Source: Nitrospirae bacterium JdFR-81 | Lineage (GTDB): Bacteria > Nitrospirota > Thermodesulfovibrionia > UBA6902 | Assembly: GCA_002011735.1 (NCBI GenBank) | Contig: MTOQ01000058.1 | Coordinates: forward strand, 91-64,090 | DNA length: 64,000 bases | Direction: 5' to 3' | Part shown: one piece after another, positions 1 to 64,000 of the stretch | How positions within the stretch are numbered: the stretch's first letter is position 1 | Layout of the letters: every line of letters begins with the position of its first letter | Notes under the pieces: model-generated | Told to the model about the DNA's origin: nothing | The model's database searches: none | Seen by the model: the letters and a program-made list of their open reading frames with translations, nothing else | Translations under genes and position numbers: made by a program

Positions 1-395
1 CACTACTGATAATAAATATTAAAATAAAAACCAAATCCTAACTTAAATGATTTCTTAATGAATATACAAATATCCATGACTAATATATTAAATGATCCTT
101 GCTGATACTCCGGTGTGGGTATTCCGCCTCCGAAAGGGCAATCCCAGACTCGAAAAACTATATTGAATGAGGAGATGTCATCTATCATCCCTTTATTGTT
201 GGTGAATTGGCCTATGATAATCTTAAAAATAACCGAAATGCCCTCCATGCTCCAATCGCTTCCGATGGCAATACAGGCAGAACGTACTGTGTTTTCTCCC
301 TCCACCCTTCACAAACCCTTCATCATTTCTTCATCCTTTCTTCAAATACGGGGTGTATTATAAAGACAAGAACGGACTGGAAAGGAGGTAAAAGG

Positions 396-773
396 ATGAA
401 GAAGCTTTTAGTAGCACTCACACTGATTTCACTCGTTGCAGTAGGGGCAGTGGCTTATGGTCATGGGACAGGTGGCTGGGGCGGATATGGAATGGGCACT
501 GGCTATGGTGGCCACATGATGGGTTACGGTCATATGGGGCCGATGATGGGTGGATATGGCTATGACCAGAGGTTCCTTGACGAGACGGTTGACCTGAGAA
601 GGGAGCTCAATGAGAAGAGGTTTGAGTATTTTGAGGCCCTGCGTAACCCCCAGACAACCCCTGAGAAGATCGCTACCCTTGAAAAGGAGATCTACGAGTT
701 GCAGAGCAAGATCTATGAGAAGTCGCCCCGCACGGGCTTCATGGGCCCTGGCGGCTATGGTCACTGCTGGTAA
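396..773 (+). CDS. Secreted Gly/Met-rich protein with a ZraP/Spy/CpxP-like C-terminal helical domain
   Basis: Strong RBS GGAAAGGAGG precedes the ATG at 396, and the N-terminus is a signal peptide (MKKLLVALTLISLVAVGAVA). The middle is a GYG/MMG-rich tract. The C-terminal 'LxxKRFEYFEALRNP...EKI' matches the ZraP 'KRYEYNALLAANP...KI' region. It is a paralog of the gene at 22447-22965. Confidence 0.6.
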   Translation: MKKLLVALTLISLVAVGAVAYGHGTGGWGGYGMGTGYGGHMMGYGHMGPMMGGYGYDQRFLDETVDLRRELNEKRFEYFEALRNPQTTPEKIATLEKEIYELQSKIYEKSPRTGFMGPGGYGHCW

Positions 774-810
774 AGGAGCAAGCAGCCAGGGAGTCTCTCT
801 GGCTGCTCCT

Positions 811-1296
811 CTATCTCCTTCTGGTTATCTCAATCCCCCACCCTCTTAATCTGTCAATGATGTGGCTTATGAGGGTGTCAAACTGCATCTTTATCTCTTC
901 TGAGAGTTCTGTCCCTGTCTCCAGGGACCCTGGCTGGATCCCTATGAGGCATATCTCTTTAAGGGGGAGCCCCTTCATCCTTATGGCAAAGAACAGGTCA
1001 GAGAGCCCTATCTGGTGGACCGATATCTTGGAGCCCAGGATGGCAGGGATGCTGTCGCCATCTATAAGCTTGATCGTTCCAGGTGGCTTCTTGAGGTCAA
1101 CCGCATCGATTATGATGAGCCTTTCGATATCTTCAAGGAACGGCAAAAGGTCAAGGCCCATTGTGCCACCATCAATGAGCCTCACGCTATCAGGGAACCT
1201 GTATCTCTCCTTCAGCTCCTTTATTACATGAACCCCAACCCCATCATCGCCTGTGAGCAGGTTGCCTACACCCAGTATGCCAGCCCTCACTCCCAC
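811..1296 (-). CDS. Hydrogenase maturation endopeptidase (HyaD/HybD/HoxM family)
   Basis: The N-terminal GVGNLLTGDDGVG motif and the ~160 aa size fit the family. It is the last gene of the hydrogenase operon. Confidence 0.8.
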   Translation of the reverse strand: MGVRAGILGVGNLLTGDDGVGVHVIKELKERYRFPDSVRLIDGGTMGLDLLPFLEDIERLIIIDAVDLKKPPGTIKLIDGDSIPAILGSKISVHQIGLSDLFFAIRMKGLPLKEICLIGIQPGSLETGTELSEEIKMQFDTLISHIIDRLRGWGIEITRRR

Positions 1297-1949
1297 TCTT
1301 TGCCTGTCACAAACTTATAGCCACTGAAGATCGAGCCCATCAGTCCGTTTCTCTCCTTCAGGTCTGCATACCATGCCATGTAGATGTGCAGGAGGGCATA
1401 TGCCAGAATGACATACATGCCAAGATGATGGAAGAGTCTTATGGTCTGAAGGTGCATCACACCTGTAACCCATCCACCAAGGAGGATCCATATCTTGCCT
1501 GAATGATTCAGTGAATACATGGCGAATCCAGAGACTATCTGGAAGAGGAAGATGAGAAAGAGGATGAAATACACAACCCCTGCCAGCGCGGTATGGCCGA
1601 CTGCATAGGGGGGCTTACGGATTATGAAGAGATAGAACTTGATGGCATCAGCAATGTCACGAAGCTTCCTTGATGAAAAAGGGAACCACACCCTGTAGCT
1701 TGCGTATCTGTTGCCCATGAACGCCCAGTAGAGCCTGATTATTATGCTCATCATAAAGGTATAGGCTGCTATGAAGTGGATGAACCTCATCCATCCCATT
1801 ATGTACTGTTTTGATGAGATTGCATGGATGAAGGGGTTGCCGATGTAAAAGCCTGTGATCGAGAGGGTCAGCACGCAGAGGACATTGATCCAGTGCGTAA
1901 ATCTGACAGGAAACTCCCATGCATATACCCTCAGTCTCTCATTCTTCAT
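1287..1949 (-). CDS. Ni/Fe-hydrogenase b-type cytochrome subunit
   Basis: A 220 aa polytopic membrane protein with conserved His residues, sitting immediately downstream of the hydrogenase large subunit (HyaC/HupC-like context). Confidence 0.75.
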   Translation of the reverse strand: MKNERLRVYAWEFPVRFTHWINVLCVLTLSITGFYIGNPFIHAISSKQYIMGWMRFIHFIAAYTFMMSIIIRLYWAFMGNRYASYRVWFPFSSRKLRDIADAIKFYLFIIRKPPYAVGHTALAGVVYFILFLIFLFQIVSGFAMYSLNHSGKIWILLGGWVTGVMHLQTIRLFHHLGMYVILAYALLHIYMAWYADLKERNGLMGSIFSGYKFVTGKEWE

Positions 1950-1961
1950 AAAGGCCTCCCT

Positions 1962-3710
1962 TCAGATCACCTTTATCCTTGTTACCTCCCTGCCCTCGGG
2001 GTCAAGGACATGCACTGCACATGCCATACAGGGGTCAAAGGAATGGACCGTCCTCAATATCTCAACAGGCTGTTCAGGATCTGCAACAGGTGTCCCGATG
2101 AGGGCCGCCTCATAGGGACCCCTCTGATCCTTTGCATCCCTTGGAGAGCCATTCCAGGTGCTCGGGACAACACACTGGTAGTTCTTGATCCTCCTGCCCT
2201 CTATACTCAACCAGTGCCCGAGGGCCCCCCTCGGTGCCTCATGAAATCCATAGCCCCTTGCCTCCTTTGGCCATTCTGATGGGTCCCACCCCTCTCTACT
2301 GTGAATCCTCAGGTCACCCTTCTTCATATTCTCTGCAAGCTGCCCAAGCCATACAGGTATCTGCTCTGCCGTTACAAGGGTCTCAACCCCCCTTGCTGCA
2401 ACCCTTCCAAGGGTTGAAAACAGGGCCGAGGGGCCAACCCCCAGTTTCTGAAGCACACTATCTATGACCTCTTTCACCCTCTTGTGTCCTGATGCATACG
2501 CAACAAGCATCCTTGCAAGTGGGCCCACCTCCATGGGTTTGTCATCATACCTTGGTGCCTTGAGCCATGAATACTTCCCGTCTGTGTCAAGATACTCATA
2601 AGGTGGTTGTGGTCCGGTATACCTATAATTGGTCTCACCATCCCATGGGTGCTTTGAGGTCTTATTACCATCTGAGTATTCATACCAGGAATGTGTCACA
2701 TATTCGGTTATCTTTTCATGATCCACCTTATGGACCTTCGAGAGGTCCTTATTCAGTATGATACCCCTTGGAAGCCACAGGTTCTCTGTATTGCTGACAT
2801 TATCATTCGGGAATTCACCGTATGCAAGAAAGTTTCCAACGCCTCCTCCATAGCCTGCCCATTCCTTGTAGAAGGACGCGACTGCGAGCAGATCGGGGAT
2901 ATAGACCTTCTTGACAAACTCCAGGGCCTTCTCTGCAAGACCTGTCATAAAGGCGATGCTTCCTGCATTCAGGGCATTCTGACTATTGGGATCAATAGGT
3001 ATGGACATACCACCAACGATATAGGTCTGTGCATGGGGATTCTTTGCACCAAGCAATGCCTGCATCTTTATGACATCCCTCTGCCAGTCAAGGGCCTCAA
3101 GGTAGTGTGCCACTGCCATGAGGTTTGCCTCTGGAGGGAGCTTGTACGCAGGATGACCCCAGTATGCATTTGCAAATGGACCAAGCTGGCCCCTCTCAAC
3201 GAAGGCCTTCAGTTTATTCTGCACGCCCTTGAAATACTCTGTGCTCGACTTTGGCCAGTCAGATATGGACTGCGCGAGTGAGGATGTCTTCTTAGGGTCT
3301 GCCTTCAAGGCACTTACGATATCCACCCAGTCAAGGGCGTGGAGGTGATAGAAGTGGATCACATGGTCTTGGACATACTGTATCCCAGTGATAAGATTCC
3401 TTATGAGTCTTGCATTGTCAGGGATGGTTATGTTTAATGCATTCTCGACCGCTCTCACCGAGGCGGTTGCGTGAACCGTTGTTCAGACCCCTCATATACG
3501 CTGGGTGAAATACCATGCATCCCTTGGATCCCTATTCTTGAGTATGAGCTCGATCCCCCTGAACATGGTGCTTGAGCTCCAGGCATCAACCACCCTTCCA
3601 CCCTCCACCTTTGCCTCGATCCTCAGGTGGCCCTCGATCCTTGTTATGGGATCAATGACTATCTTCTTAGCCAACTCATTCACCTCCCTTTTCTTCCTTT
3701 TTTCCTTCAA
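1962..3710 (-). CDS. [NiFe] hydrogenase large subunit with two in-frame TGA codons at the N-terminal Ni-ligand cysteine positions
   Basis: Track ORFs 3492-3710 and 1962-3458 share one frame. The reverse-complement translation reads ...AWYFTQRI-TGA-GV-TGA-TTVHATASVRAVENAL... where the consensus is RxCGxCxxxH. The minus-strand UGA codons correspond to plus-strand 'tca' at 3492-3494 and 3483-3485. The C-terminal DPCMACAVH motif is intact, and ITRIEGH and HFYHLHALDWVD are present. The true start may be the internal GTG near 3683. Confidence 0.8.
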
Positions 3711-4773
3711 ATATGGCCCTTCCTATACCATGGATCAGGAGACCTGCTGCGGTGGCCACTGCAAGGCCTGCCCCGACCTTATCCGCGGTGCTCTCCACCC
3801 CAAACCCTGGCGGATTTGGCAGCCTCTTATAAAATGGGCTCATCTTGTCCCAGAAGTATGGTTCAGCACACCCAACACAACCATGGCCTGCCTGGACAGG
3901 CCAGCTTGTGCCTTCGTTCCATTTAATGGTTGGACAGTTATGGAAGGTCTCGGGCCCTTTACAGCCCATCTCATAAAGGCACCATCCCCTTCTGTGTCCC
4001 TCATCACCCCATCTCCTCACAAACTGCCCTGCATCAAAGTGCGCCCTCCTCTCGCAATTGTCATGGATTCTCTTGCCATATGCAAAATAGGGCCTCCCCA
4101 GTTTATCGGTGAGGGGGAGCGACCCGAATGTTAAGTAATGAACAATACACGCAGTGAGATTCTCTACATTCATGGGACAACCTGGCAGATTGATCACCGT
4201 TGCATTAGGCACCGCCTCCTTGACGCCTACTGCACCTGTAGGATTTGGCTGTGCTGCAGGGATGCCGCCATAGGCAGCACATGTACCCACAGCTATTGTG
4301 GCAAGTGCATTGCCACACACCTCTCTTACGATCTCAACGGCTGACCTGCCTCCGATACAACAATACACACCCCCATCCTTCAATGGAATGGAACCCTCTA
4401 CCACCACAAAGTATTTACCCTTATTGTTTTTAACCACATCCATAAGTGACTTCTCTGCCTGAAAACCTGCAGGCGCCATGATGGTCTCGTGATAATCCAC
4501 AGAGAGGATATCAAGGATGATCTGTGCAACAGTGGGCTTGGTTGCCCTTAGGAGAGACTCTGTATCTCCGGCGCAGTCCTGAAACTCAAGCCACACAAGA
4601 TAGGGCTTTTTTGCATTGGTGAGTGCCTCTGCCATCCTTGGTGCAAATGAGGCAGGAAGGGCAAGCAGTGCACTCATTGCAGTGCAGAACTTCATAAAAT
4701 CCCTGCGCGATACCTTTTTGTTGAGGAAGGAAAGGGTCTCTGTGGAGGGGTCTTTCTCTAATACAGGGTCCAT
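3676..4773 (-). CDS. [NiFe] hydrogenase small subunit with twin-arginine signal peptide
   Basis: The SRRDFMKFC Tat motif is present. Cys clusters match small-subunit Fe-S ligands (CxGCxE, GCPP-like, HxxCPxxKW, CxGCxEP). The C-terminal TM anchor is typical of membrane-bound group-1 enzymes. Confidence 0.85.
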   Translation of the reverse strand: MDPVLEKDPSTETLSFLNKKVSRRDFMKFCTAMSALLALPASFAPRMAEALTNAKKPYLVWLEFQDCAGDTESLLRATKPTVAQIILDILSVDYHETIMAPAGFQAEKSLMDVVKNNKGKYFVVVEGSIPLKDGGVYCCIGGRSAVEIVREVCGNALATIAVGTCAAYGGIPAAQPNPTGAVGVKEAVPNATVINLPGCPMNVENLTACIVHYLTFGSLPLTDKLGRPYFAYGKRIHDNCERRAHFDAGQFVRRWGDEGHRRGWCLYEMGCKGPETFHNCPTIKWNEGTSWPVQAGHGCVGCAEPYFWDKMSPFYKRLPNPPGFGVESTADKVGAGLAVATAAGLLIHGIGRAIFEGKKEEKGGE

Positions 4774-4909
4774 ATCACACCCCCTTTATTAATTGTGAGG
4801 CCAGACCTGAACAAAGGGTCTGTCTTCTTTGTTGGTCCAATCGCCTGAATCTACCTCATTACACCAATACCACAAATCAACATGGATGTCAAGCCTTTTG
4901 TTCAGGCCA

Positions 4910-5590
4910 TCAATCGCTGCCACTGCCGATCTCGTATCCAAGGCCAAAGAGATAGTGGAATGCCACATTGGGCACCTCTGCATGTCCATCCGCTATAGGG
5001 ACACGCATTGCATAGGATGCTGTCAGCTTTACCTCAAGCACCCCGAATAGCCCCCTCCATATATTGATCCTCTTGCCGAGCGCAAGTTGTGCCGTTGGCC
5101 CTGAGATGTAGAAACCATCAGGGAAGGACTCACCGTATCCCCTTTTTTCATCCCTGACCGTCGTCTCTGGATGCGTGAGGACGATACCTGCCCCAGCACG
5201 CCATATCAAATCATGGTATTCAGGCAATCTCCATGCCCTGTTGATAGTTATAAGGTTATATCCATGGGATATCTCGAAGTCCTGAACCTCCTCTGGGGGA
5301 TCCTTTAATATGATCTTTTCATGGACAAGTTCTATCTCCCATGCCCTGCCTTTATCCCATCTACCAACCCTCCACGCATAGTATGGTGAATTAAGGCCTG
5401 TCCACGCCTCTGAGTCGTATCTTGCGCTGTGGATCTCTATGGTCTCCTCACCTTCCTGCTTGATGGTCAGTGGTGTGGGAAGGTTGAATTGTTCCCCAAG
5501 AAAGACCTCAAAGGAATAGGTGCCTGATTCAGCAGGATGGGGGTAGATGAAGGAGCATATAAAGAGGATGGTTAAAAATACCTTTTTCAT
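4910..5590 (-). CDS. Hypothetical secreted protein
   Basis: It has an N-terminal signal peptide (MKKVFLTILFICSFIY) and no recognisable motif. Confidence 0.4.
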   Translation of the reverse strand: MKKVFLTILFICSFIYPHPAESGTYSFEVFLGEQFNLPTPLTIKQEGEETIEIHSARYDSEAWTGLNSPYYAWRVGRWDKGRAWEIELVHEKIILKDPPEEVQDFEISHGYNLITINRAWRLPEYHDLIWRAGAGIVLTHPETTVRDEKRGYGESFPDGFYISGPTAQLALGKRINIWRGLFGVLEVKLTASYAMRVPIADGHAEVPNVAFHYLFGLGYEIGSGSD

Positions 5591-5602
5591 GATAAACCCC
5601 GC

Positions 5603-6421
5603 TTAAAACCTGAACTCTGCCATCAGACCCGAGTATTCGTCATCTATAACAGGGATGATGGAGAGTCTCCCATTTTCACGGTCATGCAGACCCAGGATGG
5701 CCTTTGCCGTGAAATAACCGAGCCCTGCACCAAAGAACACATCAGATGCCCAGTGTTTATTGTCATTGACCCTTGACAGCGCAGTTAACGTGGCCATAGC
5801 GTAGGAGATGAAGGGCACCAGGGTGTTATCTCTATATTCTGATGCTATCACCGTGGCTATGGCAAATGCCGAGGATGAATGGCCTGACGGGAAGGAGAGG
5901 TCTGTACCGGAGAGGCCAGGGCCATCCCATTGTCTTGATGAATCACCGGAATCGGGTCTATGCCTGTGGCCGGTGAATTTTATGGCCTGCGTGAAGAGGC
6001 CTGTTATGGCAAAGCTCTCGATACCTAGAAGTGCGCATCTCTTCGCCTTTTTATCATTATAGAGGTGTCCATAAAGGTAAAAGAGTCCCAGGGAAGGGAT
6101 GGTATATATCCCCTCTCCAAAGGGCCTTGCCAGGTCGGATATCGTGTCAGTGGTGCTGTTACGATTCTCCTGTGCCCAGTCCTGGATATCCTCATCAAAC
6201 ACATACAGACCTGCTGTTATGCCCATAAAAAGTGCGGCCTTTAACCAGTCCCTGCCCTCCCACCTTGTTGGCGAGGTGATTAAGTGGCCTGTGTCAGTAA
6301 TAAATCCCCTCAGATATTGCCTGTCGAGGTCAACCCCGGCTGATTGTGCATGGGCCAAACCAGCACAGTTAAGTAACACAATGATTATAATGCCCCAGGA
6401 CAAAGCTCTTATCCTTACCAT
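5603..6421 (-). CDS. PAP2-family acid phosphatase / phosphoesterase
   Basis: A signal peptide plus the three PAP2 signature motifs: KFTGHRHRP, PSGHSS and SRVNDNKHWASD. Confidence 0.7.
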   Translation of the reverse strand: MVRIRALSWGIIIIVLLNCAGLAHAQSAGVDLDRQYLRGFITDTGHLITSPTRWEGRDWLKAALFMGITAGLYVFDEDIQDWAQENRNSTTDTISDLARPFGEGIYTIPSLGLFYLYGHLYNDKKAKRCALLGIESFAITGLFTQAIKFTGHRHRPDSGDSSRQWDGPGLSGTDLSFPSGHSSSAFAIATVIASEYRDNTLVPFISYAMATLTALSRVNDNKHWASDVFFGAGLGYFTAKAILGLHDRENGRLSIIPVIDDEYSGLMAEFRF

Positions 6422-6473
6422 CAGACCCTTCTGCCTTATAAGGCTGCTTAGAAGTATAACACAGTGGATATCG

Positions 6474-7388
6474 CTATTTAAATGTCTTCACACAATCGAG
6501 GTAGAGACCTGGCGGTTGATAATACTCAAGCAACCTTGAGGTCAAATGCAGTGGTTTTCTGTATCTGTCTGATCTCCTTGAGGCTGACTCGAATATCCTT
6601 GATAGATTAATGGACACAGCGGCATATATGTGACGGCTTGTCCTGTCATAATAATCCTTGTCATATACACTGTATCCACGGGTGAAATATCCTGCATGGA
6701 GCTCGACATAAGAGAGCACGCTGTCTTTAAGACTATTTATCCCTGAAAACTTGAACACCAGGAGGTGTTTCATGCCCGAATAATCGGTATCAAACCCTAT
6801 CTCTCCTGATCTCAGGAACCCCTCTGTTGGGAGGTATTCGATGCGGAAGTCTATAAGGTCATCAAGGGCAGGATATCGCTCTTCAAGGTATGCAAGTAAT
6901 GCACCTGCTGAATCCGCAGCAAGGTCACTCACACTGAAGTTGTATTGTGAGAAGGCATCACCAAACTCAACGAGTGTCATCAGTGACAACCCTACAAGCG
7001 GCCCCTGCCAGTCTGCATCCTCATCCTTTATACCTATGCTCCTGTAGACATGACTGAGGATGCGTGAGATTGCATATGTGCTGAAGGCATGTCCTGTCTT
7101 ATCAGCACCACCGTTTGTGGAGTAGCTTGCAAACCAGTGCTCATCCGTAAAGGTGATCTTCTTTGAAGGATGCTTCCACCAGTTTATGAGGCCATAGGTC
7201 ACCAGGATGCCTGCAAGTGTCCCGTTTATCAACCAGAACCTCTTGTTCACCCTGTCCGTGGCCTTATGCACCACCCCTGCGGTATCTTTATAACCGGTCA
7301 TCCCAGAGGCATACCCGATACGATATGCCTGGAGGGTGAATAAGAGGGTCAACAACAAGGAGGTTATGTATCGTGTCCCCTTCTCCAT
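6474..7388 (-). CDS. Hypothetical exported or membrane protein
   Basis: A 304 aa ORF with an N-terminal hydrophobic segment. I could not assign a family. Confidence 0.35.
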   Translation of the reverse strand: MEKGTRYITSLLLTLLFTLQAYRIGYASGMTGYKDTAGVVHKATDRVNKRFWLINGTLAGILVTYGLINWWKHPSKKITFTDEHWFASYSTNGGADKTGHAFSTYAISRILSHVYRSIGIKDEDADWQGPLVGLSLMTLVEFGDAFSQYNFSVSDLAADSAGALLAYLEERYPALDDLIDFRIEYLPTEGFLRSGEIGFDTDYSGMKHLLVFKFSGINSLKDSVLSYVELHAGYFTRGYSVYDKDYYDRTSRHIYAAVSINLSRIFESASRRSDRYRKPLHLTSRLLEYYQPPGLYLDCVKTFK

Positions 7389-7477
7389 AAACTATTTAAT
7401 CCATATAAAGACCCAGATTAAGGACGGGTCTGGATATATTACCAGAAGAAGGGGAAAAAGTGGCCTTATTGTCGGCA

Positions 7478-7510
7478 GGAATTAAAGGGGGCGGCCAGAT
7501 GACCGCCCCC
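7478..7510 (-). terminator. Rho-independent terminator downstream of groEL
   Basis: A GC hairpin with stems GGGGGCGG (7487-7494) and CCGCCCCC (7503-7510) around an 8-nt loop, followed on the minus strand by a U-rich tract. Confidence 0.5.
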
Positions 7511-7539
7511 TCGCTCTATCAACGGAGCCGCTGGTGGGA

Positions 7540-9192
<1,653 letters not shown>

Positions 9193-9197
9193 TTACT

Positions 9198-9488
9198 TTA
9201 TTTTTCGAGTATTCCGAGTATGTCATCCTCCCTGATGATCAGGTATTCGGTATTGTCGATATTTATCTTGGAGCCCGAATACTTCTCAAACAAGACCGTA
9301 TCCCCGACCTTCACCTCCATCTTCTGCACCTTACCATCATCCGTCACCTTGCCAGGTCCAACAGCGATGACCTCTCCCTTCTGTGGCTTCTCCTTGGCGG
9401 TATCAGGGATATAGATCCCTCCCGCACTCTTTTCAGGTTCATCAGAATACTTCACCAATACCCTATCCTTAAGTGGTTTGAACTTCAT
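9198..9488 (-). CDS. groES: Co-chaperonin GroES (Hsp10)
   Basis: 96 aa, starting MKFKPLKDRVLVK, directly upstream of groEL. Confidence 0.9.
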   Translation of the reverse strand: MKFKPLKDRVLVKYSDEPEKSAGGIYIPDTAKEKPQKGEVIAVGPGKVTDDGKVQKMEVKVGDTVLFEKYSGSKINIDNTEYLIIREDDILGILEK

Positions 9489-9565
9489 GGCCTCATCTCC
9501 TTTCTTTAATTTATTTTTTATATCCTGACAGGGCCGTCAGGATAGAGTGTGGCGGATAGATCTTG

Positions 9566-9592
9566 TTAGCACTCTGGCCTGACGAGTGCTAA
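9566..9592. promoter_or_regulatory. CIRCE operator (HrcA-binding inverted repeat) upstream of groES
   Basis: A perfect TTAGCACTC-N9-GAGTGCTAA match, followed by an A/T-rich -10-like TAATATAAT. Confidence 0.8.
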
Positions 9593-9766
9593 TATAATAT
9601 GTTTTGGTTTCTAAGACAAGGCCATAAAATGGCAGAAAAACCAGATAAAAAGGCTAAAATCTTTAAATAATACCTTTTTTCTTTAAATTATTCATTTTTA
9701 GAGAGTATTTTATGGTCTTTTCCCCTGCCCAGAGAAATGATCACCACCCCGGTATTTAATGATAAT

Positions 9767-9809
9767 TTAACATGGCCTTAACATTCCTGTAACATTTTAA
9801 GGGTATAAT
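9767..9809 (+). promoter_or_regulatory. Pho-box-type promoter of pstS
   Basis: Three 7-bp direct repeats at 11-bp phasing (TTAACAT-GGCC-TTAACAT-TCCT-GTAACAT, 9767-9795) take the place of a -35. A TATAAT -10 lies at 9804-9809, 10 nt before the pstS ATG. A phoBR pair is in the same cluster. Confidence 0.6.
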
Positions 9810-9819
9810 CTACACTGAT

Positions 9820-10818
9820 ATGAAGAGGTATCCATGGGTGTTGATCCTCATCCTTACCTTCCTGACCGCAGCCGAGGCCCACGCCTTTAGGATGGTCAAG
9901 GTCGACGGCTCTTCAACGGTCTATCCCATAACCGAGGCGGTCTCTGAGGAGTTCCTGGCTGCTAAAAGGGGGAGGATAAGGGTGATGGTTGGCATCTCGG
10001 GCACAGGCGGAGGCTTTAAGAAGTTCTGCAGGGGGGAGATCGACATCAGTGACGCCTCAAGGCCCATAAAGCCATCAGAGGTAAGGCTATGTAAGGAGAA
10101 TGGCATAGGGTATATAGAGCTCCCCATCGCATATGATGGCATAGCCATAGTTGTAAACCCTGCCAATAACTGGGTCGACTATATGACCGTAGAGGAGCTG
10201 AAGAGGCTCTGGGAGCCAGGGGCCCAGGGGAGGGTCACAAGGTGGAGCCAGGTGAGAAAGGGATGGCCTGACAAGGAGATCCACCTCTTTGGTGCCGGTG
10301 TAGACTCAGGGACATACGACTATTTCACAAAGGCCATAGTTGGAAAGGAGGGTGCAAGCAGGGGGGACTTTACCGCGAGCGAGGATGATAATGTCCTCGT
10401 CCAGGGCATAGCCACCGATAAATTTGCGCTCGGCTTCTTCGGCCTTGCCTATTACGAGGAGAACAGGGACAAGCTGAGGCTCATACCCATTGATGATGGA
10501 GACGACTCAAATGGTAAGGGGCCGATCCTCCCCTCACTTGAGACCGTCAGGGATGGCACCTATCAGCCACTCTCACGACCGATATTTATATATGTAAACA
10601 GGGCCTCTGCTGATAGACCAGAGGTGAAGGAGTTCGTGGAGTTCTATATAGAGAACGCAGGCTGGCTCTCGAAGGAGGTGGGCTATATTCCACTGCCTGA
10701 GAAGGCCTATGGGCTCGTCTTGAAGAGGTTTCGGAATCGGATAACAGGCTCTATATTTGCCGGTGAGGGTTCAAAGATAGGGGTCAGGATAGAAGACCTA
10801 CTCCAGAAGGAGAGGTAG
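9820..10818 (+). CDS. pstS: Phosphate ABC transporter substrate-binding protein
   Basis: It carries a signal peptide and PstS-family signatures ([22 protein letters not shown]). Confidence 0.9.
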
Positions 10819-11718
10819 GTGCCCTCTGTCTCAGGGATAGCCCGCAGAAGGAATGAGATGATCATAGAGGGCCTGCTATTCATGAGCGCCCTCTCATCCA
10901 TCCTGATCACCGCAGGCATCATAGCCATCCTTGTGTTCGAGACTATAGAGTTCTTCAAGGTTGTGCCCCTCAAGGACTTCCTCACAGACACCCAGTGGAC
11001 ACCACTCTTTGTAAACAAACACTACGGGATCCTCACCCTCTTTGCAGGGACATTCCTCACCACATTCTTTGCCATGATAGTGGCACTGCCTGTTGGCCTT
11101 ATAAGTGCCATATACCTCAGCGAATATGCGCCTGCATGGCTGAGGTCTATCATAAAGCCTGGCCTCGAGGTGCTCGCAGCGATACCCTCGGTGGTGTATG
11201 GATACTTTGCCCTGCTCTTTGTCACGCCTCTGCTCCAGAGGTTCATCCCCCATCTATCAGGCTTTAACTCCATATCCCCAGGGATAGTGATGGGTGTCAT
11301 GATAATCCCCATAGTCTCCTCCTTGAGTGAGGACGCCCTCCATGCGGTCCCGATCAGTCTCAGAGAGGGTGCACTGGCACTTGGTGCCACAAGGTTTCAG
11401 GTTGCCACAAGGGTGGTCCTTCCTGCAGCACTATCAGGTGTTGCCTCATCGTTTATCCTTGGCATCTCAAGGGCGATAGGTGAGACCATGGTCGTTGCCA
11501 TCGCTGCAGGACAGCAACCACGCCTCACCCTCAATCCCCTTGTGCCCATAGAGACCGTGACCGCCTATATAGTGCAGGTAAGCCTTGGTGACACGCCCAC
11601 AGGCACACTCGAATACAAGACCATATTCGCAGCAGGCATGAGCCTCTTCGTTGTGACCTTTGTATTCAATATATTCAGTTATATACTGAAGAAGAGGTTC
11701 AGGGAAGAGTATGAGTGA
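10819..11718 (+). CDS. pstC: Phosphate ABC transporter permease PstC
   Basis: A 6-TM permease with the EAA-like loop (ALGATRFQV), sitting after pstS. Confidence 0.85.
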
Positions 11719-11740
11719 TTTGACGATTGATTAATGAGCA

Positions 11741-12649
11741 ATGGACAGAAAGGTTAACAGGCACAGGCTGAACATCCTCCTTGACAGGGCCTTCTCGGTG
11801 GTCGGTCTTTTTATGACCATCTTTGGCATAGGTGTGCTTGTTGTCCTCCTGGTGGATACATTTTTGGATGCGCTGCCGAGGCTTGACTGGCAGTTCCTGA
11901 CAGGTTTCCCTTCAAGGAGGCCTGAAAGGGCAGGGGCCCTCTCTGCATGGGTAGGGACGCTGGTGGTGATGGTCGTAACCATCATCCTTGCATTCCCCCT
12001 CGGGGTTGCTGCTGCAACATACCTTGAGGAGTTCTCAAGGAAGAACAGGCTGACAGAATTCATAGAGATCAATATCGCAAACCTCGCCGCGGTCCCTTCG
12101 ATCATCTATGGCCTCCTGGGGCTTGAGGTGTTTGTCAGGGCGATGAGGCTTGAGAGGAGCATCATCTCAGGCGCCCTGACACTCGCCATCCTCATCCTTC
12201 CACTCATTATAGTGGCAACAAGGGAGGCATTGAGGGCGATTCCCCAGACCATAAGAGAGGCCTCCTACGCACTCGGGGCGACAAGGTGGCAGACCGTAAG
12301 GAACCAGATACTTCCTGCCGCGATGCCTGCAATCCTCACTGGCACCATACTCGCTGTATCAAGGGCGATAGGTGAGGCAGCACCACTGATAATGATCGGT
12401 GCACTGACGTATGTGGCATTCCTGCCATCAAGCCCTGTAACACCTGACTTTCCCTTCCTCAGTTTCAGGTGGCTGCTCGACCCATTCACGGTCCTGCCCA
12501 TCCAGATATTCAACTGGGTATCACGACCCCAGCATGGCTTCTTCACCAACGCAGCGGCTGGCATAATATTGCTTCTTGTTATAGTATTTATATTAAATGG
12601 GATATCAGCCTATATAAGGCATAGGTATGAAAAGAGGATGAGGTGGTAG
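11741..12649 (+). CDS. pstA: Phosphate ABC transporter permease PstA
   Basis: A permease with the EASYALGATRWQTV motif. Confidence 0.85.
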   Translation: MDRKVNRHRLNILLDRAFSVVGLFMTIFGIGVLVVLLVDTFLDALPRLDWQFLTGFPSRRPERAGALSAWVGTLVVMVVTIILAFPLGVAAATYLEEFSRKNRLTEFIEINIANLAAVPSIIYGLLGLEVFVRAMRLERSIISGALTLAILILPLIIVATREALRAIPQTIREASYALGATRWQTVRNQILPAAMPAILTGTILAVSRAIGEAAPLIMIGALTYVAFLPSSPVTPDFPFLSFRWLLDPFTVLPIQIFNWVSRPQHGFFTNAAAGIILLLVIVFILNGISAYIRHRYEKRMRW

Positions 12650-12652
12650 GCC

Positions 12653-13408
12653 ATGGATGTTGCCTTAAGGGTTGAAGGATTGAATGTATTTTATGATGAC
12701 AAGAGGGTATTGAAAGACATCACCATGGAGATACCACGGAATACCGTTACGGCGGTAATAGGGCCATCAGGCTGTGGCAAGAGCACATTTATCAGGTGTC
12801 TGAACAGGATGAACGACCTCATCCCCCGTTTCAGACTCACAGGGAGGGTCATTTATAAGGACAGGGACATCTATTCAAATGGGGTCGATATCATCACCCT
12901 GAGGAGGCAGATAGGGATGGTCTTTCAAAAGCCGAACCCCTTCCCAAAGAGTATATATGAGAATATAGCCTATGGCCTCAGGATACAGGGTGTGAAGGAC
13001 AAGAGGAGGATAGACCAGGTTGTGGAGGAGAGTCTCAGGAAGGCGGCCCTCTGGGATGAGGTGAAGGATCACCTGAATTCATCTGCCCTTTCACTCTCAG
13101 GGGGACAGCAACAGAGACTCTGTATAGCAAGGGCACTGGCCGTTGAGCCTGAGATAATACTCTTTGATGAGCCATGCTCGGCCCTTGATCCGATCGCCAC
13201 CGCAAAGATAGAGGATCTGATCATGGACCTGAAGAATACATATACAGTGGTCATCGTCACCCATAACATGCAGCAGGCCGCGAGGGTCTCGGAGTATACT
13301 GCTTTCCTTTATCTTGGAGAGCTGATAGAATATGATAAGACGGAAAAGATATTTACAAATCCATCACAGAGACTGACAGAGGAGTACATAACAGGGAGAT
13401 TCGGCTGA
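12653..13408 (+). CDS. pstB: Phosphate ABC transporter ATP-binding protein
   Basis: Walker A (GPSGCGKST), the ABC signature (LSGGQQQRL) and Walker B are all present. Confidence 0.9.
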
Positions 13409-14079
13409 TGTCTGTATTTGACAACGAATTGAGGAATCTGAAGGAGAGGATACTCAGGATGGGTGTGTTGGTTGAGTCAGCCATAAGGGACTCTATAAGG
13501 TCGCTGGTGGAGAGGGACAATGATCTTGCCAGAGAGGTCATAAGAAGGGACCACCAGATAAACGCCCTTGATGTGGAGATAGACGAGGAGTGCATAAGGC
13601 TCATCGCCCTAAGACAGCCAAAGGCAGGAGACCTCAGGTTTATAACAACCGCTATGAAGATAACCACTGACCTTGAGAGGATGGGAGACCTTGCAGAGGA
13701 TATATGCGAGAGGGCCCTTGAGCTCAATGAAGAGCCTCCGCTCAAGCCTTATATTGATATACCGAGGATGGCAGAGATCGCACAGGGCATGCTTATAGAT
13801 GTGCTGGACGCCTTTGTGAGGAAGGAATCCTCCATAGCCTATGATGTCATAACCAGGGACGACGAGGTGGACAACCTCACCGTCCAGATATTCAATGAAC
13901 TCATGTTCTTTATGGTCCAGGACCCAAAGACCATCTCAAGGGCGATCAAGATCACCTATGTCTCAAAATACCTGGAGCGTATCGCTGATCATGCCACAAA
14001 TATAGCGGAGATGGTAATATATATGGTTGAGGGCAAGATGGTGAGGCACCTTGAGTCTCCATCATCTGAAAAACAGTAG
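13408..14079 (+). CDS. phoU: Phosphate signalling complex protein PhoU
   Basis: A ~220 aa protein with two PhoU-like helical repeats and E..D..I.. motifs, placed after pstB. Confidence 0.85.
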   Translation: MSVFDNELRNLKERILRMGVLVESAIRDSIRSLVERDNDLAREVIRRDHQINALDVEIDEECIRLIALRQPKAGDLRFITTAMKITTDLERMGDLAEDICERALELNEEPPLKPYIDIPRMAEIAQGMLIDVLDAFVRKESSIAYDVITRDDEVDNLTVQIFNELMFFMVQDPKTISRAIKITYVSKYLERIADHATNIAEMVIYMVEGKMVRHLESPSSEKQ

Positions 14080-14796
14080 ATGAACGTCCTCATAGTGGAT
14101 GACGAACCAGATATAATCGAACTCCTCAGGTATAACCTTGTGAGGGAGGGGTTTACTGTTGATTCAGCCCTGACAGGCGACAGGGCACTAAAGAAGGTCA
14201 ACTCAGGGAACTATGACCTGATAATCCTCGATCTGATGCTCCCCGTGATCCCTGGGCTTGAATTATGCAGGATCCTCAGGAAGGATGAGAGGACACGCTC
14301 AATCCCCATCATCATGCTGACCGCAAGGACGGATGAGGCAGACAAGATAGTGGGCCTTGAGATGGGAGCAGACGACTATATTACAAAACCCTTCAGCCCG
14401 CGGGAACTGGTTGCAAGGGTAAGGGCCGTCCTCAGAAGGGTGAGGGAGGACAGCAGGGTGGCAAAGGAGATAAGGTCAGGCGACCTGTATATAAACCTCG
14501 ATGAATACAGGGTGGAGGTGAAGGGTAGGCCTGTGAGGCTCAGTGCAACAGAATTCAAGATGTTGAGGTTTCTCGCCGAAAGGAGCGGTAAGGTCTTTAA
14601 CAGGGAGCAGCTCCTTGATGCGGTCTGGGAGGGTGATGCCTTTGTCACACCAAGGACAGTGGATGTCCATATAAATCGTATAAGGAGTCAGATAGAAGAT
14701 GACCCCAAGAATCCCCGGTACATCAGGACGGTGAGGGGGGTCGGCTATTACTTCTCAGCAGAGCCTGCCTTATCATCCCCTGTCAAAGGAGAGTAA
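14080..14796 (+). CDS. phoB: OmpR-family response regulator (PhoB-like)
   Basis: A REC domain (DDEPDI...D..LMLP) joined to a winged-helix trans_reg_C domain, in the Pho cluster. Confidence 0.8.
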   Translation: MNVLIVDDEPDIIELLRYNLVREGFTVDSALTGDRALKKVNSGNYDLIILDLMLPVIPGLELCRILRKDERTRSIPIIMLTARTDEADKIVGLEMGADDYITKPFSPRELVARVRAVLRRVREDSRVAKEIRSGDLYINLDEYRVEVKGRPVRLSATEFKMLRFLAERSGKVFNREQLLDAVWEGDAFVTPRTVDVHINRIRSQIEDDPKNPRYIRTVRGVGYYFSAEPALSSPVKGE

Positions 14797-16176
14797 TTGA
14801 GACTCCAGAAGAGGATAATAATCTCCCATCTCTCCCTTACCTTTATAGTATTTGTATTCCTCTGGTTCTACTTTCCCGAGGTCCCTGTAGAGCAGTTTTT
14901 CCTGGCCTTCTTCGTAGCCCTTTGTATATCAGCCCTTATAGGGTTGCTGGTCGTAAGGCCCATCCTCAGGAGGATAGGCGAGACAGGAGATTTCTTAAGG
15001 GATGTCATCGAGAAGGGCCCATCCAAGACACTCTTCACAGAGAGGCACGATGAGATCGGTGAATTAGGCAGGATGTTAAATACAGTGCTTGAGGACATAA
15101 GGACAAAGATGGACGGACTTGTAACAGAAAAGGGTATACTCGAGACCATATTCAACACCATCCGTGACGGCATAGTGGTGATCGACAAGACCGGCATCAT
15201 TACACTTGCAAACCCCTCTGTAAAGAGGATACTTGGTATAGAGGAGGACATAAGGGGCCGTGATTACTTCGAGATACTGAGAGACCCCGCAATCCAGGAT
15301 GCGGTCAAGGAGGCACACGATACAGGCAGGACCTCTCTCAGGGAGGTGGAGCTATTCCATCCCCAGAATAAGAACCTCTACATCACCGTGACACCCATCT
15401 CAGGACTCCCTGATAGAGGAAGGTTTGTGATAGTGATACACGATATCACAAAATTGAGGCACCTCGAGACCGTAAGGAAGGACTTTGTTGCCAATGTGTC
15501 ACATGAACTGAAGACACCCATAACCGCCATAAAGGGCTTTGCCGAGACCCTCCTTGATGGTGCCCTTGAGGAGAGGGATAGCCTGAGGAGCTACCTGGAG
15601 ATAATAAAGAACCACAGCGAGAGACTGAACAACCTGGTTGAAGACCTCCTCACACTATCCAAACTGGACAGGGGAGAGATCCACCTGAAGCCCGATGATG
15701 TGAACCTCCGAGAGACCGTTGACCTGGTCTTCCTCACCCTCAAGGATAAGGCCATAGCGAAAGGCATAGGCCTGAATAATGATATCCCCCATGATTTCCC
15801 CCTCATAAGGGCCGACAGGGATAGACTGATCCAGATACTCCTCAACCTGATCGATAACTCCATTAAGTTCACAGAGAGGGGTGAGGTGAGGGTGAAGGGC
15901 AGGATTGTTGAGGCACAGGCAGGCTCAGTATGCGAATTCTCTGTAGAGGATACAGGGATAGGGATAAGTGCAAGGGATATACCGAGGCTTGGTGAGAGGT
16001 TCTACAGGGTGGACAAGGCCAGATCAAGGGAGCTTGGAGGCACAGGCCTTGGCCTTGCAATAGTGAAACACCTGGTAAGGATCCACGGATGGCAGATGAG
16101 GATAGAGAGTGACCTCGGCAAGGGCACCAGGGTGTTTATAGATATACCCTCCTCCTCTTTTTTACAAATGACTTAA
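14797..16176 (+). CDS. phoR: Sensor histidine kinase (PhoR-like: TM, PAS, HisKA, HATPase)
   Basis: An N-terminal TM segment, a PAS domain, the H-box SHELKTPITAIKGF, and N, G1 and G2 boxes. It has a TTG start and follows phoB. Confidence 0.75.
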   Translation: MRLQKRIIISHLSLTFIVFVFLWFYFPEVPVEQFFLAFFVALCISALIGLLVVRPILRRIGETGDFLRDVIEKGPSKTLFTERHDEIGELGRMLNTVLEDIRTKMDGLVTEKGILETIFNTIRDGIVVIDKTGIITLANPSVKRILGIEEDIRGRDYFEILRDPAIQDAVKEAHDTGRTSLREVELFHPQNKNLYITVTPISGLPDRGRFVIVIHDITKLRHLETVRKDFVANVSHELKTPITAIKGFAETLLDGALEERDSLRSYLEIIKNHSERLNNLVEDLLTLSKLDRGEIHLKPDDVNLRETVDLVFLTLKDKAIAKGIGLNNDIPHDFPLIRADRDRLIQILLNLIDNSIKFTERGEVRVKGRIVEAQAGSVCEFSVEDTGIGISARDIPRLGERFYRVDKARSRELGGTGLGLAIVKHLVRIHGWQMRIESDLGKGTRVFIDIPSSSFLQMT

Positions 16177-16810
16177 CCATTAAAAGCCCGAAGATGAACC
16201 CGCCTATATGGGCAAACCATGCCACCCCTCCCTGACCCATGAACCCCTTGGAGAGTATTCCATTTATAAACTGGATCACAACCCATAACCCTATCACAAA
16301 GAACGCAGGCAGCCTCACCACCTGTATGAAGAAACCGAGGAAGATAAGGGTGTAGACCCTGGCATGGGGGAAGAGCAGGAGATATGCACCAAGTATACCT
16401 GACACCGCACCGCTTGCACCAACCATCGGTATCATCGAACCTGGCTCTGTAATGGCGTGGGCGTATGCAGCAACCACGCCACAGAGGAGATAGAAGATCA
16501 CAAACCTGATATGGCCGAGCCTATCCTCTATATTGTTCCCAAATATCCATAGATAGAGCATATTAATGCCAAGATGGAGGAGCCCGCCATGCATGAACAT
16601 GGATGTAAATATGGTGAGGAATGGATGTATAGGCTGGATATCCTTAAATGTAAGGATGAGACGGGGTATCGCACCATATGAATAGACGATCCTCCTGAGA
16701 TCAACAGGCGAACTCATCTGCCACAGGAATACGATGATATTCAGCGTAATGATACCAATGGTAAAGATTGGAAAGGTGCGGGTCGGATTGTCATCCTTAA
16801 AAGGGATCAT
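16136..16810 (-). CDS. Rhomboid-family intramembrane serine protease
   Basis: Six TM segments, the GASGAVSG catalytic Ser motif and the AHIGGF catalytic His motif. Confidence 0.8.
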   Translation of the reverse strand: MIPFKDDNPTRTFPIFTIGIITLNIIVFLWQMSSPVDLRRIVYSYGAIPRLILTFKDIQPIHPFLTIFTSMFMHGGLLHLGINMLYLWIFGNNIEDRLGHIRFVIFYLLCGVVAAYAHAITEPGSMIPMVGASGAVSGILGAYLLLFPHARVYTLIFLGFFIQVVRLPAFFVIGLWVVIQFINGILSKGFMGQGGVAWFAHIGGFIFGLLMVKSFVKKRRRVYL

Positions 16811-17268
16811 CTAAGGGCTTTCCTTATTTTATTTATATCCTCCTCTGACACCACCTCTATACCTGCCCTTGAAAGGACGGCAGTGGTGATGCCCACACCC
16901 CTGACCCTCCTTCTGCCCCTTTTTATGTATGTAGAGCCACAGGAGGGGCTACCATCCTTGAGGATTGCCTTCTTGATCTTGAGCAGGGAGGCCATCCTTA
17001 AGACCTCTTCGGCACCCTTTAAGAGATTATCTGTGTAATCAGTGCCTGTCTCCTTCCCGATCGCCCTTGCCCTTCTATCCAAGACAGAGCCACCATCCCC
17101 GCCGCTTATCTCTATGGCCTCTCGGGGTGTTGGAAGCCCCCCAAGCTGTTCAGGACACAGGGGTATTGCGTTTCCTCTTATAACAAGCTCCTGAACCCCT
17201 CTGTTACAGCAGTCCTTCCCATCATATCTCGTCCTTAGACCAGCAAGACAGGCACTCACGATATACAC
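16807..17268 (-). CDS. DUF523 (TudS-like) [4Fe-4S] protein
   Basis: VSACLAGLRTRYDG, CPEQLGGLPTPRE and DGSPSCGS are hallmark motifs of the DUF523 family. Confidence 0.6.
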   Translation of the reverse strand: MYIVSACLAGLRTRYDGKDCCNRGVQELVIRGNAIPLCPEQLGGLPTPREAIEISGGDGGSVLDRRARAIGKETGTDYTDNLLKGAEEVLRMASLLKIKKAILKDGSPSCGSTYIKRGRRRVRGVGITTAVLSRAGIEVVSEEDINKIRKALR

Positions 17269-17391
17269 ATTTATATACTATCACTTCCCTTCTGGTTAAA
17301 TAAAGGAAAAGGGGTTTTTATGGTGGTAATGTTGACACGCCTCTCTTATATGTGATAGGCTTTCATTATTAGGTGAAAGGGGTTATTCTCA

Positions 17392-19398
17392 TTGGATAAA
17401 TCCACAGTAATAAAGACCACCGAGAAATACATCTCCAAAGGCCAGATCGACCTCGCCATAGCGGAGTGGGAGAAGTTTCTATCCGAGAAGAAGGACGGGA
17501 ACGTCTATAACCTGGTAGGGGATCTGTATTTAAGAAAGAACGACAGGAAGAAGGCGATCGAGTCATTCAAAAAGGCGGCCGAGATATTCAAAGATGACGG
17601 ATTCATCCTCAAGGCAATAGCCCTCTACAAAAAGATACTCAACATCTCTCCAAAGGAGGTTGATGTCATCCTCGCCCTTGCGGAGCTTAACAGGGAGAAG
17701 GGGCTGACGGCCGATGCTATAGAGAATATGATCCAGGCTGCTGATATATATACCGGTGAGGGGAAGACAGAAAAGGCCATAGAGATTTACCAGAGGGCCC
17801 TTGAGCTTGCTCCACAGAGGGTCACCCTCAAGCAAAAGATAATAGAGCTGTACCTGAAGACAGGGCTCTATGGCGAGGCAGTAAAGCAATACCTGGAGCT
17901 TGCCAGTGAGTATCTCTCAAGGGGTGACCTGGAGAAGGCCAAGGGATACTTCCTCAACGCCATAGAGACAGACAAGCAGAACATCCCTGCACTGTTGGGT
18001 CTGAGTGAGATAGCCGAAAGGAACAATGACCTTGATGAGGCGATAGTGTATATGAAGAATGCCCTGAATATAGCGCCTGATGATGACAAGGTCTCACTCC
18101 GCTATGCAGAATTACTGATAAAGAAGGGTGCGATCGATGAGGCGAGGGATACACTGGAGAGGATGCTCAAGCTCCACCCCTTCAATATAGATGCAAAGAG
18201 ACTACTTGGCAATCTCTATCTCAAAGAGGGCGACAGGGAGAAGGCGTGGGAGGAGTTAAAACCTGTTGTTGATGACTACCTGCTTAAGGAGAGGTGGACC
18301 GATGCCGCGGGTGTGCTCGAGGAGTTCAAGGAGCTGGACTCCCCTGATATAAGGCACAGGCTCGCCCGTCTTTATAAGGGCACAGGAGAGAAGGATAAGG
18401 CGATAGCCATACTCAAGGAGCTTGCCAAGGAGTATGAAGATGAGGGGAAGGAGGAAGAGGCAGGGGCGTTTTACAGGGAGATAATAGAGCTGGACCCTGA
18501 AGACCAGACCGCCCGCGAGAAGTTAAAAGAGGCAGGTGCTGTTCAGGAGGTTGTCGAAGAGGAGGTAGAGGTCATAAAGGAAGAAGGGGTTGAGGAGGAG
18601 GTGAGCAAGGGGGTTGAGGGACTCACCCCTGAGGAGTTTGAGACAAGGAAGGCAGAGGCAGAATTTTATGAGCAGTATGGGTTTAAGGATGAGGCTATAA
18701 AGCTGTACGAGGCACTCCTGAAGTTTGCCCCTGACAATAAGGAGATAAAAAAGAAGCTCCAGGAACTGAGGCAGATGACAGCACCCGCCAAGGAGGAGGC
18801 CACGCCTGTTGAAGAGCCACCTGTTGAGGAGGCCCCAGCAGGTGTGCCTGAGCCAGAGGCAGAGGAAGAGACACCTGGTGTCAGGGACGAGAAGATAACC
18901 CTGACCGCTGACAAGGACAGCAGCCTCAGGGATGTGATCCTGGAGTTCAAGAAGGGGATAGAGAAGGAGGTGGATGCCGAGGATGCCGAGACCCATTATA
19001 ACCTCGGCATAGGATACAAGGAGATGGGGCTCGTGGATGAGGCCATAAAGGAGTTCCTCCTGGCCTCAAAGGACCATTCGAAGACAAGACAGAGCATGGT
19101 CATGATAGCACTCTGCCACCTTGACAAGGGCCTTTATGAGTCTGCAATAAATGTACTGAACAGGGTGAAAGAGTCCATGTCTCCCTCTGATGAAGGGTAT
19201 CTTGATGTCCTGTATGAGCTTGCAAATGCCTATTTAAAGAACAATGACCATGACAATGCCCTATCACTCTTTAAGGAGATACAGGCCCAGGATGCCCAAT
19301 TCAGGGATGTGACAAAGAAGATCGAATTGGTGGAGAGCCTTATATCTGCAGGCAAGGGGAAACCAAGGAAGAGAAAGGACAGGGTATCCTACATCTAA
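17392..19398 (+). CDS. TPR-repeat protein with an acidic low-complexity central region
   Basis: Multiple TPR-like repeats surround an E/V/P-rich tract (EEVVEEEVEV..PVEEPPVEEAP). Confidence 0.7.
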   Translation: MDKSTVIKTTEKYISKGQIDLAIAEWEKFLSEKKDGNVYNLVGDLYLRKNDRKKAIESFKKAAEIFKDDGFILKAIALYKKILNISPKEVDVILALAELNREKGLTADAIENMIQAADIYTGEGKTEKAIEIYQRALELAPQRVTLKQKIIELYLKTGLYGEAVKQYLELASEYLSRGDLEKAKGYFLNAIETDKQNIPALLGLSEIAERNNDLDEAIVYMKNALNIAPDDDKVSLRYAELLIKKGAIDEARDTLERMLKLHPFNIDAKRLLGNLYLKEGDREKAWEELKPVVDDYLLKERWTDAAGVLEEFKELDSPDIRHRLARLYKGTGEKDKAIAILKELAKEYEDEGKEEEAGAFYREIIELDPEDQTAREKLKEAGAVQEVVEEEVEVIKEEGVEEEVSKGVEGLTPEEFETRKAEAEFYEQYGFKDEAIKLYEALLKFAPDNKEIKKKLQELRQMTAPAKEEATPVEEPPVEEAPAGVPEPEAEEETPGVRDEKITLTADKDSSLRDVILEFKKGIEKEVDAEDAETHYNLGIGYKEMGLVDEAIKEFLLASKDHSKTRQSMVMIALCHLDKGLYESAINVLNRVKESMSPSDEGYLDVLYELANAYLKNNDHDNALSLFKEIQAQDAQFRDVTKKIELVESLISAGKGKPRKRKDRVSYI

Positions 19399-19401
19399 CC
19401 A

Positions 19402-20223
19402 ATGGACTATCTCGAGTTTTATAGATTAAAGGAACATCCCTTCTCAAACGCTGTAGACAACAGGTTCTACTACAACAGCAAACAGCACGCCGAGACCCTG
19501 GTGAGGCTCAAATATGCAGTGGACACCATGAAGGGCCTTGCGGTGGTGGTCGGCGACATAGGCACGGGCAAGACCACACTTGCAAGGAGGATGCTTGATG
19601 AGCTTGATGAGGAGAGATACGAGGCTGCCCTCCTTGTGGTACTCCATTCCTCTGTTACAGCGGAGTGGCTCATGAAGAAGATCGCCATCCAGATAGGGGT
19701 GAAAGAGCCGGGGGAGACCAAGGTAGAGGTCCTTGGACGGCTCTATGAGAGGTTGATCAACATACACGAATCAGGGATGAAGGCGGTGGTGCTTATTGAT
19801 GAGGCCCAGATGCTCCGTTCAAAGGAGATAATGGAGGAGTTCAGGGGCCTCCTTAATATGGAGGTCCCTGAAGGGAAGCTCATAACCCTCGTCTTCTTCG
19901 GCCTGCCTGAACTGGACGAACTGCTCAGGCTGGATGAGCCATTGAGGCAGAGGATTGCTGTCAGATGCCGTCTGACCGCCCTTGAAGAGGACCTGACAAA
20001 GGAGTATATAAGACACAGATTGAAGGTAGCAGGCCGTGACGATGAGATATTCATGCCTGATACCATCGGGCTCATCCACCGTTACTCCAAGGGTATACCG
20101 AGACTCATCAATACCATCTGTGATAATGCGCTTCTTGAGGGGTTCCTCATAAAGGAGAACACCATAAACGCTGATATCATCGAGTCTGTTGCGATCACGC
20201 TTGGGCTGAAGTCAGTGGAGTAG
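19402..20223 (+). CDS. ExeA/GspA-like AAA ATPase
   Basis: Walker A (GDIGTGKTTL) and Walker B (VVLIDEAQ) motifs with the ExeA-type overall layout. Confidence 0.7.
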   Translation: MDYLEFYRLKEHPFSNAVDNRFYYNSKQHAETLVRLKYAVDTMKGLAVVVGDIGTGKTTLARRMLDELDEERYEAALLVVLHSSVTAEWLMKKIAIQIGVKEPGETKVEVLGRLYERLINIHESGMKAVVLIDEAQMLRSKEIMEEFRGLLNMEVPEGKLITLVFFGLPELDELLRLDEPLRQRIAVRCRLTALEEDLTKEYIRHRLKVAGRDDEIFMPDTIGLIHRYSKGIPRLINTICDNALLEGFLIKENTINADIIESVAITLGLKSVE

Positions 20224-20228
20224 CCTCT

Positions 20229-20891
20229 CTAAAAAGCCCTGAACTCCTCTGCACCCAGCACAGGGTTTAATCTCAACACCTCCACCTTCACAAGGAATCT
20301 ATATCTGTCTGTCTTTATCTCCATGAATGAGGGATACCAGAAATCACCCTCCCTCTCTGGCCTTTGATAGGTTATATAAAGGGCTCTCCCGCCTACCTGT
20401 AGAGACTGCCTCAGGGGCAGGAGCGTCTCTTTATCAATACATATCTCCCTCCCCGCATCCCTGATCACATACACATCATCCCCCCTGTACATCTCTCCTC
20501 CCTGCACACCATCCCACCAGAAGACCACATTATAAAGTTCCTCTATAAATGGCCTCCATTCCTCCCCCACCCTTCCATAGAGCACATAAACATCATCCCC
20601 CTTGACGACCACATCCACTGTGAGCATCCCGAGGTTATAAACCCTCACATGTGCCATTCTGGGCCTCTTTATCAGAACAGAGGCCCTGCTATGGTAGAGT
20701 GGCCTCCCATCCCTCTCCACATCAATAACAACCACTGTCTTGACGGCGTCAACCCACCTTCCTGCCTCTGAGAGGACCTCACTGAGCGTAAGGTCCATGC
20801 CACCATAGATAGGGGGAGGTATGTGTCTGGGTGCACAACCCAGAAGGAGTATGAGGACACTAAAAAAATAGAATCTGAAGGGCCTCTTCAA
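20229..20891 (-). CDS. Hypothetical lipoprotein
   Basis: A signal peptide with an LLGC lipobox. Confidence 0.4.
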   Translation of the reverse strand: MKRPFRFYFFSVLILLLGCAPRHIPPPIYGGMDLTLSEVLSEAGRWVDAVKTVVVIDVERDGRPLYHSRASVLIKRPRMAHVRVYNLGMLTVDVVVKGDDVYVLYGRVGEEWRPFIEELYNVVFWWDGVQGGEMYRGDDVYVIRDAGREICIDKETLLPLRQSLQVGGRALYITYQRPEREGDFWYPSFMEIKTDRYRFLVKVEVLRLNPVLGAEEFRAF

Positions 20892-22200
20892 GGCTTCCTG
20901 TCCCTATTATCTCGATCTCCTGGGCCTTAAGGCTGCGTGAATTTCCAAGGGGTATCACCGCCTTTTTGAACCCTATCTTTACGGCCTCCTTGAGCCTTGC
21001 CTCTGCCTGGCTTACAGGCCTCAGCTCACCTGACAGCCCTATCTCACCGAATGTAAATATCCCCGACTCCACGGGCATATTCTTGAATGATGATGCAATG
21101 GCACCGATGACACCCATATCTACTGCAGGCTCATCTATCCTCAGGCCTCCAACCACATTCACGAAGACGTCCATATTCCCAAGGTGCATACCGAGCCTCT
21201 TCTCAAGCACTGCTATGAGGAGGTTCACCCTGTTGTAGTCAACCCCTATGGCGGTCCTTCTTGGCACACCAAAACTTGAGGTGGTGACAAGGGCCTGAAC
21301 CTCTACAAGCAGGGGCCTCGTCCCCTCAAGGGCCACGGTAACAACAGAGCCAGGAACACTGTTTGGCCTTTCCGAGAGGAATAACTGTGAGGGGTTATCC
21401 ACCTCCCTCAGACCTTTCTCCGTCATCTCGAACACCCCTATCTCATTCGTTGAACCGAATCTATTCTTAACAGCCCTCAGTATCCTGAAGGGATTACCCC
21501 TGTCACCCTCGAAATACAGGACCGTATCCACTATATGCTCAAGGACCTTTGGCCCTGCTATCGCACCCTCCTTTGTCACATGGCCTATAAGGAAGAGCGG
21601 GATACCGTGCCTTTTGGCAAGAAACATCAACCTCGTTGCACACTCCCTTATCTGACTAACAGAGCCAGGGGCTGAGGATATCTCGAGCGAGAATATCGTC
21701 TGGATTGAATCAATCACGAGGACCTTTGGCTTTATCTGTTCAACCACAGAGATTATTCCCTCAAGGGACGTCTCGGGAAGGAGTATTATACTCTCAGACC
21801 TTACGCCGAGCCTCTCGGCCCTCAACTTCACCTGTTCAGGCGACTCCTCACCCGATACATAAAGCACCTTCCCAAGCGTTGAGAGCCCATCGAGTGCCTG
21901 TAGCACCAGCGTTGACTTGCCGATACCAGGGTCACCACCGATAAGCACAACAGAGCCCATCACCACACCACCACCGAGCGTCCTGTCGAGTTCTCCTATC
22001 CCTGTGCCTGCCCTTTTGCCTGACGTCAGGGAGATCTCGGATAGCTGCACAGGGGAGGCTGTCTTCTGGACAACAAGCCCTGAAACCCTCTCCTCCTCTA
22101 CAAGACTATTCCATGCACCGCAGTCAGGACACTTACCAAGCCACTTCGGACTCGAATAGCCACAACTCTGGCATTGATAGAGGATCTTTTGCCGTGTCAT
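20860..22200 (-). CDS. radA: DNA repair protein RadA/Sms
   Basis: A C4 zinc finger (CQSCGYSSPKWLGKCPDCGAWN), a RecA-like Walker A (GDPGIGKST), the KNRFG motif and a Lon-like C-terminus. Confidence 0.9.
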   Translation of the reverse strand: MTRQKILYQCQSCGYSSPKWLGKCPDCGAWNSLVEEERVSGLVVQKTASPVQLSEISLTSGKRAGTGIGELDRTLGGGVVMGSVVLIGGDPGIGKSTLVLQALDGLSTLGKVLYVSGEESPEQVKLRAERLGVRSESIILLPETSLEGIISVVEQIKPKVLVIDSIQTIFSLEISSAPGSVSQIRECATRLMFLAKRHGIPLFLIGHVTKEGAIAGPKVLEHIVDTVLYFEGDRGNPFRILRAVKNRFGSTNEIGVFEMTEKGLREVDNPSQLFLSERPNSVPGSVVTVALEGTRPLLVEVQALVTTSSFGVPRRTAIGVDYNRVNLLIAVLEKRLGMHLGNMDVFVNVVGGLRIDEPAVDMGVIGAIASSFKNMPVESGIFTFGEIGLSGELRPVSQAEARLKEAVKIGFKKAVIPLGNSRSLKAQEIEIIGTGSLEEALQILFF

Positions 22201-22329
22201 AAGGTATTATAACATGATCAATAAACCCTATAGGTTTATAGTCCGATATCCTACCTGATCAGTTACGCTGTTGACTTTGGAGGCCAGATTCTGTTAGTTT
22301 TTTAAAAGATTTCCTAATTATTCCTTATC

Positions 22330-22406
22330 GGCGGTGTAGCTCAGCTGGTTAGAGCATGCGGCTCATATCCGCAGAGTCGTAGGTTCGAGTCCTACCACCG
22401 CCACCA
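22330..22406 (+). tRNA. tRNA-Met (CAT anticodon)
   Basis: A cloverleaf with a 7-bp acceptor stem GGCGGTG/CACCGCC, the D-loop AGCTCAGCTGGTTAGAGC, the anticodon loop CTCATAT, the T-arm GGTTCGAGTCC and an encoded CCA end. Confidence 0.8.
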
Positions 22407-22455
22407 TCTCCATCTCCCTTCATCATTTAGTTGATGGAATGGAGGGTTATTTTGC
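22407..22455. terminator. Bidirectional terminator hairpin between tRNA-Met and the convergent ZraP-like gene
   Basis: An imperfect inverted repeat CTCCATCTCCCTTCATCA...TGATGGAATGGAG followed by a TTATTTTG tract. Confidence 0.4.
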
Positions 22456-22965
22456 CTTCTCGTATATCTTTCTCTGAAGCTCCTGGATCTCCTTCTGGAG
22501 TTTTATAACGGTCTCCGTCTTTGTCTCAGGGTTACGGAGGGCTTCATAATATTCAAAGGTCTTGCTATTGAGCTGCCTCCTGAGATCGACCGTTTCATCA
22601 AGAAACCTCTGGTACCTCTCTGCACCATAACCCCACATCATACCAGGCCCCATCATCCCGCATCCACCATAGCCCATGCCGGATCCCATCATCATGTTGT
22701 GCATCATCCCATAACCATAACAAGGGCATGTGCCATAACCCATCATCCCTGATCCCATACCATATCCACCCATCATTCCTGGCCCCATCATGCCCATCAT
22801 CCCATAGCCCATCATCTGATACGGACTATAGTAGGTAGAGGTGGTTTCCATCCCTTCGTGGCGTCCCTGACCGCCACCACTCATCATGCCTCCCTCCATA
22901 TGGGCGAGGCTATCTGTTGTCAGTACGGCCAAGACCAGCAATATGCTTAAAAGGATACCCTTCAT
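22447..22965 (-). CDS. Secreted Gly/Met-rich ZraP/Spy/CpxP-like protein (paralog of 396-773)
   Basis: A signal peptide and a long MMG/GYG tract with CPC/GGCG motifs. The C-terminal RFLDETVDLRRQLNSKTFEYYEALRNPETK tail is nearly identical to that of the first paralog. Confidence 0.6.
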   Translation of the reverse strand: MKGILLSILLVLAVLTTDSLAHMEGGMMSGGGQGRHEGMETTSTYYSPYQMMGYGMMGMMGPGMMGGYGMGSGMMGYGTCPCYGYGMMHNMMMGSGMGYGGCGMMGPGMMWGYGAERYQRFLDETVDLRRQLNSKTFEYYEALRNPETKTETVIKLQKEIQELQRKIYEKAK

Positions 22966-22983
22966 CTCTTTTTACCTCCTTTT

Positions 22984-23163
22984 TTAACAACAATGACCAT
23001 GCATTTCATGGTCCTCTGTCTCTTCTGTATACCTCTCTGGCTCCCTCTCAAATGCCTCCTTACAGCCTACTGCACAGAAATAATAGGTCTTTCCCCTGTA
23101 TTCGGTCTTTGCCACGGCCTCATCCTCCCTAATCCTCATGTGACACACTGGATCGACCACCAT
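22984..23163 (-). CDS. YHS/TRASH-domain small metal-binding protein (59 aa, absent from the ORF track)
   Basis: Manual translation gives MVVDPVCHMRIREDEAVAKTEYRGKTYYFCAVGCKEAFEREPERYTEETEDHEMHGHCC. The DPVCxM...YYFC..GC signature and a strong RBS (AAAGGAGGTGA) support it. Confidence 0.65.
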   Translation of the reverse strand: MVVDPVCHMRIREDEAVAKTEYRGKTYYFCAVGCKEAFEREPERYTEETEDHEMHGHCC

Positions 23164-23312
23164 CTTCCCTTCACCTCCTTTCTTTGGCTTTAAGGTTTAA
23201 TCTATATATACCATACCCCCCTATGGTATGTCAAGGAAGGCCTACAGGAGAATAGATTAAACATTTACAATCATTATTATTTGGGATATAATGGGACTAA
23301 AGGCGGAGGATA

Positions 23313-24215
23313 ATGATACCTTATATTATCGCCCTTATAATGGCCTCCCTTATCTCCCTGATTCCCCAATCTTCCCGTGCGGAGAAGGCAAAAACGATTG
23401 ATGAGCTTGTAAAGATGTATGATATCACCCGGTGTATAGGGTGCCACAGGGACAAGTATGAGGAGTGGAAGGACTCGACCATGGGCAATTCGGTTGTTGA
23501 CCCCCGTGTCCTGAGGGGCTGGAGGACGTTCATAAGGCTTGAGCTTGATCAGGAGCCCACCCTCTCAAGGAAGGATCTGACCATATGCCTCAACTGTCAT
23601 GTGCCCCAGATAAAGGACGCCACACCAGAACTTGTTGAGCATATCGCGGAACTCGTGATAATGGCCGTTGAGGATAAAGATGAGGGGAAAAGGGAATACG
23701 CAAGGAAGGAGCTTTCAAAGCTCAATCTTAACTGTCTCAGTTGTCATCATTTAAGGGCAAGGGGGTTTGAGGGTGAGCCAGAGGAGGGGGTGCTTTACGG
23801 CCCCAGGGAGATAACCTCCTCTCCACATGAGGGCATAGGCTTCAAGACCAAAAGGTCAGCCCTAATGTCAAAGTCCGATTTCTGTGCACAGTGTCATCAC
23901 TGCCCACCCAGCGTCCCGTGGGAACAGTGTCCGACACTTTATACCTCATATGTTGAGGGCTTCCTTGAGAAGGGCAGGAAGGAGACCTGTCAGGACTGTC
24001 ACATGAGGGATGTTGACAGATCAAAGAAGTCAGGAGGCTGGAACCACAGATTCTATGGACCTGATGATATCGAATTTCTCAAGTCCGCGATCACACTGAA
24101 CGTAAGGGCAAGGCCCACAAGGTATATTGATATGTACGAGGGCAGGTTCATTCCCGCAGTGGTCCTTGAGGTTGAACTCACAAATAATGCAGGCCATGTC
24201 ATGCCCCATGGCTGA
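23313..24215 (+). CDS. Pentaheme c-type cytochrome
   Basis: A signal peptide and five CxxCH motifs (CIGCH, CLNCH, CLSCH, CAQCH, CQDCH). It ends at a TGA that is in frame with the next ORF. Confidence 0.75.
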   Translation: MIPYIIALIMASLISLIPQSSRAEKAKTIDELVKMYDITRCIGCHRDKYEEWKDSTMGNSVVDPRVLRGWRTFIRLELDQEPTLSRKDLTICLNCHVPQIKDATPELVEHIAELVIMAVEDKDEGKREYARKELSKLNLNCLSCHHLRARGFEGEPEEGVLYGPREITSSPHEGIGFKTKRSALMSKSDFCAQCHHCPPSVPWEQCPTLYTSYVEGFLEKGRKETCQDCHMRDVDRSKKSGGWNHRFYGPDDIEFLKSAITLNVRARPTRYIDMYEGRFIPAVVLEVELTNNAGHVMPHG

Positions 24216-24218
24216 GCA

Positions 24219-24536
24219 GTGATGCCAAGGGCGGTGCTGGAGGTCACCGTGAAGGATGATAAAAAAGAGGTGGTGTTTGCAAGAGAGCACGAGTTTACGG
24301 TCAACGATCTCTATTTTAAGGGTGGGAAACAGGTTGCAATGGCAGAATGGGATATAACAGCCACTGAACACTTTGACCTCGGTGTCAGACCCATTGAGCC
24401 ATATAAGTTTACATATGTAATACCACTAAGCCCTGACACGGCCTCTATTGAGGCAATCGCCCAGTTCAGATATCTCTATTCCCGTGATAAGACATTCGAT
24501 GTTCAGAGGGCCTCACATAAAGTCGTCATAGAGTAA
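24219..24536 (+). CDS. Hypothetical protein, in frame with and possibly a C-terminal continuation of the cytochrome
   Basis: It shares the frame of 23313-24215, separated only by TGA and GCA. Its N-terminus (PRAVLEVTVKDD) repeats the cytochrome's C-terminus (PAVVLEVELTNN). Confidence 0.4.
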   Translation: MMPRAVLEVTVKDDKKEVVFAREHEFTVNDLYFKGGKQVAMAEWDITATEHFDLGVRPIEPYKFTYVIPLSPDTASIEAIAQFRYLYSRDKTFDVQRASHKVVIE

Positions 24537-24595
24537 ACCGTTTCGATCTTCACAATCCCTTCACAATTGGGTTCTATCTTATAATATAGAGGAGA

Positions 24596-25027
24596 ATGGA
24601 AGAGATCGGGATAGTAAAGAGTGTTGACGGTGCCATGGCAAAGGTGGTCCTGGCACGCAGGAGCAGCTGCTGTGAGAGCTGTGAGAAGGATGTCTGCGAC
24701 ATCCCCGAAGAAGGGGTTGAGACCGAGGCCATAAATCAGGCAGGTGCAAAGGTCGGACAGAGGGTAAAGGTGGTGATGAAGCCCTATACCTTTATAAAGG
24801 GTGCTCTCGTCCTGTATCTCTTCCCAGTGGTCGCCCTGTTCTTGGGTGCCTTTGCCGGAAAGGTGTATCTGAGCAGGCTATTTGAAGGGACGGACAGTGA
24901 GCTCCTTGCAGCAGCCGGTTCACTCATCGCGTTTTCTGTCTCGCTCTTCTTCGTAAAGATAATCTCAGGGAGGATGTCTAAGAAGACGGAATACAAGTCC
25001 GTTATCGAATCTATTGTGGAGGGATGA
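24596..25027 (+). CDS. RseC/MucC-family protein (SoxR-reducing-system-like)
   Basis: An N-terminal Cys cluster (SCCESCEKDVC) followed by two TM helices, with an RseC-like size and layout. Confidence 0.5.
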   Translation: MEEIGIVKSVDGAMAKVVLARRSSCCESCEKDVCDIPEEGVETEAINQAGAKVGQRVKVVMKPYTFIKGALVLYLFPVVALFLGAFAGKVYLSRLFEGTDSELLAAAGSLIAFSVSLFFVKIISGRMSKKTEYKSVIESIVEG

Positions 25028-25028
25028 G

Positions 25029-25229
25029 ATGGCAGAGGTTACATTAAAGATCGAGGGTATGAGCTGCCAGCACTGTGTTATGAGTGTAAAGAAGGCAGTT
25101 GATTCACTGGATGGGGTGAGCTCATCGGATGTGGAGGTCGGAAGCGCAAGGGTGGTCTATGACGAAAGCAGGCTTTCTGAAGAGGCGATAAGGGAGGCCA
25201 TCAACCGTGCAGGTTATAAGGTGGTTTAA
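25029..25229 (+). CDS. copZ: Heavy-metal-associated (HMA) domain copper chaperone, CopZ-like
   Basis: The GMSCQHC metal-binding motif sits in a ~67 aa ferredoxin-like fold. Confidence 0.75.
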   Translation: MAEVTLKIEGMSCQHCVMSVKKAVDSLDGVSSSDVEVGSARVVYDESRLSEEAIREAINRAGYKVV

Positions 25230-25648
25230 TCCCTTTTAACAACCCTCTTCTTTATGGCGGCCTTGGCGAGTCTGTCTGCCTCCCTGTTTTCCTTTCTCTC
25301 TATATGGATGATATTATACTCCTTAAAGGTCTGAAGGAGGGATCTCGCCTTTGTCCAGAGCGGCAGGAGTCCCCTGTTTCTGACCCTGTATTGTCCGTTT
25401 ATCTGCCTTACAATAAGCTCTGAATCAAGAAAGACCCTTATCCTGTCCGTGCCCAATGTCTTTGCCGTCTCGAGCCCCTTGATCAGGGCCGTGTATTCGG
25501 CAACATTATTTGTGGTGACACCTATGTATTCTGAGATCTGAAGAGTCTTATTCTGCGAGGGGATACTGATGACTATACCTATACCTGCATCACCTGGATT
25601 CCCGCTCGATGCACCATCACAGTGAAGCTCGGTATATCCATTACCCAT
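25226..25648 (-). CDS. rnhA: Ribonuclease H (type 1, short archaeal/Bacillus-like form)
   Basis: DGASSGNPG, TNNVAEYTALIKGL, DSELIVRQ and ENREADRLA map onto the DEDD catalytic residues. Confidence 0.75.
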   Translation of the reverse strand: MGNGYTELHCDGASSGNPGDAGIGIVISIPSQNKTLQISEYIGVTTNNVAEYTALIKGLETAKTLGTDRIRVFLDSELIVRQINGQYRVRNRGLLPLWTKARSLLQTFKEYNIIHIERKENREADRLAKAAIKKRVVKRD

Positions 25649-25666
25649 CTCTGGTGTATGTCTTCC

Positions 25667-26404
25667 TCACTCACCCTCACGAACATGATGGGGTTGATAG
25701 TATAAAAACCTCTTACAGTAGTAACATGTAAAGATATCCTTGTTCTGTTTGATATCGTTGTATAATTGAGGCGGGATGTTGGTGTTACAACCAAGACACA
25801 CCTCGTTCTCTACCGGGACAACGGCTATACCTTCAAACTTCTTGAAGAGGTTCATATAGTGCCTGTAGAGCTCCTCATCCAGCCGGCTTACAAAATCCTT
25901 TCTCCTGCTCTTGTAAAACTCCATCTCCTTGTAAAGGGCCTTCTTCTCCTCCTCCAGTGCCCTCTCGTGCCTCTTCAGTTCCTCCTCTGCCTCCTTGACC
26001 CTTGACTCCTCTGCCTTTAAAACGCCATTCATACCTTCAAGCTCTTCCATATACTGGAGCAGTTCATCCTCTACTTCGTTCTTCTTCTTGTTATGGGCCT
26101 CTATCTCCTTGAGATGTGCCTCATACTCCTTGTTCGTCTTTATCTCCCTGCTCTTCTCCTTCAATTTATTAATCCTGTCCTGTATCTCGTCAAGCTGAAA
26201 TTCAAGGTCTTTCTTCCTCTTCCTGACCTCCTCATACCTTGCCCTAACACCCTGGAGCGCATTTGTTGCCTCTCTTAGATGATTACGTGGGTCTTTTAAA
26301 CGGGCAGGGAGTGATTCTATCTTCTCGGCTATAGAGAGTATGGAGGAATCCAGCTCCTGAAGTTCAACGAGAAGCCTCAACTGTTCATTCAATACCTTCT
26401 CCAT
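25667..26404 (-). CDS. Coiled-coil protein with C-terminal C4 zinc ribbon (COG1579-like)
   Basis: A long coiled coil is followed by CLGCN...CYYCKR. This arrangement is commonly found next to rnhA. Confidence 0.6.
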   Translation of the reverse strand: MEKVLNEQLRLLVELQELDSSILSIAEKIESLPARLKDPRNHLREATNALQGVRARYEEVRKRKKDLEFQLDEIQDRINKLKEKSREIKTNKEYEAHLKEIEAHNKKKNEVEDELLQYMEELEGMNGVLKAEESRVKEAEEELKRHERALEEEKKALYKEMEFYKSRRKDFVSRLDEELYRHYMNLFKKFEGIAVVPVENEVCLGCNTNIPPQLYNDIKQNKDIFTCYYCKRFLYYQPHHVREGE

Positions 26405-26444
26405 CTGAAATTATAGTAAAATTTTAACAAATATCATCAAAAAT

Positions 26445-28550
26445 CTAAACCAGCGATAGTATTATCTCCCTCTCCTCTGTATCCACACGCTCCACCCTCA
26501 CACCCACCTCCATGCCGATAGTGAATGACCTCTTTGTTCGCCTCCCGACAAGCCTATAACCCCTCTCATCAAACCTGTAGTAGTCATCCATCATTGAGGA
26601 CACATGGACACTCCCCTCAACAAAGAAGTCCTTAAGTTGAACCCTGAGCCCATAGGGACTGATGGAGGTGACTATCCCCTCATACTCCTCTCCGAGCCTA
26701 TCCTTCATAAACCACACCCTCATGGCGTTGATGACCTCCCTCTCCACCTCATCAGCCACCCTCTCCCTCCTTGATGAGTGAACAGCTATCTCTGGCAATA
26801 TCTCCTGGAGGTATCTCCTCCTTCTCTCCGAGATCCCCTTCTTACCAATCACATCCTTGAGTATCCTGTGCACGACAAGATCAGGATACCTCCTTATTGG
26901 AGATGTGAAGTGTGTATAACAGTCTGATGCAAGGCCGAAATGTCCGATGTTATCAGGTGAGTATCTGGCCTGTTTTAGGGATCGTAAAAGGAGTATATTG
27001 AGTAGCGCCTCTATATGCATCCCCTTTGCCTGCTGGAGTATTGAATGGAAGGCATGGGGTCCGGCCTTTTTGAAGCTGAGCCCAAAGGCCTTGAATATGG
27101 GCCTCAACTCTTCAAGCTTTGAGGGATCAGGCCTTTCATGCACCCTGTATAAGGAAGGAACACCCCGCTCTTCAAGATACGATGCAACAGCCTCGTTTGC
27201 AGCGATCATGAACTCCTCTATGATCATGTGGCTGAGGTTCCTTTCGGCCCTTATGATCGCCTCTGGCCTCCCCTGTATATCAAGGAGGATCTCTGGTTCA
27301 GGCAGGTCAAAATCAAGACTGCCCCTCTTTATCCTCCTCTCACGGAGTATCTCACACAGTTCCCTCATGATCTCCAGGTCTTTGAGGAGATATTCATATC
27401 TCCTCCTCTCATGAGGGTCTTTATCAAGGAGTATCTTCCTTACAGATGTATATGTCATCCGTTCGTTACTGTTTATGACGCTCGGATAAAATTCCCTTCT
27501 TATCAGTTCCCCTCTCCTGTTAAAATGCATCTCAACTGTAATGGTGTATCTATCTGTATTTGGCAGAAGACTGCAGAGATCCTCCGAGAGCCTCTTTGGG
27601 AGCATGGGGATCACCCTGTCCGGGAAATAGACACTCGTCCCCCTCTTCCTTGCCTCAAGGTCCACCGCCGAATCCCACGGGACATAATGACTCACATCGG
27701 CAATATGGACAAAGAGTATGTATCCATTGGGTGTCTTCTCGATGGAGACCGCATCGTCAAAGTCCTTTGCGGTCTCTCCATCGATGGTGACGGTCAGCCT
27801 CTTCCGGAGGTCCACCCTCTTCCTTACACTCACCCTATCGTGGAGCCCCCCAACCTCCTCATTTACAGACCTTGGGAATCTATGAGGAAGGGAATACTCC
27901 TCTATAATTGCCTCTATCTCAAGGCGTGGTTCATCCACTTCAGGTAGCACTTTTATCACCCTGCCCTCGGGTGGTTTTGTCTGGGTTGGGTAGGATATCA
28001 GCTCCACTACCACGGTCTCCCCTATCCTCGCATCCCCTCTGTTCCTCGGTGCAATATAGACCTCAAAAGGCAGCCTCTTATTCTTTGGTCTTACATAGTA
28101 GAAGTTTTTATCCCGTAGAAGAGTCCCTGCAATCCTTCTATGCTCCCTCTTCAGTATCTTCACTATACTCCCTTCCCTCCGCCTTTCACTATCAACGCGG
28201 GCAACAACATGATCACCTGACATTGCACCAAGCGTCCTTCTTGGTGGGATAAAGAGATCAGACTCTCCGGCCTTATCAGGTATGACAAACCCATAGCCAT
28301 CCCTGTGGCCTTCAAAGAAGCCTGTAATAAGGTTCATCCTTTCGCTGAGGCCATAAAACCCGTAGCGATTCCTGTATATATCACCTGACTCGATCATTGA
28401 TTGAAGGAGTCTCTTGAGATGTCTGTGTCTGCCCTTCCTTATGCCGAGGCCCCTTGCAATCTCCCTCAGACTGACAGGCCTGTCTGTCTCATCCCTGAGG
28501 AACCTTAAGATCAAATCTTTATCTATCCTTGGACTCATATGACTGCACAA
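26445..28550 (-). CDS. rnr: Ribonuclease R (RNB family, C-terminal S1)
   Basis: A winged-helix N-terminus, cold-shock domains, an RNB catalytic domain (DFDDA..) and an S1 domain, ~700 aa in all. Confidence 0.85.
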   Translation of the reverse strand: MCSHMSPRIDKDLILRFLRDETDRPVSLREIARGLGIRKGRHRHLKRLLQSMIESGDIYRNRYGFYGLSERMNLITGFFEGHRDGYGFVIPDKAGESDLFIPPRRTLGAMSGDHVVARVDSERRREGSIVKILKREHRRIAGTLLRDKNFYYVRPKNKRLPFEVYIAPRNRGDARIGETVVVELISYPTQTKPPEGRVIKVLPEVDEPRLEIEAIIEEYSLPHRFPRSVNEEVGGLHDRVSVRKRVDLRKRLTVTIDGETAKDFDDAVSIEKTPNGYILFVHIADVSHYVPWDSAVDLEARKRGTSVYFPDRVIPMLPKRLSEDLCSLLPNTDRYTITVEMHFNRRGELIRREFYPSVINSNERMTYTSVRKILLDKDPHERRRYEYLLKDLEIMRELCEILRERRIKRGSLDFDLPEPEILLDIQGRPEAIIRAERNLSHMIIEEFMIAANEAVASYLEERGVPSLYRVHERPDPSKLEELRPIFKAFGLSFKKAGPHAFHSILQQAKGMHIEALLNILLLRSLKQARYSPDNIGHFGLASDCYTHFTSPIRRYPDLVVHRILKDVIGKKGISERRRRYLQEILPEIAVHSSRRERVADEVEREVINAMRVWFMKDRLGEEYEGIVTSISPYGLRVQLKDFFVEGSVHVSSMMDDYYRFDERGYRLVGRRTKRSFTIGMEVGVRVERVDTEEREIILSLV

Positions 28551-28912
28551 TTATACCGCAACACAAGTCTCGTCTTCAAAAACGATCAAAACATTCCTTG
28601 CGTTTTGACCTTAGCCAAGGTTATATTAGAGTCTGATACGCTGTGTACAAAAGGGATTAAAAGAACAGAAGATTAATCTTTAAATGACCGTGTCATGCCT
28701 AATTGCCTAATGGATGGTTATTATCTTTTGATAAAGATATAACTTAAAGGCCCCAGGTGAATAAGGCACCTAAATAAGCGTCTACTCTAAGTAATTCGAG
28801 TTTCTTTTAACACAAGCAGTATTATGCAAAAAGCAGGCAAAAACAAAGGTAGATACTTATCCTTATGATATTTATATGATTAAATTGATTGATATTTTTG
28901 GGAGGGCAAACC

Positions 28913-29668
28913 ATGTCTAAGAATAATGAGATCAAATTAAACAATGAAATAGCGAGGTATCAACGGACTATCGCTACACAGAAAAGGACCATCGCTACGC
29001 AAAAACGCACTATTGCAGCACAAAAAAGGACTATCGCAGCACAAAAAGAAAGGATGGCCATTGAAAAGAAGAAAGTTATCGAAATATCGGAGGTGGTTGA
29101 GAGAACAAGCATCCTCTTATCCCGAGTCATCGAATTGAGAGACCCGTATACGAAAGGCCACTCAGAACATGTAGCTGAAATAGTAGTAAATTTTGTTAAT
29201 TTAAACAGCCCATTAAATTTTTCAAAGGAAAAGATTCCGGTTATATATCGGGCGGCCTTACTCCATGATATTGGCAAAATCGGCATAACCGAGCAGGTCT
29301 TGAATAAGCCAACCAAGCTAACAGAAGCTGAATTTATTATGATCAAATATCATCCGATTCTTGGATATAATTTGATTAAACCTTTGCTTTTTGACGAGCT
29401 AATAAGGGATGCAATCTTATACCATCACGAAAATTTTGATGGAAGTGGTTATCCCCAAGGATTAAAGGGAGACAACATTCCACTAATTGCACGCATATTT
29501 AGAATCGCTGATTATTATGATGCATTAACAAGTAGTAGGCCATATCGTGAGGCCCTTAAACCTGATGAGGCACTGAGGATCATGAAAGAACAGAGCAATT
29601 GCTTTGACCCTGAATTATTTTCATTTTTTATTGAAAATATAAGATATCTCACGAGACGTTCCACATGA
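28913..29668 (+). CDS. HD-GYP domain protein with an N-terminal heptad tandem repeat
   Basis: HDIGKIGI and HHENFDGSGYP motifs. The N-terminus is YQRTIATQKRTIATQKRTIAAQKRTIAAQKERMAIEKKK. The gene is markedly more AT-rich than its neighbours, and an RBS GGGAGGG precedes the ATG at 28913. Confidence 0.75.
   Translation: MSKNNEIKLNNEIARYQRTIATQKRTIATQKRTIAAQKRTIAAQKERMAIEKKKVIEISEVVERTSILLSRVIELRDPYTKGHSEHVAEIVVNFVNLNSPLNFSKEKIPVIYRAALLHDIGKIGITEQVLNKPTKLTEAEFIMIKYHPILGYNLIKPLLFDELIRDAILYHHENFDGSGYPQGLKGDNIPLIARIFRIADYYDALTSSRPYREALKPDEALRIMKEQSNCFDPELFSFFIENIRYLTRRST
28964..29060 (+). repeat. 21-bp tandem repeat, about 4.6 copies, inside the HD-GYP coding sequence
   Basis: caacggactatcgctacacag / aaaaggaccatcgctacgcaa / aaacgcactattgcagcacaa / aaaaggactatcgcagcacaa / aaagaaagg... 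The copies encode a QKRTIA(T/A) heptad. Confidence 0.7.
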
Positions 29669-29765
29669 TCTTATCTCCTGCAGGTGCCTCTACAAGAAGG
29701 ATGAATAAGTACGGTCATCCCACCGAAAGGATTTACTGAGACAGATCTATTTTAGGGTAAATACC

Positions 29766-31862
29766 CTAACCACCCTTTTCCAATTCCCCTATGAATACCT
29801 CTACAACACGGGGGTCGAACTGTGTGCCAGAACACCTCTTGAGCTCCTCTATGGCCCTCTCTCTACCAGGTGTCCTGCGGTAGGGTCTTTCAGCGGTCAT
29901 TGAGTCGAATGTGTCTGCTACAGCCAGTATCCTGGAATGGAGGGGGATATCCTCTCCCTTAAGCCCCTCTGGATACCCCTTTCCATCCCACCTTTCGTGG
30001 TGGTGTCTTATCCAGGGGATAATGTGTCTTAGCTGTCTTATTGGTGAGAGAAGACGGGCGGACTTCTCAGGGTGTGCCTTGACAACCTCGTATTCCTCAT
30101 CTGTGAGTCTGCCTGGCTTGTCAAGCAGGGCATCATATGTGCCTATCTTGCCTATGTCGTGGAGCAGACCCGCAATCCTGAGGTCCTCAAGCTCCCTCTC
30201 ATCCATACCCATGGCCCTCCCTATAATGAGTGCGTATTCTGTAACCCTCTCTGAGTGTCCCCTTGTCCAGGGACTCTTTGTGTCTATCGCCTCTGAGAGT
30301 GCGGTTATGGTGCCGATAAAGAGTTCCCTGAGATCTGTAAACAGCCTTGAGTTTTCAAGTGCAACAGATATCTGTGCAGAGATATTCTCTATGGTAGAGA
30401 TATCTTCAGGGGAAAAGGCAGATGGTCTCCTTGATGCGATTATCAATACCCCTATACCCTCATCCTTTATAATCAAGGGATAGCAGATGAGTGATTGCAG
30501 GCCCTCCTCAAGCATCATCTCCATCATGTGGCATCGGTTCAGCGGTTCTTTGAGGTCAGGTCTGTAGCTGACCCTCCCGTGTTCTATCACACCACATATC
30601 TCATTCGCCTCGGCCCTTGCAAACATCTTCTTCTCTATTGATTCAAGACCAAAGCCTGCCTCATACTGGAAGCATCCGCTCTCCTTGCTGCTGAGGATTA
30701 TGGCAGAGGCATCACAATTGACAACCACCTTTCTTATCATCCTCACGGCGGTGTTTAATATCTCCCTCCTGTCGAGTGTTGAGAGCACAGACCTGTCGAT
30801 CTCATGCATCACCTGTATGGTCTCTATCTTGCGGGAGAGCTCCATGGTCTTCTCTATGGACTCCTTATAAAGGTTCGCCTCCTCAAGGGCTATGGAGACC
30901 TGATTTGATATCCCCCTCATGATGATATAGTCCCTCTCCTCAAACGCCCTATCCTCTCTGTAGGCATTCAGTATCAGACCCAACAACCGCCTCCTGCCCT
31001 TCAACGGGATGAAGGAGATAGACCTGTAATCCTTCAGCCATGCAAGTGGTGCAAGGGGCTGTATATCACCGTTGATCACCTTGATCTCAATGGATTCAGG
31101 CCCATGAAATCCAAGCCTCCTCAATGCGTCTATGGCGAGCGTCTCTGTCCTGAATGTGGCCTTCAGATCATGTGTCAGGCCTGAGGAGCTCCGTGGGCGG
31201 AGGACCTTGTATTCATCATCCCACAGATAGAAGAGGCAGGCGTCACAGTCCATGATCCTTCTGACATTATCCACCGTCAGCTTCATAAGGGCATCCATGT
31301 TTGTCGTCCGTGCAGTGGCCTCGGTGAGGGTGAGGAGGCTCGTGGAGATATCCCTCTCAAGCCTTATCCGCTCCTCTGCCCTCTTCTCCTCGGTGATGTC
31401 CTCCATGATATGGAATGAGTGGAGTAGTCTGCCCTCGGTATCATATACAGGATAATACCTGACCTTAAAGACCTTCCCACCAATTGTCATCTCCTCCTCT
31501 TCTTCCCTGCCTGTCTCAAGGGCCCTGATGCACGCTGCCGACGGTCCGTCCATCCTTGGAAATATCTCATAGTATGGCCTTCCTATGATACTTATATAAT
31601 CCATACCTGCATGTTCTCTATAGGCCCTGTTTGCCCGTATGATCCTGAAGTCTCTGTCGTGCATGATAATGGGGTCTGATATCCTGTCGAATGTGAGCTC
31701 CCAGTCCTTCTTTGCCTGCTCAAGCCTCTCTGTGGACTCATTCAGATCCTCAAGCATATAGAGCATGGCGGTGCGTGTCTCTTCGAGGTCGCGTTCCCTC
31801 TCCTTTGCCTTCTCAAGCTCTCTCCTGAGCTCCTGGATTATCCTGTCCTTGTCAAGCTCCAC
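29766..31862 (-). CDS. Coiled-coil, PAS, GAF, GAF, HD-GYP phosphodiesterase
   Basis: A C-terminal HD-GYP domain (HDIGKIGT...HHERWDGKGYPEGL) and an N-terminal coiled coil. Confidence 0.75.
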   Translation of the reverse strand: MELDKDRIIQELRRELEKAKERERDLEETRTAMLYMLEDLNESTERLEQAKKDWELTFDRISDPIIMHDRDFRIIRANRAYREHAGMDYISIIGRPYYEIFPRMDGPSAACIRALETGREEEEEMTIGGKVFKVRYYPVYDTEGRLLHSFHIMEDITEEKRAEERIRLERDISTSLLTLTEATARTTNMDALMKLTVDNVRRIMDCDACLFYLWDDEYKVLRPRSSSGLTHDLKATFRTETLAIDALRRLGFHGPESIEIKVINGDIQPLAPLAWLKDYRSISFIPLKGRRRLLGLILNAYREDRAFEERDYIIMRGISNQVSIALEEANLYKESIEKTMELSRKIETIQVMHEIDRSVLSTLDRREILNTAVRMIRKVVVNCDASAIILSSKESGCFQYEAGFGLESIEKKMFARAEANEICGVIEHGRVSYRPDLKEPLNRCHMMEMMLEEGLQSLICYPLIIKDEGIGVLIIASRRPSAFSPEDISTIENISAQISVALENSRLFTDLRELFIGTITALSEAIDTKSPWTRGHSERVTEYALIIGRAMGMDERELEDLRIAGLLHDIGKIGTYDALLDKPGRLTDEEYEVVKAHPEKSARLLSPIRQLRHIIPWIRHHHERWDGKGYPEGLKGEDIPLHSRILAVADTFDSMTAERPYRRTPGRERAIEELKRCSGTQFDPRVVEVFIGELEKGG

Positions 31863-33411
31863 CCTTGTCCCTCAACCTCCTGAGTTCTGTCTCAAGGTCC
31901 CTGACCCTCTCCTGCAATTCCCTTATCCTGAACTCCCTCTTTATGGTGGCCCTCCTGAACCTCTCAAGTTCATTCAACCTCTCCTTGAGGCTTTCCTCTG
32001 TCTCGCTCCTATAGATCGCAACCCCTAATATGTCTGCTGCTGTCCTCAGGGCATCGATCTCTATTATTGACCATTCCCTCTCCTGTCTGCACTCATCGAA
32101 ACCCATGAACCCCCACCATCTGTCCTTCACAAATATGGGCATGGCAAGGATGGACTTGATATCCTGTGCCTTCAAGACCTCCTGCTCAGCCCCTGGAAAG
32201 TCCTTTATATTTCCATATACCGGCTCTCCCTTCTGCATTATATCTACCCACCTATGAAATCCCTTCTCCTCTGCCGGGAAGTCCTGTAGTTCGGGGTTAT
32301 CTATCTGTGGCTCGACGCCCTCTGCTACCCATTCGAAGAGCTGACTACAGAGGAGCCTTCCATCTTCAGAGGTGTGACTCTTGAATATATACACCCGACT
32401 CACATCACTTGCTATGCCAATGCGCTGGAGTATCCCATTGATGTTCCTATCCCATGGGCCTGGCCTCAGGAACTCCTCTGCTGCAAACCTCACGGACTCA
32501 AGGATCGCCTCACGCCTCCTCATGGCCCTCTCAGCCATCACACGCTCTGTGACATCGCGGAGATTGACAAGCACCATCACGCCCTCGTCCCAGGGCACGA
32601 GGTTCACCGTCATATCCATTGGACAGATACTGCCATCAGACCTGAGGAACTCCACCGATTCAAGCACGGTCTTCTGGACCCTGACCTCTCTGGTGAGGTC
32701 TTCAAATGTCAGGGGTGTTGAGGGGCTGAGGAGGATCGAGAAGGGCTTTCCTATGAGGGTCTCCTCAAAATAACCGAGCAGCCTGAAGGTGGTCCTGTTT
32801 GCAGACCTTATGATACCTGATGGGCTCACTATCATTAATACATCAGGTGAGTTGTTAAAGATGGCCCTCAACTTTGCCTCTGACTCAAGCACCGCCCTCT
32901 CTGAATCCTTTCGCTGGATTATGCCTGACAGTGTGTTGGCCACAGCCATTAGGAAGTCCCTCTCTCTTTGTGATTCCCTGTGTCCCTCCTCAAGGTATAT
33001 ATTTATCACCCCTTTCACCCTCTCCCTGTATAGGATAGGGACACAGTAATGGCCATGCGGAGTGACCCCCGAGAATGGAGGTGAATGATCCTGATGAAGG
33101 GAATCGGTAAACTGTATCTCCTTTGTGGCAGCGGTAAGCCCACAGAGGCAGCTACCGAACCTTACCCGTGAACACCTCTGCCTTATCTCCTCGGGCAGGC
33201 CCCTTTGAGCCTTCATTATCAATACCCCTTCCTCGGCAACGAATATCGCACCCTTTGGCTGGAATGTAAGCCACTCAACAGAGAGTATCTCTTCAAGGGC
33301 CCTGTCCAGTACCTCCTCGAGTGAGAGGTCCTCAAGTGAGAGCCTCAGGAGGTTGCCAAGGACCTCCTGGATGTTATGCTGGCCCTTGACCTCATGGTGT
33401 TCATCCCTCAT
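31852..33411 (-). CDS. GAF/PAS sensor-domain protein with a C-terminal coiled coil and no output domain
   Basis: PAS/GAF-like segments only. It ends ...LNELERFRRATIKREFRIRELQERVRDLETELRRLR. It overlaps the upstream gene by ATGA and the downstream gene by 11 nt. Confidence 0.6.
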   Translation of the reverse strand: MRDEHHEVKGQHNIQEVLGNLLRLSLEDLSLEEVLDRALEEILSVEWLTFQPKGAIFVAEEGVLIMKAQRGLPEEIRQRCSRVRFGSCLCGLTAATKEIQFTDSLHQDHSPPFSGVTPHGHYCVPILYRERVKGVINIYLEEGHRESQRERDFLMAVANTLSGIIQRKDSERAVLESEAKLRAIFNNSPDVLMIVSPSGIIRSANRTTFRLLGYFEETLIGKPFSILLSPSTPLTFEDLTREVRVQKTVLESVEFLRSDGSICPMDMTVNLVPWDEGVMVLVNLRDVTERVMAERAMRRREAILESVRFAAEEFLRPGPWDRNINGILQRIGIASDVSRVYIFKSHTSEDGRLLCSQLFEWVAEGVEPQIDNPELQDFPAEEKGFHRWVDIMQKGEPVYGNIKDFPGAEQEVLKAQDIKSILAMPIFVKDRWWGFMGFDECRQEREWSIIEIDALRTAADILGVAIYRSETEESLKERLNELERFRRATIKREFRIRELQERVRDLETELRRLRDKGGA

Positions 33412-34313
33412 CCCCTCAACCTCCTGAGTTCCTCCTCAAGATCCTTTATCCTCCTCCTCAACTCCTCCATCCTCAACTCCCTCTTCACCGTAACCTTTCT
33501 GAACCTCTCAAGCTCGTCCACCCTCTTCCTCAGCTCCTCCTCCGCCTTCTTCCTGGTGGTGATATCCGTGAGGCTTATGAGAGCAATGGCACCTTCCTTT
33601 CTGCGATCTATCAGTGAGACCTCTGCAAGGAACGTCATGGCGTCCTCATCCACTCCAGAAACACCTGCCCCCTCATTACACACAGGGGGGAGCGTTACCT
33701 CCCTCCTCTGACATTCAAGCGTCTTGAAACACCTGAACAGCTCCCTTTTGAGTATATCCACAACATCCCTTGGCTTTATAGGGATATGCGACTTATCGGG
33801 GCCTATATTTGTTGAGAGTATCTCATATCTATCATTGAGGATTATAAGGACCGCTGGAACCGCTGCCACTATACCTTCTATGAACTCCTTCTGGGCCTGG
33901 GTGGTCTTGATGGCGTGTTCAAGCTCACCGGCCATCCTGTTAAAGCCCTGGGTCAACTGCCCTATCTCGTCATCAGAGGTGTAGTCTATCCTCGTATCCA
34001 GCCTCCCGTTTGCCAGTCTGTTGACCACCTCATTTAACCTCTTTATCGGATCCGTTATCTTTCTTGAGATCAATATCGAGATAAAAAGGACCAGAAGGCA
34101 TCCAAGGATTGTAAGACCTGAACTGAGGGATATGAAGCGAGACGATATGTTCTTTATCATCTCGGCATTCAACTGCTCTGCGGTGAGGCTCTCCTTTAAG
34201 ACATACTGAAAGGACAGGTTGATGAGTATACCACCGATTACTATTATCATGAAGAAGGATATGATGATCTTGTTCCTGAGGCTTGAGGCCGGCTGTTTCA
34301 CATCGTTCTGCAT
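33408..34313 (-). CDS. Membrane HAMP, PAS protein with a C-terminal coiled coil and no output domain
   Basis: An N-terminal TM pair, a HAMP-like segment (RLNEVVNRLANGRLD) and a PAS-like core. It ends ...VDELERFRKVTVKRELRMEELRRRIKDLEEELRRLRG. Confidence 0.6.
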   Translation of the reverse strand: MQNDVKQPASSLRNKIIISFFMIIVIGGILINLSFQYVLKESLTAEQLNAEMIKNISSRFISLSSGLTILGCLLVLFISILISRKITDPIKRLNEVVNRLANGRLDTRIDYTSDDEIGQLTQGFNRMAGELEHAIKTTQAQKEFIEGIVAAVPAVLIILNDRYEILSTNIGPDKSHIPIKPRDVVDILKRELFRCFKTLECQRREVTLPPVCNEGAGVSGVDEDAMTFLAEVSLIDRRKEGAIALISLTDITTRKKAEEELRKRVDELERFRKVTVKRELRMEELRRRIKDLEEELRRLRG

Positions 34314-34335
34314 TATCAGGTATCCCTTATGACAC

Positions 34336-35358
34336 CTATAAACTCAGTGTCCTGAGCAGATTATATCCTATGAAGAAGACGACCATGGCGGAGAAAAACC
34401 CCGTAAATGCCATTATCAGGGCCTTTGCACCATTGTTACTGAATAACCCCCTTATATCCGCATTGAGGCCTATGGCCGAGAGGGCGATTGACCAAGACAC
34501 CACATGGACGGGACGGATAAAGGGGATCATGATCTCGCTGTAGAGGTATTCATCGTATCTGGAGATCAATGTCCCTGCTATACCAGGGATGAGGAATATC
34601 CAGAGCACCAGTGGTATCTGGAACCTGCCCTTTATCATGCTTGCAAAGATGGGTATTGAGATGAGCAGGCCGAGGTATCTAACGGCCTTAACAGAGAGGG
34701 CCAGTGACAGGAGCCCCTCACCTGACATCACCCTCTCCAGATAAGGGATATTACCGACCGCTATCCTTATGAAACCGGTGAATTGCAGGACCATACCAGA
34801 GAGTATCCCGTAGGATCTGTCCGTCATGCCTGATATGGTTGCGATAAATGGGAAGATTATGAACAGGGCGGTCATGGCTGTGATGGTCACAGACAGCAAT
34901 GATATGGATACATCGTCAGGCTCTGCGTCCACTGCAGGCGATGTTATGACGATTGCAGAGGCACCACAGATGGCAGAGCCGTTGGCGATGAGGTAGGTTA
35001 TCTCCCGCTTCTGTCCCAACACCCTCCCTGATATGATTATGGATAGAAAGTAGACAGCCATCACGAGCAGGAGCAGGATGGCCATATCAAGGTGCACCTC
35101 TGCAAATCTCGTAAAATTCAGGTTATGGGCAGAGTAAAGGACCAGCCCGATCGGTATAAATACCCTTGTCGGAAGACTCAATCCCCCCTCTATATCTCCA
35201 ATATCAGGGAAGAGTGCCCTCACCATGATCCCGAGGATGAGAGAGACAACCAGCGGGTCTATCAGGGGAGAGTTCACCAAGATATGTATCCCATAGCCAC
35301 CTGCACCTATTATGGCTGCAAGTATTAGTCTAACAAGCTCTTTATGGTTGGTCTCCAT
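34336..35358 (-). CDS. Polytopic membrane protein, possibly YeiH/UPF0324-family transporter
   Basis: About 10 TM helices and a GSAICGASA motif. The family assignment is tentative. Confidence 0.4.
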   Translation of the reverse strand: METNHKELVRLILAAIIGAGGYGIHILVNSPLIDPLVVSLILGIMVRALFPDIGDIEGGLSLPTRVFIPIGLVLYSAHNLNFTRFAEVHLDMAILLLLVMAVYFLSIIISGRVLGQKREITYLIANGSAICGASAIVITSPAVDAEPDDVSISLLSVTITAMTALFIIFPFIATISGMTDRSYGILSGMVLQFTGFIRIAVGNIPYLERVMSGEGLLSLALSVKAVRYLGLLISIPIFASMIKGRFQIPLVLWIFLIPGIAGTLISRYDEYLYSEIMIPFIRPVHVVSWSIALSAIGLNADIRGLFSNNGAKALIMAFTGFFSAMVVFFIGYNLLRTLSL

Positions 35359-35525
35359 ATCCCGTGCCTCAGTAATTCGTAAAACACTTTTACCCCTGTA
35401 TTATTTAATTATATATGCCTTTACAGAAAAAGCAAGAAGATTTTTCCAGGCCTTTCCACCCCTTGATAAAATCCTGCCTTAAAGGTTATAGTAGCAGGAT
35501 TTAAAATAAGAATGGAGGTTATACA

Positions 35526-35867
35526 ATGTTTCCAGATATAGCATATGCAATGGCAGGCCCTGGAGGTGGTGGTGAGGCAGGGCCACAGGGAGGACTTGCT
35601 GCATTCTCCTCCTTCCTTCCCCTTATCCTGATATTCGTCATCTTCTATTTCCTCCTCATAAGACCCCAGTCGAAGAAGGCAAAGGAGCACAAACAGATGC
35701 TCGAGAGTCTCAAGAAGGGAGACAAGGTTATGACCAGTGGTGGCATACTCGGTGTTATAGAGGACATCGATGGTGATATAGTGACCTTGAAGGTGGGGGT
35801 AAAGGACGATGTAAGGATAAGGATAAACCGGAATTATATCGCTGCCTTGAGGGGTAAGGAGGGATGA
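35526..35867 (+). CDS. yajC: Preprotein translocase subunit YajC
   Basis: A single TM segment and the [32 protein letters not shown] signature, upstream of secDF. Confidence 0.8.
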
Positions 35868-37477
35868 AGAAGAGGTTCTTCTGGAGGGTCCTTGCCATCT
35901 CGGTTGCAACGATCCTTTCAATAATCCTCTTCCTCCCCACCACCAGGCTACGCCCTTCCCTTCCTGAATGGTTGCAGAAGTATGGCCTCACCCTTGGATT
36001 AGACCTTCAGGGTGGTATCCATCTTGTCTATGAGGTGGACGGTGACAAGGCGGTCGATATCACCACAGAGCGTATAGCCATGAGTCTGGAGAATATCCTC
36101 CGTGACAGGGACATCAAGGCCGAGATAAAGAAGGAAGGCCTTGATATCAGAATCACCCCTGCTGATGAGAAGATAAAGGATGCCGTGGCGGATAATTATC
36201 CAAACCTTGAACTCATAAACCAGTCTGGAGAAACGCTCGTCTACCGTCTGAGTGACAGGGAGATCAATAATATAAAGAGACTCGCCGTTGAACAGGCCCT
36301 TGAGACCATACGTAACAGGGTTGACCAGTTCGGTGTTGCGGAGCCGACCATACACACACAGGGGTCAAACGAGATAGTCGTCCAGCTTCCAGGGATAAAG
36401 GATGCAAAGAGGGCCATAGCACTTGTGGGTAAGACCGCTATACTGGAGTTCAAGCTGGTCGATGATGAATCACCCATTGCTGCACAACTGCCTGAGACGA
36501 TCAGGGCAGGTGAGGAGGAGAAGCTGATCAAGGAGTTCAGCGATAAGATCCCAGAGGATGATGAGATCCTCTTTGGAAGGGTGGTTGAAAAGGGCACCGG
36601 AAGGGTCTTTAAAAGGGTCTATCTATTGAAGAAGCAGACCCTCATGACCGGTGACTTTATCAAGGAGGCAAGGGTCAACATAGACCAGAGGTTTAATGAG
36701 CCATATGTTGGCCTCTCCTTTAATTCTGCTGGGGCAAAGCTCTTTGAGGAGATCACGGCAAACAATGTAAAGAAGAGGCTCGCTATAATACTTGACAACA
36801 ATGTCTATTCCGCACCAGTGATACAGGAGAGGATAGCCGGTGGGAACGCACAGATAACGGGAACATTCACCATGGATGAGGCAAAGGACCTTGCCATAGT
36901 CCTGAGGTCAGGTTCTCTGCCCGCACCGCTCAAGATGCTCCAGAATGTTACAGTGGGCCCATCCCTTGGGAAAGACTCCATTCAGGCAGGCATAAAGGCA
37001 GGTATCATAGCTTCGCTTCTTGTCATAGTCTTCATGGTAGTCTACTACAGGCTCTCAGGTGTCATAGCAGATTTTGCCCTTGTCCTCAATATCATATTCC
37101 TCCTTGGTGTGCTCTCTGCCTTCAGGGCAACCCTCACGCTGCCTGGCATAGCAGGGATAATCCTTGCCGTTGGTATGGCCGTGGACAGTAATGTCCTCAT
37201 GTTCGAGAGGATAAGAGAGGAACTGAGGCTGGGGAAGACACCAAGGGCAGCCATTGATTCAGGCTATGACAAGGCATTCTGGACGATCTTTGACTCCCAT
37301 GTAACCACATTGATCACAGCGGTCGTCCTCTTCCAGTTCGGGACAGGTCCGATAAAGGGGTTTGCAGTGACCCTTGGCTGGGGTGTGTTCATCAACCTGT
37401 TCACAGCGCTCATAGGGACAAAGACCGTCTTTGACCTCATAATCTCGAGAAAGGAGCTGAAGAGGCTTAGTATATGA
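35864..37477 (+). CDS. secD: Protein translocase subunit SecD
   Basis: A large periplasmic domain and a C-terminal 6-TM bundle. It overlaps yajC and secF by 4 nt each. Confidence 0.9.
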
Positions 37478-38391
37478 TGGAGCTACTCAAGAAGAGGCCA
37501 CAGATAGACTTCATGGGCAAGCGCTATATCTCCCTCACATTCTCTGCGCTGCTGATGATCCTCGGCATTATAGCCATAATCCAGATCGGAAGGGGGAAGG
37601 CAAACCTCGGTATTGACTTTGCAGGTGGCACAGCGGTCCAGATAAAGTTCAATAACACGGTTCCCCTGAGTGATATAAGGAACGCCCTGATCGAGGGGGG
37701 GGTGACCGACTTCGACCTTCAGGACCTCTTCGCAGAGAACAAGGTGCTCATCAGGGTGAAGAAGGGAGAGGAGAGGCTCGGGGGCATATCTGAGAAGATA
37801 GTCTCCATACTTACAGAGAGATTCTCGGATCACAACCCTGTGGTTGACTCAACAACAGAGATAGGCCCGAAGGTCGGCTCAAGACTGAGAAGGGATGCGA
37901 TGTGGGCGATCCTCGCGGCCATAATAGGTATCCTCATATATATAACCGTCAGATTCCAGTTCAGGTTCAGTGTGGGTGCCACACTGGCCACATTCCACGA
38001 CGTCCTCGCAGTCCTTGGCATCTTCTATCTGCTTGGGAAGGAGATAAACCTTATACTCGTCAGTGCACTATTGATGATAGCTGGTTACTCCCTGACAGAC
38101 ACGGTCGTTGTCTTTGACAGGATCAGGGAGAACCTGAGGGCAAGGCGTAAGGAATCGGGCTTCAACATCATAAACCGCAGCATCAACGAGGTCCTCTCAA
38201 GGACCATCATCACATCGGTAACCACATTCTTTGCTGCCTTTGCATTATTCTTCTTCGGTGGAGAGGTGATCCATGACTTTGCCCTGGCGATCATGCTCGG
38301 GATCATCGTCGGGACTTACTCCTCCATGTTTGTTGCAAGCCCGATTGTATATATGCTCGGAAGGGAGAAGGCGCTGAAGAAGAAGAGATAA
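37474..38391 (+). CDS. secF: Protein translocase subunit SecF
   Basis: 305 aa with the SecF layout, following secD. Confidence 0.9.
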
Positions 38392-40082
38392 TGCACAGGA
38401 GATGGCTTGTAAGAAGGACAAATAGAGAGTTTCTTGAACACCTCTCCAGGAATGCCTCGATCTCAACCACACTCGCCCAGATACTCATAAACAGAGGCAT
38501 TAAAGAGCCTGAGACCGTAAGGTCGTTCCTCTCCCCCTCCATTGATGATCTCCATGACCCATTCCTCCTTAATGGGATGGACAGGGCCGTGGAGAGGATC
38601 AAGAGGGCCAGGGAGAGGGACGAGACGGTATTTATCTATGGTGACTATGATGCAGATGGCATAACAGCCACCGCCCTCCTGCTTTCTGAGTTGAGGAGGA
38701 TAGGTATAAGGGCCTGTTATCACATACCAAACAGGATCACCGAGGGCTATGGAATAAGCAAAAAGGGTATTGAGAAGGCAATGGCGTGTGGTGCAGACCT
38801 CATAATAACAGCAGACTGTGGCATAAGCTCGGGCGATGAGATAGCAGAGATCACTTCCCAGGGAATGGATGTGATCGTCACAGACCACCATGAACCACCC
38901 GAGGAACTGCCTCCTGCCCTGTCAGTGATAAACCCCCACAGGACAGACTCAGCATATCCCTTTAAATACCTCTCAGGAGTGGGTGTCGCCTATAAGCTCA
39001 TCCATGCCCTTGCGATCGGTCTTGGCAGGAGCGGATCAGGGCTGGAGGAATACCTTGACCTTGTCACCATAGGCACGGTTGCCGATTCAGTGCCGCTGAC
39101 AGGTGAAAACAGGGTCTTTGTCACATACGGATTAAAATACCTTAACGATGATTCATGCAGGGTCGGGATAAAGGCACTCAAGGACTCCGCAGGTGTCAGG
39201 AGGGAGATGACCTCAGGTATCCTCTCTTACACACTCATACCAAGGATCAACGCAGCAGGCAGGCTGGATGATGCAACCGGTGTGGTCGAACTCTTCCTTA
39301 CCGATGATGAGGAGAAGGCAGAGGCCATTGCCTCCCTGCTTGAGGAACAGAACAGAGAAAGACAGCGCATAGAGGCAGAGGTCTATGAATCTGCCTGCAG
39401 GATGATCGACCCCGGGAAGCTCGACAGCGCCATTGTGCTTTCAGACCCCTCATGGCATCAGGGTGTGATAGGTATCGTGGCATCCAGGCTTGTTGAGATG
39501 TTCTACAGGCCCGTCTTTCTCTTCTCCCTCAATAACACCATAGCAAAGGGGTCTGCAAGGAGCATCCCACCATTCCATGTTTATAAAGGCATCTCCAGAT
39601 GCTCTGACATACTCCTTGGATACGGAGGCCACAGCCAGGCAGCAGGTCTCAAGCTCCTCATCGACAATCTACCCGTATTTAAAGAGAGGATAAACCGCAT
39701 AGTTGATGAAACGATCTCACCTGATGACCTTGTGCCGGTCCTTGAGATAGACGCGGGTGTAAAACTCTCTGAGGTAAACTTCAGCCTCGTAAGGGAACTC
39801 TCGCTACTTGAACCATTTGGGGAGTCGAACAGGATACCCCTGCTTGGAGCAAAGGGTGTCGAGATAACTGATTACAGGGTTGTGGGCAATGGCCACCTCA
39901 AGATGATGGTGAGACAGAAGAATGTGAGCATAGACACCATAGGCTTCAGCATGGGTGAGCTTATAGACCTCCTTGAGAGCGCAACCACATTTGATATAGT
40001 CTTCACCCCATCGCTTAATGAATATAACGGCACAAAAAGCCTCCAGCTTTACCTCAAGGCGATAAGACCCAGCATCGAATAG
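38391..40082 (+). CDS. recJ: Single-stranded-DNA-specific exonuclease RecJ
   Basis: DHH motifs (GDYDADGITA, DHH), a DHHA1 domain and a C-terminal OB-like region, 563 aa. Confidence 0.85.
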   Translation: MHRRWLVRRTNREFLEHLSRNASISTTLAQILINRGIKEPETVRSFLSPSIDDLHDPFLLNGMDRAVERIKRARERDETVFIYGDYDADGITATALLLSELRRIGIRACYHIPNRITEGYGISKKGIEKAMACGADLIITADCGISSGDEIAEITSQGMDVIVTDHHEPPEELPPALSVINPHRTDSAYPFKYLSGVGVAYKLIHALAIGLGRSGSGLEEYLDLVTIGTVADSVPLTGENRVFVTYGLKYLNDDSCRVGIKALKDSAGVRREMTSGILSYTLIPRINAAGRLDDATGVVELFLTDDEEKAEAIASLLEEQNRERQRIEAEVYESACRMIDPGKLDSAIVLSDPSWHQGVIGIVASRLVEMFYRPVFLFSLNNTIAKGSARSIPPFHVYKGISRCSDILLGYGGHSQAAGLKLLIDNLPVFKERINRIVDETISPDDLVPVLEIDAGVKLSEVNFSLVRELSLLEPFGESNRIPLLGAKGVEITDYRVVGNGHLKMMVRQKNVSIDTIGFSMGELIDLLESATTFDIVFTPSLNEYNGTKSLQLYLKAIRPSIE

Positions 40083-40084
40083 CC

Positions 40085-40196
40085 AGCCCCAAAACTTGCA
40101 CTTCGTAAGTGCAGGAATTAAGGCCTTATAATTTCTATAAAATTTTAAATATAAATTATCCAAAAATTTGCACTTACGAAGTGTAGGGTTTTGGCT
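40085..40196. terminator. Composite inverted repeat / bidirectional terminator between recJ and the convergent hydrolase gene
   Basis: Arms AGCCCCAAAACTTGCACTTCGTAAGTGCA and TGCACTTACGAAGTGTAGGGTTTTGGCT abut both stop codons. Each arm contains a local GCACTT-NNN-AAGTGC hairpin, and about 55 nt of A/T-rich spacer separates them. Confidence 0.5.
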
Positions 40197-41164
40197 TAGA
40201 GTTCTCTGAGGAGCTGGATGGTCTCTTCAAGGGTCTTTCTGTGCCACAGTATAGAGACATGATTTACCGGAAGGTTATAATGGGCCTCTGCCCATGGAAG
40301 CACAGAGCTTCTGGCAGTAACGAGCAGGTCTCCTTTGCCATTGAGCATCTCATCAGGTATGACCCTTGAGGGCAACAGTCTTATCAGGGACTCGGGGATG
40401 GAGAGTACGGGCCTTGGATAGAGTCTTGCACCCCTCTTCCGCCATGCATATACCGTCAATATCTTCGGCCTTGTCCCACCAAAGGATAGATACCTTACAC
40501 CCTTTCGTGGTGAGTCATCGAGGCCCTTGAAAAACTCTGAGTCAGGGAGCAACTCCTTGAGGGCATTCCCCTCAAGGAGGTCATTGACATGTCTTATTAT
40601 CCTTGAGACAGCCGAGTGTGTGTGAGTAGGGAGTGCCCTCTTTATAATCGGATAGAGTGGCATGAGATAATTCCCGATACGGGAGAGTGAGCTTCCCCTG
40701 TGGGGTGTCGCTATGGTTATAAGGGCATCAACCCTTGTCCTCCGCCTCTGCATGAACCTCCTTGCTATGAGCCCTCCGCGGCTGTGTCCTATGAGGGCAA
40801 CAGGACACCCAGGGAAGAGCCTCTTTATCCTCTTCATCACCTGCTCCAGATCCCCCACCGCGACATCTATAGGCCCAACAGGCCTGCGCTGGCTGAAACA
40901 GACGAGATTAAATCCCTCTTCCTTCAGCACAGCCCACAGGGAGTTGATCCTGCGGGGTATACTGCCAACAGATATCAATCTCTTATTCGTGGCTGAACAT
41001 GGCCTCGGTGGGGTTGCGGCTATCACCCTGAGAGGGATGTTCTTTGCGAATACCTTTGTCTCAAGGGGGTTGAGCCAGATGTCCTTGTTCATCCCGAGAC
41101 CGTGTATCAGGATTACGACAGGTCTGCCGTTTCCGGCCTTATGGATGGTTACATCCAGATCCAC
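40196..41164 (-). CDS. Alpha/beta-hydrolase fold esterase/lipase
   Basis: An HG oxyanion motif (ILIHGLG) and the GHSRGG nucleophile elbow. Confidence 0.6.
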   Translation of the reverse strand: MDLDVTIHKAGNGRPVVILIHGLGMNKDIWLNPLETKVFAKNIPLRVIAATPPRPCSATNKRLISVGSIPRRINSLWAVLKEEGFNLVCFSQRRPVGPIDVAVGDLEQVMKRIKRLFPGCPVALIGHSRGGLIARRFMQRRRTRVDALITIATPHRGSSLSRIGNYLMPLYPIIKRALPTHTHSAVSRIIRHVNDLLEGNALKELLPDSEFFKGLDDSPRKGVRYLSFGGTRPKILTVYAWRKRGARLYPRPVLSIPESLIRLLPSRVIPDEMLNGKGDLLVTARSSVLPWAEAHYNLPVNHVSILWHRKTLEETIQLLREL

Positions 41165-41174
41165 AATCGTCCAC

Positions 41175-41648
41175 CTACAGTTCCTCTGCCAGGACCTTTA
41201 TGATCTCTCCGTCCTTGTTCAGATAAACAACCTCTGTTATCTGTGCGTTCTTTATCATCCTCCTGCAGAGGAGACATGGATGTCCATTGGCCACTGTATT
41301 GTCCTCCTCAAAGCCTGCTATATAGATGGTGCTGCCCTTCATCCTCTCAGGCGGGCCATTTATAATGGCATTCTGTTCGGCATGAACCGCCACACAGAGC
41401 TCATATCTTTCGCCAGGGGGCACATTCAGGGACTTCCTCTTGCACACGCCTGCATCAATACAGTTTGTCTCACCCCTTGGTGCACCATTGTATCCTGTAC
41501 TGATTATGACCCTGTCCTTCACAATAACTGCCCCATACTTCCTGCGCATGCAGGTTGAACGGGAGGAGACAACCTTTGCTATCTCAAGGAAGTATGTATC
41601 CCAGTCAGGACGCATGGATTTAATTATAACAGATTTGCAATTTATCAA
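41175..41648 (-). CDS. dCMP/CMP deaminase (ComEB-like)
   Basis: The zinc-binding HAEQNAI and PCLLC motifs. Confidence 0.8.
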   Translation of the reverse strand: MINCKSVIIKSMRPDWDTYFLEIAKVVSSRSTCMRRKYGAVIVKDRVIISTGYNGAPRGETNCIDAGVCKRKSLNVPPGERYELCVAVHAEQNAIINGPPERMKGSTIYIAGFEEDNTVANGHPCLLCRRMIKNAQITEVVYLNKDGEIIKVLAEEL

Positions 41649-41688
41649 ATGCTTTGTTAAAAATAATAAACTGTCTTGAGGAGGTCAT

Positions 41689-41925
41689 GTGAAGAAGGAG
41701 CTGGAGATTGAAGAGAGGGTGAGGTTGCTTGAGAAGGAGGTCAACCTGATCGGTGATGATATCGAGAGGCTGAGGCTTGATCTTGAGGAGACCGTGGACA
41801 AATTAAAGCTTGAGATTCAGGCCATCAAGATGACCCTTAGGGAACTCTTGCCAGGGTTCGAGAAGAGGCATAGTACTATAAGGGAGTCTGTTATAAGGGA
41901 GATCGACCCCGAAGACCTGCAATAG
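41689..41925 (+). CDS. Small coiled-coil hypothetical protein
   Basis: 78 aa of charged heptad repeats, immediately upstream of the DUF3786-like gene. Confidence 0.35.
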   Translation: MKKELEIEERVRLLEKEVNLIGDDIERLRLDLEETVDKLKLEIQAIKMTLRELLPGFEKRHSTIRESVIREIDPEDLQ

Positions 41926-41944
41926 GGTCTGATCCACACCTGCA

Positions 41945-42706
41945 ATGAATCCACTCGATATCTACAGGATACTTCCACGCATCAATTGTGGCGAATGCCC
42001 AGCGGGCACATGCATGGCCTTTGCCGTGAGGCTATCAGGGGGCGAGGCGCAGGTATCAGAGTGTGTGAAGCTTACAGAAGGGGCAAGGGACGAGCTCATG
42101 AGGATGCTCTCGGACTCTGAACCTGGTGACTGGAAGGAGAGGTATCTTGAGGAGCTCATTGATGAGTTCTCAAGGATCAACCTGAATAAGGTAGCGGATG
42201 GTATAGGCGCAGAGGTCAAGGGTGAGGCACTGGTGATAAGATACATGGGAAGGGATGTGATGGTGAGTGCATCTGGTATTGATGGAGGGCTTGATATATG
42301 GGACAAACTCCTTGTGTTGATGTACATAAGGAATGCCGGTGGCAGGAGGCCATCTGGCAGGTGGATTGCGTTCAGGGACCTCAAGGACGGTTCGATAAAG
42401 TCAGCAGGTTTCAGGGCCATGTGTGAAGAACCCCTCTCAAGGATGTTTGACAAAGATAGGGAGAGGCTCCTCAGGGCGCTCTCTGAACTTGGCGCAGAGA
42501 GAATCGGAGGGTACTCAACAGAGCACAGCTACATCATCCATCCCCTGCCGATGATCCCGTTCCTCATCCTTCTATGGCCTGCTGAGGAGGAGTTTGCCAC
42601 GCAGTGCAGTGTGCTCCTTGATGAGACCGCAACGGACTTCCTCGATGTGGAGGCACTCACATTCCTTGGCCAGGCGCTTGTGAGGGCATTGAAGAGGCTC
42701 TCTTAG
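41945..42706 (+). CDS. Protein with an N-terminal RnfB-like putative Fe-S motif and a DUF3786-like body
   Basis: The N-terminal LPRINCGECPAGTCMAFA resembles the CX2CX4C 'FeS' domain at the start of RnfB. Confidence 0.45.
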   Translation: MNPLDIYRILPRINCGECPAGTCMAFAVRLSGGEAQVSECVKLTEGARDELMRMLSDSEPGDWKERYLEELIDEFSRINLNKVADGIGAEVKGEALVIRYMGRDVMVSASGIDGGLDIWDKLLVLMYIRNAGGRRPSGRWIAFRDLKDGSIKSAGFRAMCEEPLSRMFDKDRERLLRALSELGAERIGGYSTEHSYIIHPLPMIPFLILLWPAEEEFATQCSVLLDETATDFLDVEALTFLGQALVRALKRLS

Positions 42707-43431
42707 TCCATGGTGGTTATGAGCGTGTTATAACCCTCCATGGCAAGGCCCCTTGCGAATGAATAGGCGCTCTGCCTGTCCCTGAACTCTCCGATCCTCA
42801 CCCTGTAGTATGTCCTCCCGTCTATATATGCCCTTGTGATATAGACATTGTTGTATTTAAACTCAAGCGCCCTCTTCAGTCTGAGTGCGTTTGATCTATC
42901 AAGGAAGGAGCCCACCTGTATGGTCAAGGGGCCTGATGAACCCACATATCCAAAGGAGACCTTCTTTGTATACCCTGTGTCCCTTCCAACATACTCCATC
43001 AACACCCTTGCCACACCCTTGTTAATAATCCCTATCTCCCTTGCTGCCCCGTATGAGAGGTCTATATCCCTTCCGCTGACAAAAGGCCCCCTGTCATTCA
43101 CTGTGACAATAACAGACCTGTTGTTTTCTGGGTTTGTTATGCGTAGCTTGGTGCCAAATGGAAGCTCCCTGTGTGCGGCCGTCATTGCATACATATTGAA
43201 TATCTCACCTGATGCAGTCGGCCTTCCGTGAAACTCAGGGCCATACCACGAGGCAATGACATATCTGGCACCTGTTGGATATACAGTGGGTTTTGGTGCA
43301 CAGGATGAGAGGAGCATGGACAACAGTATCAAGACAACAAACCACAGGGCCCCTCTGTTCCTAAGGCCCCTGCTGTCTGTGATCCTCTTTAACTGCACCT
43401 TGTAAAGCCACAGTCCCTGCAGACCGCGCAT
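42703..43431 (-). CDS. rlpA: RlpA-family septal lytic transglycosylase (DPBB plus SPOR domains)
   Basis: A lipobox (LLSSC), a double-psi beta-barrel (ASWYGPEFHGRPTASGE..TAAH..LPFGT..VTVNDRGP) and a C-terminal SPOR-like repeat. The true start is uncertain because the longest ORF overlaps the 3' end of nrdJ. Confidence 0.75.
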   Translation of the reverse strand: MRGLQGLWLYKVQLKRITDSRGLRNRGALWFVVLILLSMLLSSCAPKPTVYPTGARYVIASWYGPEFHGRPTASGEIFNMYAMTAAHRELPFGTKLRITNPENNRSVIVTVNDRGPFVSGRDIDLSYGAAREIGIINKGVARVLMEYVGRDTGYTKKVSFGYVGSSGPLTIQVGSFLDRSNALRLKRALEFKYNNVYITRAYIDGRTYYRVRIGEFRDRQSAYSFARGLAMEGYNTLITTMD

Positions 43432-45692
43432 CCTCCTTCGTGTTCCACTGCCCCACCACACTCAGGACATGCCCCGTAGATCACCTTCTTCTCCAGTACA
43501 GGATCTGAGCCATTGCCTTTACCCTCTGTCTGATAATACTTCTCGATGGCCTTTGCTATCGCATCAGAACAGGAGAGTATCTTTCCGTTATTCGTCCACT
43601 CAGGATTGTGACAGCTTATACCCCTCAGCTGTTTCACGATCTCAGGAGGCGCTATATTGCTCCTCAGGGCGAGGCTCACGAGCCGTCCGATGGCCTCTGC
43701 CTGGCTCGCCGCACAGCCACCTGCCTTGCCCATATGTGTGAAGAGTTCAAAGAGGTTGCCATCCTCATCCTCATTTATGGTCACATAAAGGTTTCCACAT
43801 CCTGTCTTCATGCGTCTCGTTGTCCCCTTGATCACCTCGGGCCTCTTCCTTGGTGTTATCTTAAATGTATGCTCGGCCACCAATCTATTATCTACGGCCT
43901 GCTGCTTCCTGTCCGCTGTCTGGAGGACCTGTTCCTCCCTCGAACCATCCCTGTATACGGTTACCCCTTTACAACCAAGGCCATACGCAAGCATATATAC
44001 ATCCTCAACATCCTTTGGTGTTGCATCATGAGGGAAGTTAACGGTCTTTGAGACGGCGTTGTCCACATACTTCTGGAAGGCTGCCTGCATCCTTATATGG
44101 TCAAGTGGGGATATGTCATGGGCAGTGATGAATATGCGCTTTATCTCTTCAGGGACTCCGTCGATCTCCCTCAGGCTACCTGTCTCGCTTATCCTCTCGA
44201 TCAGCTCCCTGCTCCAGAACCCCCTCTCCTTTGCGATCCTCTCGAAATAGGGGTTGACCTCATAGAGCTTCGTTCCTTCAAGCACATTCCTCACATAGGC
44301 GACAGCAAAGATGGGCTCTATCCCGCTTGAACACCCTGCTATTATTGATAATGTCCCTGTGGGTGCAATGGTTGTGATAGAGGCATTCCTGAGCCTCAGG
44401 TTCATATCCCTGTATATGCTGTGTTCAAAATTTGGGAATACCCCCCTCTCCTCTGCAAGCGCCATAGATGCCTTCCTGCCCTCATCCCTTATGAACCTCA
44501 TCACCTCCTTTGCAAGCCTTGAGGCTGCCTCTGAGTCGTAGGGGATGCGAAGCTGTATGAGCATATCGGCCCATCCCATCACACCAAGCCCTATCTTCCT
44601 GTTTGCCTTGGTCATCTCCTCTATCTTCTTCAAAGGGTACCTGTTTACATCTATCACGTTATCAAGAAAGTGCACACATAGGTGGACCGTCTTCCTGAGA
44701 CCATCCCAGTCGATACGTCCGGCAATATCCTTATCATATCTGGTTACGACATCTGTCCCCTGCGCCTTCATGCCCGTGGATTCGTCAGGCAGGACAAACC
44801 TCGCAAGGTTTATTGAGCCAAGGTTGCATGATTCATACGGCAGAAGCGGCTGCTCACCACACGGGTTTGTGCTCTCTATGTCTCCGAGTGATGGTGTGGG
44901 GTTTGCCCTGTTTATCCTGTCTATGAATATGATACCTGGCTCTCCGTTCTGCCAGGCGTGTTTGACTATGAGATCAAAGACCTCCCTTGCCCTGAGCCTC
45001 CTGACCACCTTGTTTGTATGAGGATTTATAAGGTCATACTCCTCGTCCCTCTCGAGCGCCTTCATGAATGAATCGGTAAGTGCAACAGAGATATTGAAGT
45101 TGTTCAATTTCTCATTATGATCCTTGGAGGTTATAAACTCTATGATGTCGGGGTGGTCAACACGGAGTATGCCCATGTTTGCACCCCTCCTCGTGCCACC
45201 CTGTTTTATGGCCTCTGTTGCTGAGTCAAAGACCGTCATGAACGATACAGGACCTGATGATATACCCTTTGTTGAGCCAACGATATCGCCCTTTGGCCTT
45301 AGCTTTGAAAACGAAAAACCGGTCCCTCCTCCTGACTTGTGTATCAATGCAGCATTCTTCACCGCCTCGAATATGGACTCCATCGAGTCCTCTACAGGGA
45401 GGACAAAGCATGCAGAAAGCTGGCCAAGCCTCCTGCCTGCATTCATAAGCGTGGGACTGTTGGGAAGGAACCTCAGTGATGTCATAAGTTTGTAAAACTC
45501 CTCCTCTATATATTCCGCCTCTGCCTGGGACTTGCCGTAGTTAAGTTCTGCCGATGCGATGGCCCTTGCCACCCTCCTGAACATCTCCTCGGGGGTCTCG
45601 ATCACATTCCCCTCCTCGTCCCTCTTGAGATACCTCTTCTCAAGCACCTTTAAGGCATTCTGTGTTAGACTGAGACCACTTATTGCCTCCAT
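43389..45692 (-). CDS. nrdJ: Class II (adenosylcobalamin-dependent) ribonucleotide reductase NrdJ
   Basis: 767 aa with the active-site NCNLGS and CGEQ motifs and a C-terminal Zn ribbon (CPECGGAVEHEGGCAVCRDCG). Confidence 0.85.
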   Translation of the reverse strand: MEAISGLSLTQNALKVLEKRYLKRDEEGNVIETPEEMFRRVARAIASAELNYGKSQAEAEYIEEEFYKLMTSLRFLPNSPTLMNAGRRLGQLSACFVLPVEDSMESIFEAVKNAALIHKSGGGTGFSFSKLRPKGDIVGSTKGISSGPVSFMTVFDSATEAIKQGGTRRGANMGILRVDHPDIIEFITSKDHNEKLNNFNISVALTDSFMKALERDEEYDLINPHTNKVVRRLRAREVFDLIVKHAWQNGEPGIIFIDRINRANPTPSLGDIESTNPCGEQPLLPYESCNLGSINLARFVLPDESTGMKAQGTDVVTRYDKDIAGRIDWDGLRKTVHLCVHFLDNVIDVNRYPLKKIEEMTKANRKIGLGVMGWADMLIQLRIPYDSEAASRLAKEVMRFIRDEGRKASMALAEERGVFPNFEHSIYRDMNLRLRNASITTIAPTGTLSIIAGCSSGIEPIFAVAYVRNVLEGTKLYEVNPYFERIAKERGFWSRELIERISETGSLREIDGVPEEIKRIFITAHDISPLDHIRMQAAFQKYVDNAVSKTVNFPHDATPKDVEDVYMLAYGLGCKGVTVYRDGSREEQVLQTADRKQQAVDNRLVAEHTFKITPRKRPEVIKGTTRRMKTGCGNLYVTINEDEDGNLFELFTHMGKAGGCAASQAEAIGRLVSLALRSNIAPPEIVKQLRGISCHNPEWTNNGKILSCSDAIAKAIEKYYQTEGKGNGSDPVLEKKVIYGACPECGGAVEHEGGCAVCRDCGFTRCS

Positions 45693-45755
45693 AATTGCCT
45701 CCTCATTTAACCCAGATAAATCTCCCCTCTATTTTGAGGTTCTTAGAAATTAAAC

Positions 45756-45767
45756 CACAATATATTG
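45756..45767. promoter_or_regulatory. NrdR-box-like palindrome upstream of nrdJ
   Basis: A perfect 12-bp palindrome ACAATATATTGT about 65 nt upstream of the nrdJ start. It resembles the NrdR operator core (acaCwAtATaTwGtgt), but only one copy was found. Confidence 0.3.
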
Positions 45768-45904
45768 TATATGTCAAGCAAAAAATGGAGGATTTGAAAT
45801 GCATTGATTTTTATGGCTTTTTGCTGTGGAAACGGGGTTGATGAAGTGTGGATAACAACAATTATCTGCTGAATCAGGTATAATGTGCGTATTCAGGAGG
45901 GGAT

Positions 45905-46816
45905 ATGGGTAGTGTGAGGATAGAGAAGGTCCCCTATGGGGGATGGGAGAACTGTGTCCAGATAGGGAATGGCCTTGTCGATCTGGTCATCACGACTGAT
46001 GTCGGCCCAAGGATCATCCGATACGGTTTCACCGGCAGGGTGAATGAATTTTGTGAGATTGACTCTACAATGGGCCTTAAGGGAGGGAACGACTGGAGGC
46101 TCTATGGGGGCCACCGGCTCTGGCACGCTCCTGAATCAAGGACAAGGACATACGAGCCTGACAACCACCCTGTCAGATGGGAGGAGATAGACAATGGTAT
46201 AAGGACGATCCAGGACGTGGAGAAGCTCAGCAGGATACAGAAGGAGATGGAGGTTACATTGTCACCAGGGGGAAGCAGGGTGAGGATACTCCACCGCCTG
46301 ATCAACAGGAACCCATGGCCCATCGAACTATCTGTCTGGGCACTCACAGCAATGGCTACAGGAGGCAAGGAGGTCGTCCCACAGCCTGATAGAGACACGG
46401 ACCTCCTGCCAAACCGCCTCATATCACTCTGGCCATACACAAGGCTCAATGACCCAAGGGTGTACTGGGGTGAGAGGTTCATCCTGCTCAGACAGGATAC
46501 GGACATAAAACACCCCTTTAAATTCGGCATACCCAATGAGGCAGGCTGGGCTGTATACTTCAACCACGGGCATCTGTTTATCAAACACTACACCCACCAT
46601 CCTGACAGGAGGTACCCTGACCTTGGCGTCTCGTATGAGACATACATCAGCCACTTCATGCTCGAGATGGAGACCCTATCACCGCTAACACTCCTGATGC
46701 CTGATGGATCTATTGAACACACAGAAGAGTGGGAGCTCTTTGACGATGTCAGGATGCCATCTGATGATGAGGATGAGGTGCAAGAGACCTTAAAGAGATA
46801 CATAAGGCATCCATGA
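45905..46816 (+). CDS. Conserved hypothetical protein
   Basis: A 303 aa ORF with a TATAAT -10 at ~45878. I could not recognise a family. Confidence 0.4.
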   Translation: MGSVRIEKVPYGGWENCVQIGNGLVDLVITTDVGPRIIRYGFTGRVNEFCEIDSTMGLKGGNDWRLYGGHRLWHAPESRTRTYEPDNHPVRWEEIDNGIRTIQDVEKLSRIQKEMEVTLSPGGSRVRILHRLINRNPWPIELSVWALTAMATGGKEVVPQPDRDTDLLPNRLISLWPYTRLNDPRVYWGERFILLRQDTDIKHPFKFGIPNEAGWAVYFNHGHLFIKHYTHHPDRRYPDLGVSYETYISHFMLEMETLSPLTLLMPDGSIEHTEEWELFDDVRMPSDDEDEVQETLKRYIRHP

Positions 46817-46953
46817 TCAGGTGTTTTTTTATGATAAAATGAAGTTATGACTGGAACAAGAGACAGACTCACACCTTATGAAAATGATATTATCGATAAT
46901 CTTATAGCCTATCTAAATCATCCTCTACGGTTCAAGGGACAAGGGAATGAGCG

Positions 46954-47166
46954 ATGAATTCAGTGATAGTCAGATCGCCGTTGATGGTTAAAGAGACAGA
47001 GAAGGCCATAGAGAGATGGAGTATCGAATCTGAACCAGAGCTGATGATCCACCCTCTGGTGGTTGATGCCGGTTCTCTTAAAAATACATCAATAGGCCAT
47101 GAAATCAGAAAAGGAGACATCCTGTGGTTGAGACATCGCAAGAGGCCGAGGATTCCCTCAGCCTGA
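46954..47166 (+). CDS. Small hypothetical ORF in an AT-rich islet
   Basis: 70 aa with no motif. It overlaps the next small ORF. Confidence 0.2.
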   Translation: MNSVIVRSPLMVKETEKAIERWSIESEPELMIHPLVVDAGSLKNTSIGHEIRKGDILWLRHRKRPRIPSA

Positions 47167-47530
47167 TAAAAAAGTTCAGGGGTGATCTCGTCTCAGAAAA
47201 TTACAGAGAGTGTGTCTCTGCGTTCTTTTATATCTCAGAGGCAATGGTAAAGTATATGCTTACGACAAAGGGCTGTTTCCCCATTTCTCATGAGGGCACA
47301 CAGGTGCTCCTTGCACAGCACTTTGTAAAACCAGGTGCTATAAAAATTATATGAGAAGGAAGGATGCTGACTATAAGGGTTTTGTGAGTTTTGATCTGGA
47401 AGATGTTAAAACATACTGGAGATGGGTGTTAGAGATATTTAATGAGGCGAAGAGATTCTTTCAAACCGGTCATTCCCTGGAGATAGGGGGCCTCCTTGAT
47501 GAGATCTCGATGATCCTGAAGCGGTCTTAG
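47124..47530 (+). pseudogene. Split HEPN-like ORF (Rx5H motif), two overlapping frames joined at ATGA
   Basis: ORF 47124-47354 ends in TGA, which overlaps an ATG at 47351 that opens a 59-aa frame (47351-47530) containing EAKRFFQTGH (R-x5-H). Together the two frames are about 135 aa, the size of a HEPN domain. Confidence 0.25.
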
Positions 47531-47576
47531 AGGCCCTTTTCCTTGAAAATCCCTCATTTTTTATGTATATTTTCAA

Positions 47577-48893
47577 ATGGTTATGATTTACAATCTCGTA
47601 AGCCTCATCGGTATATTCATACTCATGCTCTTTGCATGGGCGCTCTCAACCAACCGTAGGGTGATCAACTGGAGGGTCATATTCTGGGGTGTTGTTATCC
47701 AGCTGTTATTCGCCCTATTCATATTTGTCGTGCCTGCTGGCACCAGATTCTTCTTGTTCATCAATGATGTGGTGGTGAAGGTCATCAGCGTTGCAGGTGA
47801 GGGTGCGAAGTTCATCTTTGGAAGGCTCGCCCTGCCACCAGGGACAAAGAACGAGTTCGGTGAGGAGTCCCTTGGCTGGATATTTGCCTTCCAGGCCCTG
47901 CCAACGATAATATTCTTTGCGAGCCTGATGGGGGTGCTCTACTACATCGGTATTATGCCCTGGCTGGTGAGGCTCTTCTCAAGGGTCTTCACAAGGCTCA
48001 TGAGGATAAGCGGGGCAGAGTCCCTATGTACATCAAGCAACATATTCGTAGGCATAGAGGCAATGACAACCATAAGGCCCTATCTATTGAGGATGACCCG
48101 CTCAGAGCTCTGCACCATCCTGACAGCAGGCATGGCAACCATTGCGTCGAGTGTGCTGGCCGTATATGTGATGATACTCCAGAATGAGTTCCCGATGATC
48201 GCAGGCCACCTCATCTCTGCATCGTTCCTTTCGGCACCTGCTGCGGTTGTGATGTCAAAGCTCCTCTATCCTGAGACCGAAAAACCAGAGACCCTTGGGG
48301 TGGATGTGAAGCCCTACTATGAGAAGGAGTCATCCATTATAGAGGCATCAATAAATGGTGCGAATGCAGGGCTCAAACTCGTCGGTGGCATAATAGCCCT
48401 GCTTGTGGCATTCCTCGGGCTTGTCGCACTGGTCAACCTGATACTCAACTATGTGGGTCTGAAGGTGAACGCCCTGACAGGCCTCCACATAGACTGGTCA
48501 TTAGAGGGCCTGCTCGGTTATGTCTTTTATCCATTCACCCTGATCATGGGTGTGCCACCCTCGGATGCCTTTGAGATCGCAAGGATCATAGGAGAGAGGG
48601 CTGTGGTCACAGAGGCAAAGTCATATATGGACCTTGCCGTGCTCCTTGCAAATAACACACTCCATGATCCCCGCTCTGCATTCCTTGCAACATACGCACT
48701 CTGTGGTTTTGCCCACATCGCCTCACTCGCCATATTCGTTGGTGGCACGGCCGCCCTTGTGCCTGAAAGGACAACCGACCTTTCAGCCGTTGGTCCAAGG
48801 GCACTGCTTGCGGCAACACTCGCCTGTCTCATGACCGCCTGTGTTGCAGGCGTCTTCTTCACCAATACATCTATACTCCTCGGAGGTGGATAG
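47577..48893 (+). CDS. nupC: NupC/CNT-family concentrative nucleoside transporter
   Basis: 438 aa, polytopic, with CNT-family conserved segments. Confidence 0.8.
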   Translation: MVMIYNLVSLIGIFILMLFAWALSTNRRVINWRVIFWGVVIQLLFALFIFVVPAGTRFFLFINDVVVKVISVAGEGAKFIFGRLALPPGTKNEFGEESLGWIFAFQALPTIIFFASLMGVLYYIGIMPWLVRLFSRVFTRLMRISGAESLCTSSNIFVGIEAMTTIRPYLLRMTRSELCTILTAGMATIASSVLAVYVMILQNEFPMIAGHLISASFLSAPAAVVMSKLLYPETEKPETLGVDVKPYYEKESSIIEASINGANAGLKLVGGIIALLVAFLGLVALVNLILNYVGLKVNALTGLHIDWSLEGLLGYVFYPFTLIMGVPPSDAFEIARIIGERAVVTEAKSYMDLAVLLANNTLHDPRSAFLATYALCGFAHIASLAIFVGGTAALVPERTTDLSAVGPRALLAATLACLMTACVAGVFFTNTSILLGGG

Positions 48894-50192
48894 ATGAACA
48901 GATTCTTCAGGCTTGATGAGCTCGGGACCAGCGTAAGGCAGGAGGTAATCGCTGGTCTGACCACCTTTGTCACCATGGCCTATATCATAATTGTGAACCC
49001 AAAGATCCTTGAGGCAGCAGGCATCCCCTTTGGCCCCTCCATGGTTGCCACCATATTGAGTGCATTCTTCGGGACACTCGCAATGGGCCTTTATGCAAAG
49101 AGGCCCTTTGCCATAGCACCCTATATGGGTGAGAACGCCTTCATCGCCTTCACGGTCGTAAAGGTCCTTGGCTATAGCTGGCAGACAGCCCTTGGTGCGA
49201 TCTTCATCGGGGGCGTGCTCTTCACCCTGATAACCGTCCTCAGGATAAGGTCCTGGCTTGCAGATGCCATACCCGAGGGCCTGAAGATAGGCTTTGCCGT
49301 CGGCATAGGACTCTTCCTCACATTCATCGGTCTCAATGAGACAGGCATCGTTACCCTGGGTGTGCCTGGCGCCCCTGTGCACGTGGGAGACTTCAGACAG
49401 GCCACGGTGCTGCTTGCTATAGCAGGGTTTCTGCTTACAGGTATCCTGATGATAAAGGGCATAAGGGGTGCGATACTGATCGGTATCCTCGTCATCACAT
49501 TCGCCTCTTTCATCACGGGTGTCACACCCCTTCCTGAGAAGTGGCTGAGCATGCCTCCTGACATCTCACCCATACTCCTTAAGCTTGACATATCAGGTGC
49601 ACTCACATGGGGGTTCTTTGCTGTGATCCTCACGGTCTTTGTCATGGACTTTGTTGATACAATGGGGACATTGATAGGTGTCTCCTACAGAGCGGGCCTC
49701 CTTGACGAGAAGGGCAACCTCCCTGAGATAGAGAAGCCGATGCTCTGCGACGCCCTTGCAACCGTCGTTGCCTCGCTCCTTGGCACCACTACCACGGGCA
49801 CATACATAGAGTCAGCAGCAGGCATAGAGGCAGGTGGAAGGTCAGGCCTTACAGCAGTGGTCACGGCCTTTATGTTCCTCCTTGCCCTCTTCTTTGCCCC
49901 GTTCTTCACATCTGTTCCTGCCCATGCCTATGGCCCTGCACTCATAATAGTGGGCATGCTCATGCTGTCGCCTATTACAAGGGTGAGGTTCGATGACCTC
50001 ACAGAGGTCATCCCGGTCTTCTGTATCATCATCCTCATGAGCTTCACATATAATCTGGGAATCGGCATGACCGCTGGCTTCGTCATCTATCCCCTGATGA
50101 AGCTCATCTCAGGCAGGGTGAGGGAGGTCCCCTCAGGCCTCTGGGTGTTATTTGTCATGTCCGTGCTCTTCTTCATCTTCTACCCATATTAA
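48894..50192 (+). CDS. NCS2/AzgA-family purine (adenine/guanine/hypoxanthine) permease
   Basis: An N-terminal TGLTTFVTMAYIIIVNP motif typical of the AzgA/PbuG subfamily, 432 aa. Confidence 0.8.
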   Translation: MNRFFRLDELGTSVRQEVIAGLTTFVTMAYIIIVNPKILEAAGIPFGPSMVATILSAFFGTLAMGLYAKRPFAIAPYMGENAFIAFTVVKVLGYSWQTALGAIFIGGVLFTLITVLRIRSWLADAIPEGLKIGFAVGIGLFLTFIGLNETGIVTLGVPGAPVHVGDFRQATVLLAIAGFLLTGILMIKGIRGAILIGILVITFASFITGVTPLPEKWLSMPPDISPILLKLDISGALTWGFFAVILTVFVMDFVDTMGTLIGVSYRAGLLDEKGNLPEIEKPMLCDALATVVASLLGTTTTGTYIESAAGIEAGGRSGLTAVVTAFMFLLALFFAPFFTSVPAHAYGPALIIVGMLMLSPITRVRFDDLTEVIPVFCIIILMSFTYNLGIGMTAGFVIYPLMKLISGRVREVPSGLWVLFVMSVLFFIFYPY

Positions 50193-50314
50193 TCTCAGAA
50201 AGGACGCAGGCCTGACAGTTGTAAGGGCAATGCACTCACGCATTATACATTAAATATGTTAAAATAATTGAGCCCTTGACTCAAAAAGGCCCAAATCCTC
50301 TCCAGAGCTCACAT

Positions 50315-51469
50315 ATGTATGACTATGACGTAATCATAGTAGGTGCTGGACCTGCAGGGACAACCGCTGGCTATATCCTTGGCAGTTATGGGCTGAAGGT
50401 CCTTGTTGTGGACAGGAGCAGGTTCCCGAGGAAGAAGCTCTGTGCCGGATGCCTGACCCATAAGACGATCCAGTTACTGCAGAGGGTCTATGGTGAATCA
50501 GTAGACTCCCTCAAAGAGAGAGGGGTGATCGATTATGAGTCAGACATTTATGAGATCCTGTACAGGGATAGGCCTCTAATAAAGAGGAGATATCCACTCC
50601 CGTTCTATTTTGTTGACAGGACGGTGTATGACAACTTCCTCCTTAACAAGGTGAAGGGTGCGGGTGTCGAGGTGATAGAGGGGGAGGCGGTTGTCTCTTA
50701 TGAGTTGTTAAAGAACGAGCTGAGGACATCGTCAAGGAGGAGGCTAAGGGCGAGATTTGTGGTTGGAGCCGATGGGGTTAACAGTATAATCAGGCGGACA
50801 TTTGCCACAGGGCCGTTTAACCAGCGTCTGTGGGACAAGAATATGGCAACGGCGCTTGAGGTCTTTGTTGATAGGGCGGTGATCGATAGGGATATAGGGC
50901 ATCCCATGATACTCTTTGGATTTATAGATTATGGCTATTCATGGGTCTTCCCCAATAAAGGACAGATACTCATTGGCTCATGCGGGTTGAACAGGGTCAA
51001 CAGAAAGAGGTTTATCGACTCCTTCAGGGAGCTCCTCTCATACATGAAACTTGACGGCCTGGATGACATAAGGATAGAATCCCATCCGCTTCCAAGTGGT
51101 GGCTTCCTCACCGAGCCTGTCTTTGGCAACACCCTGCTTATAGGCGATGCAGCGGGTTTCACAGACCCCATGCTTGGTGAGGGTATTTACTATGCCCAGA
51201 GGAGTGGAGAGCTTGCCGCACATGCCATATACAGGGCGATGAAGAATAATGAAGCCATTGGAGAGGTCTATAATAAACTGCTGCACGAGATCATCCTGCC
51301 TGATTTCATCTACGCACTTAAGCTGAGGGGGATAGTCTTTGGATACCTGAACAGGTTCCAGTTTGCTCCCATGAGGATACTCTTCAACCTATTCGGAGAC
51401 ATCCCTGTAGAGGTTGTCCATGGCCTCAGGACATATAAATGGTTTAAGAAGCGGGAGAAGGTTTCTTGA
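50315..51469 (+). CDS. FAD-dependent oxidoreductase, geranylgeranyl-reductase family
   Basis: A GxGxxG dinucleotide-binding fold (DVIIVGAGPAGTTAG) and a GDAAGF motif. The probable start is the ATG at 50315, inside a longer TTG-initiated ORF. Confidence 0.7.
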   Translation: MYDYDVIIVGAGPAGTTAGYILGSYGLKVLVVDRSRFPRKKLCAGCLTHKTIQLLQRVYGESVDSLKERGVIDYESDIYEILYRDRPLIKRRYPLPFYFVDRTVYDNFLLNKVKGAGVEVIEGEAVVSYELLKNELRTSSRRRLRARFVVGADGVNSIIRRTFATGPFNQRLWDKNMATALEVFVDRAVIDRDIGHPMILFGFIDYGYSWVFPNKGQILIGSCGLNRVNRKRFIDSFRELLSYMKLDGLDDIRIESHPLPSGGFLTEPVFGNTLLIGDAAGFTDPMLGEGIYYAQRSGELAAHAIYRAMKNNEAIGEVYNKLLHEIILPDFIYALKLRGIVFGYLNRFQFAPMRILFNLFGDIPVEVVHGLRTYKWFKKREKVS

Positions 51470-51525
51470 CAACACCCTCAAAATTTGATAGAAGATAATT
51501 AAAAAGTCCTGAGGAGTTGTGAGAG

Positions 51526-52020
51526 ATGGCAAAGAAGAAGACAAAAAAGGAAGAAGACAAGGGGCTTGAGCCCTCTGTGGTATCAAGGTGGCCTTCTCCA
51601 TTTGAGAGGATAGAGGAGCTATTTGAGGATTTCTTCAGGAGGTCATTCAGGCCATGGTTCCCATCGTTCCCGAGGCTCTTTGAAGAGATGAAACCCACAC
51701 CAACTGTTGATATATTCGAGGATGGGGATGACATCGTTGTCAAGTCTGAGCTGCCAGGTATGACAAAGGATGATATCGAGGTGAACATCACCGAGAATAC
51801 GATAACCATATCAGGTGAGAAGAAGTCCGAGGAGAAGATAGAGAAGAAGAACTACTACAGGCTTGAGCGTTCATATGGCTCATTCTGTCGTTCATTTGAC
51901 CTGCCTGTCAAGATACAGCCTGATAAGGCAAAGGCATCGTTCAAGGATGGGGTGCTTGAGGTGAGGCTCCCGAAGTCAGAAGAGGCGAAGAAGCGGGTCA
52001 GGAAGATCACCATAGAATGA
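51526..52020 (+). CDS. Hsp20/alpha-crystallin small heat-shock protein
   Basis: An alpha-crystallin domain (VDIFEDGDDIVVKSELPGM...GVLEVRLPK). Confidence 0.85.
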   Translation: MAKKKTKKEEDKGLEPSVVSRWPSPFERIEELFEDFFRRSFRPWFPSFPRLFEEMKPTPTVDIFEDGDDIVVKSELPGMTKDDIEVNITENTITISGEKKSEEKIEKKNYYRLERSYGSFCRSFDLPVKIQPDKAKASFKDGVLEVRLPKSEEAKKRVRKITIE

Positions 52021-52021
52021 T

Positions 52022-52885
52022 GTGACGGAGATCATAGATAACCTCAAGAGGTCTGTATATACACTCTCTGAGGTGATAGGCCCAAGGCCATATCACCAGG
52101 TAAGGGCCCTTGAGGAGGCAGTAGAGTATATAACCTCTGAATTCAGACGTTATGGTTATACCCCATCATGCCAGTCATATGAGGCAGGTGGAAGGATATA
52201 CAGGAATGTGTATGTCGAGATCAGGGGAAAGAGTGACAGACTACTCATTATCGGCGCCCATTATGATACAGTGGATGGCACACCAGGGGCAGATGACAAT
52301 GCCAGTGGTGTTGCAGGGATGCTCGAGCTTGCAAGGTTACTGAGGGACGGTTCATTCAACCACTCCATCCAGTTCATCGCCTTCCCCCTTGAGGAGCCAC
52401 CCTTCTTTTATACAAAGAAGATGGGCAGTTATCAGTATGCAAGGTCACTCTATGAGGAGGGCAGGGAGGTGACGGGGATGATATGCCTGGAGTCAATAGG
52501 ATACTTTACAGACTCGGAGGGGAGCCAGAACTTCCCCTTCCCTGTGTTCAGATGGTTCTATCCTGAAAGGGGCAATTTCATTGCCTTAATAGGCAACATC
52601 CGTTCAAGGGCCTTTCTAAACGGTGTTAAAGAGGCCTTTAGAGAAGGGACCGATATGCCTGTAGAGTCCCTCTCAACGGTCTCCCTCATCCCTGGTGTGG
52701 ACTTCTCTGACCACAGGTCTTTCTGGAAGTTTGGATATAACGCCATAATGGTCACAGACACGGCCTTCTACCGGAACCCCAATTACCATGGCCCTGGCGA
52801 TACACCAGACACCCTGGATTATCCAAGGATGGCGGAGGTGATCAAGGGGCTCAGGAGGGCCTTAGAGGAGATCGCCACGCACTAA
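52022..52885 (+). CDS. M28-family zinc peptidase
   Basis: The metal-ligand motifs HYDTV, DDNASGVAGMLELAR and EE..F. Confidence 0.75.
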   Translation: MTEIIDNLKRSVYTLSEVIGPRPYHQVRALEEAVEYITSEFRRYGYTPSCQSYEAGGRIYRNVYVEIRGKSDRLLIIGAHYDTVDGTPGADDNASGVAGMLELARLLRDGSFNHSIQFIAFPLEEPPFFYTKKMGSYQYARSLYEEGREVTGMICLESIGYFTDSEGSQNFPFPVFRWFYPERGNFIALIGNIRSRAFLNGVKEAFREGTDMPVESLSTVSLIPGVDFSDHRSFWKFGYNAIMVTDTAFYRNPNYHGPGDTPDTLDYPRMAEVIKGLRRALEEIATH

Positions 52886-53451
52886 ATCCACTTAATAACC
52901 GGTGGCTTCTTCTCGGGTGGCTCTGGAAACTGCTCTGGATAGCCAAAGACGATAGGGCCAAATATCTTCTCATCATCCTTCAACTCCAGGGCCTTCCTTA
53001 TCTCTTCGTCCTCTGTGACAAGGGAGCCAAAATAGACCCAGCAACTCCCTATCCCCAGGGATCGGGCAGCAAGCATCATGTTCTGGCACGCAAGGGGGCA
53101 CGATAGGTCTGCATATCTGCCCCTGCCTATGACGAATATGATCACAGGTGCAGAATAATAGATGGGGTCTTCCAGCTCCTCATACCGTTTCATGATCAAT
53201 TGATACCTTTCAGGGTTCGTCCTCTTTACGTCCTCAAGGAGCCTCTTTGCATTCGGGATGGCTGTGTCAAGCAGTCTCTTGTGGAAGGCATCATCCTCCA
53301 CCACCACAAACCTCCATGGCTGACTGTTCATACCTGATGGGGCCTGATTGCCTGCCTCTATTATCTTCATGATGATCTCCCTTGGGATCCCCTTCTTCTG
53401 GTATGACCTTACAGATCTCCTCTCGGATATCGTCTTCAACACCTCATTCAT
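52882..53451 (-). CDS. Nitroreductase-family flavoprotein
   Basis: RRSVRSY and [10 protein letters not shown] motifs, ~190 aa. Confidence 0.75.
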
Positions 53452-56400
53452 TCCCCGAACCTCCTGACTCCTGCTTTTTGATATATCTTATAAATGCCTC
53501 GACCACCTGTGGGTCGAACTGTGTGCCCGCACACCGTTTGAGCTCGGATATCGCATACTCTTTACCAAGGGCACTCCTGTAAGGCCTGTCCGATGTCATT
53601 GCGTCATATGCATCTGCAACACACAGTATCCTTGCAAGCAGGGGTATCTCCTCACCCCTGAGCCCTTCTGGATAGCCTGTGCCATCCACCCTCTCATGGT
53701 GATACTTGAGCATAGGGATGATATTCTTGAGCTGTCTGATGGGCTTCAGGATCATGGCACCCCTTAAGGGATGTTCCCTTATATGCTGTGTCTCGTCACT
53801 TGAGAGGCTCGCTGCCTTGTCGAGTATAACATCATAGGTGCCTATCTTCCCTATGTCATGAAGGAGCCCACCCAGCTTCACCATCTCCTCCATCTCCTTC
53901 CCAAGACCCATCTCCCTGACAATGGCAAGGGCGTATCTTGTCACCCTCTCCGAGTGACCCCTTGTCCATGGCGACTTGGCATCCAGCATCGATGCAAAGG
54001 AGGTGATGATGTTTATCACAAGCTGCTGGAGGTCTTCGTATAGACTCGCATTCTCAAGGGCAACCGCAATCTGCGACACTATATCCTCGGCCGTCCTCAG
54101 GTTTGCAGGTAAGAATCCAGCAGGATGGAGGGAGCATATGTCGATTATCCCTATTGTGCGGGCCTTCCTGACAAGTGGGAGGACTATGGCTGACTGGATA
54201 CCTATGTCTATCAATGCCTCCTGATAGGGGGATTTCTCGGCCTCGGAGGAGAGGTCTGAGATAAAGAGGGGTGATTGGTTGTGCTCAAGGATATCCACCT
54301 GAGTGTCTGTGAGCTGGAACTCCTTTGATTTGAGGCTGCCAACACCCCATTCGGCTATCACCTTGTATTTCTTCTTCTCTTTAAAGAGCACGGAGACCCT
54401 GTCACAGGGTATAACCCTGCTTATTATCGCAATGGACGTGTTGAGAACGGTCTCCCTGTCAACAGCGGAGAGTATCTCCTTGTCTATCTCTGCCATCGCC
54501 TTTATGGTCTCAACCTTATGTGAGAGCTCTATAAACCTCTCTGTGGACTCCTTGTAGAGACGGCTGTTGTGGATCGCCACGCCCAGCCCATCTGACAGTC
54601 CCTTAAGCAGGGCCCTCTCCCTCTCACCCAGCGGGCCTTGCTCTTTAAGGCCTCCCACTATGAAGCCCTTTACCCTGCCAGCGATGAATATCGGCATGAG
54701 CATGGCACTCTTTATCCCGAATGTCTCTATAAATTCCCTGGAGACAAGTTCAGAACCCTCAAGATCCTCGATAAGCAGCCCCTCTCCATTTAATAGCCTC
54801 TTGATGGCAGGAAAGTCGCCCTCTTTGAATAGCTTCGTCTTTGTGAGCCTCTCCTCTGTATAGCCGAGTCCATATGTGCCAGAGACGACAAAGGCATGGT
54901 GTTCTGTATCATAAAGGAGGATGCCGAGTATATCCAGCCTTAGATAGCCAGGGACTATCTCTATCACCTTTCTTATAAGCTGCCTCTCATCAAGTATGGT
55001 GTTCAGTGTCTCTACTATCTTGAGGAGCGAATGGGATATCTCGCTCTCCTCCCTGATCTTCTCCTCTGCCTTCTTAAGCTCTGAGATATCCTTTGCCACA
55101 TGGACAAAACCTGTCACATTGCCGTCTTTGTCCTTGATGGGCGAGACGGTAACAAGCAGGGGGAAGTCAAAGTTTGGATAGTGCCTCTCTGCGGTGATCG
55201 TCTCTCCAAGGTCCCTTGCCTTGAGGATGAGGCATTCAGCGTCCGATCCCCTGTCCCTCTGATAGACCTCATAACAGTGCTTTCCGATCAGCTCCTCTGG
55301 CCTTAAACGGAGGTGATTGGCAAGGGCCTTATTGGCCCTCATAAACCTCAGGTTCTTGTCAAAGACAGAGATAAAGTCAGGTATGGCATCAAAGGTCTCT
55401 CTCCACTCCTGTGCAGCCCTCCTGAGGATGGCCTCTGCCCTCTTCTGCTCTGTGACATCCCTGAATATGCCCTGTGTGGCTATCACCTTCCCGTCCTTCA
55501 TCCTGCACGAGATATTGCCCAGGACATCGATACGCCTCCCATCCTTTGTGATGAATGTAGCCTCTACATTGTTCTGTGGCTCTCCTGATAATACCCTTTT
55601 GAAGACCTCCCTGCAGTGCTCAACGCTGTCAGGGTGGAGTATGTCAAAGATGGTGAGCCCCTTCAGGTCTTCCTCCTCATATCCGAGGGTCTCAAGCCAT
55701 GACTTATTGGCAAATATGATCCTCCCCTCGATATCAACACTGTGGATCATGTCATGGGCGTTGTCAAACAGATCCTTGTACCTCTGTTCAGACTCCCTCA
55801 GGGCACTCTCCATCCTCCTCTTCTCGGTCACATCATGGAATACCATAACCACACCGATGGTCTCACCGTGTCTGTCCTTGATCGGGGCACCGCTATCCTC
55901 AATCGGTATGTGCCTGCCATCCCTTGAGATCAACACGGTATGGTTTGCGAGGCCAATGACCACACCCTCCTTCAGTATCCTGCCCACAGGGTTTACTGCC
56001 TTCTCACCTGTCAGCTCATTTATGATATTAAAGACCTCTTCAAGGGCCTTGCCCATCGCCTCGGACTCCTTCCATCCAGTAAGGGCCTCTGCCTGAGGGT
56101 TCATGAATATCACCCTTGCATCCCTGTCAGTGGCTATAACCGCATCACCGATGCTCCTGAGGGTCACCCTCAACCACTCCCTTGACTCCCTGAGCCTCTC
56201 CTCCATCTCGTGCTTATAAAGGGTGGTCTCTATGGTGCTGCGGAGTTCCCGCTCGTCAAAGGGCTTTATTATATAGCCAAAGGGCTCTGTGAGCTTTGCC
56301 CTCTCAAGGGTCTTCTCATCAGAGTATGCGGTAAGATATACCACAGGGATATTGAGTGATGAGCGGATGTCACCTGCCGCGTTGATGCCATTCACCTTGC

Positions 56401-56578
56401 CACCAAGCACGATATCCATGAGCACAAGGTCAGGCCTCAGCTCCCTCGCCACCCTGACCGCCTCCTCTCCTGTTGAGACAACGGCAGGGACCTCGTAACC
56501 CATCTCCTCGAGGCTCACCCTTATGTCCTCGGCCACAATGGCCTCATCCTCAACAACAAGGATCCTCCTCTTAGCCAT
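53444..56578 (-). CDS. Response-regulator receiver, multiple PAS, GAF, HD-GYP phosphodiesterase
   Basis: An N-terminal REC domain (VVEDE...DLVLMD), at least three PAS repeats, two GAF domains and a C-terminal HD-GYP (HDIGKIGT...[14 protein letters not shown]). Confidence 0.8.
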
Positions 56579-56678
56579 CTGCCCCTCTATTCTTTATCCC
56601 CTGAATATTCTACACACCCTTCATTAAAGATCTATGAATGTCCCTCAATCCGCCATTTAGGCCAGAAATCAGCATCTA

Positions 56679-58829
56679 TTATATCCTTTTTTCGTATCTA
56701 ATTTCCTGAAACCTGATCCTGAATGCTGTCCCACCAGCCCTGTCAAGCTCTATCGTGCCCCTGAGCTGACCCTCTGTCAGTGTGGTAACCAGCCTCAGGC
56801 CAAGGGAGTCCGTCCCTTTTATATCCAGCCCCTCTGGTATACCAACCCCGTTGTCACTGACCGTGAGTTCAAGACCCTCAACCTGCCCCTCCGGGAGCAT
56901 GACCCTCTTAAGCCCAACCCTCACCTCTCCACACCTGCCATCAGGGAATGCGTGTTTGAGGGCATTTGAGACAAGCTCATTGATGATCAGACCGCATGGG
57001 ACGGCTGTATCAACCCCGAGGCGTATATCTGCTATATCCATCTCCACCTTTATCCTCTCTGTGTTTATCCCGTAGGCCCTGTATAGCCCCCTCACAAGGT
57101 CACGGGTATATTCATTAAAGTCGATATGTGCAAGGTCCCTTGACCTGTAGAGCTTCTCATGCACAAGTGCCATCGACTTTATCCGGTTCTGACTCTCATT
57201 GAGCAGCTCCATATGGTGAGGGTCCTTTAATTTGCCTGACTGGAGCCTGAGCAGGCTTGAGATCACCTGCATGTTGTTCTTGACCCTGTGGTGTATCTCC
57301 CTTAAGAGGACCTCCTTCTCATGGAGGGATGCCCTTATCTGTTCCTCGGCCCTCCGGCGCTCTGTGATATCACGGATGACGGCTATAAATATATCACCCT
57401 CGGATGTCCTGGCATGGGAGACCGCCAGCTCGACAGGGAACGTCTCACCATCCCGATTCAGTGCATATATCTCCAGCCGTTGATTGAGGAGCCTGCCCCT
57501 GCCTGTCAGCAGGAAGTTCCTGAGCCCCCTTGTGAGTGCTTCACGAAACTCCTCGGGCACTATAAGGTCTACCACATGCCTGCCCAGCGCCTCCTCCCTC
57601 TTCCAGCCGAACATCCTCTCTGCCTGCTGGTTCCAGGTGTTGATGACCCCCTCTGAGTCGATCGTCACGATGGCATCAAATGCACTCTCAACTATCATAC
57701 GGGTCTTCTCCTCTGCCTCCCTCCTTATGGCCCTCTTGATCTCCTCACGTGCAGCAACCACCTGCTCTGTAAGGTGTCTGAACCTCTCCTCAAGGATGTA
57801 CAGTTTGTCTCCCTTTTTAACACCCTCCCTTGGCGTGCCAAGTGTCTTTTCAGAAAACTCGGATATACGATGTGTGAGCAGCCTTATGCGGTGGGTGATA
57901 AACAGCATCAGGGAGGTAAAGGAGAGGATAAAGACAACGGCGATGACCGCTATGCTCTGTCTCTCCCTTGAGACAACCTCCTCTGTGAGCCTCTCCACCT
58001 CTTCCATTGATAGCATGGATGCAAGGCTTATGGTGAGGTCTGATGCACCATAGTCAAAGAAGGCCTTGCCTATCAGCAGATACCTCTTTTTGATCGCCTT
58101 AAGGGGGGTGCCTGCAGGCACATCCCTGAGATTACTGCTTGTGAGTATGGCGGGTGGGTTCTCAGATGTCAGAAGTGCGGTTACATGCCCCTTTCTTATA
58201 ATATGGCCAAGGGATGCTATGAGAAATTCATCATCTATCGGTGTCGCAAACATCAGGATTGCCGTTATCTCATCTCCCCTGTAAAAGGGAGAGGATGTCA
58301 GGAGATAGGGGATGCCGTCAACGTCTGTCATATAACTCTGCCACCTGCTCCTGAGGAGCATGAGGCTGGAGGGTCTGAGCAGACCATCGGGTATCTTCTC
58401 ATTGCGTGATATGTAGACCTCCCTCACCCTTCCCCACCGATCAAGCAGCAGGCTGAAACGAGGGTTTACGAATGTCCTGAGCATCGAACGGGGAGGGAAC
58501 CACGGTGGTAGAGACCGGTGGTATCTGATCTCTATTGTGTCATCCTCAGACCAGTTCACTGATCTGACATAATCGTCAAAGTTCTTCAGCCTCACAAATG
58601 CCCTCACCGACTGGCTATGGAGCTTTATATAACGGTCAAGACGGAGTCTGTCCTCCACAGCCTTCCTCGATAGCTCTGCCTTCAACTTCTCCAGGAATAT
58701 CTCCCTCACCCTTCCTGTGTGGTGGATATCAAGGATGATCCATACAGAGAGGCCGATAATCACACACACAGAGACCATCTTGAAGGTGAGCGATAGACGA
58801 CGGAGTAGGCTCTGGATTGTGGACTTCAT
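56679..58829 (-). CDS. Sensor histidine kinase (TM, HAMP, PAS, HisKA_2, HATPase_c)
   Basis: The HisKA_2 H-box HHRVKNNMQVISSLLRLQ and HATPase N/G boxes (NELVSNALKHAF, DNGVGIP). Confidence 0.75.
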   Translation of the reverse strand: MKSTIQSLLRRLSLTFKMVSVCVIIGLSVWIILDIHHTGRVREIFLEKLKAELSRKAVEDRLRLDRYIKLHSQSVRAFVRLKNFDDYVRSVNWSEDDTIEIRYHRSLPPWFPPRSMLRTFVNPRFSLLLDRWGRVREVYISRNEKIPDGLLRPSSLMLLRSRWQSYMTDVDGIPYLLTSSPFYRGDEITAILMFATPIDDEFLIASLGHIIRKGHVTALLTSENPPAILTSSNLRDVPAGTPLKAIKKRYLLIGKAFFDYGASDLTISLASMLSMEEVERLTEEVVSRERQSIAVIAVVFILSFTSLMLFITHRIRLLTHRISEFSEKTLGTPREGVKKGDKLYILEERFRHLTEQVVAAREEIKRAIRREAEEKTRMIVESAFDAIVTIDSEGVINTWNQQAERMFGWKREEALGRHVVDLIVPEEFREALTRGLRNFLLTGRGRLLNQRLEIYALNRDGETFPVELAVSHARTSEGDIFIAVIRDITERRRAEEQIRASLHEKEVLLREIHHRVKNNMQVISSLLRLQSGKLKDPHHMELLNESQNRIKSMALVHEKLYRSRDLAHIDFNEYTRDLVRGLYRAYGINTERIKVEMDIADIRLGVDTAVPCGLIINELVSNALKHAFPDGRCGEVRVGLKRVMLPEGQVEGLELTVSDNGVGIPEGLDIKGTDSLGLRLVTTLTEGQLRGTIELDRAGGTAFRIRFQEIRYEKRI

Positions 58830-59860
58830 TTATCCGGCTCTCCCACCAGTTCGTCGCCTCTGAACCTCCAGCCTGCCTCTTTAAGGCGTGAGGCAGGGAC
58901 GATGTTGTGCCCCTTTGATACCTTCTCGGCCTGCCCAAGCAGATATTGAACAAGCCTCTCTGCCCGTGGATCCTCAACACCCCTGCCCTGCCATGTTGTG
59001 AGGTTATAAACACGGTATAAAGGGTATCTGCCAGAGACAAGGGCATCGTGATCAAGGGGGCTGTATCCGTCTATCCTGAGCACCTTGACCCTTCCCATCT
59101 CCCTGTAGCGGATGGTATTCCATATGACCTCATAACCTATTGCACCTGGATTGGATGCCACCTGTGAGATCATGTCCGGTATGGCACCAACCTCAAGCAG
59201 ATCCGCACTGAAGAGGTCTTCGTTATCAAGCAGGAGCCTCCAGTGCCCTGGCCTCAACTTACAGTGGAGCCTCCCGACAGGCTGGATGGGGATATCAGGG
59301 CCTCTCTCGCCTGTGCTGGTCTTGAGCTCAGACCAGCGGTGTATCTCCCCCATAAATATCCTGCGCGCCTGGGTGAGTGTCACATTGTCTATGGGGTTTT
59401 CAGGATGCACAATGAGGGCTATGGCATCTATCCCGAATGTGTGAAACCTGAGCCCTGGCAGCCTGTCATTAAGGCCAGGGGCACAGCAGAACCCTCCCAC
59501 ATCCACCTCCTTGCGTACAAGCATCCCTGCTGATATACCGCATGTGCCCTCATTGATGAATATCCTCAACTTATTCATCCTTGCGTATCTATCGATAAGG
59601 GGTCTTAATGGCGTAAACAGGTGTTGGTCAAGGGTGACGACGAGGTCAAAATCACCAAGTGAGGGGCTATGCCTGATCGGCCGTCTCACCCACTCATCAG
59701 GCATCTCTACAACCCTTGAAGGGTCTGTAAAGGCAGGCCCCCTTAGGCCAGGTGATGGGTCGTCACGACTGAATGAGGTCAATAAAGGCAGGCTGGAGAG
59801 GATTAGGAGTGATATCAGGGCCCTGACCTTACCAAATCTGCTAAAATGGATGAAGGCCAT
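58826..59860 (-). CDS. Periplasmic PBP-like (phosphate/anion-binding-fold) protein, likely sensor partner
   Basis: A signal peptide and ~340 aa. It overlaps the downstream kinase gene by 4 nt. The fold call is tentative. Confidence 0.45.
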   Translation of the reverse strand: MAFIHFSRFGKVRALISLLILSSLPLLTSFSRDDPSPGLRGPAFTDPSRVVEMPDEWVRRPIRHSPSLGDFDLVVTLDQHLFTPLRPLIDRYARMNKLRIFINEGTCGISAGMLVRKEVDVGGFCCAPGLNDRLPGLRFHTFGIDAIALIVHPENPIDNVTLTQARRIFMGEIHRWSELKTSTGERGPDIPIQPVGRLHCKLRPGHWRLLLDNEDLFSADLLEVGAIPDMISQVASNPGAIGYEVIWNTIRYREMGRVKVLRIDGYSPLDHDALVSGRYPLYRVYNLTTWQGRGVEDPRAERLVQYLLGQAEKVSKGHNIVPASRLKEAGWRFRGDELVGEPDK

Positions 59861-59988
59861 AGCGTTTTAATTTAATTAGTCTAAAGGAGGAAGCGGTTTT
59901 TTTCAAACATATTCATTATTGCACAATAACACAATTTCTTCTTCACACAGCAGATACAGCTCTGATGAGCGGTAGATGAGCCTCCATA

Positions 59989-62838
59989 GTGATGGGACGG
60001 ATAACACCATTGATCAAGGGCATACTTATATGTACAACAATACTCCTACTCGCCCTTTATGCCTTTATAAGGTCCCCCTATCTGACAGACTCTGTTGAGT
60101 GGCTCCTGAATAGATATGCAGGTATCGAGATAGAGATAGGCTCTATAAATCTCTCAAGAAGGACAACGATCAGGGATGTGATGGTTAGAATGCCCGACGG
60201 CCCACTCCCCCTCTTAAAGATCAGGATGGTGAGAATCCGCATGAACCCCTTGCGCCTTCTAAATGGAGAGATCGACGGGATAGAGCTGACAGAGCCTGAG
60301 ATCACCCTTGATCTTACGTCTTCAGGGGGTGGTAACAAGGGGATGGGACGGTCCATAAGGGTGAATACCCTGAGGATCGATGGAGGAAGGATGATGGTAA
60401 GGACAAGGGAGGCTGAATACATCCATATAAGATCAATAAACCTTGTGATGAAGGAGAAGACACCAGGGAAGGTCATGGCAAAGGGTAGCCTTTATATCGA
60501 GGAGCTCAGGACAGATATACCAGTGGATATGACATTTGACCTCGGAAAGATGGAGATAGAGGACGGCCATCTCCACATGGTATATGATGAACTCGGGGCT
60601 GTCACAGGTGGAAGGGTGACAGGTGGTCTGGATATGGACATCACCATCTCCACAGAGGATGGACTGACAGCCATCATAGATGCCCTTTATAAGGATATCG
60701 TTTACATCGGCAGAAGGGCATTAAGTGCAGGGGGTGGACGGATGAGACTCCTCCTGAGATTCTCATCCGATCTTGAGGATGTGCGGTTCCAGGTAAATGG
60801 CAGTGGTTCCTATACCCTGTATGGAAGGGAGGACAATTACAGCCTCGACCTCAAGGGCTCATACGGTGTGAAGAAGGGGAGGATGGTGATAGATGAGGCG
60901 TCATTAAACTCAACACTCTATGGCAATCTCACACTCAGAGGCCGTATAGAGGACATACCATCAGGCAGGGTGAGCCTCGACCTTACCCTGAAGACCAGAG
61001 GGCCTGAGTTAGGGAGGCTCGGAGAGGTCTTTAAGGTGCAGGGGGAGACAGATGCCCGTATCCGTTCGGTCTTCTTGATAAAGGGGGAGGGGGATAGACC
61101 AGATATCAAAGGGAGGGTGCAGATCAAGGGGAGGTATTTTAAAGGGGAAGGGATCGATATCAGGGGCATCAGGGCCATGATTCCTGTTGAATACAGGGAT
61201 GGCTCAATTCGTATAAAAGGGGCCTCCATGGTTATGGATGAGGCAGAATACCTATCAGGCGACAGGGGATACCTGCTGAAGGGTTCTTTAGAGATAAGCC
61301 CTCAACTCAGCATGGACATACCTGATGGCCTTATAAAGGCCCATATCAGGCTGGCCCTGAGGGATGGAGGCCTCTCTACACCTGATGAATCACTGGTGGC
61401 CGAGGGACTGAGGATAGAGGCAGATATGGATGCAGAATCCTCATATCCAGCAGATGAGGTAGGCTTCACAATATCAGGGATGGCGACAGGCCTTGAACTG
61501 CTGGTCGGGAGTTTTTATGGAGACTTTACCCATAAAGATATAAAATTCTCCTCCACGGGCAGATATTCCATGGATAGGGATCTGCTCGACATAAGACAGG
61601 CAGGGATAGACCTCCAGGATATCGGCACCTTCACCTTTTCAGGCAATATCTCCAGGATCACCAGCTCTCCTGCTATTGATGCAGAACTGATCATTAAAGG
61701 ATTAAGGAACGATAATGTATATGACCTCTTCATAAAGGATACATTCAGGGAATCAATTCCCCTCCCGGGCAGACTGAATACAGATGGTAGGACCTCCATA
61801 AGACTTTCATTAAAGAGTTCAGGAGGTCTTACCCAGGTGGATGGCATGATCTATCTTGATGATGTGGATATAAGGGGTGATGGATTCTCCATAGAGGGTA
61901 TTGATCTGGCCATGCCTGTGGAGATCTCATACCCTCTAACAGAGCAGACAGGGGTGCCCTCCTATGGATCATTGAGGATAGGGGCCATATCGATGGGTGG
62001 TGTAGAGATAGATGGACTCTCACTCTCTCCCACGATCTGGCATAATGAGCTCATATTCAGGGATGACATACTGGTCCCGGTCCTGGGTGGAGAGGTGGTA
62101 TTAAGGGGTGTCAGGTTTGGAGGGATAATGGATGATGAGCCTGTCCTGAGCTTCTCATCCGAGATAAGGGGCGTGGACCTCCAGATGCTCACAAGGGCAC
62201 TCGATATACAGAGGTTCGGAGGGAACATATCAGGGAGCATCCCGAAGGCAAGGCTCTCTCGTAACAGCCTGACAGTAGATGGCGAGGTCGTGATTCGTGC
62301 CTTTGGAGGCGAGATCCGTATAACCGAACTATCGGTGAATAACCTGTTCAGCAATATACCATCGATAAGGACATCCATCCAGCTTAATGATATAGACCTT
62401 GGTATGCTGACCGATACATTTGAATTCGGCAAGATCACAGGGGTGATGAATGGTTATGTGAGAGACCTCGTGATCACCAATGGTGAGGTCGAGAGGTTTG
62501 ACATCTCCCTTGAGAGCATAAAAAAGAGGGGGGTCAGCCAGTGGATCAGTGTAAAGGCATTAAAGAAGATATCCATCCTCGGCTCAGGAGGCCCGGCATC
62601 CATCCTCGACAGGGGTATATACCGATTATTCAAGAGATACAGATACGAGAAGATGGGCATCAGGGGAGGGCTGAGGAACGACAGGATGGTGCTCCACGGA
62701 ATAATGAGGCAGGGCGACAGGGAATATATCGTGAAAGGAGGCCTCCTGCCCCCGAAGGTCGATGTCATAAGTTACACACAGGAGATCTCCTTCAAGGAGC
62801 TCATAAGGAGGCTCAGGAGGATAAGAGAGGTGGAGTAA
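59989..62838 (+). CDS. AsmA/TamB-like large envelope-biogenesis protein
   Basis: 949 aa with an N-terminal TM anchor and a long Gly/Asp-rich predicted beta body. The family call rests on overall architecture only. Confidence 0.45.
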   Translation: MMGRITPLIKGILICTTILLLALYAFIRSPYLTDSVEWLLNRYAGIEIEIGSINLSRRTTIRDVMVRMPDGPLPLLKIRMVRIRMNPLRLLNGEIDGIELTEPEITLDLTSSGGGNKGMGRSIRVNTLRIDGGRMMVRTREAEYIHIRSINLVMKEKTPGKVMAKGSLYIEELRTDIPVDMTFDLGKMEIEDGHLHMVYDELGAVTGGRVTGGLDMDITISTEDGLTAIIDALYKDIVYIGRRALSAGGGRMRLLLRFSSDLEDVRFQVNGSGSYTLYGREDNYSLDLKGSYGVKKGRMVIDEASLNSTLYGNLTLRGRIEDIPSGRVSLDLTLKTRGPELGRLGEVFKVQGETDARIRSVFLIKGEGDRPDIKGRVQIKGRYFKGEGIDIRGIRAMIPVEYRDGSIRIKGASMVMDEAEYLSGDRGYLLKGSLEISPQLSMDIPDGLIKAHIRLALRDGGLSTPDESLVAEGLRIEADMDAESSYPADEVGFTISGMATGLELLVGSFYGDFTHKDIKFSSTGRYSMDRDLLDIRQAGIDLQDIGTFTFSGNISRITSSPAIDAELIIKGLRNDNVYDLFIKDTFRESIPLPGRLNTDGRTSIRLSLKSSGGLTQVDGMIYLDDVDIRGDGFSIEGIDLAMPVEISYPLTEQTGVPSYGSLRIGAISMGGVEIDGLSLSPTIWHNELIFRDDILVPVLGGEVVLRGVRFGGIMDDEPVLSFSSEIRGVDLQMLTRALDIQRFGGNISGSIPKARLSRNSLTVDGEVVIRAFGGEIRITELSVNNLFSNIPSIRTSIQLNDIDLGMLTDTFEFGKITGVMNGYVRDLVITNGEVERFDISLESIKKRGVSQWISVKALKKISILGSGGPASILDRGIYRLFKRYRYEKMGIRGGLRNDRMVLHGIMRQGDREYIVKGGLLPPKVDVISYTQEISFKELIRRLRRIREVE

Positions 62839-62886
62839 ACCTTGCCTCTTTTTGAATTTTCAGTATAATTATATAAGGCCTTTAAG

Positions 62887-64000
62887 ATGATGAGATTATG
62901 GTATAGGATCTTTTGTCTCCTCCTGCCTGCCCTCCTGTATGCCTGTGCCACAGCAGGCCCGGAGATCGCATGGGTTGAGGAGTCGGTCCCAACCACTGGG
63001 CCTGTCGTCGCGGGGGAAGACAACAGCCACCCAACCGATGCCCTGCACCCTGAAAAGCCTGTGGCCACACCGAAGGAGACCGTTGAGCCCACGGTTAAGG
63101 AGGCAAAAGACTCGATCACAGAGGATGAACAGGACATCCTTGATAATGCCCTTGACTTCTATCAGGCCTCCCAGGAGTTCTGGTCCCGTGGTGAGCTTGA
63201 GGAGGCGCTTGAGGCCCTTGATGAGGCATACTCCCTTATCCTCAAGGTAGGGACAGACAACGACCCCGAGGTGCTCCAGCAGAAGGAGGACCTCAGGTTC
63301 ATGATCTCAAAGAGGATACTCGAGATCTACGCATCCAGATACACAGCGGTCAATGGCAATCACGAGGCGATCCCGCTGACCATGAACAAGTATGTGGAGT
63401 ATGAGATCAAGAACTTCCAGACTGTTGAGAGGGACTTCTTCCTCAGGGCATACAAGAGATCAGGGAGATACCGTCCCATGATAGTCGAGGCATTAAGGGA
63501 GGCAGGCCTGCCGGAGGAGCTGTCATGGCTACCATTGATAGAGAGTGGATTCAAGGTGAAGGCCATGTCCCGTGCAAGGGCGATGGGCCTGTGGCAGTTC
63601 ATCGCATCAACAGGATACAAATATGGACTCAAGAGAGACACATGGATAGATGAGAGGCTTGACCCTGAGAAATCCACTGCATCGGCCATTGCTTACCTTA
63701 AGGAATTGCACGATATATTCGGCGACTGGACCACCGTACTTGCCGCATACAACTGTGGTGAGGGGAACGTGCTCAGGGTGATAAGGCAGCAGAGGATAAA
63801 CTACCTTGATAACTTCTGGGACCTTTACGAGAGGCTCCCCAGAGAGACCGCGCGCTATGTCCCGCGCTTCCTGGCAACACTGCATATCATTAAAGACCCT
63901 GAGAGATACGGGTTTGACCTTGGCGAGCCTGAAAAGCCGATCCCATACGAGCTCGTCAATGTGAACAAGCAGATGACCCTTAAGTCCATTGCAAGGGCGA
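62887..64000 (+). CDS. Lytic transglycosylase-domain lipoprotein (Slt/MltD-like), 3'-partial, runs off the window
   Basis: An open frame from the ATG at 62887 to the window end that is not in the ORF track. It has a lipobox LLYAC and an SLT active-site region (WLPLIESGFKVKAMSRARAMGLWQF...AAYNCGEGNV). Confidence 0.65.
   Translation, partial: MMRLWYRIFCLLLPALLYACATAGPEIAWVEESVPTTGPVVAGEDNSHPTDALHPEKPVATPKETVEPTVKEAKDSITEDEQDILDNALDFYQASQEFWSRGELEEALEALDEAYSLILKVGTDNDPEVLQQKEDLRFMISKRILEIYASRYTAVNGNHEAIPLTMNKYVEYEIKNFQTVERDFFLRAYKRSGRYRPMIVEALREAGLPEELSWLPLIESGFKVKAMSRARAMGLWQFIASTGYKYGLKRDTWIDERLDPEKSTASAIAYLKELHDIFGDWTTVLAAYNCGEGNVLRVIRQQRINYLDNFWDLYERLPRETARYVPRFLATLHIIKDPERYGFDLGEPEKPIPYELVNVNKQMTLKSIARA

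Follow-up and report, generated by a model that had tools for sequence, protein, structure and literature searches.

The [NiFe] hydrogenase large-subunit gene of Nitrospirae bacterium JdFR-81 carries two in-frame UGA codons, placed exactly where its homologues encode the two N-terminal cysteines that bind the active-site nickel, and their conservation among relatives indicates that the gene is intact and the UGAs are recoded. In the window, by which we mean the whole 64,000-nucleotide stretch of DNA that was analysed, the gene lies in a complete hydrogenase operon, and a covarying hairpin with the published properties of a bacterial SECIS element follows the two codons. The best explanation as a whole, which we regard as probable, is that the operon, in the order small subunit, large subunit, cytochrome b and protease, encodes a Group 1 [NiFe] uptake hydrogenase that is intact, membrane-bound and periplasmic, and that its di-UGA large subunit is read through by the SelB/SECIS system with selenocysteine (Sec) at both N-terminal ligands.

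The hydrogenase operon and its two in-frame UGA codons

The operon and the sites discussed below have the following positions in the window.

811..1296, minus strand: HycI-family maturation endopeptidase (PF01750)
1287..1949, minus strand: cytochrome b subunit, Ni_hydr_CYTB (PF01292)
1962..3674, minus strand: [NiFe] hydrogenase large subunit, 570 codons and a TGA stop, with two in-frame UGAs
2010..2036, minus strand: C-terminal Ni-binding motif DPCMACAVH, all Cys, TGT/TGC codons
3483..3485, minus strand: UGA2, codon 64, equivalent to D. gigas Cys68 and HybC Cys64, the Ni-Fe bridging ligand
3492..3494, minus strand: UGA1, codon 61, equivalent to D. gigas Cys65 and HybC Cys61, a terminal Ni ligand
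3495..3497, minus strand: AUA (Ile60), directly 5' of UGA1, a context feature of UxxU genes
3676..4773, minus strand: small subunit with the Tat signal SRRDFMKF and a C-terminal membrane anchor (PF14720/PF01058)

The open reading frames called at 3492-3710 and 1962-3458 belong to one reading frame. On the minus strand the sequence through both sites is cgt ATA TGA ggg gtc TGA aca acg gtt cac, or R-I-*-G-V-*-T-T-V-H in translation and QRI-UGA-GV-UGA-TTVH with its flanks; the predicted peptide spanning UGA1 and UGA2 is ICGVCTTVHATASVR. The original prediction had given these TGA positions and the shared frame correctly. A small correction concerns the start: judged by the N-termini of homologues (MAKIVIDP or MPKIAIDP), translation likely begins at the TTG at 3672-3674, one base past the small-subunit stop, and not at the TTG at 3710, to give a product starting MAKKIVIDP.

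The UGA columns were placed by ungapped alignment to D. gigas 1frv/2frv (offset +4), and they fall on Cys65 and Cys68, the terminal and bridging N-terminal ligands that had been proposed. The large subunit matched PDB entry 3myr (3myr_B) with E=9e-224 over residues 1-555, further full-length homologues being Hyd-5, DvMF, D. gigas, Hyd-1 and Hyd-2, and the ligand positions are thus fixed by homology to solved structures at E<1e-200. Both the L1 motif (RxCGxCxxxH) and the L2 motif (DPCxxCxxH) are present and aligned. Since both L1 Cys codons are UGA, the set of four Ni ligands is complete only if these are recoded to Sec or Cys. The C-terminal motif is all-Cys, as earlier described, and is followed by a 15-residue extension (1965-2009) corresponding to the segment removed by the maturation protease.

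A full operon had likewise been claimed, and the Pfam domains and the Tat motif bear this out. The Tat-dependent small subunit, cytochrome b, C-terminal extension and endopeptidase are features of Group 1 membrane-bound uptake enzymes. The hydrogenase probably belongs to HydDB Group 1f, an assignment based on related taxa and gene order, although the closest PDB entry, 3myr, is a 1e enzyme; the 1f label has been applied to related enzymes of the same gene order (PMC6896113, PMC5900883, PMC6776052). The Cys-type relatives with 67-75% identity are from the taxa of Group 1f (G. sulfurreducens Hya, Acidobacterium ailaaui, Roseiflexus and Deferribacter HyoSLE) and have the small subunit, large subunit, cytochrome b, protease order of the window. 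The described members of Group 1f are all Cys-type, unlike the window's enzyme. Replacement of the second proximal-cluster Cys of the small subunit by Asp/Asn was considered as a Sec-linked change and rejected, as it is family-wide.

Conservation of the UGA codons, the downstream hairpin and a second recoded gene

Among 160 relatives from Nitrospirota, Chloroflexota, Thermodesulfobacteriota and Methylomirabilia, 41 have UGA at both positions (UxxU), 15 have UGY followed by UGA (CxxU), 104 have UGY at both (CxxC) and none has UGA followed by UGY; TGA therefore occurs at the first site in 41/160 and at the second in 56/160. The C-terminal DPCxxC motif is kept in all 160. Carriers of the UxxU form include BDTR01 (Bacterium BMS3Bbin08), MTOU01 (Nitrospirae JdFR-85), CAYMML01 (Thermodesulfovibrio sp.), JBBISG01, JBGQEL01 (Methylomirabilia), JAPYWT01 (Thermoflexus) and long contigs such as Ga0256830_1000016. 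A further 40 independent contigs, assembled in different projects and from different phyla, likewise have TGA at both codons, which places the double-TGA pattern far beyond chance. In the window gene each UGA occupies a Cys column of the homologues, with coding conservation on both sides, and a comparison of 51 distinct UGA-type sequences shows none but synonymous variation in the G and V codons that separate the UGAs and in the T, T, V and H codons that follow, indicating that the region is translated. Gene callers nevertheless end up with fragments: among the best 120 protein clusters, 62 are called as 498/504-aa proteins that start just past UGA2. The codon before UGA1 is AUA in 36 of 40 UxxU genes, against 7.3 expected from the Ile usage of the same genes. 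AUA is also found in three close Cys-type Nitrospirota relatives, which weakens it as a universal UGA1-specific signal; it is striking in GC-rich lineages only.

Two hairpins lie in this region.

3448..3467, minus strand: SECIS-like hairpin ACCGCCUC-GGU-GAG-A-GCGGU, apical loop GGU at 3457-3459
3472..3485, minus strand: small hairpin UGAAC-AACG-GUUCA, which contains UGA2

The SECIS-like hairpin has 8 bp with one bulge, a GGU loop and a folding energy of -10.1 kcal/mol, and the distance to the start of its loop is 32 nt from UGA1 and 23 nt from UGA2. Published bSECIS criteria (PMC13188914) specify a loop of 3-9 nt, a stem of at least 4 bp, a G in the first two loop positions, a distance of 16-37 nt from the UGA and an MFE of -7.5 kcal/mol or lower. 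The window hairpin has all of these properties with respect to both UGAs, as do the hairpins of 46/51 UGA types compared with 12/99 Cys types (p=1e-21). A hairpin is present at this fixed place in every UGA-type gene. The loop starts at nt 35 in 47/51 UGA types, and a loop Val codon is present in 51/51 UGA types versus 27/99 Cys types (p=2e-20).

RNAalifold independently predicts the same hairpin. Among UGA types 80.1% of cells are paired versus 72.2% after shuffling (0/500 shuffles as high), with 31 double-sided changes (0/500 shuffles) and a covariation score of 0.201 versus 0.080 (slid controls reaching at most 0.093), although shuffle statistics overstate independence because the sequences are phylogenetically related. 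The pair types are AU18/UA14/GC7, GC33/CG7 and CG47/UA3, and each clade of the tree contains several variants of the stem. By comparison, pairing in the Cys-type control alignment is at background (45.5% versus 44.8%), and the closest Cys-type Nitrospirota relatives have a degraded hairpin of -1.5 to -7.5 kcal/mol versus -10.1 kcal/mol in the window. Folding energy as such was non-discriminating, with z=+0.41 for the 60-nt fold of the window against shuffles and no significant difference in local MFE between UGA and Cys classes (p=0.077); it was dropped as a SECIS test in favour of covariation and positional criteria. Rfam searches at permissive E-values of both recoding sites, in the hydrogenase and in the cytochrome gene described below, returned no SECIS family and only noise. 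The original prediction had proposed a search for bacterial SECIS elements after each UGA, and its outcome is a hairpin that covaries and lies within all of the bSECIS limits.

A second gene in the window has an in-frame UGA.

23313..24536, plus strand: MccSep-family pentahaem cytochrome c, in-frame UGA at 24213-24215

Its product contains the haem motifs CIGCH, CLNCH, CLSCH, CAQCH and CQDCH followed by VELTNNAGHVMPHG-UGA, the conserved Sec/Cys site of the form GH..P.G-U. The window's VELTNNAGHVMPHG-U aligns with the Geobacter peptide VEMTNHAGHSIPDGU, in which Sec was verified by mass spectrometry. Full-length MccSep homologues have Cys at the UGA column, and six relatives share the UGA. Judged from this alignment, the MccSep UGA is independent evidence for UGA recoding in the JdFR-81 organism. 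A distal hairpin with a GUGAA loop, at +36 after the MccSep UGA and hence at the loop position of the hydrogenase hairpin, was examined as evidence for long spacing and set aside, being unconserved in the six relatives.

Nature of the inserted residues and competing readings

In the mechanism we propose, the SelB/SECIS system would carry translation of the large-subunit mRNA past the UGAs of residues 61 and 64. The SECIS element would be one stem-loop of 6-8 bp, situated where the mRNA encodes residues 70-76 (in the window, A-T-A-S-V-R-A-V), and both UGAs would lie inside its 16-37 nt bacterial range. SelB is thus predicted to read the hairpin at 3448-3467, and this one hairpin may serve both UGAs. 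In E. coli the spacing between UGA and SECIS is tightly constrained, so one hairpin for two UGAs 9 nt apart would be without experimental precedent. The product would be a 570-residue precursor with Sec as the terminal (C1) and bridging (C2) N-terminal Ni ligands and Cys as the C-terminal pair. Its maturation would involve Hyp-dependent NiFe insertion, HycI-type C-terminal cleavage and Tat export together with the small subunit. Against this mechanism, ARAGORN, Rfam at gathering thresholds and Pfam searches of 50 ORFs found neither tRNA-Sec nor sel genes in the window, there was no tRNA-Sec among the tRNAs scanned at 55 UGA-type loci, and tblastn with E. coli SelA/SelB/SelD queries against 1.49 Mb of related flanking DNA found no sel gene. 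Weak SelA/SelB/SelD matches, at Cys-type loci only, are probably HypE/GTPase paralogues and were discarded. Sec machinery in the organism is accordingly presumed, with indirect support from the second recoded gene on the contig and from the Thermodesulfovibrio/Nitrospirae genomes that have selC*, which also have complete selABCD (PMC5389517). We consider it very likely that at least one of the two UGA residues is Sec, and put Sec at both at about an even chance or slightly below.

The inserted residue would presumably be Sec rather than Cys, yet SelB/SECIS recoding with a selC*-type tRNA-Cys (tRNA-ReC) could place Cys at one or both UGAs, a reading that we judge rather unlikely. Such tRNAs occur in Thermodesulfovibrio and Nitrospirae and are functional in opal decoding (PMC5389517). 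tRNA-ReC is found in ~56% of UXXU Group 4 genomes versus ~2.3% of other Sec-type genomes, and the authors of that survey point out that Cys may be inserted at one UGA or at both (PMC13582414). In the present family, switching between UGA and UGY is commoner at position 1 than at position 2 (15 CxxU, 0 UxxC). Against this, if Cys were the residue inserted, replacing UGA by UGY would take one base and be selectively neutral or advantageous; both UGAs nevertheless persist down to ~70% protein identity and in four phyla, together with the dedicated hairpin and the AUA context at UGA1. Moreover, UxxU is commoner than CxxU (41 versus 15), and no tRNA-ReC gene was seen in the window. An enzyme made in this way would be all-Cys or single-Sec (CXXU-like), synthesized via the Sec decoding pathway. 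The di-selenocysteine enzyme originally envisaged therefore stands as regards conserved and recoded UGAs, whereas Sec at both positions is unproven, as tRNA-ReC reads a SECIS-dependent UGA as Cys.

A variant of the SelB/SECIS explanation, in which recoding is still assumed, gives each UGA its own element: the hairpin at 3448-3467 would serve UGA2, and the small hairpin at 3472-3485 together with AUA would serve UGA1. The small hairpin is complete in 27/38 UxxU genes versus 39/99 CxxC genes (p=0.001), ACG is used for the second Thr in 36/38 UxxU versus 6/13 CxxU, and the high frequency of AUA before UGA1 fits the same arrangement, as does a conserved MccSep hairpin whose loop lies ~11-13 nt past the UGA, the spacing of the small hairpin from UGA1. 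However, the conserved peptide C/U-T-T-V-H fixes four of the five small-hairpin pairs, making the hairpin nearly unavoidable, and its free pair is lost in GC-rich UxxU genes, where GUG is used. UxxU and CxxU (6/13 complete) do not differ significantly (p=0.18), neither of the first two loop positions is a G, and at 11 nt the spacing is shorter than the 16-37 nt consensus. While UGA1 is in the A site, the small hairpin would be covered by the ribosome, given the footprint of its mRNA channel. We regard this two-element arrangement as improbable.

That the UGAs are true stops in a pseudogene, a split gene or a misassembly, with a non-functional or N-terminally truncated product, we hold to be effectively refuted. 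Its support consists of the split large subunit produced by gene callers and a window without visible Sec machinery. Decay or error is, however, difficult to reconcile with the recurrence of the two-codon pattern in 40 other independent assemblies from several phyla, a large subunit free of other frame disruptions and with synonymous-only changes near the UGAs, a covarying hairpin tied to the presence of UGA, and intact accessory genes. A truncated product of 498 residues would in addition retain only two of the four Ni ligands and lose the L1 His. The original argument against decay or chance thus gains from the other contigs, the synonymous changes and the hairpin. Genome-wide reassignment of UGA, of the kind by which certain candidate phyla read it as Gly or Trp, has the two in-frame UGAs as its sole support. 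The original prediction had called it unlikely, and it is excluded, since TGA closes 19/52 long ORFs in the window at homologue-matching ends, including the large subunit and the adjacent small subunit (3676-3678), in-frame UGAs are confined to Cys/Sec-homologous columns of two genes, and the carrier phyla use the standard code.

Relation to known hydrogenases and significance

Selenium at the N-terminal motif has precedents. UXXU, CXXU and UXXC forms were described in Group 4 [NiFe] hydrogenases by Takano et al. (Front Microbiol, Sept 2026, PMC13582414), where UXXU was called "previously unrecognized", for Group 4 only, and two Group 1 CXXU sequences from Baltazar et al. 2011 are cited there. 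We found no published report of UXXU in a Group 1 enzyme, and this form appears to be unreported. The original remark that the arrangement is not recognised from described enzymes accordingly holds for UXXU in Group 1, but not for the three Group 4 forms or for CXXU in Group 1 (PMC13582414). As cited, the Group 1 CXXU sequences of Baltazar et al. have a predicted Sec at the bridging position, equivalent to the 15 CxxU relatives here, and one Sec only.

The Group 4 enzymes share with the window's family the Sec candidates in the N-terminal RxCGxC, including the UXXU form, and a single downstream SECIS-like hairpin with a conserved loop G. In both, this G lies in a Val GUG codon and is lost in Cys types via Val-to-Ile. 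Both are MAG-derived, were found by UGA read-through, show a mosaic distribution of Sec and Cys, and carry the tRNA-ReC caveat (PMC13582414). They differ in that Group 4 enzymes are cytoplasmic-facing, multisubunit and energy-converting, whereas the window's is a Group 1 uptake enzyme, exported by Tat and linked to a cytochrome b. The Group 4 survey left out Groups 1-3. The window family is found in other phyla, Nitrospirota not being one of the nine surveyed, and appears far more abundant, with 62 of the best 120 protein clusters compared with 47 sequences in all in the survey.

Classical Group 1a [NiFeSe] hydrogenases (Desulfomicrobium baculatum, D. vulgaris Hildenborough Hys) share the periplasmic Group 1 heterodimer core, Se proposed as a direct Ni ligand, and a UGA with a bacterial SECIS. 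They have one Sec, at the first Cys of the C-terminal DPCxxC, as a terminal ligand, whereas the UGAs of the window gene are N-terminal. The large subunit scores about 313-328 bits, with partial coverage, against NiFeSe structures and 570-748 bits against standard [NiFe] enzymes (best, 748 bits, A. vinosum MBH), scores that place it outside the classical C-terminal-Sec [NiFeSe] clade.

The same N-terminal positions have been substituted in E. coli, where Hyd-1 C76U/C79U and Hyd-2 C61U/C64U oxidise H2 (Evans et al. 2021, PMC8020662; 2024, PMC11212049). Enzymes with a single Sec at each of the four Ni ligands of Hyd-1/Hyd-2 were matured and active, and the N-terminal variants had 3% and 13% of native activity, worse O2 tolerance and a lower KM(H2), the lower KM and reduced activity being seen in single N-terminal Sec variants of Hyd-1 (PMC8020662, PMC11212049). 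The engineered variants are single substitutions made by UAG suppression, whereas the window enzyme would carry both in a co-evolved protein. We raise, tentatively and with some doubt, the possibility of a widespread Group 1 Ni(Sec)2(Cys)2 class in which two UGAs 9 nt apart are decoded via a single SECIS and the AUA-UGA context. Ni(Sec)2(Cys)2 coordination is not known from any enzyme characterised so far.

For dozens of large subunits, from Thermodesulfovibrionia, Anaerolineae and related MAGs, the deposited record is a 498-residue fragment with two metal ligands missing, and as a result surveys of hydrogenase diversity and selenoproteomes under-count or mis-classify such enzymes; recent reviews limit [NiFeSe] enzymes to sulfate reducers and methanogens. 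The closely spaced UGAs offer a clean test of bacterial SECIS reach and of the tRNA-ReC share, and the UxxU/CxxU/CxxC series, at 70-95% identity, provides natural controls, among them a CxxC relative at 81% identity. If a single SECIS does decode both codons, tandem selenocysteine insertion would here take place in a new way. Should both residues be Sec, the family would hold a natural [NiFe] site with two Se ligands, at positions so far engineered only singly and with poor activity, and the natural enzyme would reveal the protein surroundings needed for a working di-Se site. Sec at the L1 ligands may then have catalytic consequences, possible gains being a lower KM for H2, a shift in catalytic bias and altered sensitivity to O2 or sulfide.

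Two in-frame UGA codons in a Group 1 hydrogenase gene

The original prediction proposed that the [NiFe] hydrogenase large subunit carries TGA in place of both N-terminal Ni-ligand cysteine codons. Re-reading of the minus strand confirmed cgt ATA TGA ggg gtc TGA aca acg gtt cac (R-I-*-G-V-*-T-T-V-H), with both codons at the predicted coordinates and the two called ORFs in the same frame.

3492-3494, minus strand: TGA1, by direct reading of the strand
3483-3485, minus strand: TGA2, by direct reading of the strand
3492-3710 and 1962-3458, minus strand: the two called large-subunit ORFs, in one common frame

Translation likely starts at TTG 3672-3674 (gene 1962-3674, minus strand), giving MAKKIVIDP..., in agreement with homologues; this codon lies one base past the small-subunit stop and 10 nt downstream of GGGAGG. 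When the protein is aligned without gaps to D. gigas 1frv/2frv (offset +4), the UGAs fall on Cys65 and Cys68, bearing out the predicted columns. In the D. gigas structure these residues are the terminal and the Ni-Fe bridging N-terminal ligand, respectively, equivalent to HybC Cys61 and Cys64. The C-terminal motif is all-Cys, as predicted (DPCMACAVH, followed by a 15-residue extension), and the operon also agrees with the prediction: the small subunit has a Tat motif (SRRDFMKF) and a C-terminal anchor, and genes for a cytochrome b and a HycI-type endopeptidase complete the set.

A protein search revealed that 62 of the best 120 protein clusters are 498- (or 504-) residue fragments starting directly past UGA2. 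These relatives are 81-95% identical and come from JGI, ENA, NCBI and Logan assemblies. Codons were then read directly in 160 related loci drawn from genome and metagenome collections, the window included: 41 had TGA..TGA (UxxU), 15 TGY..TGA (CxxU), 104 TGY..TGY (CxxC) and none TGA..TGY, and DPCxxC was present in every one. The UGA types (UxxU and CxxU) come from Nitrospirota/Thermodesulfovibrionales, Thermodesulfobacteriota, Chloroflexota (Anaerolineae, Thermoflexus) and Methylomirabilia. Loci from Geobacter, Desulfuromonadales, Acidobacteriota, Roseiflexus and Deferribacter belong to the Cys type (CxxC). In 51 distinct UGA-type sequences, all variation in the codons flanking the UGAs (G, V, T, T, V, H) is synonymous, and the stretch is therefore translated. 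A changed genetic code was rejected, as TGA closes 19 of 52 long window ORFs (TAA 17, TAG 16), including both hydrogenase subunits; the code is thus standard and TGA an ordinary stop, as predicted. Artefact or decay was likewise rejected, given the same two-codon pattern across independent assemblies and the synonymous flanking variation, in line with the prediction that neither decay nor chance produced the pair. It is almost certain that both UGAs are recoded. Group 1 uptake hydrogenases whose N-terminal Ni ligands fall on two recoded UGAs form a genuine and conserved class, and one that is widely mis-annotated.

Among solved structures, the window large subunit matches the membrane-bound enzyme of A. 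vinosum best (3myr, 748 bits), followed by Hyd-5, D. vulgaris MF, D. gigas, Hyd-1 and Hyd-2, whereas classical [NiFeSe] structures score ~320 bits. Standard Group 1 small subunits hold the proximal Fe-S cluster with C-x-x-C. The small subunit here (3676-4773, minus strand) reads QDCAGDTES at residues ~66-72, and its family as a whole has C-x-x-D or C-x-x-N instead. Among 125 loci in which the motif was found, the second position is D in 59, N in 49 and C in 17, independent of Sec/Cys type, which points to an atypical ligand of the proximal cluster in this family (probably Group 1f). We infer HydDB Group 1f from the gene order and from the taxa of the Cys-type relatives, which match the literature's description. 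That group has been called 'polyphyletic and poorly studied'; it has been connected with defence against oxidative stress in Geobacter and with H2 uptake at high affinity in Acidobacterium.

SECIS-like hairpin and codon context

Every UGA-type sequence contains a hairpin at a fixed position, nt 27-47 counted from the U of UGA1; most UGA types other than the window have a stem of 6-7 bp that encloses a C-GUG-A/C loop.

3448-3467, minus strand: hairpin, window form ACCGCCUC-GGU-GAG-A-GCGGU
3472-3485, minus strand: small hairpin UGAAC-NACG-GUUCA enclosing UGA2 (alignment columns 10-23)

Local MFE did not differ significantly between classes (p=0.077), the window 60-nt fold gave z=+0.41 against shuffles, and no Rfam family matched at the hairpin. 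Hairpin stability alone is no proof; the evidence for the element is comparative. RNAalifold independently predicted the same helix from the 51 UGA-type sequences. Pairing occupied 80.1% of cells compared to 72.2% in shuffles, and neither this value nor the 31 double-sided changes was reached by any of 500 shuffles. The covariation score was 0.201 versus 0.080, and at most 0.093 when the helix was slid by 1-3 columns (pair types AU18/UA14/GC7; GC33/CG7; CG47/UA3). Each stem variant (AGCUC/GAGCU, UGCUC/GAGCA, GCCUC/GAGGC, GCUUC/GAAGC, and the bulged form seen in the window) recurs in at least two clades of the protein tree, indicating several independent compensatory events, and the residues encoded by segment codons 10 and 14 co-vary (Cys..Ala, Ala..Gly, Ser..Ala, Ala..Ser). 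In 99 Cys-type sequences the same helix is at background (pairing 45.5% vs 44.8%; covariation 0.094 vs 0.088).

By the published criteria for bacterial SECIS elements (loop 3-9 nt, stem >=4 bp, G in loop positions 1-2, 16-37 nt from the UGA, MFE <=-7.5; PMC13188914), 46/51 UGA types qualify for both UGAs, compared to 12/99 Cys types (p=1e-21). UGA1 and UGA2 lie 32 and 23 nt from the loop, which begins at nt 35 in 47/51 UGA types. The Val codon of the loop is shared by all UGA types (51/51) but only 27/99 Cys types, the Cys types mostly having Ile there. In four Cys-type Nitrospirota relatives of ~80% identity the hairpin has degraded (-1.5 to -7.5 kcal/mol, versus -10.1 in the window). Two Cys types retain it. 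In the tree, L119 pairs with the UxxU sequence L043 and L021 is basal to the Sec-rich clade, which suggests recent Sec-to-Cys reversion. The Cys-type loci L091/L092 are nested inside a UxxU clade. All four, lying among or beside Sec types, look like recent reversions and would be useful natural controls.

The Ile codon 5' of UGA1 (3495-3497, minus strand) is AUA in 36/40 UxxU genes, where same-gene Ile usage predicts 7.3, including ~14 GC-rich genes in which AUA makes up 0-6% of Ile codons. It is AUA in just 2/15 CxxU genes (L087, within a UxxU clade, and L096, paired with the UxxU sequence L147) and rarely in CxxC. AUA is likewise found in three close Cys-type relatives from Nitrospirota, whose lineages use it often; the signal is therefore convincing solely in GC-rich lineages. 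The second Thr codon past UGA2 is ACG in 36/38 UxxU versus 6/13 CxxU genes. The small hairpin containing UGA2 is complete more often in UxxU, but is mostly dictated by the peptide. With GGN after it, UGA1 also gives rise to a GAGG that resembles a Shine-Dalgarno sequence and lies 5-6 nt upstream of UGA2.

A second gene with an in-frame UGA

An in-frame TGA scan of the window flagged a multihaem cytochrome ORF (23313-24215), called as a 300-residue ORF with an unannotated tail.

23313-24536, plus strand: MccSep-family pentahaem cytochrome c, UGA at 24213-24215, from the in-frame TGA scan

Read through, the gene encodes five CxxCH motifs, then VELTNNAGHVMPHG-UGA-AVMPR and 106 codons more. It fits the MccSep family, published in August 2026, whose Geobacter representative is a polysulfide reductase and for which Sec was demonstrated by mass spectrometry in the G. 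sulfurreducens peptide VEMTNHAGHSIPDGU (PMC13510729); the window UGA is at this verified site. Full-length homologues have Cys in the UGA column, many Nitrospirae homologues are truncated there, and TGA is present in 6/6 MccSep relatives together with a covarying proximal hairpin. The window gene is thus a predicted second selenoprotein gene, and the contig has two genes with UGA at Cys/Sec columns. An RseC/MucC gene (24596-25027) follows it, an arrangement kept in the relatives L168 and L169.

A 2-thiouracil desulfurase family protein gene (PF04463; 16807-17268, minus strand), adjoining a rhomboid protease gene, has no obvious connection to the hydrogenase finding. A Pfam scan (E<=1e-3) of long ORFs other than 53444-56578 (1044 aa) and 56679-58829 (716 aa) gave no match for 59989-62838 (plus strand, 949 aa) or, on the minus strand, 4910-5590 (226 aa), 20229-20891 (220 aa), 22447-22965 (172 aa) and 35421-35921 (166 aa).

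Selenocysteine or cysteine at the N-terminal ligands

No sel genes or tRNA-Sec were found within the 64-kb window or the flanks of related loci. Complete selABCD sets occur in Thermodesulfovibrio/Nitrospirae genomes that also have selC* tRNA-Cys (Mukai et al., PMC5389517). This tRNA (tRNA-ReC) reads SECIS-dependent UGA as Cys, and such a reading of the hydrogenase UGAs is the main uncertainty. tRNA-ReC is found in ~56% of genomes with UXXU Group 4 hydrogenases versus ~2% of other Sec-type genomes (Takano et al., PMC13582414). Three observations speak against a pure Cys reading: both UGAs are kept down to ~70% protein identity in four phyla although UGY is one base away, UxxU is commoner than CxxU (41 vs 15), and UGA1 keeps specific context features. 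The large subunit probably contains at least one Sec, while Sec at both UGAs has close to an even chance at best. Of the predicted di-selenocysteine enzyme, the recoded, conserved UGAs stand; Sec at both sites is unproven, since tRNA-ReC may give Cys.

Reviews from 2022 and May 2026 recognize only the C-terminal UxxC as a hydrogenase Sec motif and restrict [NiFeSe] enzymes to sulfate reducers and methanogens. Unlike these classical enzymes with C-terminal Sec, the window enzyme combines an all-Cys DPCxxC with N-terminal UGAs. Takano et al. (September 2026, PMC13582414) described N-terminal CXXU, UXXC and 'previously unrecognized' UXXU in Group 4 only, Groups 1-3 having been filtered out. The original prediction was largely right, but its claim of complete novelty has been overtaken by that paper. 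The Group 4 enzymes resemble ours in the single SECIS, the loop G in a Val codon and the loss of this Val in Cys types via Val-to-Ile changes; their phylogeny is likewise a mosaic, and the tRNA-ReC caveat applies to them too. For Group 1, PMC13582414 cites Baltazar 2011 for two sequences with CXXU; no report of UXXU in Group 1 was found in the non-subscription literature searched.

Engineered Hyd-1 C76U and C79U retain 3% and 13% of native activity, with a lower KM for H2 and poor O2 tolerance, and Hyd-2 C61U and C64U are active. These variants show that the chemistry of a single Sec at the N-terminal positions is viable, and suggest that the benefit of N-terminal Sec, if any, is not the O2 tolerance linked to the classical Sec position.

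Follow-up and report, generated by a model that had tools for sequence, protein, structure and literature searches.

A probable bacterial SECIS hairpin downstream of two in-frame UGA codons in a Group-1 [NiFe] hydrogenase large-subunit gene

The window analysed here, a stretch of DNA taken at its full length of 64 kb, has a bacterial gene context (GroEL, Pst/PhoU/PhoBR and SecDF), on account of which a SECIS of the archaeal type, located in a 3'-UTR, was set aside. By Pfam assignment, an operon on its minus strand encodes the small subunit, the large subunit, a cytochrome b subunit and a HyaD-type protease of a hydrogenase, and two in-frame UGA codons interrupt the large-subunit gene:

3676..4773, minus strand: hydrogenase small-subunit gene (Pfam NiFe_hyd_SSU_C and Oxidored_q6)
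1962..3674, minus strand: Group-1 [NiFe] hydrogenase large-subunit gene (570 codons from a TTG start at 3674)
1949..1287 (within 811..1949), minus strand: cytochrome b subunit (Pfam Ni_hydr_CYTB)
1296..811, minus strand: HycI/HyaD-type maturation protease (Pfam HycI)
3492..3494, minus strand: UGA#1, codon 61 of the large subunit, replacing the first Cys of the R-I-C-G-V-C motif
3483..3485, minus strand: UGA#2, codon 64, replacing the second Cys of the motif (translation and alignment with 3MYR)

The best PDB matches of the large subunit are Group-1 enzymes, the closest solved structure being that of A. vinosum (3MYR, E 9e-224), in which the first Cys of QRICGVCT aligns with UGA#1. The N-terminal motif of the window protein reads R-I-U-G-V-U, such that both Ni-ligand cysteine positions of R-x-C-G-x-C carry an in-frame TGA; the second of these cysteines has been described as the Ni-Fe bridging ligand (PMC13582414). 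Translation shows an intact frame on either side of both TGAs and a C-terminal motif (DPCMACAVH) with Cys at both motif positions. TGA is otherwise a normal stop codon in the host genome; a genome-wide change in the meaning of UGA (genetic codes 4 or 25) was rejected, as TGA terminates 15 of 43 Pfam-supported ORFs, and the small-subunit gene directly upstream is itself ended by TGA. Public gene calls start at a GTG (3458) downstream of both codons and give a truncated product of 498 residues; the same truncation, to 498 or 504 residues, affects 62 of the best 120 protein clusters in public annotation. Hydrogenase surveys therefore miss or misclassify such genes.

A stable hairpin is predicted by RNAfold in the coding region downstream of UGA#2, and the GTG used in public gene calls falls within its loop:

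3448..3467, minus strand: candidate SECIS hairpin, ACCGCCUC[GGU]GAG(A)GCGGU (RNAfold)
3457..3459, minus strand: apical loop GGU, the middle G being nt 37 from the U of UGA#1

The hairpin has 8 bp, one bulged A and a triloop, GGU (5' arm, 3467..3460; loop, 3459..3457; 3' arm, 3456..3448; bulged A, 3453), and has a predicted energy of -9.4 kcal/mol for the 20-mer alone and -10.1 kcal/mol in context. A preliminary description of this DNA had proposed the pairing of ACCGC (3467..3463) with GCGGU (3452..3448), and had named a stable fold beforehand as a check; both the pairing and the stability are borne out by the prediction. The loop of 10 nt given there is too large, since RNAfold adds CUC/GAG to the stem and leaves three loop nucleotides and the bulged A, and its distance of about 21 nt after UGA#2 is revised to 15 nt past the A of that codon for the start of the stem and 23 nt for the loop. 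Measured from UGA#1, the stem starts at 26 nt and the loop lies at 32 nt.

The consensus model of Zhang and Gladyshev for bacterial SECIS elements (bSECIS), as summarised in PMC13188914, has an apical loop of 3–9 nt on an upper stem of 4–16 bp, at least one G in loop positions 1–2 with the pattern G[G|U], a spacing of 16–37 nt and an energy at or below -7.5 kcal/mol. The window hairpin agrees with the model in all four respects (loop and stem, loop G, spacing and energy) for both UGAs, with the 32-nt spacing from UGA#1 still within range. No SECIS family of Rfam matched at E<=10 on 3380..3540, or at the gathering score across the window; this outcome of the covariance-model comparison proposed in the preliminary description is uninformative and does not count against function, because the bacterial SECIS elements of different genes are unlike one another (published reviews).

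Taken by itself, the window hairpin is no better than chance. Dinucleotide shuffles gave z-scores of -0.57 (101 nt) and +0.41 (60 nt), which are not significant, and shuffle thermodynamics was dropped as a discriminating test. Synonymous recodings of the same peptide yield a SECIS-compliant hairpin of equal or greater stability in 10.9% of cases (p about 0.11) and a hairpin at or below -7.5 kcal/mol in 26%. The hairpin owes its significance to the comparison of homologs alone.

TGA is found at the position of UGA#1 in at least 65 homologous loci and at that of UGA#2 in at least 132, of which 65 carry both codons (UxxU, or UU) and 67 the second only (CxxU, or CU). Among the matches listed, the nearest loci are from Thermodesulfovibrionia/Nitrospirota metagenome-assembled genomes, and the UxxU and CxxU Group-1 genes belong to Nitrospirota, Chloroflexota, Methylomirabilota, Thermodesulfobacteriota and others. 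The metagenome search was limited by its pattern to genes with TGA at the second position; none of the 80 genome loci is of the UxxC type. At least 121 distinct UGA-bearing homologs (at least 59 UxxU and at least 62 CxxU) form the Sec-type set, which was compared with 55 Cys-type (CC) homologs.

A bSECIS-compliant hairpin is present in 92% of approximately 123 scored Sec-type sequences, nearly all at the 23-nt spacing, versus 36% of the 55 Cys-type sequences, at scattered spacings. The start of the loop is fixed in 102/125 Sec-type sequences, with the window loop starting at the same place as in the other hairpin classes, and a G occurs within loop positions 1–2 in 123/125 Sec-type versus 29/55 Cys-type sequences. 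In the alignment columns, the loop G (nt 37), with which Val codon 13 begins, is the same in 121/121 sequences of the Sec type. The stem is maintained by compensatory changes: codons 11 and 15 covary (AGC/GCU, UGC/GCA, GCC/GGC and GCU/AGC), non-synonymous combinations included (A, C or S at codon 11 with A, G or S at codon 15), and pair 31–45 occurs as AU, UA and GC in 37, 35 and 7 cases, respectively. One clade variant (L001/L185, AGG UCG) keeps the 8 bp with the bulge shifted by one position. Overall, 82% of cells are paired versus 31–57% in slid controls, and none of 500 shuffles reached the observed pairing score. The full set of six pairs is present in 77/121 Sec-type sequences and in 1/55 Cys-type sequences, and codon choice differs sharply between UU and CC genes, for Arg (AGA/CGA, 56/59 versus 3/55) and for Val (GUG, 58/59 versus 9/55). 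The Fisher and chi-square values take no account of how closely the sequences are related. In three nested Cys revertants (L018, L077 and L051), the stems are broken. The covariation in UGA orthologs and the loss on Cys reversion that the bSECIS model also calls for are thus both seen, with statistics that are not fully corrected for phylogeny, and conservation, the second check named beforehand, turned out in favor of the hairpin, which is kept in UGA homologs and degraded in Cys-type genes. The minimum free energy of the whole 48-nt region did not separate Sec-type from Cys-type sequences, the latter being more GC-rich, and was replaced by position-specific hairpin tests. RNAalifold on the 121 pooled Sec-type sequences returned an empty consensus, because different clades use different registers; class-wise alifold recovers the hairpin. 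From this comparison, the minus-strand hairpin 3467..3448 is quite probably a bSECIS situated within the reading frame for this Group-1 [NiFe] hydrogenase large subunit.

Genes of the UU and CU types are intermixed in the tree and share one hairpin, whose distance from UGA#2 does not differ between them; the element is therefore best regarded as anchored on UGA#2. A single SECIS anchored in this way most likely serves both codons, reaching UGA#1, 9 nt upstream, in UxxU genes, and the same single-SECIS reading was given by Takano et al. 2026 for the Group-4 UXXU hydrogenases (PMC13582414). The preliminary description had left the choice between one element and an unusual mechanism; with the shared hairpin and constant distance, one element is the simplest reading, for now provisionally. 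In mechanistic terms, SelB.GTP.Sec-tRNA(Sec) would bind the GGU loop and the bulge, and Sec would be delivered when a UGA enters the ribosomal A site; given the mRNA entry channel of the ribosome, the stem would still be folded when either UGA is decoded. Translation would then yield a [NiFeSe] enzyme whose N-terminal motif has Sec at both positions and whose C-terminal motif has Cys at both. No selA, selB, selC or selD gene lies within the 64-kb window. A second selenoprotein gene does, an MccSep homolog with a UGA at 24213, whose candidate hairpin matches that of the hydrogenase in architecture and in its 23-nt spacing; Sec insertion into MccSep was shown by mass spectrometry in Geobacter.

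Three further features near the UGA codons could bear on how UGA#1 is read:

3495..3495, minus strand: A at -1, in the Ile AUA codon before UGA#1, enriched in UxxU genes
3477..3477, minus strand: G at +18, in the third position of Thr codon 6 (ACG), more frequent in UxxU genes
3469..3488, minus strand: weak small hairpin GU.UGAAC[AACG]GUUCA.GC, containing UGA#2 (RNAfold)

The A at -1 is present in 53/62 UU versus 10/63 CU sequences, the G at +18 in 58/62 UU versus 22/63 CU and 24/55 CC sequences, and U21 in 42/62 UU versus 30/63 CU sequences. These UxxU constraints at -1 and +18 are unaccounted for by a pure one-element model. They could instead indicate two signals, with the main hairpin serving UGA#2 only and UGA#1 being read through the AUA codon in the P site, the G at +18 and/or the small hairpin (3488..3469). 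In favor of such a division, besides the enrichments, the 12 phylogenetically independent UU/CU pairs split 7:1 for the A and 6:0 for the G, and all five core pairs of the small hairpin are complete in 42/62 UU (68%), 30/63 CU (48%) and 19/55 CC (35%) sequences. However, the sign tests on these splits are marginal (p=0.07 and p=0.03, respectively), and UU genes exist without the A or the G (L111, L117 and L020). The small hairpin is weak (-2.7 kcal/mol), is also predicted in Cys-type genes, and is largely a palindrome inherent in the coding sequence of V-U-T-T-V-H-A, with six of its pairs coming free from codon positions 1–2 of V-C/U-T-T-V-H-A; its loop, 11 nt past UGA#1 and lacking G in positions 1–2, departs from the bSECIS model in both spacing and loop G. 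It was rejected as a dedicated SECIS for UGA#1 for these reasons. Alternative upstream hairpins (nt 15–20/25–30 and 17–21/27–31) were also rejected, being present in subsets only (9/62 and 20/62 UU sequences, respectively). Overall, a separate signal for UGA#1 seems unlikely.

A bipartite signal that retains the single SECIS for both codons may be proposed tentatively, and with considerable doubt. The SECIS would sit at the organism's usual 23-nt distance from UGA#2 and be combined with the UxxU-specific context (AUA in the P site and G at +18), rather than being simply reused, and the same SelB-SECIS complex would act again, at 32 nt, within three codons. Such decoding would give a naturally occurring Ni(Sec)2(Cys)2 active site, with Se as Ni-Fe bridging ligand, in a large, multi-phylum clade of uptake hydrogenases.

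One or both UGAs might also be read as Cys, with SelB bringing in a SelC*-type tRNA(Cys) (tRNA-ReC) via the same SECIS, in which case the mature enzyme would be an ordinary [NiFe] hydrogenase or a single-Sec enzyme. Genes for selC* tRNA(Cys) are known from Thermodesulfovibrio and Nitrospirae (PMC5389517), and tRNA-ReC is enriched in genomes with UXXU Group-4 hydrogenases, a caveat stated by Takano et al. (PMC13582414). Against this, ARAGORN and Rfam find only tRNA-Met in the window, the window contains the MccSep homolog, for which the Geobacter data indicate Sec, and there is no evident benefit of a UGA with a SECIS merely for the insertion of Cys. Reading as Cys is judged improbable, and the hairpin would still be a SECIS under it.

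A hairpin that is simply a by-product of partly self-complementary Ala-Ser-Val-Arg-Ala codons, with no recoding role, would fit the insignificant z-scores, the recoding frequencies (11% for an equal hairpin, 26% at or below -7.5 kcal/mol) and the 36% of Cys-type genes with a bSECIS-compliant hairpin at some place in the region. It is very hard to reconcile with a loop position fixed only in UGA-bearing genes, compensatory double changes that include non-synonymous ones, an extreme Arg and Val codon choice confined to Sec-type genes and the decay of the stem in nested Cys revertants, and its probability is correspondingly very small. A pseudogene or assembly errors, to which the 498-residue public gene calls might point, are already refuted by the recurrence of the same two TGAs in at least 65 independent loci of several phyla and of a single TGA in at least 67 more, exactly on Cys ligand codons and with the frame intact around them.

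Natural [NiFeSe] hydrogenases with Sec in the C-terminal motif are known. The genes described here comprise at least 59 distinct UxxU and at least 62 distinct CxxU Group-1 genes across several phyla. The UxxU variant is widespread in metagenomes and, for Group-1, undescribed in the literature searched. E. coli Hyd-1 with Sec engineered at the equivalent positions (C76U and C79U) retained activity with changed O2 behaviour, and a natural double-Sec enzyme would therefore be a ready test case for Se as both terminal and bridging Ni ligand. Additionally, the interleaved CxxU/UxxU series with one hairpin would constitute a natural experiment on the reach and repeat use of a bacterial SECIS.

Like the prototype bSECIS of E. 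coli fdhF, the window element is a stem-loop in the coding region just 3' of a Sec UGA, and it resembles bSECIS elements in its small loop with G followed by G/U, 8-bp upper stem and single bulged nucleotide; it differs in accompanying a pair of UGAs at a 9-nt interval. In the fdhF SECIS the spacing of the loop is about 18 nt, compared with 23 and 32 nt in the window hairpin. The classical Group-1a [NiFeSe] hydrogenases of Desulfomicrobium baculatum (1CC1) and D. vulgaris Hildenborough (5JSH) are likewise periplasmic or membrane-bound Group-1 enzymes with a Sec Ni ligand. In these proteins, however, Sec stands in place of the first Cys of the C-terminal motif (DPUxxCxxH), whereas the window protein has DPCMAC there and its Sec codons are N-terminal; both are distant from it, aligning over the C-terminal two-thirds only (E about 1e-95, against 9e-224 for 3MYR). 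According to PMC13188914, an arrangement of two Sec codons with two sense codons between them is also predicted in other bacterial selenoproteins, namely a Prx-like thiol:disulfide oxidoreductase, an FmdB-family protein and a putative mercuric-reductase-like metal-binding protein. These belong to redox or metal-binding CxxC families and are not hydrogenases.

The Group-4 [NiFeSe] hydrogenases (CXXU, UXXC and UXXU types; Takano et al. 2026, PMC13582414) share with the window enzyme the placement of Sec in the N-terminal Ni motif. According to the same study, UXXU had not been recognized before, and the only sequences known from other groups were two of Group 1, noted in 2011, and one of Group 3, all of them N-terminal CXXU; N-terminal UXXU was reported there, in September 2026, only for Group-4 enzymes. 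As in the window group, CXXU and UXXU types of Group 4 share one conserved downstream hairpin; Sec types retain its loop G and Cys types have lost it, and in Group 4e this G opens a Val GUG codon in whose place Cys types encode Ile and other residues (PMC13582414). The window enzyme differs from them in being, by its operon and PDB matches, a Group-1 membrane-bound uptake hydrogenase rather than an energy-converting multisubunit complex.

The hydrogenase operon, all on the minus strand, comprises the following features.

4773..3676, minus strand, hydrogenase small subunit
3674 (TTG start) to 1962 (stop), minus strand, hydrogenase large subunit
3494..3492, minus strand, TGA at codon 61 of the large subunit (UGA#1)
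3485..3483, minus strand, TGA at codon 64 of the large subunit (UGA#2)
3467..3448, minus strand, probable SECIS hairpin ACCGCCUC[GGU]GAG(A)GCGGU, fold predicted by RNAfold
1949..1287, minus strand, cytochrome b
1296..811, minus strand, HycI/HyaD-type maturation protease

The large subunit reads ...YFTQRI*GV*TTVHATASVRAVENAL... around the UGAs and carries the C-terminal motif DPCMACAVH. The nearest solved structure is the membrane-bound [NiFe] hydrogenase of Allochromatium vinosum (PDB code 3MYR, E = 9e-224), and because its QRICGVCT aligns residue for residue with the motif bearing the UGAs, the two UGA codons take the place of both cysteines that serve as N-terminal Ni ligands in a Group-1 enzyme. 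The classical [NiFeSe] enzymes (1CC1, 5JSH), in contrast, are much more remote (E ~1e-95, partial alignment).

The ACCGC...GCGGU stem of the preliminary description is present on the minus strand; however, its geometry of a 5-bp stem with a 10-nt loop gives way in RNAfold to 8 bp with a GGU triloop and a bulged A at 3453. The placement downstream of the second UGA stands, but the loop starts 23 nt after UGA#2 (32 nt after UGA#1) rather than about 21 nt. A stable fold is indeed predicted (-9.4 kcal/mol for the 20-mer), and the proposed comparison with covariance models gave no match of the hairpin region to Rfam families. By itself the hairpin is unremarkable: the dinucleotide-shuffle z-scores are -0.57 and +0.41, and when codons 5-20 were synonymously recoded with the codon usage of the same operon, a SECIS-compliant hairpin of at least equal stability arose in 10.9% of recodings. 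The peptide A-S-V-R-A-V is prone to a self-folding coding sequence.

Full-length relatives with cysteine at both positions (Cys-type) have about 569 residues in a protein search, and 62 of the 120 best protein clusters (P0001-P0120) are shortened to 498 or 504 residues exactly at the UGA site, because gene callers restart beyond the in-frame UGAs; the 498-residue ORF starts at a GTG within the hairpin loop. The Sec-type clade, with TGA at both positions (UxxU, UU) or the second only (CxxU, CU), is systematically mis-annotated in public protein sets. Among the matches listed, a genome scan gave 80 loci, with TGA at both positions in 21 (MAGs of Nitrospirota/Thermodesulfovibrionia, Chloroflexota/Anaerolineae, Thermoflexus, Methylomirabilia and Thermodesulfobacteriota), cysteine followed by TGA in 4, and cysteine at both (CxxC, CC) in 55. 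A metagenome scan with the pattern TGHGGNGTNTGAACNACNGTNCA, which leaves the hairpin region outside, matched at least 120 stretches. The pooled loci comprise at least 65 UxxU, 67 CxxU and 55 CxxC genes, and the distinct 60-nt Sec-type sequences number at least 121 (at least 59 UU and at least 62 CU).

The hairpin is conserved in homologs that share the UGA codons, as the preliminary description had anticipated, with compensatory changes, and is broken in nested Cys-type genes. Counted from UGA#1, codon 11 and the UC of Ser12 pair with the GA of Arg14 and codon 15, closing the loop as C-GUG-A/C. Codon 11 is the perfect reverse complement of codon 15 in each of four forms (AGC/GCU, UGC/GCA, GCC/GGC and GCU/AGC), which alter the residues encoded (A/C/S at codon 11, A/G/S at codon 15); these forms alternate within clades of a neighbour-joining tree and therefore reflect several independent events. 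In the clade of the window, the register is shifted by one (GCC UCG GUG AGA GCG) with the loop starting at the same nucleotide, and the sole variant, AGG UCG (L001, L185), still has 8 bp, its bulge displaced by one position. Three more clades have different hairpins at the same place.

UGACCUC[GGC]GAGGUCA, loop Val changed to Ala
ACGCACUG[GCUU]CAGUGCGU, loop 5 nt further upstream
CUCGGUC[CGGGC]GAUCGAG

The first, a perfect stem of 7-8 bp, belongs to six CxxU loci (L097, L102, L112, L118, L164 and L194), in which the otherwise conserved loop Val (S-V-R) is Ala (GCG); here the RNA structure seems to have outweighed the conserved residue.

In the commonest register, 82% of cells are paired across the 121 Sec-type sequences, versus 31-57% with the 3' partners slid; pair 31-45 is AU in 37, UA in 35 and GC in 7, and both the pairing score and the covariation score exceeded those of all 500 shuffles. 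All six pairs are present in 77/121 Sec-type versus 1/55 Cys-type sequences, Arg14 is AGA/CGA in 56/59 UU versus 3/55 CC, and Val13 is GUG in 58/59 UU, where Cys types mostly have Ile. In 102 of 125 Sec-type sequences, the best single hairpin has its loop start 26 nt beyond the U of UGA#2; among Cys-type sequences this position is scattered. The bacterial SECIS (bSECIS) consensus (PMC13188914) specifies a 3-9 nt loop capping a 4-16 bp stem, a G at loop position 1 or 2, a spacing of 16-37 nt and an energy of -7.5 kcal/mol or lower; 92% of about 123 scored Sec-type sequences agree with all four criteria, nearly all at 23-nt spacing, whereas the figure for Cys-type sequences is 36%, and their spacings scatter. 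The correction of these counts for relatedness is incomplete. Whole-region MFE did not separate Sec-type from Cys-type sequences, and pooled RNAalifold of the 121 gave no consensus because clade registers differ; class-wise alifold recovered the hairpin.

Three Cys-type genes (L018, L077 and L051) are nested among Sec-type genes in the tree, with broken stems in all three. They are apparent Sec-to-Cys revertants, which suggests that Sec was lost, rather than repeatedly gained, in these lineages. In L018 and L077 the first Cys codon is still preceded by AUA, and codon 6 is still ACG. The consensus fit, covariation and Sec-type specificity support the earlier SECIS reading, and the hairpin, fixed in place, is very probably a functional recoding element.

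A second candidate selenoprotein gene lies in the window.

23313..24536, plus strand, multihaem cytochrome c ORF, MccSep homolog, in-frame TGA at 24213..24215
24231..24250, plus strand, candidate hairpin GCGGUGCU[GGA]GG(U)CACCGU in this ORF

MccSep is a multihaem polysulfide reductase selenoprotein, whose Geobacter peptide VEMTNHAGHSIPDGUPTPNR is MS-verified (PMC13510729). The TGA context VELTNNAGHVMPHG*AV (extended, VELTNNAGHVMPHG*AVMPR) matches this Sec peptide. The candidate hairpin has the architecture of the hydrogenase SECIS (23-nt spacing, GGN triloop, 8 bp, single 3' bulge), and the RNAfold MFE of the region favours another fold. The shared spacing fits 23 nt as the distance preferred in the source organism, leaving UGA#1 at 32 nt, which would be a longer, still permitted spacing.

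The tree intermingles UxxU with CxxU genes, and both types have the same hairpin at equal distance from UGA#2; therefore, the element is anchored on UGA#2, and UGA#1 is gained or lost without its remodelling. On balance, we favour the hairpin alone serving both UGAs. SelB.GTP.Sec-tRNA(Sec) would bind the loop and bulge, and UGA#1 and then UGA#2 would be decoded through this complex. The stem starts 26 nt downstream of UGA#1 and 15 nt downstream of UGA#2, and it could remain folded on the ribosome at both decoding events.

Two context signals, strongly favoured in UxxU genes, set these apart from CxxU genes with the same hairpin (loci L001-L199): A at -1 (Ile codon AUA, 3495, minus strand; 53/62 UU versus 10/63 CU) and G at +18 (sixth codon, Thr ACG, 3477, minus strand; 58/62 versus 22/63). 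In 12 phylogenetically independent UU/CU pairs, they split 7:1 (p = 0.07) and 6:0 (p = 0.03), respectively. A structure or mechanism for the two was sought and none was assignable; they keep in play a model in which UGA#1 has its own determinant besides the main hairpin, which we regard as unlikely. A small hairpin containing UGA#2 (3488..3469, minus strand), mostly a palindrome inherent to the coding sequence, was rejected as weak (-2.7 kcal/mol) and outside the SECIS criteria.

We regard it as improbable that Cys, not Sec, is inserted at one or both UGAs; this would rely on a SelC*-type tRNA, a kind documented in Thermodesulfovibrio and Nitrospirae (PMC5389517). Genome-wide reassignment of UGA is ruled out, since TGA is the ordinary stop of 15 of the 43 Pfam-supported ORFs in the window, including the small-subunit gene directly upstream. 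The remaining genes are bacterial (GroEL, Pst/PhoU/PhoBR, SecDF, RecJ, RNase R); no sel genes or Sec tRNA were found within the 64 kb, and four long ORFs were without a Pfam match at the thresholds used.

59989..62838, plus strand, 949 residues
4910..5590, minus strand, 226 residues
20229..20891, minus strand, 220 residues
22447..22965, minus strand, 172 residues

The hairpin very probably belongs to the bacterial SECIS class, within a large and routinely mis-annotated clade of Group-1 UxxU/CxxU hydrogenases. Given the UGAs, a SECIS element as such is to be expected; of more interest are how large the clade is, how cleanly its CxxU and UxxU genes form a natural series, and the context signals particular to UxxU genes. 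The literature searched yielded nothing on UXXU/CXXU in Group-1 hydrogenases as such; N-terminal CXXU had been noted in 2011 in two sequences of Group 1 and one of Group 3 (PMC13582414). Engineered E. coli Hyd-1 keeps 3% of its native activity as C76U and 13% as C79U, and both variants become O2-sensitive. UXXC and UXXU, termed 'previously unrecognized', were reported in September 2026 for Group 4 only (PMC13582414), and for Group-4 UXXU hydrogenases Takano et al. (2026) reached the same one-element conclusion.

Follow-up and report, generated by a model that had tools for sequence, protein, structure and literature searches.

A predicted MccSep/ExtKL selenoprotein flanked by a CsoR-type operator-linked gene pair and an RseC-like/CopZ-like pair in Nitrospirae bacterium JdFR-81

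The 2.8-kb block at positions 22,407-25,229 of a 64,000-nt stretch of Nitrospirae bacterium JdFR-81 DNA (the window; MTOQ01000058.1, GCA_002011735.1) probably consists of three separable transcription units that neighbour one another in the core chromosome (probability about 0.8): the gene of a predicted selenoprotein polysulfide reductase, mccSep; a pair encoding a YHS-domain protein and a Gly/Met-rich protein, putatively under the control of CsoR; and a pair encoding RseC-like and CopZ-like proteins. The host is a Thermodesulfovibrionia-type (Nitrospirota) bacterium, and the flanks of the block are made of housekeeping genes. The original prediction placed five genes beside tRNA-Met, all of which are present, and read them together as one module for Cu(I)/Ag(I) buffering and redox. 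The analysis did not support this integration, given that the cytochrome is a MccSep/ExtKL selenoprotein, has its own predicted promoter, and that the units are separate in other genomes.

Table 1. Coordinates of features in and next to the block (positions in the window).
Feature	Position	Strand	Details
tRNA-Met(CAT)	22330-22406	+	Directly upstream of the block
Gly/Met-rich secreted protein, 172 aa	22447-22965	-	Second gene of the putative operator-controlled unit
YHS-domain protein, 59 aa	22984-23163	-	Pfam YHS, E 7.6e-18; first gene after the operator promoter
Predicted promoter of the YHS/Gly-Met-rich unit with CsoR-type operator	23205-23234	-	ATACCATACCCCCCTATGGTAT inside
Predicted mccSep promoter, sigma-70 type	23264-23292	+	TTTACA, 17-nt spacer, TATAAT
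mccSep/extKL	23313-24536	+	407-aa periplasmic pentaheme c-type cytochrome selenoprotein; signal peptide
TGA predicted to be read as selenocysteine (U301)	24213-24215	+	Motif AGHVMPHG-U-AVMPR
SECIS-like hairpin	24231-24250	+	GCGGUG-CUGGAGGU-CACCGU; G-rich loop
RseC/MucC-family membrane protein, 143 aa	24596-25027	+	Pfam PF04246, E 2.5e-26
CopZ-like HMA protein, 66 aa	25029-25229	+	GMSCQHC; Pfam HMA, E 7e-16; cytoplasmic

The cytochrome had been described as a pentaheme protein followed by an in-frame ORF. Its five CxxCH motifs (C41-H45, C92-H96, C141-H145, C191-H195, and C226-H230) were confirmed and are all invariant in the family alignment. The two ORFs (23313-24215 and 24219-24536, both on the + strand) are in frame, are parted only by the TGA, and form a single gene. 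The read-through protein scores 276.7 bits against the NCBIfam equivalog model of ExtKL (NF040886; cut-off, 250), with residues 17-404 matching profile positions 24-420 of 423, and is also matched by the structures of MccSep from Geobacter sulfurreducens (PDB 9wt8/9wt9; E 3e-40). It begins with the signal-like sequence MIPYIIALIMASLISLIPQSSRA/EK, and its AF2 model consists of a helical heme domain and a beta-sandwich, the C-terminal domain that is opened by U301. Residues C206, U301, R65, and H96 correspond to C239, U325, R83, and H122 of the G. sulfurreducens enzyme; H96 is the heme-2 His of the second CxxCH. C206 is invariant and R65 is at least 90% conserved in the family alignment, and these residues are predicted to be the distal ligand of heme 2 and the substrate-site arginine, respectively. 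The region of the catalytic lysine of that enzyme, K372 in the C-terminal domain, is poorly alignable pairwise, with I348 opposite K372 and with K336 and K339 close by.

The codon at the U301 site is TGA in 73 of 81 family genes and TGC or TGT in the other 8, and the in-frame peptide 3' of the TGA is conserved across the family. Full-length database homologues have Cys at this position, and the truncated gene calls all stop at ...PHG. The stem of the hairpin begins 18 nt past the first base of the UGA (15 nt past the last). In 62 Sec-type genes, 94.6% of the cells of the hairpin alignment are paired and compensatory changes are found in four of the six pairs; the score was reached by none of 500 shuffles, slid registers collapse, and the Cys-type family genes lack the hairpin. 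These features suggest that the hairpin is a SECIS-like element assisting the recoding of UGA-301. No matching family was found in Rfam, and single-sequence folding of the RNA 3' of the TGA was no better than that of shuffles. This folding result, the division of the gene into products of 300 and 104 aa in public gene calls, and the lack of Sec machinery genes in the window speak for a reading in which the TGA is a true stop, or the gene a pseudogene, giving separate ExtK-like and ExtL-like proteins. Such a reading is nevertheless extremely improbable in view of the TGA/Cys distribution, the strong in-frame conservation beyond the codon, and the covarying hairpin specific to Sec-type genes. 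Moreover, for the Geobacter orthologue, read-through, selenium content, and the Sec peptide were directly shown, mass spectrometry and the selenium content being the evidence for Sec (PMC13510729). Decoding of the UGA as Cys by a SelC*-type tRNA may also be considered. None of selA, selB, selC, and selD was found in the 64-kb window, and the Sec decoding capacity of the organism is thus putative.

Elsewhere in the window, the gene of a group-1 [NiFe] hydrogenase (1962-3710) has two in-frame TGA codons in the N-terminal nickel motif and is the more unusual gene. Their location at Cys positions fits a Sec-using organism.

MccSep is the ExtKL protein of G. sulfurreducens (GSU2937-2936), for which biochemistry, structure, and genetics have been published (Mihara et al., Sci Adv 2026; PMC13510729). 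It is a periplasmic, homotetrameric polysulfide and selenite reductase without copper, and its main host taxa include Nitrospirota/Thermodesulfovibrionia (PMC13510729). The window protein is therefore predicted by homology to be a polysulfide (and selenite) reductase. Its gene would be transcribed from its own sigma-70 promoter, which is the best promoter-like site of the region (11 of 12 matches) and has no CsoR operator; equivalent hexamers precede mccSep in three related loci (L081, L082, and L083) despite their differing upstream genes. The product would be a Sec-exported pentaheme cytochrome in which, if it works like its G. sulfurreducens homologue of solved structure, electrons would run through the heme chain up to heme 2, with its His and Cys ligands. 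The selenolate at this heme would attack polysulfide (or selenite) to give an intermediate, Se-S(n)-S-Cys, that would then be reduced to sulfide. The homology to this mechanism suggests that mccSep serves sulfur respiration or sulfur cycling and not copper handling, and its identity would assign a sulfur/polysulfide-reducing (or selenite-reducing) capacity to JdFR-81.

The copper theme of the original prediction was retained for the divergent YHS/Gly-Met-rich pair, for which the operator and its linkage to csoR support it, and not for MccSep. A search for a CsoR-type operator within 22966-23312, which had been proposed, located one in the promoter of this pair. The dyad, ATACCATA-C6-TATGGTAT at 23208-23229, lies between the -35 box TTGACA (23234-23229) and a TG-extended -10 box TATATA (23210-23205), and 3' of this promoter an AGGAGG ribosome-binding site precedes the ATG of the YHS gene. 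In operators of the CsoR/RcnR family, such as those of Bacillus subtilis CsoR and Escherichia coli RcnR, AT-rich inverted repeats border a G/C tract. The window has one copy of the dyad and no second one with up to 3 mismatches, and the exact 22-mer is present on at least 120 metagenome contigs. Among 80 loci fetched from these contigs, 56 have a CsoR-family ORF within 200 nt of the exact 22-mer, and many 22-mer loci also have a P1B-ATPase, HMA, or YHS gene. The flank consensus, cTTGAC-dyad-AAT/ACT, reveals the same promoter architecture around the 22-mer, with -35 and extended -10 conserved. The proximity to csoR in these 56 loci points to the YHS/Gly-Met-rich pair as a copper-responsive unit. 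In L081 the identical dyad precedes csoR, the product of which has the C-H-C pattern of Cu(I) ligands, and heads a csoR-YHS-GMrich-...-CopB operon, of which the window pair appears to be a short version without csoR. No csoR was found in the 64-kb window (tblastn with the L081 CsoR, E<=0.01), which leaves CsoR control of the YHS unit putative. The window also contains no P-type ATPase, and the P1B copper ATPase beside a chaperone of a canonical cop operon is absent from it. The repressor of the two genes would be a CsoR whose own gene lies beyond the window; it would bind the promoter, and Cu(I) would release it. Derepression would yield two proteins that putatively bind copper: in the cytoplasm a small metal-binding protein, and in the periplasm a Met-rich, ZraP-like binder or chaperone.

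The YHS protein has no signal peptide and ends in an HGHCC tail, as does its L081 orthologue, which is encoded between csoR and the GM-rich gene. The Gly/Met-rich protein carries a signal peptide and GMMG-type repeats that include a few Cys and His, and its C-terminal helical domain is conserved. It gave no significant match to Pfam or NCBIfam. Its proposed likeness to ZraP holds remotely and through its family: the window protein itself falls below every threshold (PF13801 Metal_resist, E 0.14 for the whole protein and E 0.008 for the C-terminal domain alone), whereas a search with its C-terminal 68 aa found 326 representative clusters of the same architecture, and among 44 members of this family 8 match PF13801 (best E 8e-6) and 1 matches the ZraP model NF008584. 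The protein is thus predicted to be a remote relative of ZraP/Metal_resist. Its orthologue in the L081 csoR operon likewise has repeats rich in Gly and Met, and the C-terminal domains of the two are nearly identical; a C-terminal match of 85% identity is found within another csoR operon (L152).

The RseC-like protein has a conserved C-x2-C-x4-C motif in its N-terminal domain and two predicted transmembrane helices, and across 33 homologues there is almost no variation at C26, C29, and C34. For the CopZ-like protein, ATG 25029 is the favoured start, as in the calls of relatives (66-67 aa), and TTG 25014 is less likely. This protein scores 58 to 70 bits with the NCBIfam CopZ models, under their cut-offs of 85 to 95, and passes only the generic model TIGR00003, "copper ion binding protein" (64.8 versus a cut-off of 62). 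Its start lies one base past the RseC stop, which suggests that the two genes are translationally coupled. The pair could be read through from mccSep, given that it starts 59 nt past the mccSep stop and no terminator was found between them; a weak promoter-like site also lies before the RseC-like gene (24560-24587). No literature was found on the pairing of RseC and HMA proteins.

The placement of the block as a genomic island next to the tRNA-Met 3' end, also part of the original prediction, is not borne out. No tRNA was found near MccSep-RseC-CopZ in relatives of the same gene order, no repeat of the tRNA-Met 3' end was found within 22250-25700, and the GC content of the block (0.48 to 0.49) shows no shift from that of its flanks (~0.50). 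No integrase ORF was found, in agreement with what had first been noted. Indeed, gene order conserved without a tRNA, which had been named as the outcome that speaks against the island, is what the close relatives show for MccSep-RseC-CopZ. That the five genes nevertheless form a single periplasmic Cu(I)/Ag(I) module and island, in which metal redox chemistry would gain electrons from the cytochrome or lose them to it, is very unlikely. It draws on the metal-binding signatures in four of the five proteins, the CsoR operator within the divergent intergenic region, the full csoR-...-CopB operon in the same position beside mccSep in L081, and the tRNA that the block abuts. These are countered by the family of the cytochrome, the characterised member of which works on polysulfide and selenite without copper, and by the operator-free mccSep promoter, which is conserved where the upstream copper genes are absent.

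The distribution of the genes also weakens a single module and favours three separable units. In 80 GTDB loci with MccSep homologues there are no RseC, YHS, or GM-rich neighbours, and the HMA matches are limited to the N-terminal domain of an ATPase (L001) and one small ORF (L077). MccSep homologues of 47-64% identity stand by themselves amid housekeeping genes. The RseC-HMA pair occurs without MccSep (L090), as does RseC alone (L089 and L091), and in the FWPU assembly csoR-YHS-GMrich (L152) and MccSep (L083) are on different contigs.

Close relatives (~80% identity) are the only ones in which MccSep is followed by the RseC-like and CopZ-like genes, and this adjacency covers four species-level lineages. 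Strand and order are kept in the window, L081, L082, L083, and L087/88, with three other upstream contexts. Together with the lack of a terminator past mccSep, the adjacency in four lineages makes a functional link between mccSep and the RseC-like/CopZ-like pair possible. In this Thermodesulfovibrionia lineage, MccSep may have recruited the two proteins as dedicated partners in a true operon, where they would serve the enzyme through electron supply via a membrane/cytoplasm link or through thiol, chalcogen, or metal handling in its maturation or turnover. The shared strand and order, the short terminator-free gap, the coupling of the pair, and the fact that the literature names no electron donor for MccSep are consistent with this proposal, which we consider unlikely on balance. 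The RNase H-DUF164-RNase R genes downstream are conserved too, and ~80%-identical relatives may thus simply have inherited the adjacency as part of a longer synteny. Moreover, RseC-HMA pairs exist without MccSep, MccSep of other clades (the characterised one included) lacks such neighbours, the RseC-like gene has a weak promoter-like site of its own, and the accessory proteins face the cytoplasm, whereas the enzyme is periplasmic. If true, this operon would give the first genetic handle on electron supply, maturation, or protection of the MccSep enzyme class. In the window and L081, two lineages out of the four, the CsoR unit is directly upstream of mccSep, which may be more than chance. If the operon is real, this recurrent adjacency might reflect a physiological link of sulfide/polysulfide production with copper stress.

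The main value of the three-unit reading is a correction: public gene calls and the reading of the raw sequence divide one selenoenzyme in two, a "cytochrome" followed by a "hypothetical protein", and once it is divided its metal-binding neighbour genes suggest a copper function. The window gene adds a diverged, Sec-type, shorter-stemmed member to the MccSep family, described only in 2026. The exact 22-bp operator in a fixed promoter architecture is a usable marker, common to many unrelated metagenomic lineages, and the RseC-HMA pair beside MccSep is a weak lead toward partners of the enzyme.

Compared with operons of the csoR-copZ-copA type, the window unit shares the dyad between the -35 and extended -10 boxes, in a 22-mer identical to that found before csoR elsewhere. 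It differs in having no csoR and no copper ATPase, the promoter driving only the YHS and Gly/Met-rich genes. The Gly/Met-rich protein resembles ZraP/CpxP/Spy in its small size, its secretion, and its C-terminal helical domain, and some members of its family weakly reach PF13801 or ZraP. However, its long GMMG-repeat region with Cys and His is foreign to ZraP, and its gene is under a CsoR operator instead of the ZraSR or Cpx control of that type. The RseC-like protein shares PF04246, the N-terminal Cys motif, and the two hydrophobic helices with E. coli RseC of the SoxR-reducing system (rsxABCDGE-rseC), but it scores 29 bits against the RseC equivalog cut-off of 184 and no rsx/rnf genes adjoin its gene.

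The best structural match of the window MccSep in the Foldseek library to April 2026, which holds no MccSep entries, is the pentaheme cytochrome c552 of Thermochromatium tepidum (PDB 5ze8; E 3e-14, TM 0.56). Both proteins have a pentaheme domain and a C-terminal domain, and there is also a weak sequence match, but the identity is 17% and 5ze8 is not a selenoprotein. In Geobacter, MccSep belongs to the ExtHIJKL outer-membrane conduit cluster, with the rhodanese lipoprotein ExtH, the porin ExtI, and ExtJ adjacent, whereas beside the window mccSep there are no ExtH, ExtI, or ExtJ genes and the neighbours are YHS/GM-rich upstream and RseC/CopZ downstream. The window MccSep is ~30-35% identical to that of G. 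sulfurreducens and belongs to a different clade, with PHG-U-A in place of PDG-U-P and a larger distance between UGA and hairpin than Geobacter-type genes have. Its C-terminal domain is shorter, without a ~25-residue insertion, and K372 has no clear counterpart. Given the low identity, the other clade, the missing insertion, and the unaligned K372, substrate and oligomeric state may differ. The two enzymes nevertheless have in common the signal peptide, the five CxxCH motifs, the distal Cys of heme 2, the substrate arginine, and the UGA-coded Sec in GHxxPxG-U where a C-terminal Ig-like beta-sandwich begins, with a SECIS-like hairpin downstream.

The cytochrome ORF at the center of the region is separated from the in-frame ORF that follows it solely by the TGA at 24213-24215. 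The original prediction counted a pentaheme cytochrome and a downstream ORF; the sequence comparisons instead point to a single selenoprotein gene, mccSep (also extKL), read through this codon. The 407-residue read-through product scored 276.7 bits against NCBIfam NF040886 ("multiheme c-type cytochrome (seleno)protein ExtKL"), for which the cut-off is 250 bits. In database homologues of ~400 amino acids, a Cys occupies the very position of the TGA (...AGHxxPHG-C-A...), and those of ~293 to 300 amino acids all stop at ...PHG. At the DNA level, the codon at this site is TGA in 73 and TGC or TGT in 8 of 81 family genes from the window and the fetched loci, and the peptide downstream of it is conserved in frame. 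The remaining genes originally listed for this block were likewise found in the window. They lie between housekeeping genes, with radA upstream and genes for RNase H, a DUF164-type zinc-ribbon protein, and RNase R downstream.

Coordinates of the features discussed in the text
Feature	Position	Strand
Group-1-type membrane-bound [NiFe] hydrogenase operon	811-4773	-
[NiFe] hydrogenase large subunit	1962-3710	-
tRNA-Met(CAT)	22330-22406	+
Secreted Gly/Met-rich protein, 172 aa	22447-22965	-
YHS protein, 59 aa	22984-23163	-
Outer inverted repeat, arms	23192-23205 and 23252-23265	
CsoR-type dyad	23208-23229	
mccSep promoter	23264-23292	+
c-type cytochrome ORF	23313-24215	+
In-frame ORF after TGA	24219-24536	+
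6-bp stem	24231-24250	+
RseC_MucC-family membrane protein	24596-25027	+
HMA/CopZ-like protein	25029-25229	+

A 6-bp stem, GCGGUG-CUGGAGGU-CACCGU, starts 18 nt past the first base of the UGA. Across 62 Sec-type genes, pairing is retained in 94.6% of cells, with compensatory changes in four of the six pairs, the window having G-C where the majority of genes have C-G. The observed stem score was attained by none of 500 shuffles and collapses when the register is slid, and the hairpin is not present in the Cys-type genes of the family. An Rfam scan of 20 to 28 kb matched the tRNA only and gave no SECIS or riboswitch family. Folding of the single sequence 3' of the UGA was not significant (z-scores of -0.6 to -0.7), and RNAalifold on 11 close sequences returned a weak structure differing in part from the fixed-register stem, a result superseded by the fixed-register test on 62 sequences. 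Only the comparative analysis is informative for RNA structure downstream of the UGA.

The original prediction treated the five genes as one copper- or silver-buffering and redox module. This copper reading is upheld for the divergent YHS and Gly/Met-rich pair and plausibly for the CopZ-like protein, but not for the cytochrome, which belongs to the MccSep selenoenzyme family. A search for a CueR/CsoR-type operator within 22966-23312 had been suggested, and a CsoR-type dyad, ATACCATACCCCCCTATGGTAT, was found in this intergenic stretch as its single occurrence in the window. On the minus strand, the order is TTGACA, dyad, TG-extended -10, AGGAGG, and the YHS start codon. In L081, a locus from a relative, a six-gene operon follows the identical dyad. 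Its genes are csoR, YHS, the Gly/Met-rich gene, and those for a 158-aa protein, for a pyridine-nucleotide-disulfide oxidoreductase fused to YHS, and for a CopB-type ATPase whose N-terminus is His-rich and which carries a CPH motif. A CstR-type persulfide sensor was considered in place of CsoR. The copper reading appears preferable, since Cys-His-Cys, a pattern typical of Cu(I)-sensing CsoR, is found in the L081 regulator and the last gene of the operon encodes the CopB-type ATPase. Neither csoR nor a copper ATPase nor selD was found on searching the window, and the lack of the first two makes the pair a short, csoR-less form of the L081 operon type. The divergent pair is predicted to be a CsoR-controlled copper unit, and its putative regulator must lie outside the window.

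At least 120 metagenome contigs of widely differing origin share the exact 22-mer of the dyad together with its -35 and extended -10 flanks. Among 80 fetched loci (L093-L172), a CsoR-family ORF lies within 200 nt of it in 56; within 3 kb there is a P1B-ATPase in 14, an HMA gene in 13, and a YHS gene in 11, and MccSep or RseC in none. The flank consensus of these loci, cTTGAC-dyad-AAT/ACT, is suggestive of a promoter that the operator overlaps completely. The CsoR proteins next to the 22-mer are only 26 to 84% identical to each other's reference, so that conservation is much stronger in the operator and promoter (-35 TTGAC and TG-extended -10) than in the regulator. The coherent family of the Gly/Met-rich protein (326 representative clusters) has GMMG repeats between a signal peptide and a C-terminal helical domain that is conserved. 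As for the label "ZraP-like", any relationship to ZraP/Metal_resist appears to be remote.

Two further features of these loci were noted. In the window, the CsoR operator lies between the arms of an outer inverted repeat (AAGGTTTAATCTAT / ATAGATTAAACATT; 14 nt, 93% complementary), which terminates at the mccSep -35; this repeat is absent from L081 and may be due to chance. In L081, the metal island ahead of mccSep (L081:1-7816) is larger and comprises the csoR operon, Uma2 and AbiEii-like genes, and a second P-type ATPase. Its 158-aa protein is secreted and Met/His-rich, and its YHS domain-oxidoreductase fusion is unusual.

The promoter of mccSep itself, TTTACA-17-TATAAT, is the top promoter-like site of the region. 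It recurs before the gene in the relatives L082 and L083, where there is no dyad and the upstream genes are succinate dehydrogenase with cytochrome c, or phosphoglucomutase. mccSep is predicted to be outside the control of the CsoR operator. More generally, the upstream flank of mccSep varies among related lineages, with a CsoR-controlled unit there in two of four.

The proposal of a genomic island at tRNA-Met was not supported, as the homologous blocks of relatives, compared by synteny, have no nearby tRNA. No att-like repeat of the tRNA 3' end was found in 22250-25700, nor was there an integrase or a shift in GC content. In the FWPU assembly, the csoR-YHS-Gly/Met-rich unit (L152) and MccSep (L083) are on separate contigs. 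Among independent Logan short-read contigs of the same strain, two (L087:1 and L088:1) begin with the dyad's very first base and another (L214, 1-175) ends inside tRNA-Met, so that the 0.8-kb YHS/Gly/Met-rich piece was assembled separately. The reading of these breaks as strain polymorphism was dropped, since the dyad and the tRNA are repeated across metagenomes and breaks are expected there. The breaks are probably repeat-induced; strain-level variation of the piece may nevertheless exist.

The RseC-like and CopZ-like genes are predicted to be translationally coupled, the stop codon of the former (25025-25027) being followed by an ATG at 25029. The pair begins 59 nt past mccSep with a weak promoter-like site ahead of it, and no terminator was found in between. 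The order MccSep-RseC-HMA is common to the window, L081, L082, L083, and L087/88, which represent four lineages with ~80% identical MccSep and three other upstream flanks. RNase H-DUF164-RNase R is likewise kept beyond it, so the adjacency is accounted for just as well by inherited synteny. MccSep genes of 47 to 64% identity are solitary among housekeeping neighbors. A blastp search with the five window neighbors against 80 GTDB loci carrying MccSep homologues gave no RseC, YHS, or Gly/Met-rich protein and two isolated HMA matches, which argues against conserved linkage. The RseC-HMA pair also occurs without MccSep (L090), and RseC occurs alone (L089 and L091). Among homologues of the RseC-like protein, the C-x2-C-x4-C motif is nearly invariant. 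A literature search found no RseC-CopZ link. On these grounds, the pair was treated as a separate module, and a real link to MccSep is considered unlikely.

Elsewhere in the window, the hydrogenase operon encodes a Tat-type small subunit, the large subunit, a b-type cytochrome, and a HyaD/HybD protease. In the large subunit, the N-terminal Ni motif has in-frame TGA codons in place of its two Cys (R-I-TGA-G-V-TGA-T, ~3492-3481), the motif at the C-terminus is an ordinary DPCMACAVH, and a hairpin, ACCGCCUC-GGU-GAGAGCGGU, lies 15 nt past the second TGA. The same two-TGA site and downstream hairpin are found in another genome (L092, 83% identity). Among the best 120 homologue clusters, 62 gene calls end exactly at the TGA site and the remaining 58 are full-length, reading R[IFA]CGVCTTVH. 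The sole paper found on UxxU hydrogenases (September 2026, PMC13582414) reports this motif in Group 4 only and states that Sec is in the C-terminal motif in Groups 1 and 3 except for three N-terminal CxxU cases. The window hydrogenase may be a new Sec variant among Group 1 hydrogenases, and the observation merits evaluation of its own.

Further genes of the MccSep family were noted in other genomes. One genome (L085) has two family genes within 5 kb (6001-7203 and ~10991-11877), one Cys-type and the other Sec-type from another clade. In three other Nitrospirota genomes (L017, L026, and L055), a paralogue of ~33 to 35% identity lies 1 to 2 kb from the radA/lipoprotein pair. The window block borders on this pair too, but on the opposite side of it.

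In Geobacter sulfurreducens, the UGA of GSU2937-2936 (extKL) is translated through to give a periplasmic homotetrameric pentaheme selenoenzyme, MccSep (Mihara et al., Sci Adv 2026, PMC13510729). S0 respiration requires this enzyme, which reduces polysulfide better than selenite and does so by means of a His/Cys-ligated heme 2 and the Sec residue. Homologues occur mainly in Desulfobacterota and the Nitrospirota class Thermodesulfovibrionia; gene neighbors are not discussed, and the electron donor is called unidentified (PMC13510729). The window protein aligned with this MccSep (PDB 9wt8/9wt9) at an E value of 3e-40, matching C206/C239, U301/U325, R65/R83, and H96/H122 (window/MccSep). An AF2 model shows a helical heme domain and a C-terminal beta-sandwich, as expected, with confidence near residues 192-206, 301-303, and 332-354 too low to judge active-site geometry. 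Since the Foldseek PDB library is older than the release of the MccSep entries, the closest match in it is pentaheme c552 (5ze8); matches of the C-terminal domain were to generic ApaG/Ig-like folds. Compared with the Geobacter enzyme, the window protein is ~30 to 35% identical, has a shorter C-terminal domain without a ~25-residue insertion, and by alignment has no clear counterpart of K372; its gene, in contrast to Geobacter extKL, is without extHIJ neighbors. The selenoenzyme family to which the central gene adds a new, diverged member has already been described and has a curated model.

Follow-up and report, generated by a model that had tools for sequence, protein, structure and literature searches.

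A probable selenocysteine-containing pentaheme cytochrome c of the MccSep/ExtKL family in Nitrospirae bacterium JdFR-81

The 64,000-nucleotide stretch of DNA from Nitrospirae bacterium JdFR-81 that was analyzed here (the window) contains a multiheme cytochrome gene whose reading frame stays open beyond a TGA codon. Public records hold this locus as two hypothetical proteins of 300 and 104/105 amino acids. This raises the question of whether two genes follow one another or whether the two halves form one protein in which the TGA may encode selenocysteine (Sec), as the initial annotation had suggested. The latter idea is supported by the alignment of the TGA with Cys in homologs, by junctions at which the only stop codon is TGA, by a hairpin downstream and by selection on the downstream part. 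It is highly probable that positions 23313-24536 are one gene whose UGA is read as Sec by means of a SECIS element, and that the product is a periplasmic pentaheme enzyme of the MccSep/ExtKL type.

Reading frame and selection across the TGA

The ORFs 23313-24215 and 24219-24536 had been described as lying in one frame split by one TGA, and the sequence bears this out. The frame runs from ATG 23313 through GGC (Gly300), TGA (24213-24215), GCA, GTG and ATG to TAA (24534-24536), and the TGA is the sole divider between the two ORFs. The upstream ORF comprises 300 residues and ends in NNAGHVMPHG directly before the TGA, beyond which 106 further codons follow in frame. The five CxxCH motifs ascribed to the upstream ORF are also present, at residues 41-45, 92-96, 141-145, 191-195 and 226-230. 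The features of the gene and its 5' region are:

23264-23292, plus strand: putative sigma-70-like promoter, TTTACA-17-TATAAT, matching at 11 of 12 positions and stopping 20 nt ahead of the start codon
23302-23309, plus strand: Shine-Dalgarno-like GGCGGAGG, just 5' of ATG 23313, as read from the sequence
23313-23381, plus strand: probable Sec-pathway signal peptide (MIPYIIALIMASLISLIPQSSRA, then cleavage before EK), suggested by the hydrophobic N-terminus of the 407-residue product and by analogy to MccSep
23313-24536, plus strand: very probably one gene, whose 407-residue product is a pentaheme c-type cytochrome of the MccSep/ExtKL family and a selenoprotein with Sec301 (from the frame, homologs, NCBIfam NF040886, PDB 9wt8/9wt9 and selection)

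The strong sigma-70-like site would act as the promoter of the gene, and a block TTTACAAT...TATAAT/TATCAT is conserved 5' of the orthologous genes in L083 and L084, which were the closest relatives found (about 80% protein identity). A palindrome is located at 23208-23229, and may be a binding site for a CsoR-family protein.

The TGA is no assembly error, as two other, independent assemblies from this organism carry it as well: a metagenome contig from JGI (3300037583) and Logan SRR12613063. Selection was compared between the window and the two closest relatives. Both keep the TGA although synonymous sites are near saturation (pS 0.55-0.72), and dN/dS was 0.07-0.13 after the TGA versus 0.05-0.10 before it. 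The retention of the TGA at near-saturated synonymous sites together with the low downstream dN/dS excludes a recent nonsense mutation, and shows that the part downstream of the TGA is translated and under purifying selection.

Codon at the junction and downstream hairpin

The concatenated 407-aa product was used as the query of a homolog search, which gave 235 relatives, 120 of them listed in detail. The initial annotation had regarded Cys at the position of the TGA in single-polypeptide homologs as telling. Such proteins were found: 33 of the 120 matches listed were full-length homologs of 388-656 aa, and all 33 carry Cys directly after the motif GHxxP(H/S/N)G. About 84 short clusters (230-333 aa) among the same 120 all end exactly at the Gly of GHxxPxG, which is the pattern that an automatic gene caller gives at a conserved UGA. 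Neither a consistent split of the homologs into two genes nor a non-Cys residue or gap opposite the TGA, which had been named as contrary outcomes, was found. At the DNA level, the junction was surveyed in loci from species-representative genomes of Nitrospirota, Desulfobacterota and others, with the window and its two duplicate contigs counted in. The codon after the GHxxPxG motif was TGA in 61 loci and TGT or TGC in six, whereas TAA or TAG occurred in none. Past this codon the frame normally stays open for 100-130 more codons and encodes a conserved xxxP(K/R)xVL(E/D)VT... segment. Cys-type homologs from Nitrospirota MAGs (e.g. P0002-P0020, about 400 aa, annotated as 'hypothetical protein') belong to the same clade as the 407-aa product with 56-63% identity. 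They share its length and PHG motif and display the uninterrupted protein, but differ in having TGT/TGC (Cys) in place of TGA and in having lost the hairpin downstream.

This hairpin had been noted as a 6-bp stem-loop beginning 16 nt 3' of the TGA, and its presence was confirmed:

24231-24250, plus strand: bacterial SECIS-type hairpin GCGGUG-CUGGAGGU-CACCGU, starting 16 nt 3' of the UGA, within the codons for A-V-L-E-V-T-V

Folded alone, the hairpin has a fold energy no better than ordinary (z = -0.83), and the evidence for it is therefore comparative and not thermodynamic. The hairpin recurs at UGA+19 to +38 in almost every Sec-type gene, its consensus being G(U/C)GGUC-CUGGA(A/U)GU-GACCGC, and the five core pairs form in 98-100% of 55 distinct Sec-type sequences. 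Two of the core pairs join third-codon (synonymous) positions, and both have undergone compensatory switches: three sequences have A-U in place of G-C, and the window has G-C in place of C-G. The flip in the window, which its closest relatives share, results from two synonymous Val changes (GUC to GUG, GUG to GUC). Over the 55 sequences 93.5% of cells are paired, compared to 19-63% after a shift of the partners by 1-3 columns. Pairs changed on both sides were observed four times against 0.5 expected, and none of 500 shuffles reached the observed values. In the six Cys-type genes, whose encoded peptide is similar, the hairpin pairs are formed only 33-67% of the time. The loop contains GG, and both position and loop are as in bacterial SECIS elements. 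A scan of the 64-kb window at Rfam gathering thresholds reported tRNA-Met only, with no match to a SECIS family and no tRNA-Sec.

Family membership and predicted active site

Judged from its sequence, the 407-aa product is a divergent member of the known MccSep/ExtKL family. It matches NCBIfam NF040886, 'multiheme c-type cytochrome (seleno)protein ExtKL', with 276.7 bits against an equivalog cutoff of 250 (E = 2.5e-82), over residues 17-404 and profile positions 24-420 of 423. It also matches the structures of MccSep from Geobacter sulfurreducens (PDB 9wt8/9wt9, E ~3e-40), and the TGA aligns exactly with U325 of that protein. MccSep is identical to ExtKL and is encoded by GSU2937-GSU2936 (Mihara et al., Sci Adv 2026, PMC13510729; PDB 9wt8/9wt9/9wta-c). 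According to the same study it is made as one polypeptide through Sec insertion, as shown by mass spectrometry and a content of about one Se per subunit. It is a periplasmic, homotetrameric, pentaheme protein from which the signal peptide (residues 1-25) is cleaved, and it combines an alpha-helical heme cap with an Ig-like C-terminal domain. Its heme 2 has H122 and C239 as ligands, and U325 of the Ig domain lies ~3.6 Å from the C239 sulfur; R83 and K372 are catalytically important, the latter being described as an important residue in Geobacter MccSep. Polysulfide is reduced by MccSep more readily than selenite, and S0 respiration depends on the enzyme. Of 637 homologs reported there, 394 were recovered by UGA read-through; they come mainly from Desulfobacterota and Nitrospirota (Thermodesulfovibrionia), and Cys-types are nested among Sec-types (PMC13510729). 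ExtKL/NF040886 is listed among the recognized bacterial selenoprotein families in a 2026 review (PMC13188914), and an in silico prediction of the Sec codon dates from before 2018.

For a comparison by residue, MccSep residues 37-445 were rebuilt from alignments and aligned with 64 read-through proteins, giving 65 sequences. The five CxxCH motifs of MccSep are all present and aligned in the 407-aa product, and each of these columns is conserved in 64-65 of the 65 sequences. The corresponding features are:

23433-23447, plus strand: heme 1 motif C41-x-x-C44-H45, kept in 64 of 65, the lone exception being a gapped sequence
23505-23507, plus strand: Arg65, aligned with MccSep R83, an anion/substrate-binding residue; 38 of 65
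23586-23600, plus strand: motif C92-x-x-C95-H96 of heme 2, the active-site heme; H96 aligns with the proximal heme 2 ligand H122 of MccSep (role from PMC13510729); 64 of 65
23733-23747, plus strand: heme 3 motif C141-x-x-C144-H145; 65 of 65
23883-23897, plus strand: heme 4 motif C191-x-x-C194-H195; 65 of 65
23928-23930, plus strand: Cys206 (TGT), aligned with MccSep C239, the distal thiolate ligand of heme 2; 65 of 65
23988-24002, plus strand: heme 5 motif C226-x-x-C229-H230; 65 of 65
24060-24533, plus strand: predicted C-terminal Ig-like beta-sandwich, about residues 250-407, with the Sec loop between two strands (from a proxy model, Foldseek and the description of MccSep)
24192-24215, plus strand: active-site loop A-G-H295-V-M-P-H299-G-U301, in which TGA 24213-24215 is the Sec codon corresponding to MccSep U325; U or C in 65 of 65

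The product resembles MccSep in the order of its five CxxCH motifs, in the retention of the heme 2 ligands (His96 and Cys206) and Arg65, in a SECIS hairpin in the same register within the codons for V-L-E/D-V-T, in its predicted N-terminal signal peptide and in the fact that annotators split the gene at the same TGA. By analogy to the crystal structure of the homolog, Cys206 would ligate heme 2. Differences from MccSep occur in the mobile Sec loop, where His299 replaces Asp323 (His in 12 of 65) and Ala302 replaces Pro326 in a variable column. Further, Ile348 stands in the K372 column, in which Lys is found in only 29 of 65 sequences, all from the Geobacter-type clade. Met57 takes the place of His74 (Met in 12 of 65), which may point to a heme with His/Met ligation, an additional histidine, His196, follows the heme 4 motif (CHH) in the column of G226 (His in 13 of 65), and the C-terminal domain is shorter. 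Lys336 and Lys339 adjoin the K372 column and are possible structural substitutes, in a region where the model described below is unreliable. Identity to MccSep is about 30% over 372 aligned positions. On account of this low identity and of the substitutions, the product was placed in a distinct 'PHG-U' clade, into which all six Cys-type genome loci also fall.

The structure was approached by an AF2 model of a Cys-type proxy, P0004, which is 61% identical to the 407-aa product. In this model the N-terminal half is helical and the C-terminal half forms a confident beta-sandwich, with strands at 252-265, 270-283, 298-307, 312-323 and 355-397 and a pLDDT of ~90 in most of them; mean pLDDT is 68, and active-site segments are below 50. 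The Sec/Cys loop is located between the strands 270-283 and 298-307, and the model is unreliable near the active site. Foldseek searches with it gave matches to Ig-like/ApaG-type sandwiches. The best match was the pentaheme cytochrome c552 of Thermochromatium tepidum (PDB 5ze8, E = 2.5e-12), but with a TM-score of only 0.35 and 19% identity. In sequence, this protein matches the 407-aa product weakly, around the first heme (E = 1.4e-5), and it is likewise pentaheme but without a selenoprotein annotation. TsdA and SoxAX, in which a Cys thiolate is the sixth heme ligand in sulfur-sulfur chemistry, have been likened to MccSep (PMC13510729). They differ from it in having unrelated folds and no Sec, and in catalyzing thiosulfate oxidation as opposed to polysulfide reduction; no sequence match between TsdA or SoxAX and the 407-aa product was found.

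The initial annotation had also described a strand motif duplicated on both sides of the TGA as an old protein-level repeat. The similarity itself is real, as the segments IPAVVLEVELTNN and MPRAVLEVTVKDD are identical at 5 of 13 positions. However, this value is the maximum among the 65 family members, for which the mode is 2 of 13, and there is therefore no ancient conserved repeat; an ancient internal duplication was ruled out on the same grounds. The segments correspond to beta-strands that follow one another in the Ig-like domain, one on either side of the Sec loop. Among Sec-type genes the downstream strand shows unusually little variation, because the codons for V-L-E/D-V-T within it also form the SECIS hairpin.

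Alternative readings, possible function and genomic context

The recoding of the UGA as Sec has to be weighed against other readings of the same frame. Automatic gene callers annotate the locus as two genes, that is, a 300-aa pentaheme cytochrome ended by the TGA and a separately initiated protein of 104/105 aa, for which GTG 24219 and ATG 24222 could act as starts. However, neither of these codons is preceded by a Shine-Dalgarno sequence, the downstream piece (24219-24536) has no Pfam family of its own, and TGA is the sole stop codon found at the junction, in all 61 loci that have a stop there. The Cys-type homologs are single polypeptides of ~400 aa with Cys at this exact position, and the crystallized homolog is a single chain whose Ig-like domain spans the junction. 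A two-gene arrangement is thus very improbable. A negligible probability is assigned to a change of TGC/TGT into TGA by recent nonsense mutation, with the gene being a pseudogene, or by sequencing error. The TGA is indeed one substitution away from the TGT/TGC of the Cys-type relatives, but this reading does not account for the same codon in two other independent assemblies and in the ~80%-identical relatives, nor for the downstream dN/dS and the maintenance of the hairpin through compensatory synonymous changes.

In some bacterial lineages UGA is reassigned or read through, and no Sec machinery is seen in the 64-kb window. Both points are compatible with programmed readthrough in which a near-cognate tRNA would supply a standard amino acid, either Trp or Cys, and not Sec. 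Against this, other genes in the window end normally at UGA, for instance that of the hydrogenase large subunit, the TGA site pairs specifically with Cys in the homologs, and the conserved hairpin agrees with bacterial SECIS elements in its position and in the GG of its loop. For MccSep, moreover, Sec was located at this exact residue by mass spectrometry together with selenium analysis (PMC13510729). Insertion of a standard amino acid is considered unlikely, with a small probability.

Under the preferred reading, UGA 24213-24215 would be recoded as Sec during translation: the hairpin 24231-24250, acting as a bacterial SECIS, would recruit SelB with Sec-tRNA(Sec), and the ribosome would read 106 more codons. 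By analogy to MccSep, the product would be exported to the periplasm and have an alpha-helical N-terminal cap in which the CxxCH motifs bind five c-type hemes. The loop GHVMPHG-U of the C-terminal Ig-like beta-sandwich would place Sec301 beside heme 2, with His96 as the predicted proximal and Cys206 as the predicted distal ligand. By homology to the G. sulfurreducens enzyme, the selenolate may attack polysulfide (or selenite) held near Arg65 and hand the adduct to the sulfur of the heme-bound Cys206, whereupon electrons from the heme chain would cleave the chalcogen-chalcogen bonds and sulfide would be released. The substrate, presumed from MccSep to be polysulfide (or selenite), is the least certain step because of the ~30% identity and the differences at the active site (His299, Ala302, Met57 and the missing Lys372). 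There is a low probability that members of the 'PHG-U' clade are not polysulfide reductases and use Sec and heme on another substrate in connection with metal or chalcogen stress. Examples would be selenite or tellurite detoxification, or the handling of copper-reactive sulfur species. Features behind this reading are His299, Met57, the lack of Lys372, the nested Cys-types and, in the closest relatives, a conserved RseC/CopZ-like trio beside a CsoR-type copper operon.

The neighbors of the gene are YHS, RseC_MucC, HMA, RNase H and RNase R. On its 3' side lie an RseC/MucC-family gene (24596-25027) and then an HMA/CopZ-like gene. The trio formed with these is kept only in the closest relatives, where it adjoins a CsoR-type copper operon; the window's neighbor genes are absent near the 58-64%-identical homologs of the clade. 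A search for a conserved operon or redox partner in the clade found none, the sole recurrent neighbor being a GlgC-like gene on the opposite strand. The Geobacter ext cluster (extHIJKLMNOPQS) includes the rhodanese ExtH, the porin ExtI, ExtJ and cytochromes, and no ext-type genes occur around 23313-24536. Pfam scans of 20 large ORFs revealed no SelA, SelB or SelD, in a 64-kb slice that is uninformative for the genome. As selA/B/D and tRNA-Sec are not found within the window, UGA decoding as Sec in this organism is inferred by comparison.

The annotation of the locus can be corrected from two hypothetical proteins (300 and 104 aa) to one selenoprotein gene. A selenoenzyme family associated with the respiration of elemental sulfur thereby gains a member from Thermodesulfovibrionia, and this membership points to a capacity for sulfur/polysulfide reduction and to selenium dependence in the organism. 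The MccSep/ExtKL family, its Sec codon, SECIS and mechanism and its presence in Thermodesulfovibrionia were already published in 2026. As the family is characterized structurally and biochemically, the novelty of the gene is low, and the remaining interest lies in the active-site substitutions of the 'PHG-U' clade and the unusual neighborhood.

The hydrogenase encoded at the start of the window had likewise been taken to use Sec, which proved incorrect. The sole C-terminal motif of a [NiFe] large subunit in the window is DPCMACAVH with Cys, whereas a [NiFeSe] hydrogenase would have Sec in the nickel-binding motif DP-U-xxCxxH. The in-frame TGA at 1964 is the true stop of the large subunit, and the gene of the cytochrome b subunit comes next.

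Gene neighbourhood and upstream palindrome

The gene encoding the pentaheme selenoprotein is surrounded by what looks like a copper-homeostasis neighbourhood of YHS, Met/Gly-rich, RseC/MucC and HMA proteins, which is arranged in the window as follows.

22447-23163, minus strand: YHS-domain protein (22984-23163) and Met/Gly-rich secreted protein of 172 aa (MMGYGMMGMMGPGMMGG...)
23208-23229, intergenic between the YHS and cytochrome genes: perfect palindrome ATACCATA-CCCCCC-TATGGTAT
24596-25229, plus strand: RseC/MucC-family protein and HMA (CopZ-like) protein

The trio of cytochrome, RseC and HMA genes is kept only in the closest relatives. Sequence comparison with one of these, L083, showed that a 28-nt block containing the palindrome recurs there. 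The divergent operon of L083 starts with a gene for a CsoR/RcnR-family repressor (PF02583) carrying the Cys-His-Cys signature of Cu(I) sensors. A fusion of YHS and pyridine nucleotide-disulfide oxidoreductase domains and a P-type ATPase also follow in the L083 neighbourhood. In the second close relative, L084, the 28-nt block is absent and the upstream genes differ. No CsoR/RcnR-family repressor gene is located within the window itself. Judged from sequence, the palindrome is probably a CsoR-type operator of a copper operon.

A second stretch, at 567-725 (plus strand), encodes a homolog of the Met-rich periplasmic protein adjoining the YHS gene; it matches the C-terminal part of that protein, with approximately 70% identity over 53 aa.

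[NiFe] hydrogenase operon

According to the initial annotation, the hydrogenase of the same replicon appears to use selenocysteine. The following genes are relevant here.

1287-4773, minus strand: [NiFe] hydrogenase operon, large subunit followed by the cytochrome b subunit gene
3676-4773, minus strand: probable small subunit gene

This was not borne out, as the large subunit terminates in DPCMACAVH, with a cysteine at the position of the [NiFeSe] selenocysteine. The TGA at 1964 that ends the large subunit was rejected as a read-through candidate; it is an ordinary stop, and the frame continuing into the cytochrome b gene only mimics read-through.

Clade-specific substitutions, paired copies and loop variants

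Compared with the crystallised MccSep, three clade-specific replacements occur in the window protein: His74 by Met57 (23481-23483), Gly226 by His196 (23898-23900), which creates a CHH motif, and Asp323 by His299 (24207-24209) in the mobile Sec loop. In addition, the column of MccSep Lys372 holds Ile or Val in this clade. Met57 possibly indicates a His/Met-ligated heme, and together the four differences may reflect changed redox tuning or substrate preference.

Some genomes harbor two family members a few kb apart. L009, with members at 6871 and 11869, combines a Cys-type copy of the PHG clade with a Sec-type copy of the PDG clade, in which the open frame past the TGA is shortened; the two copies of L034, at 5151 and 6799, are both Sec-type. 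These paired copies suggest functional diversification between the clades. One subfamily (L019-L022, L026, L036, L040, L049, L051, L063, L064) contains an extra GHxFPGGH motif about 46-55 residues upstream of the GHRIPDG-U loop, which looks like a duplicated loop motif inside the Ig-like domain.
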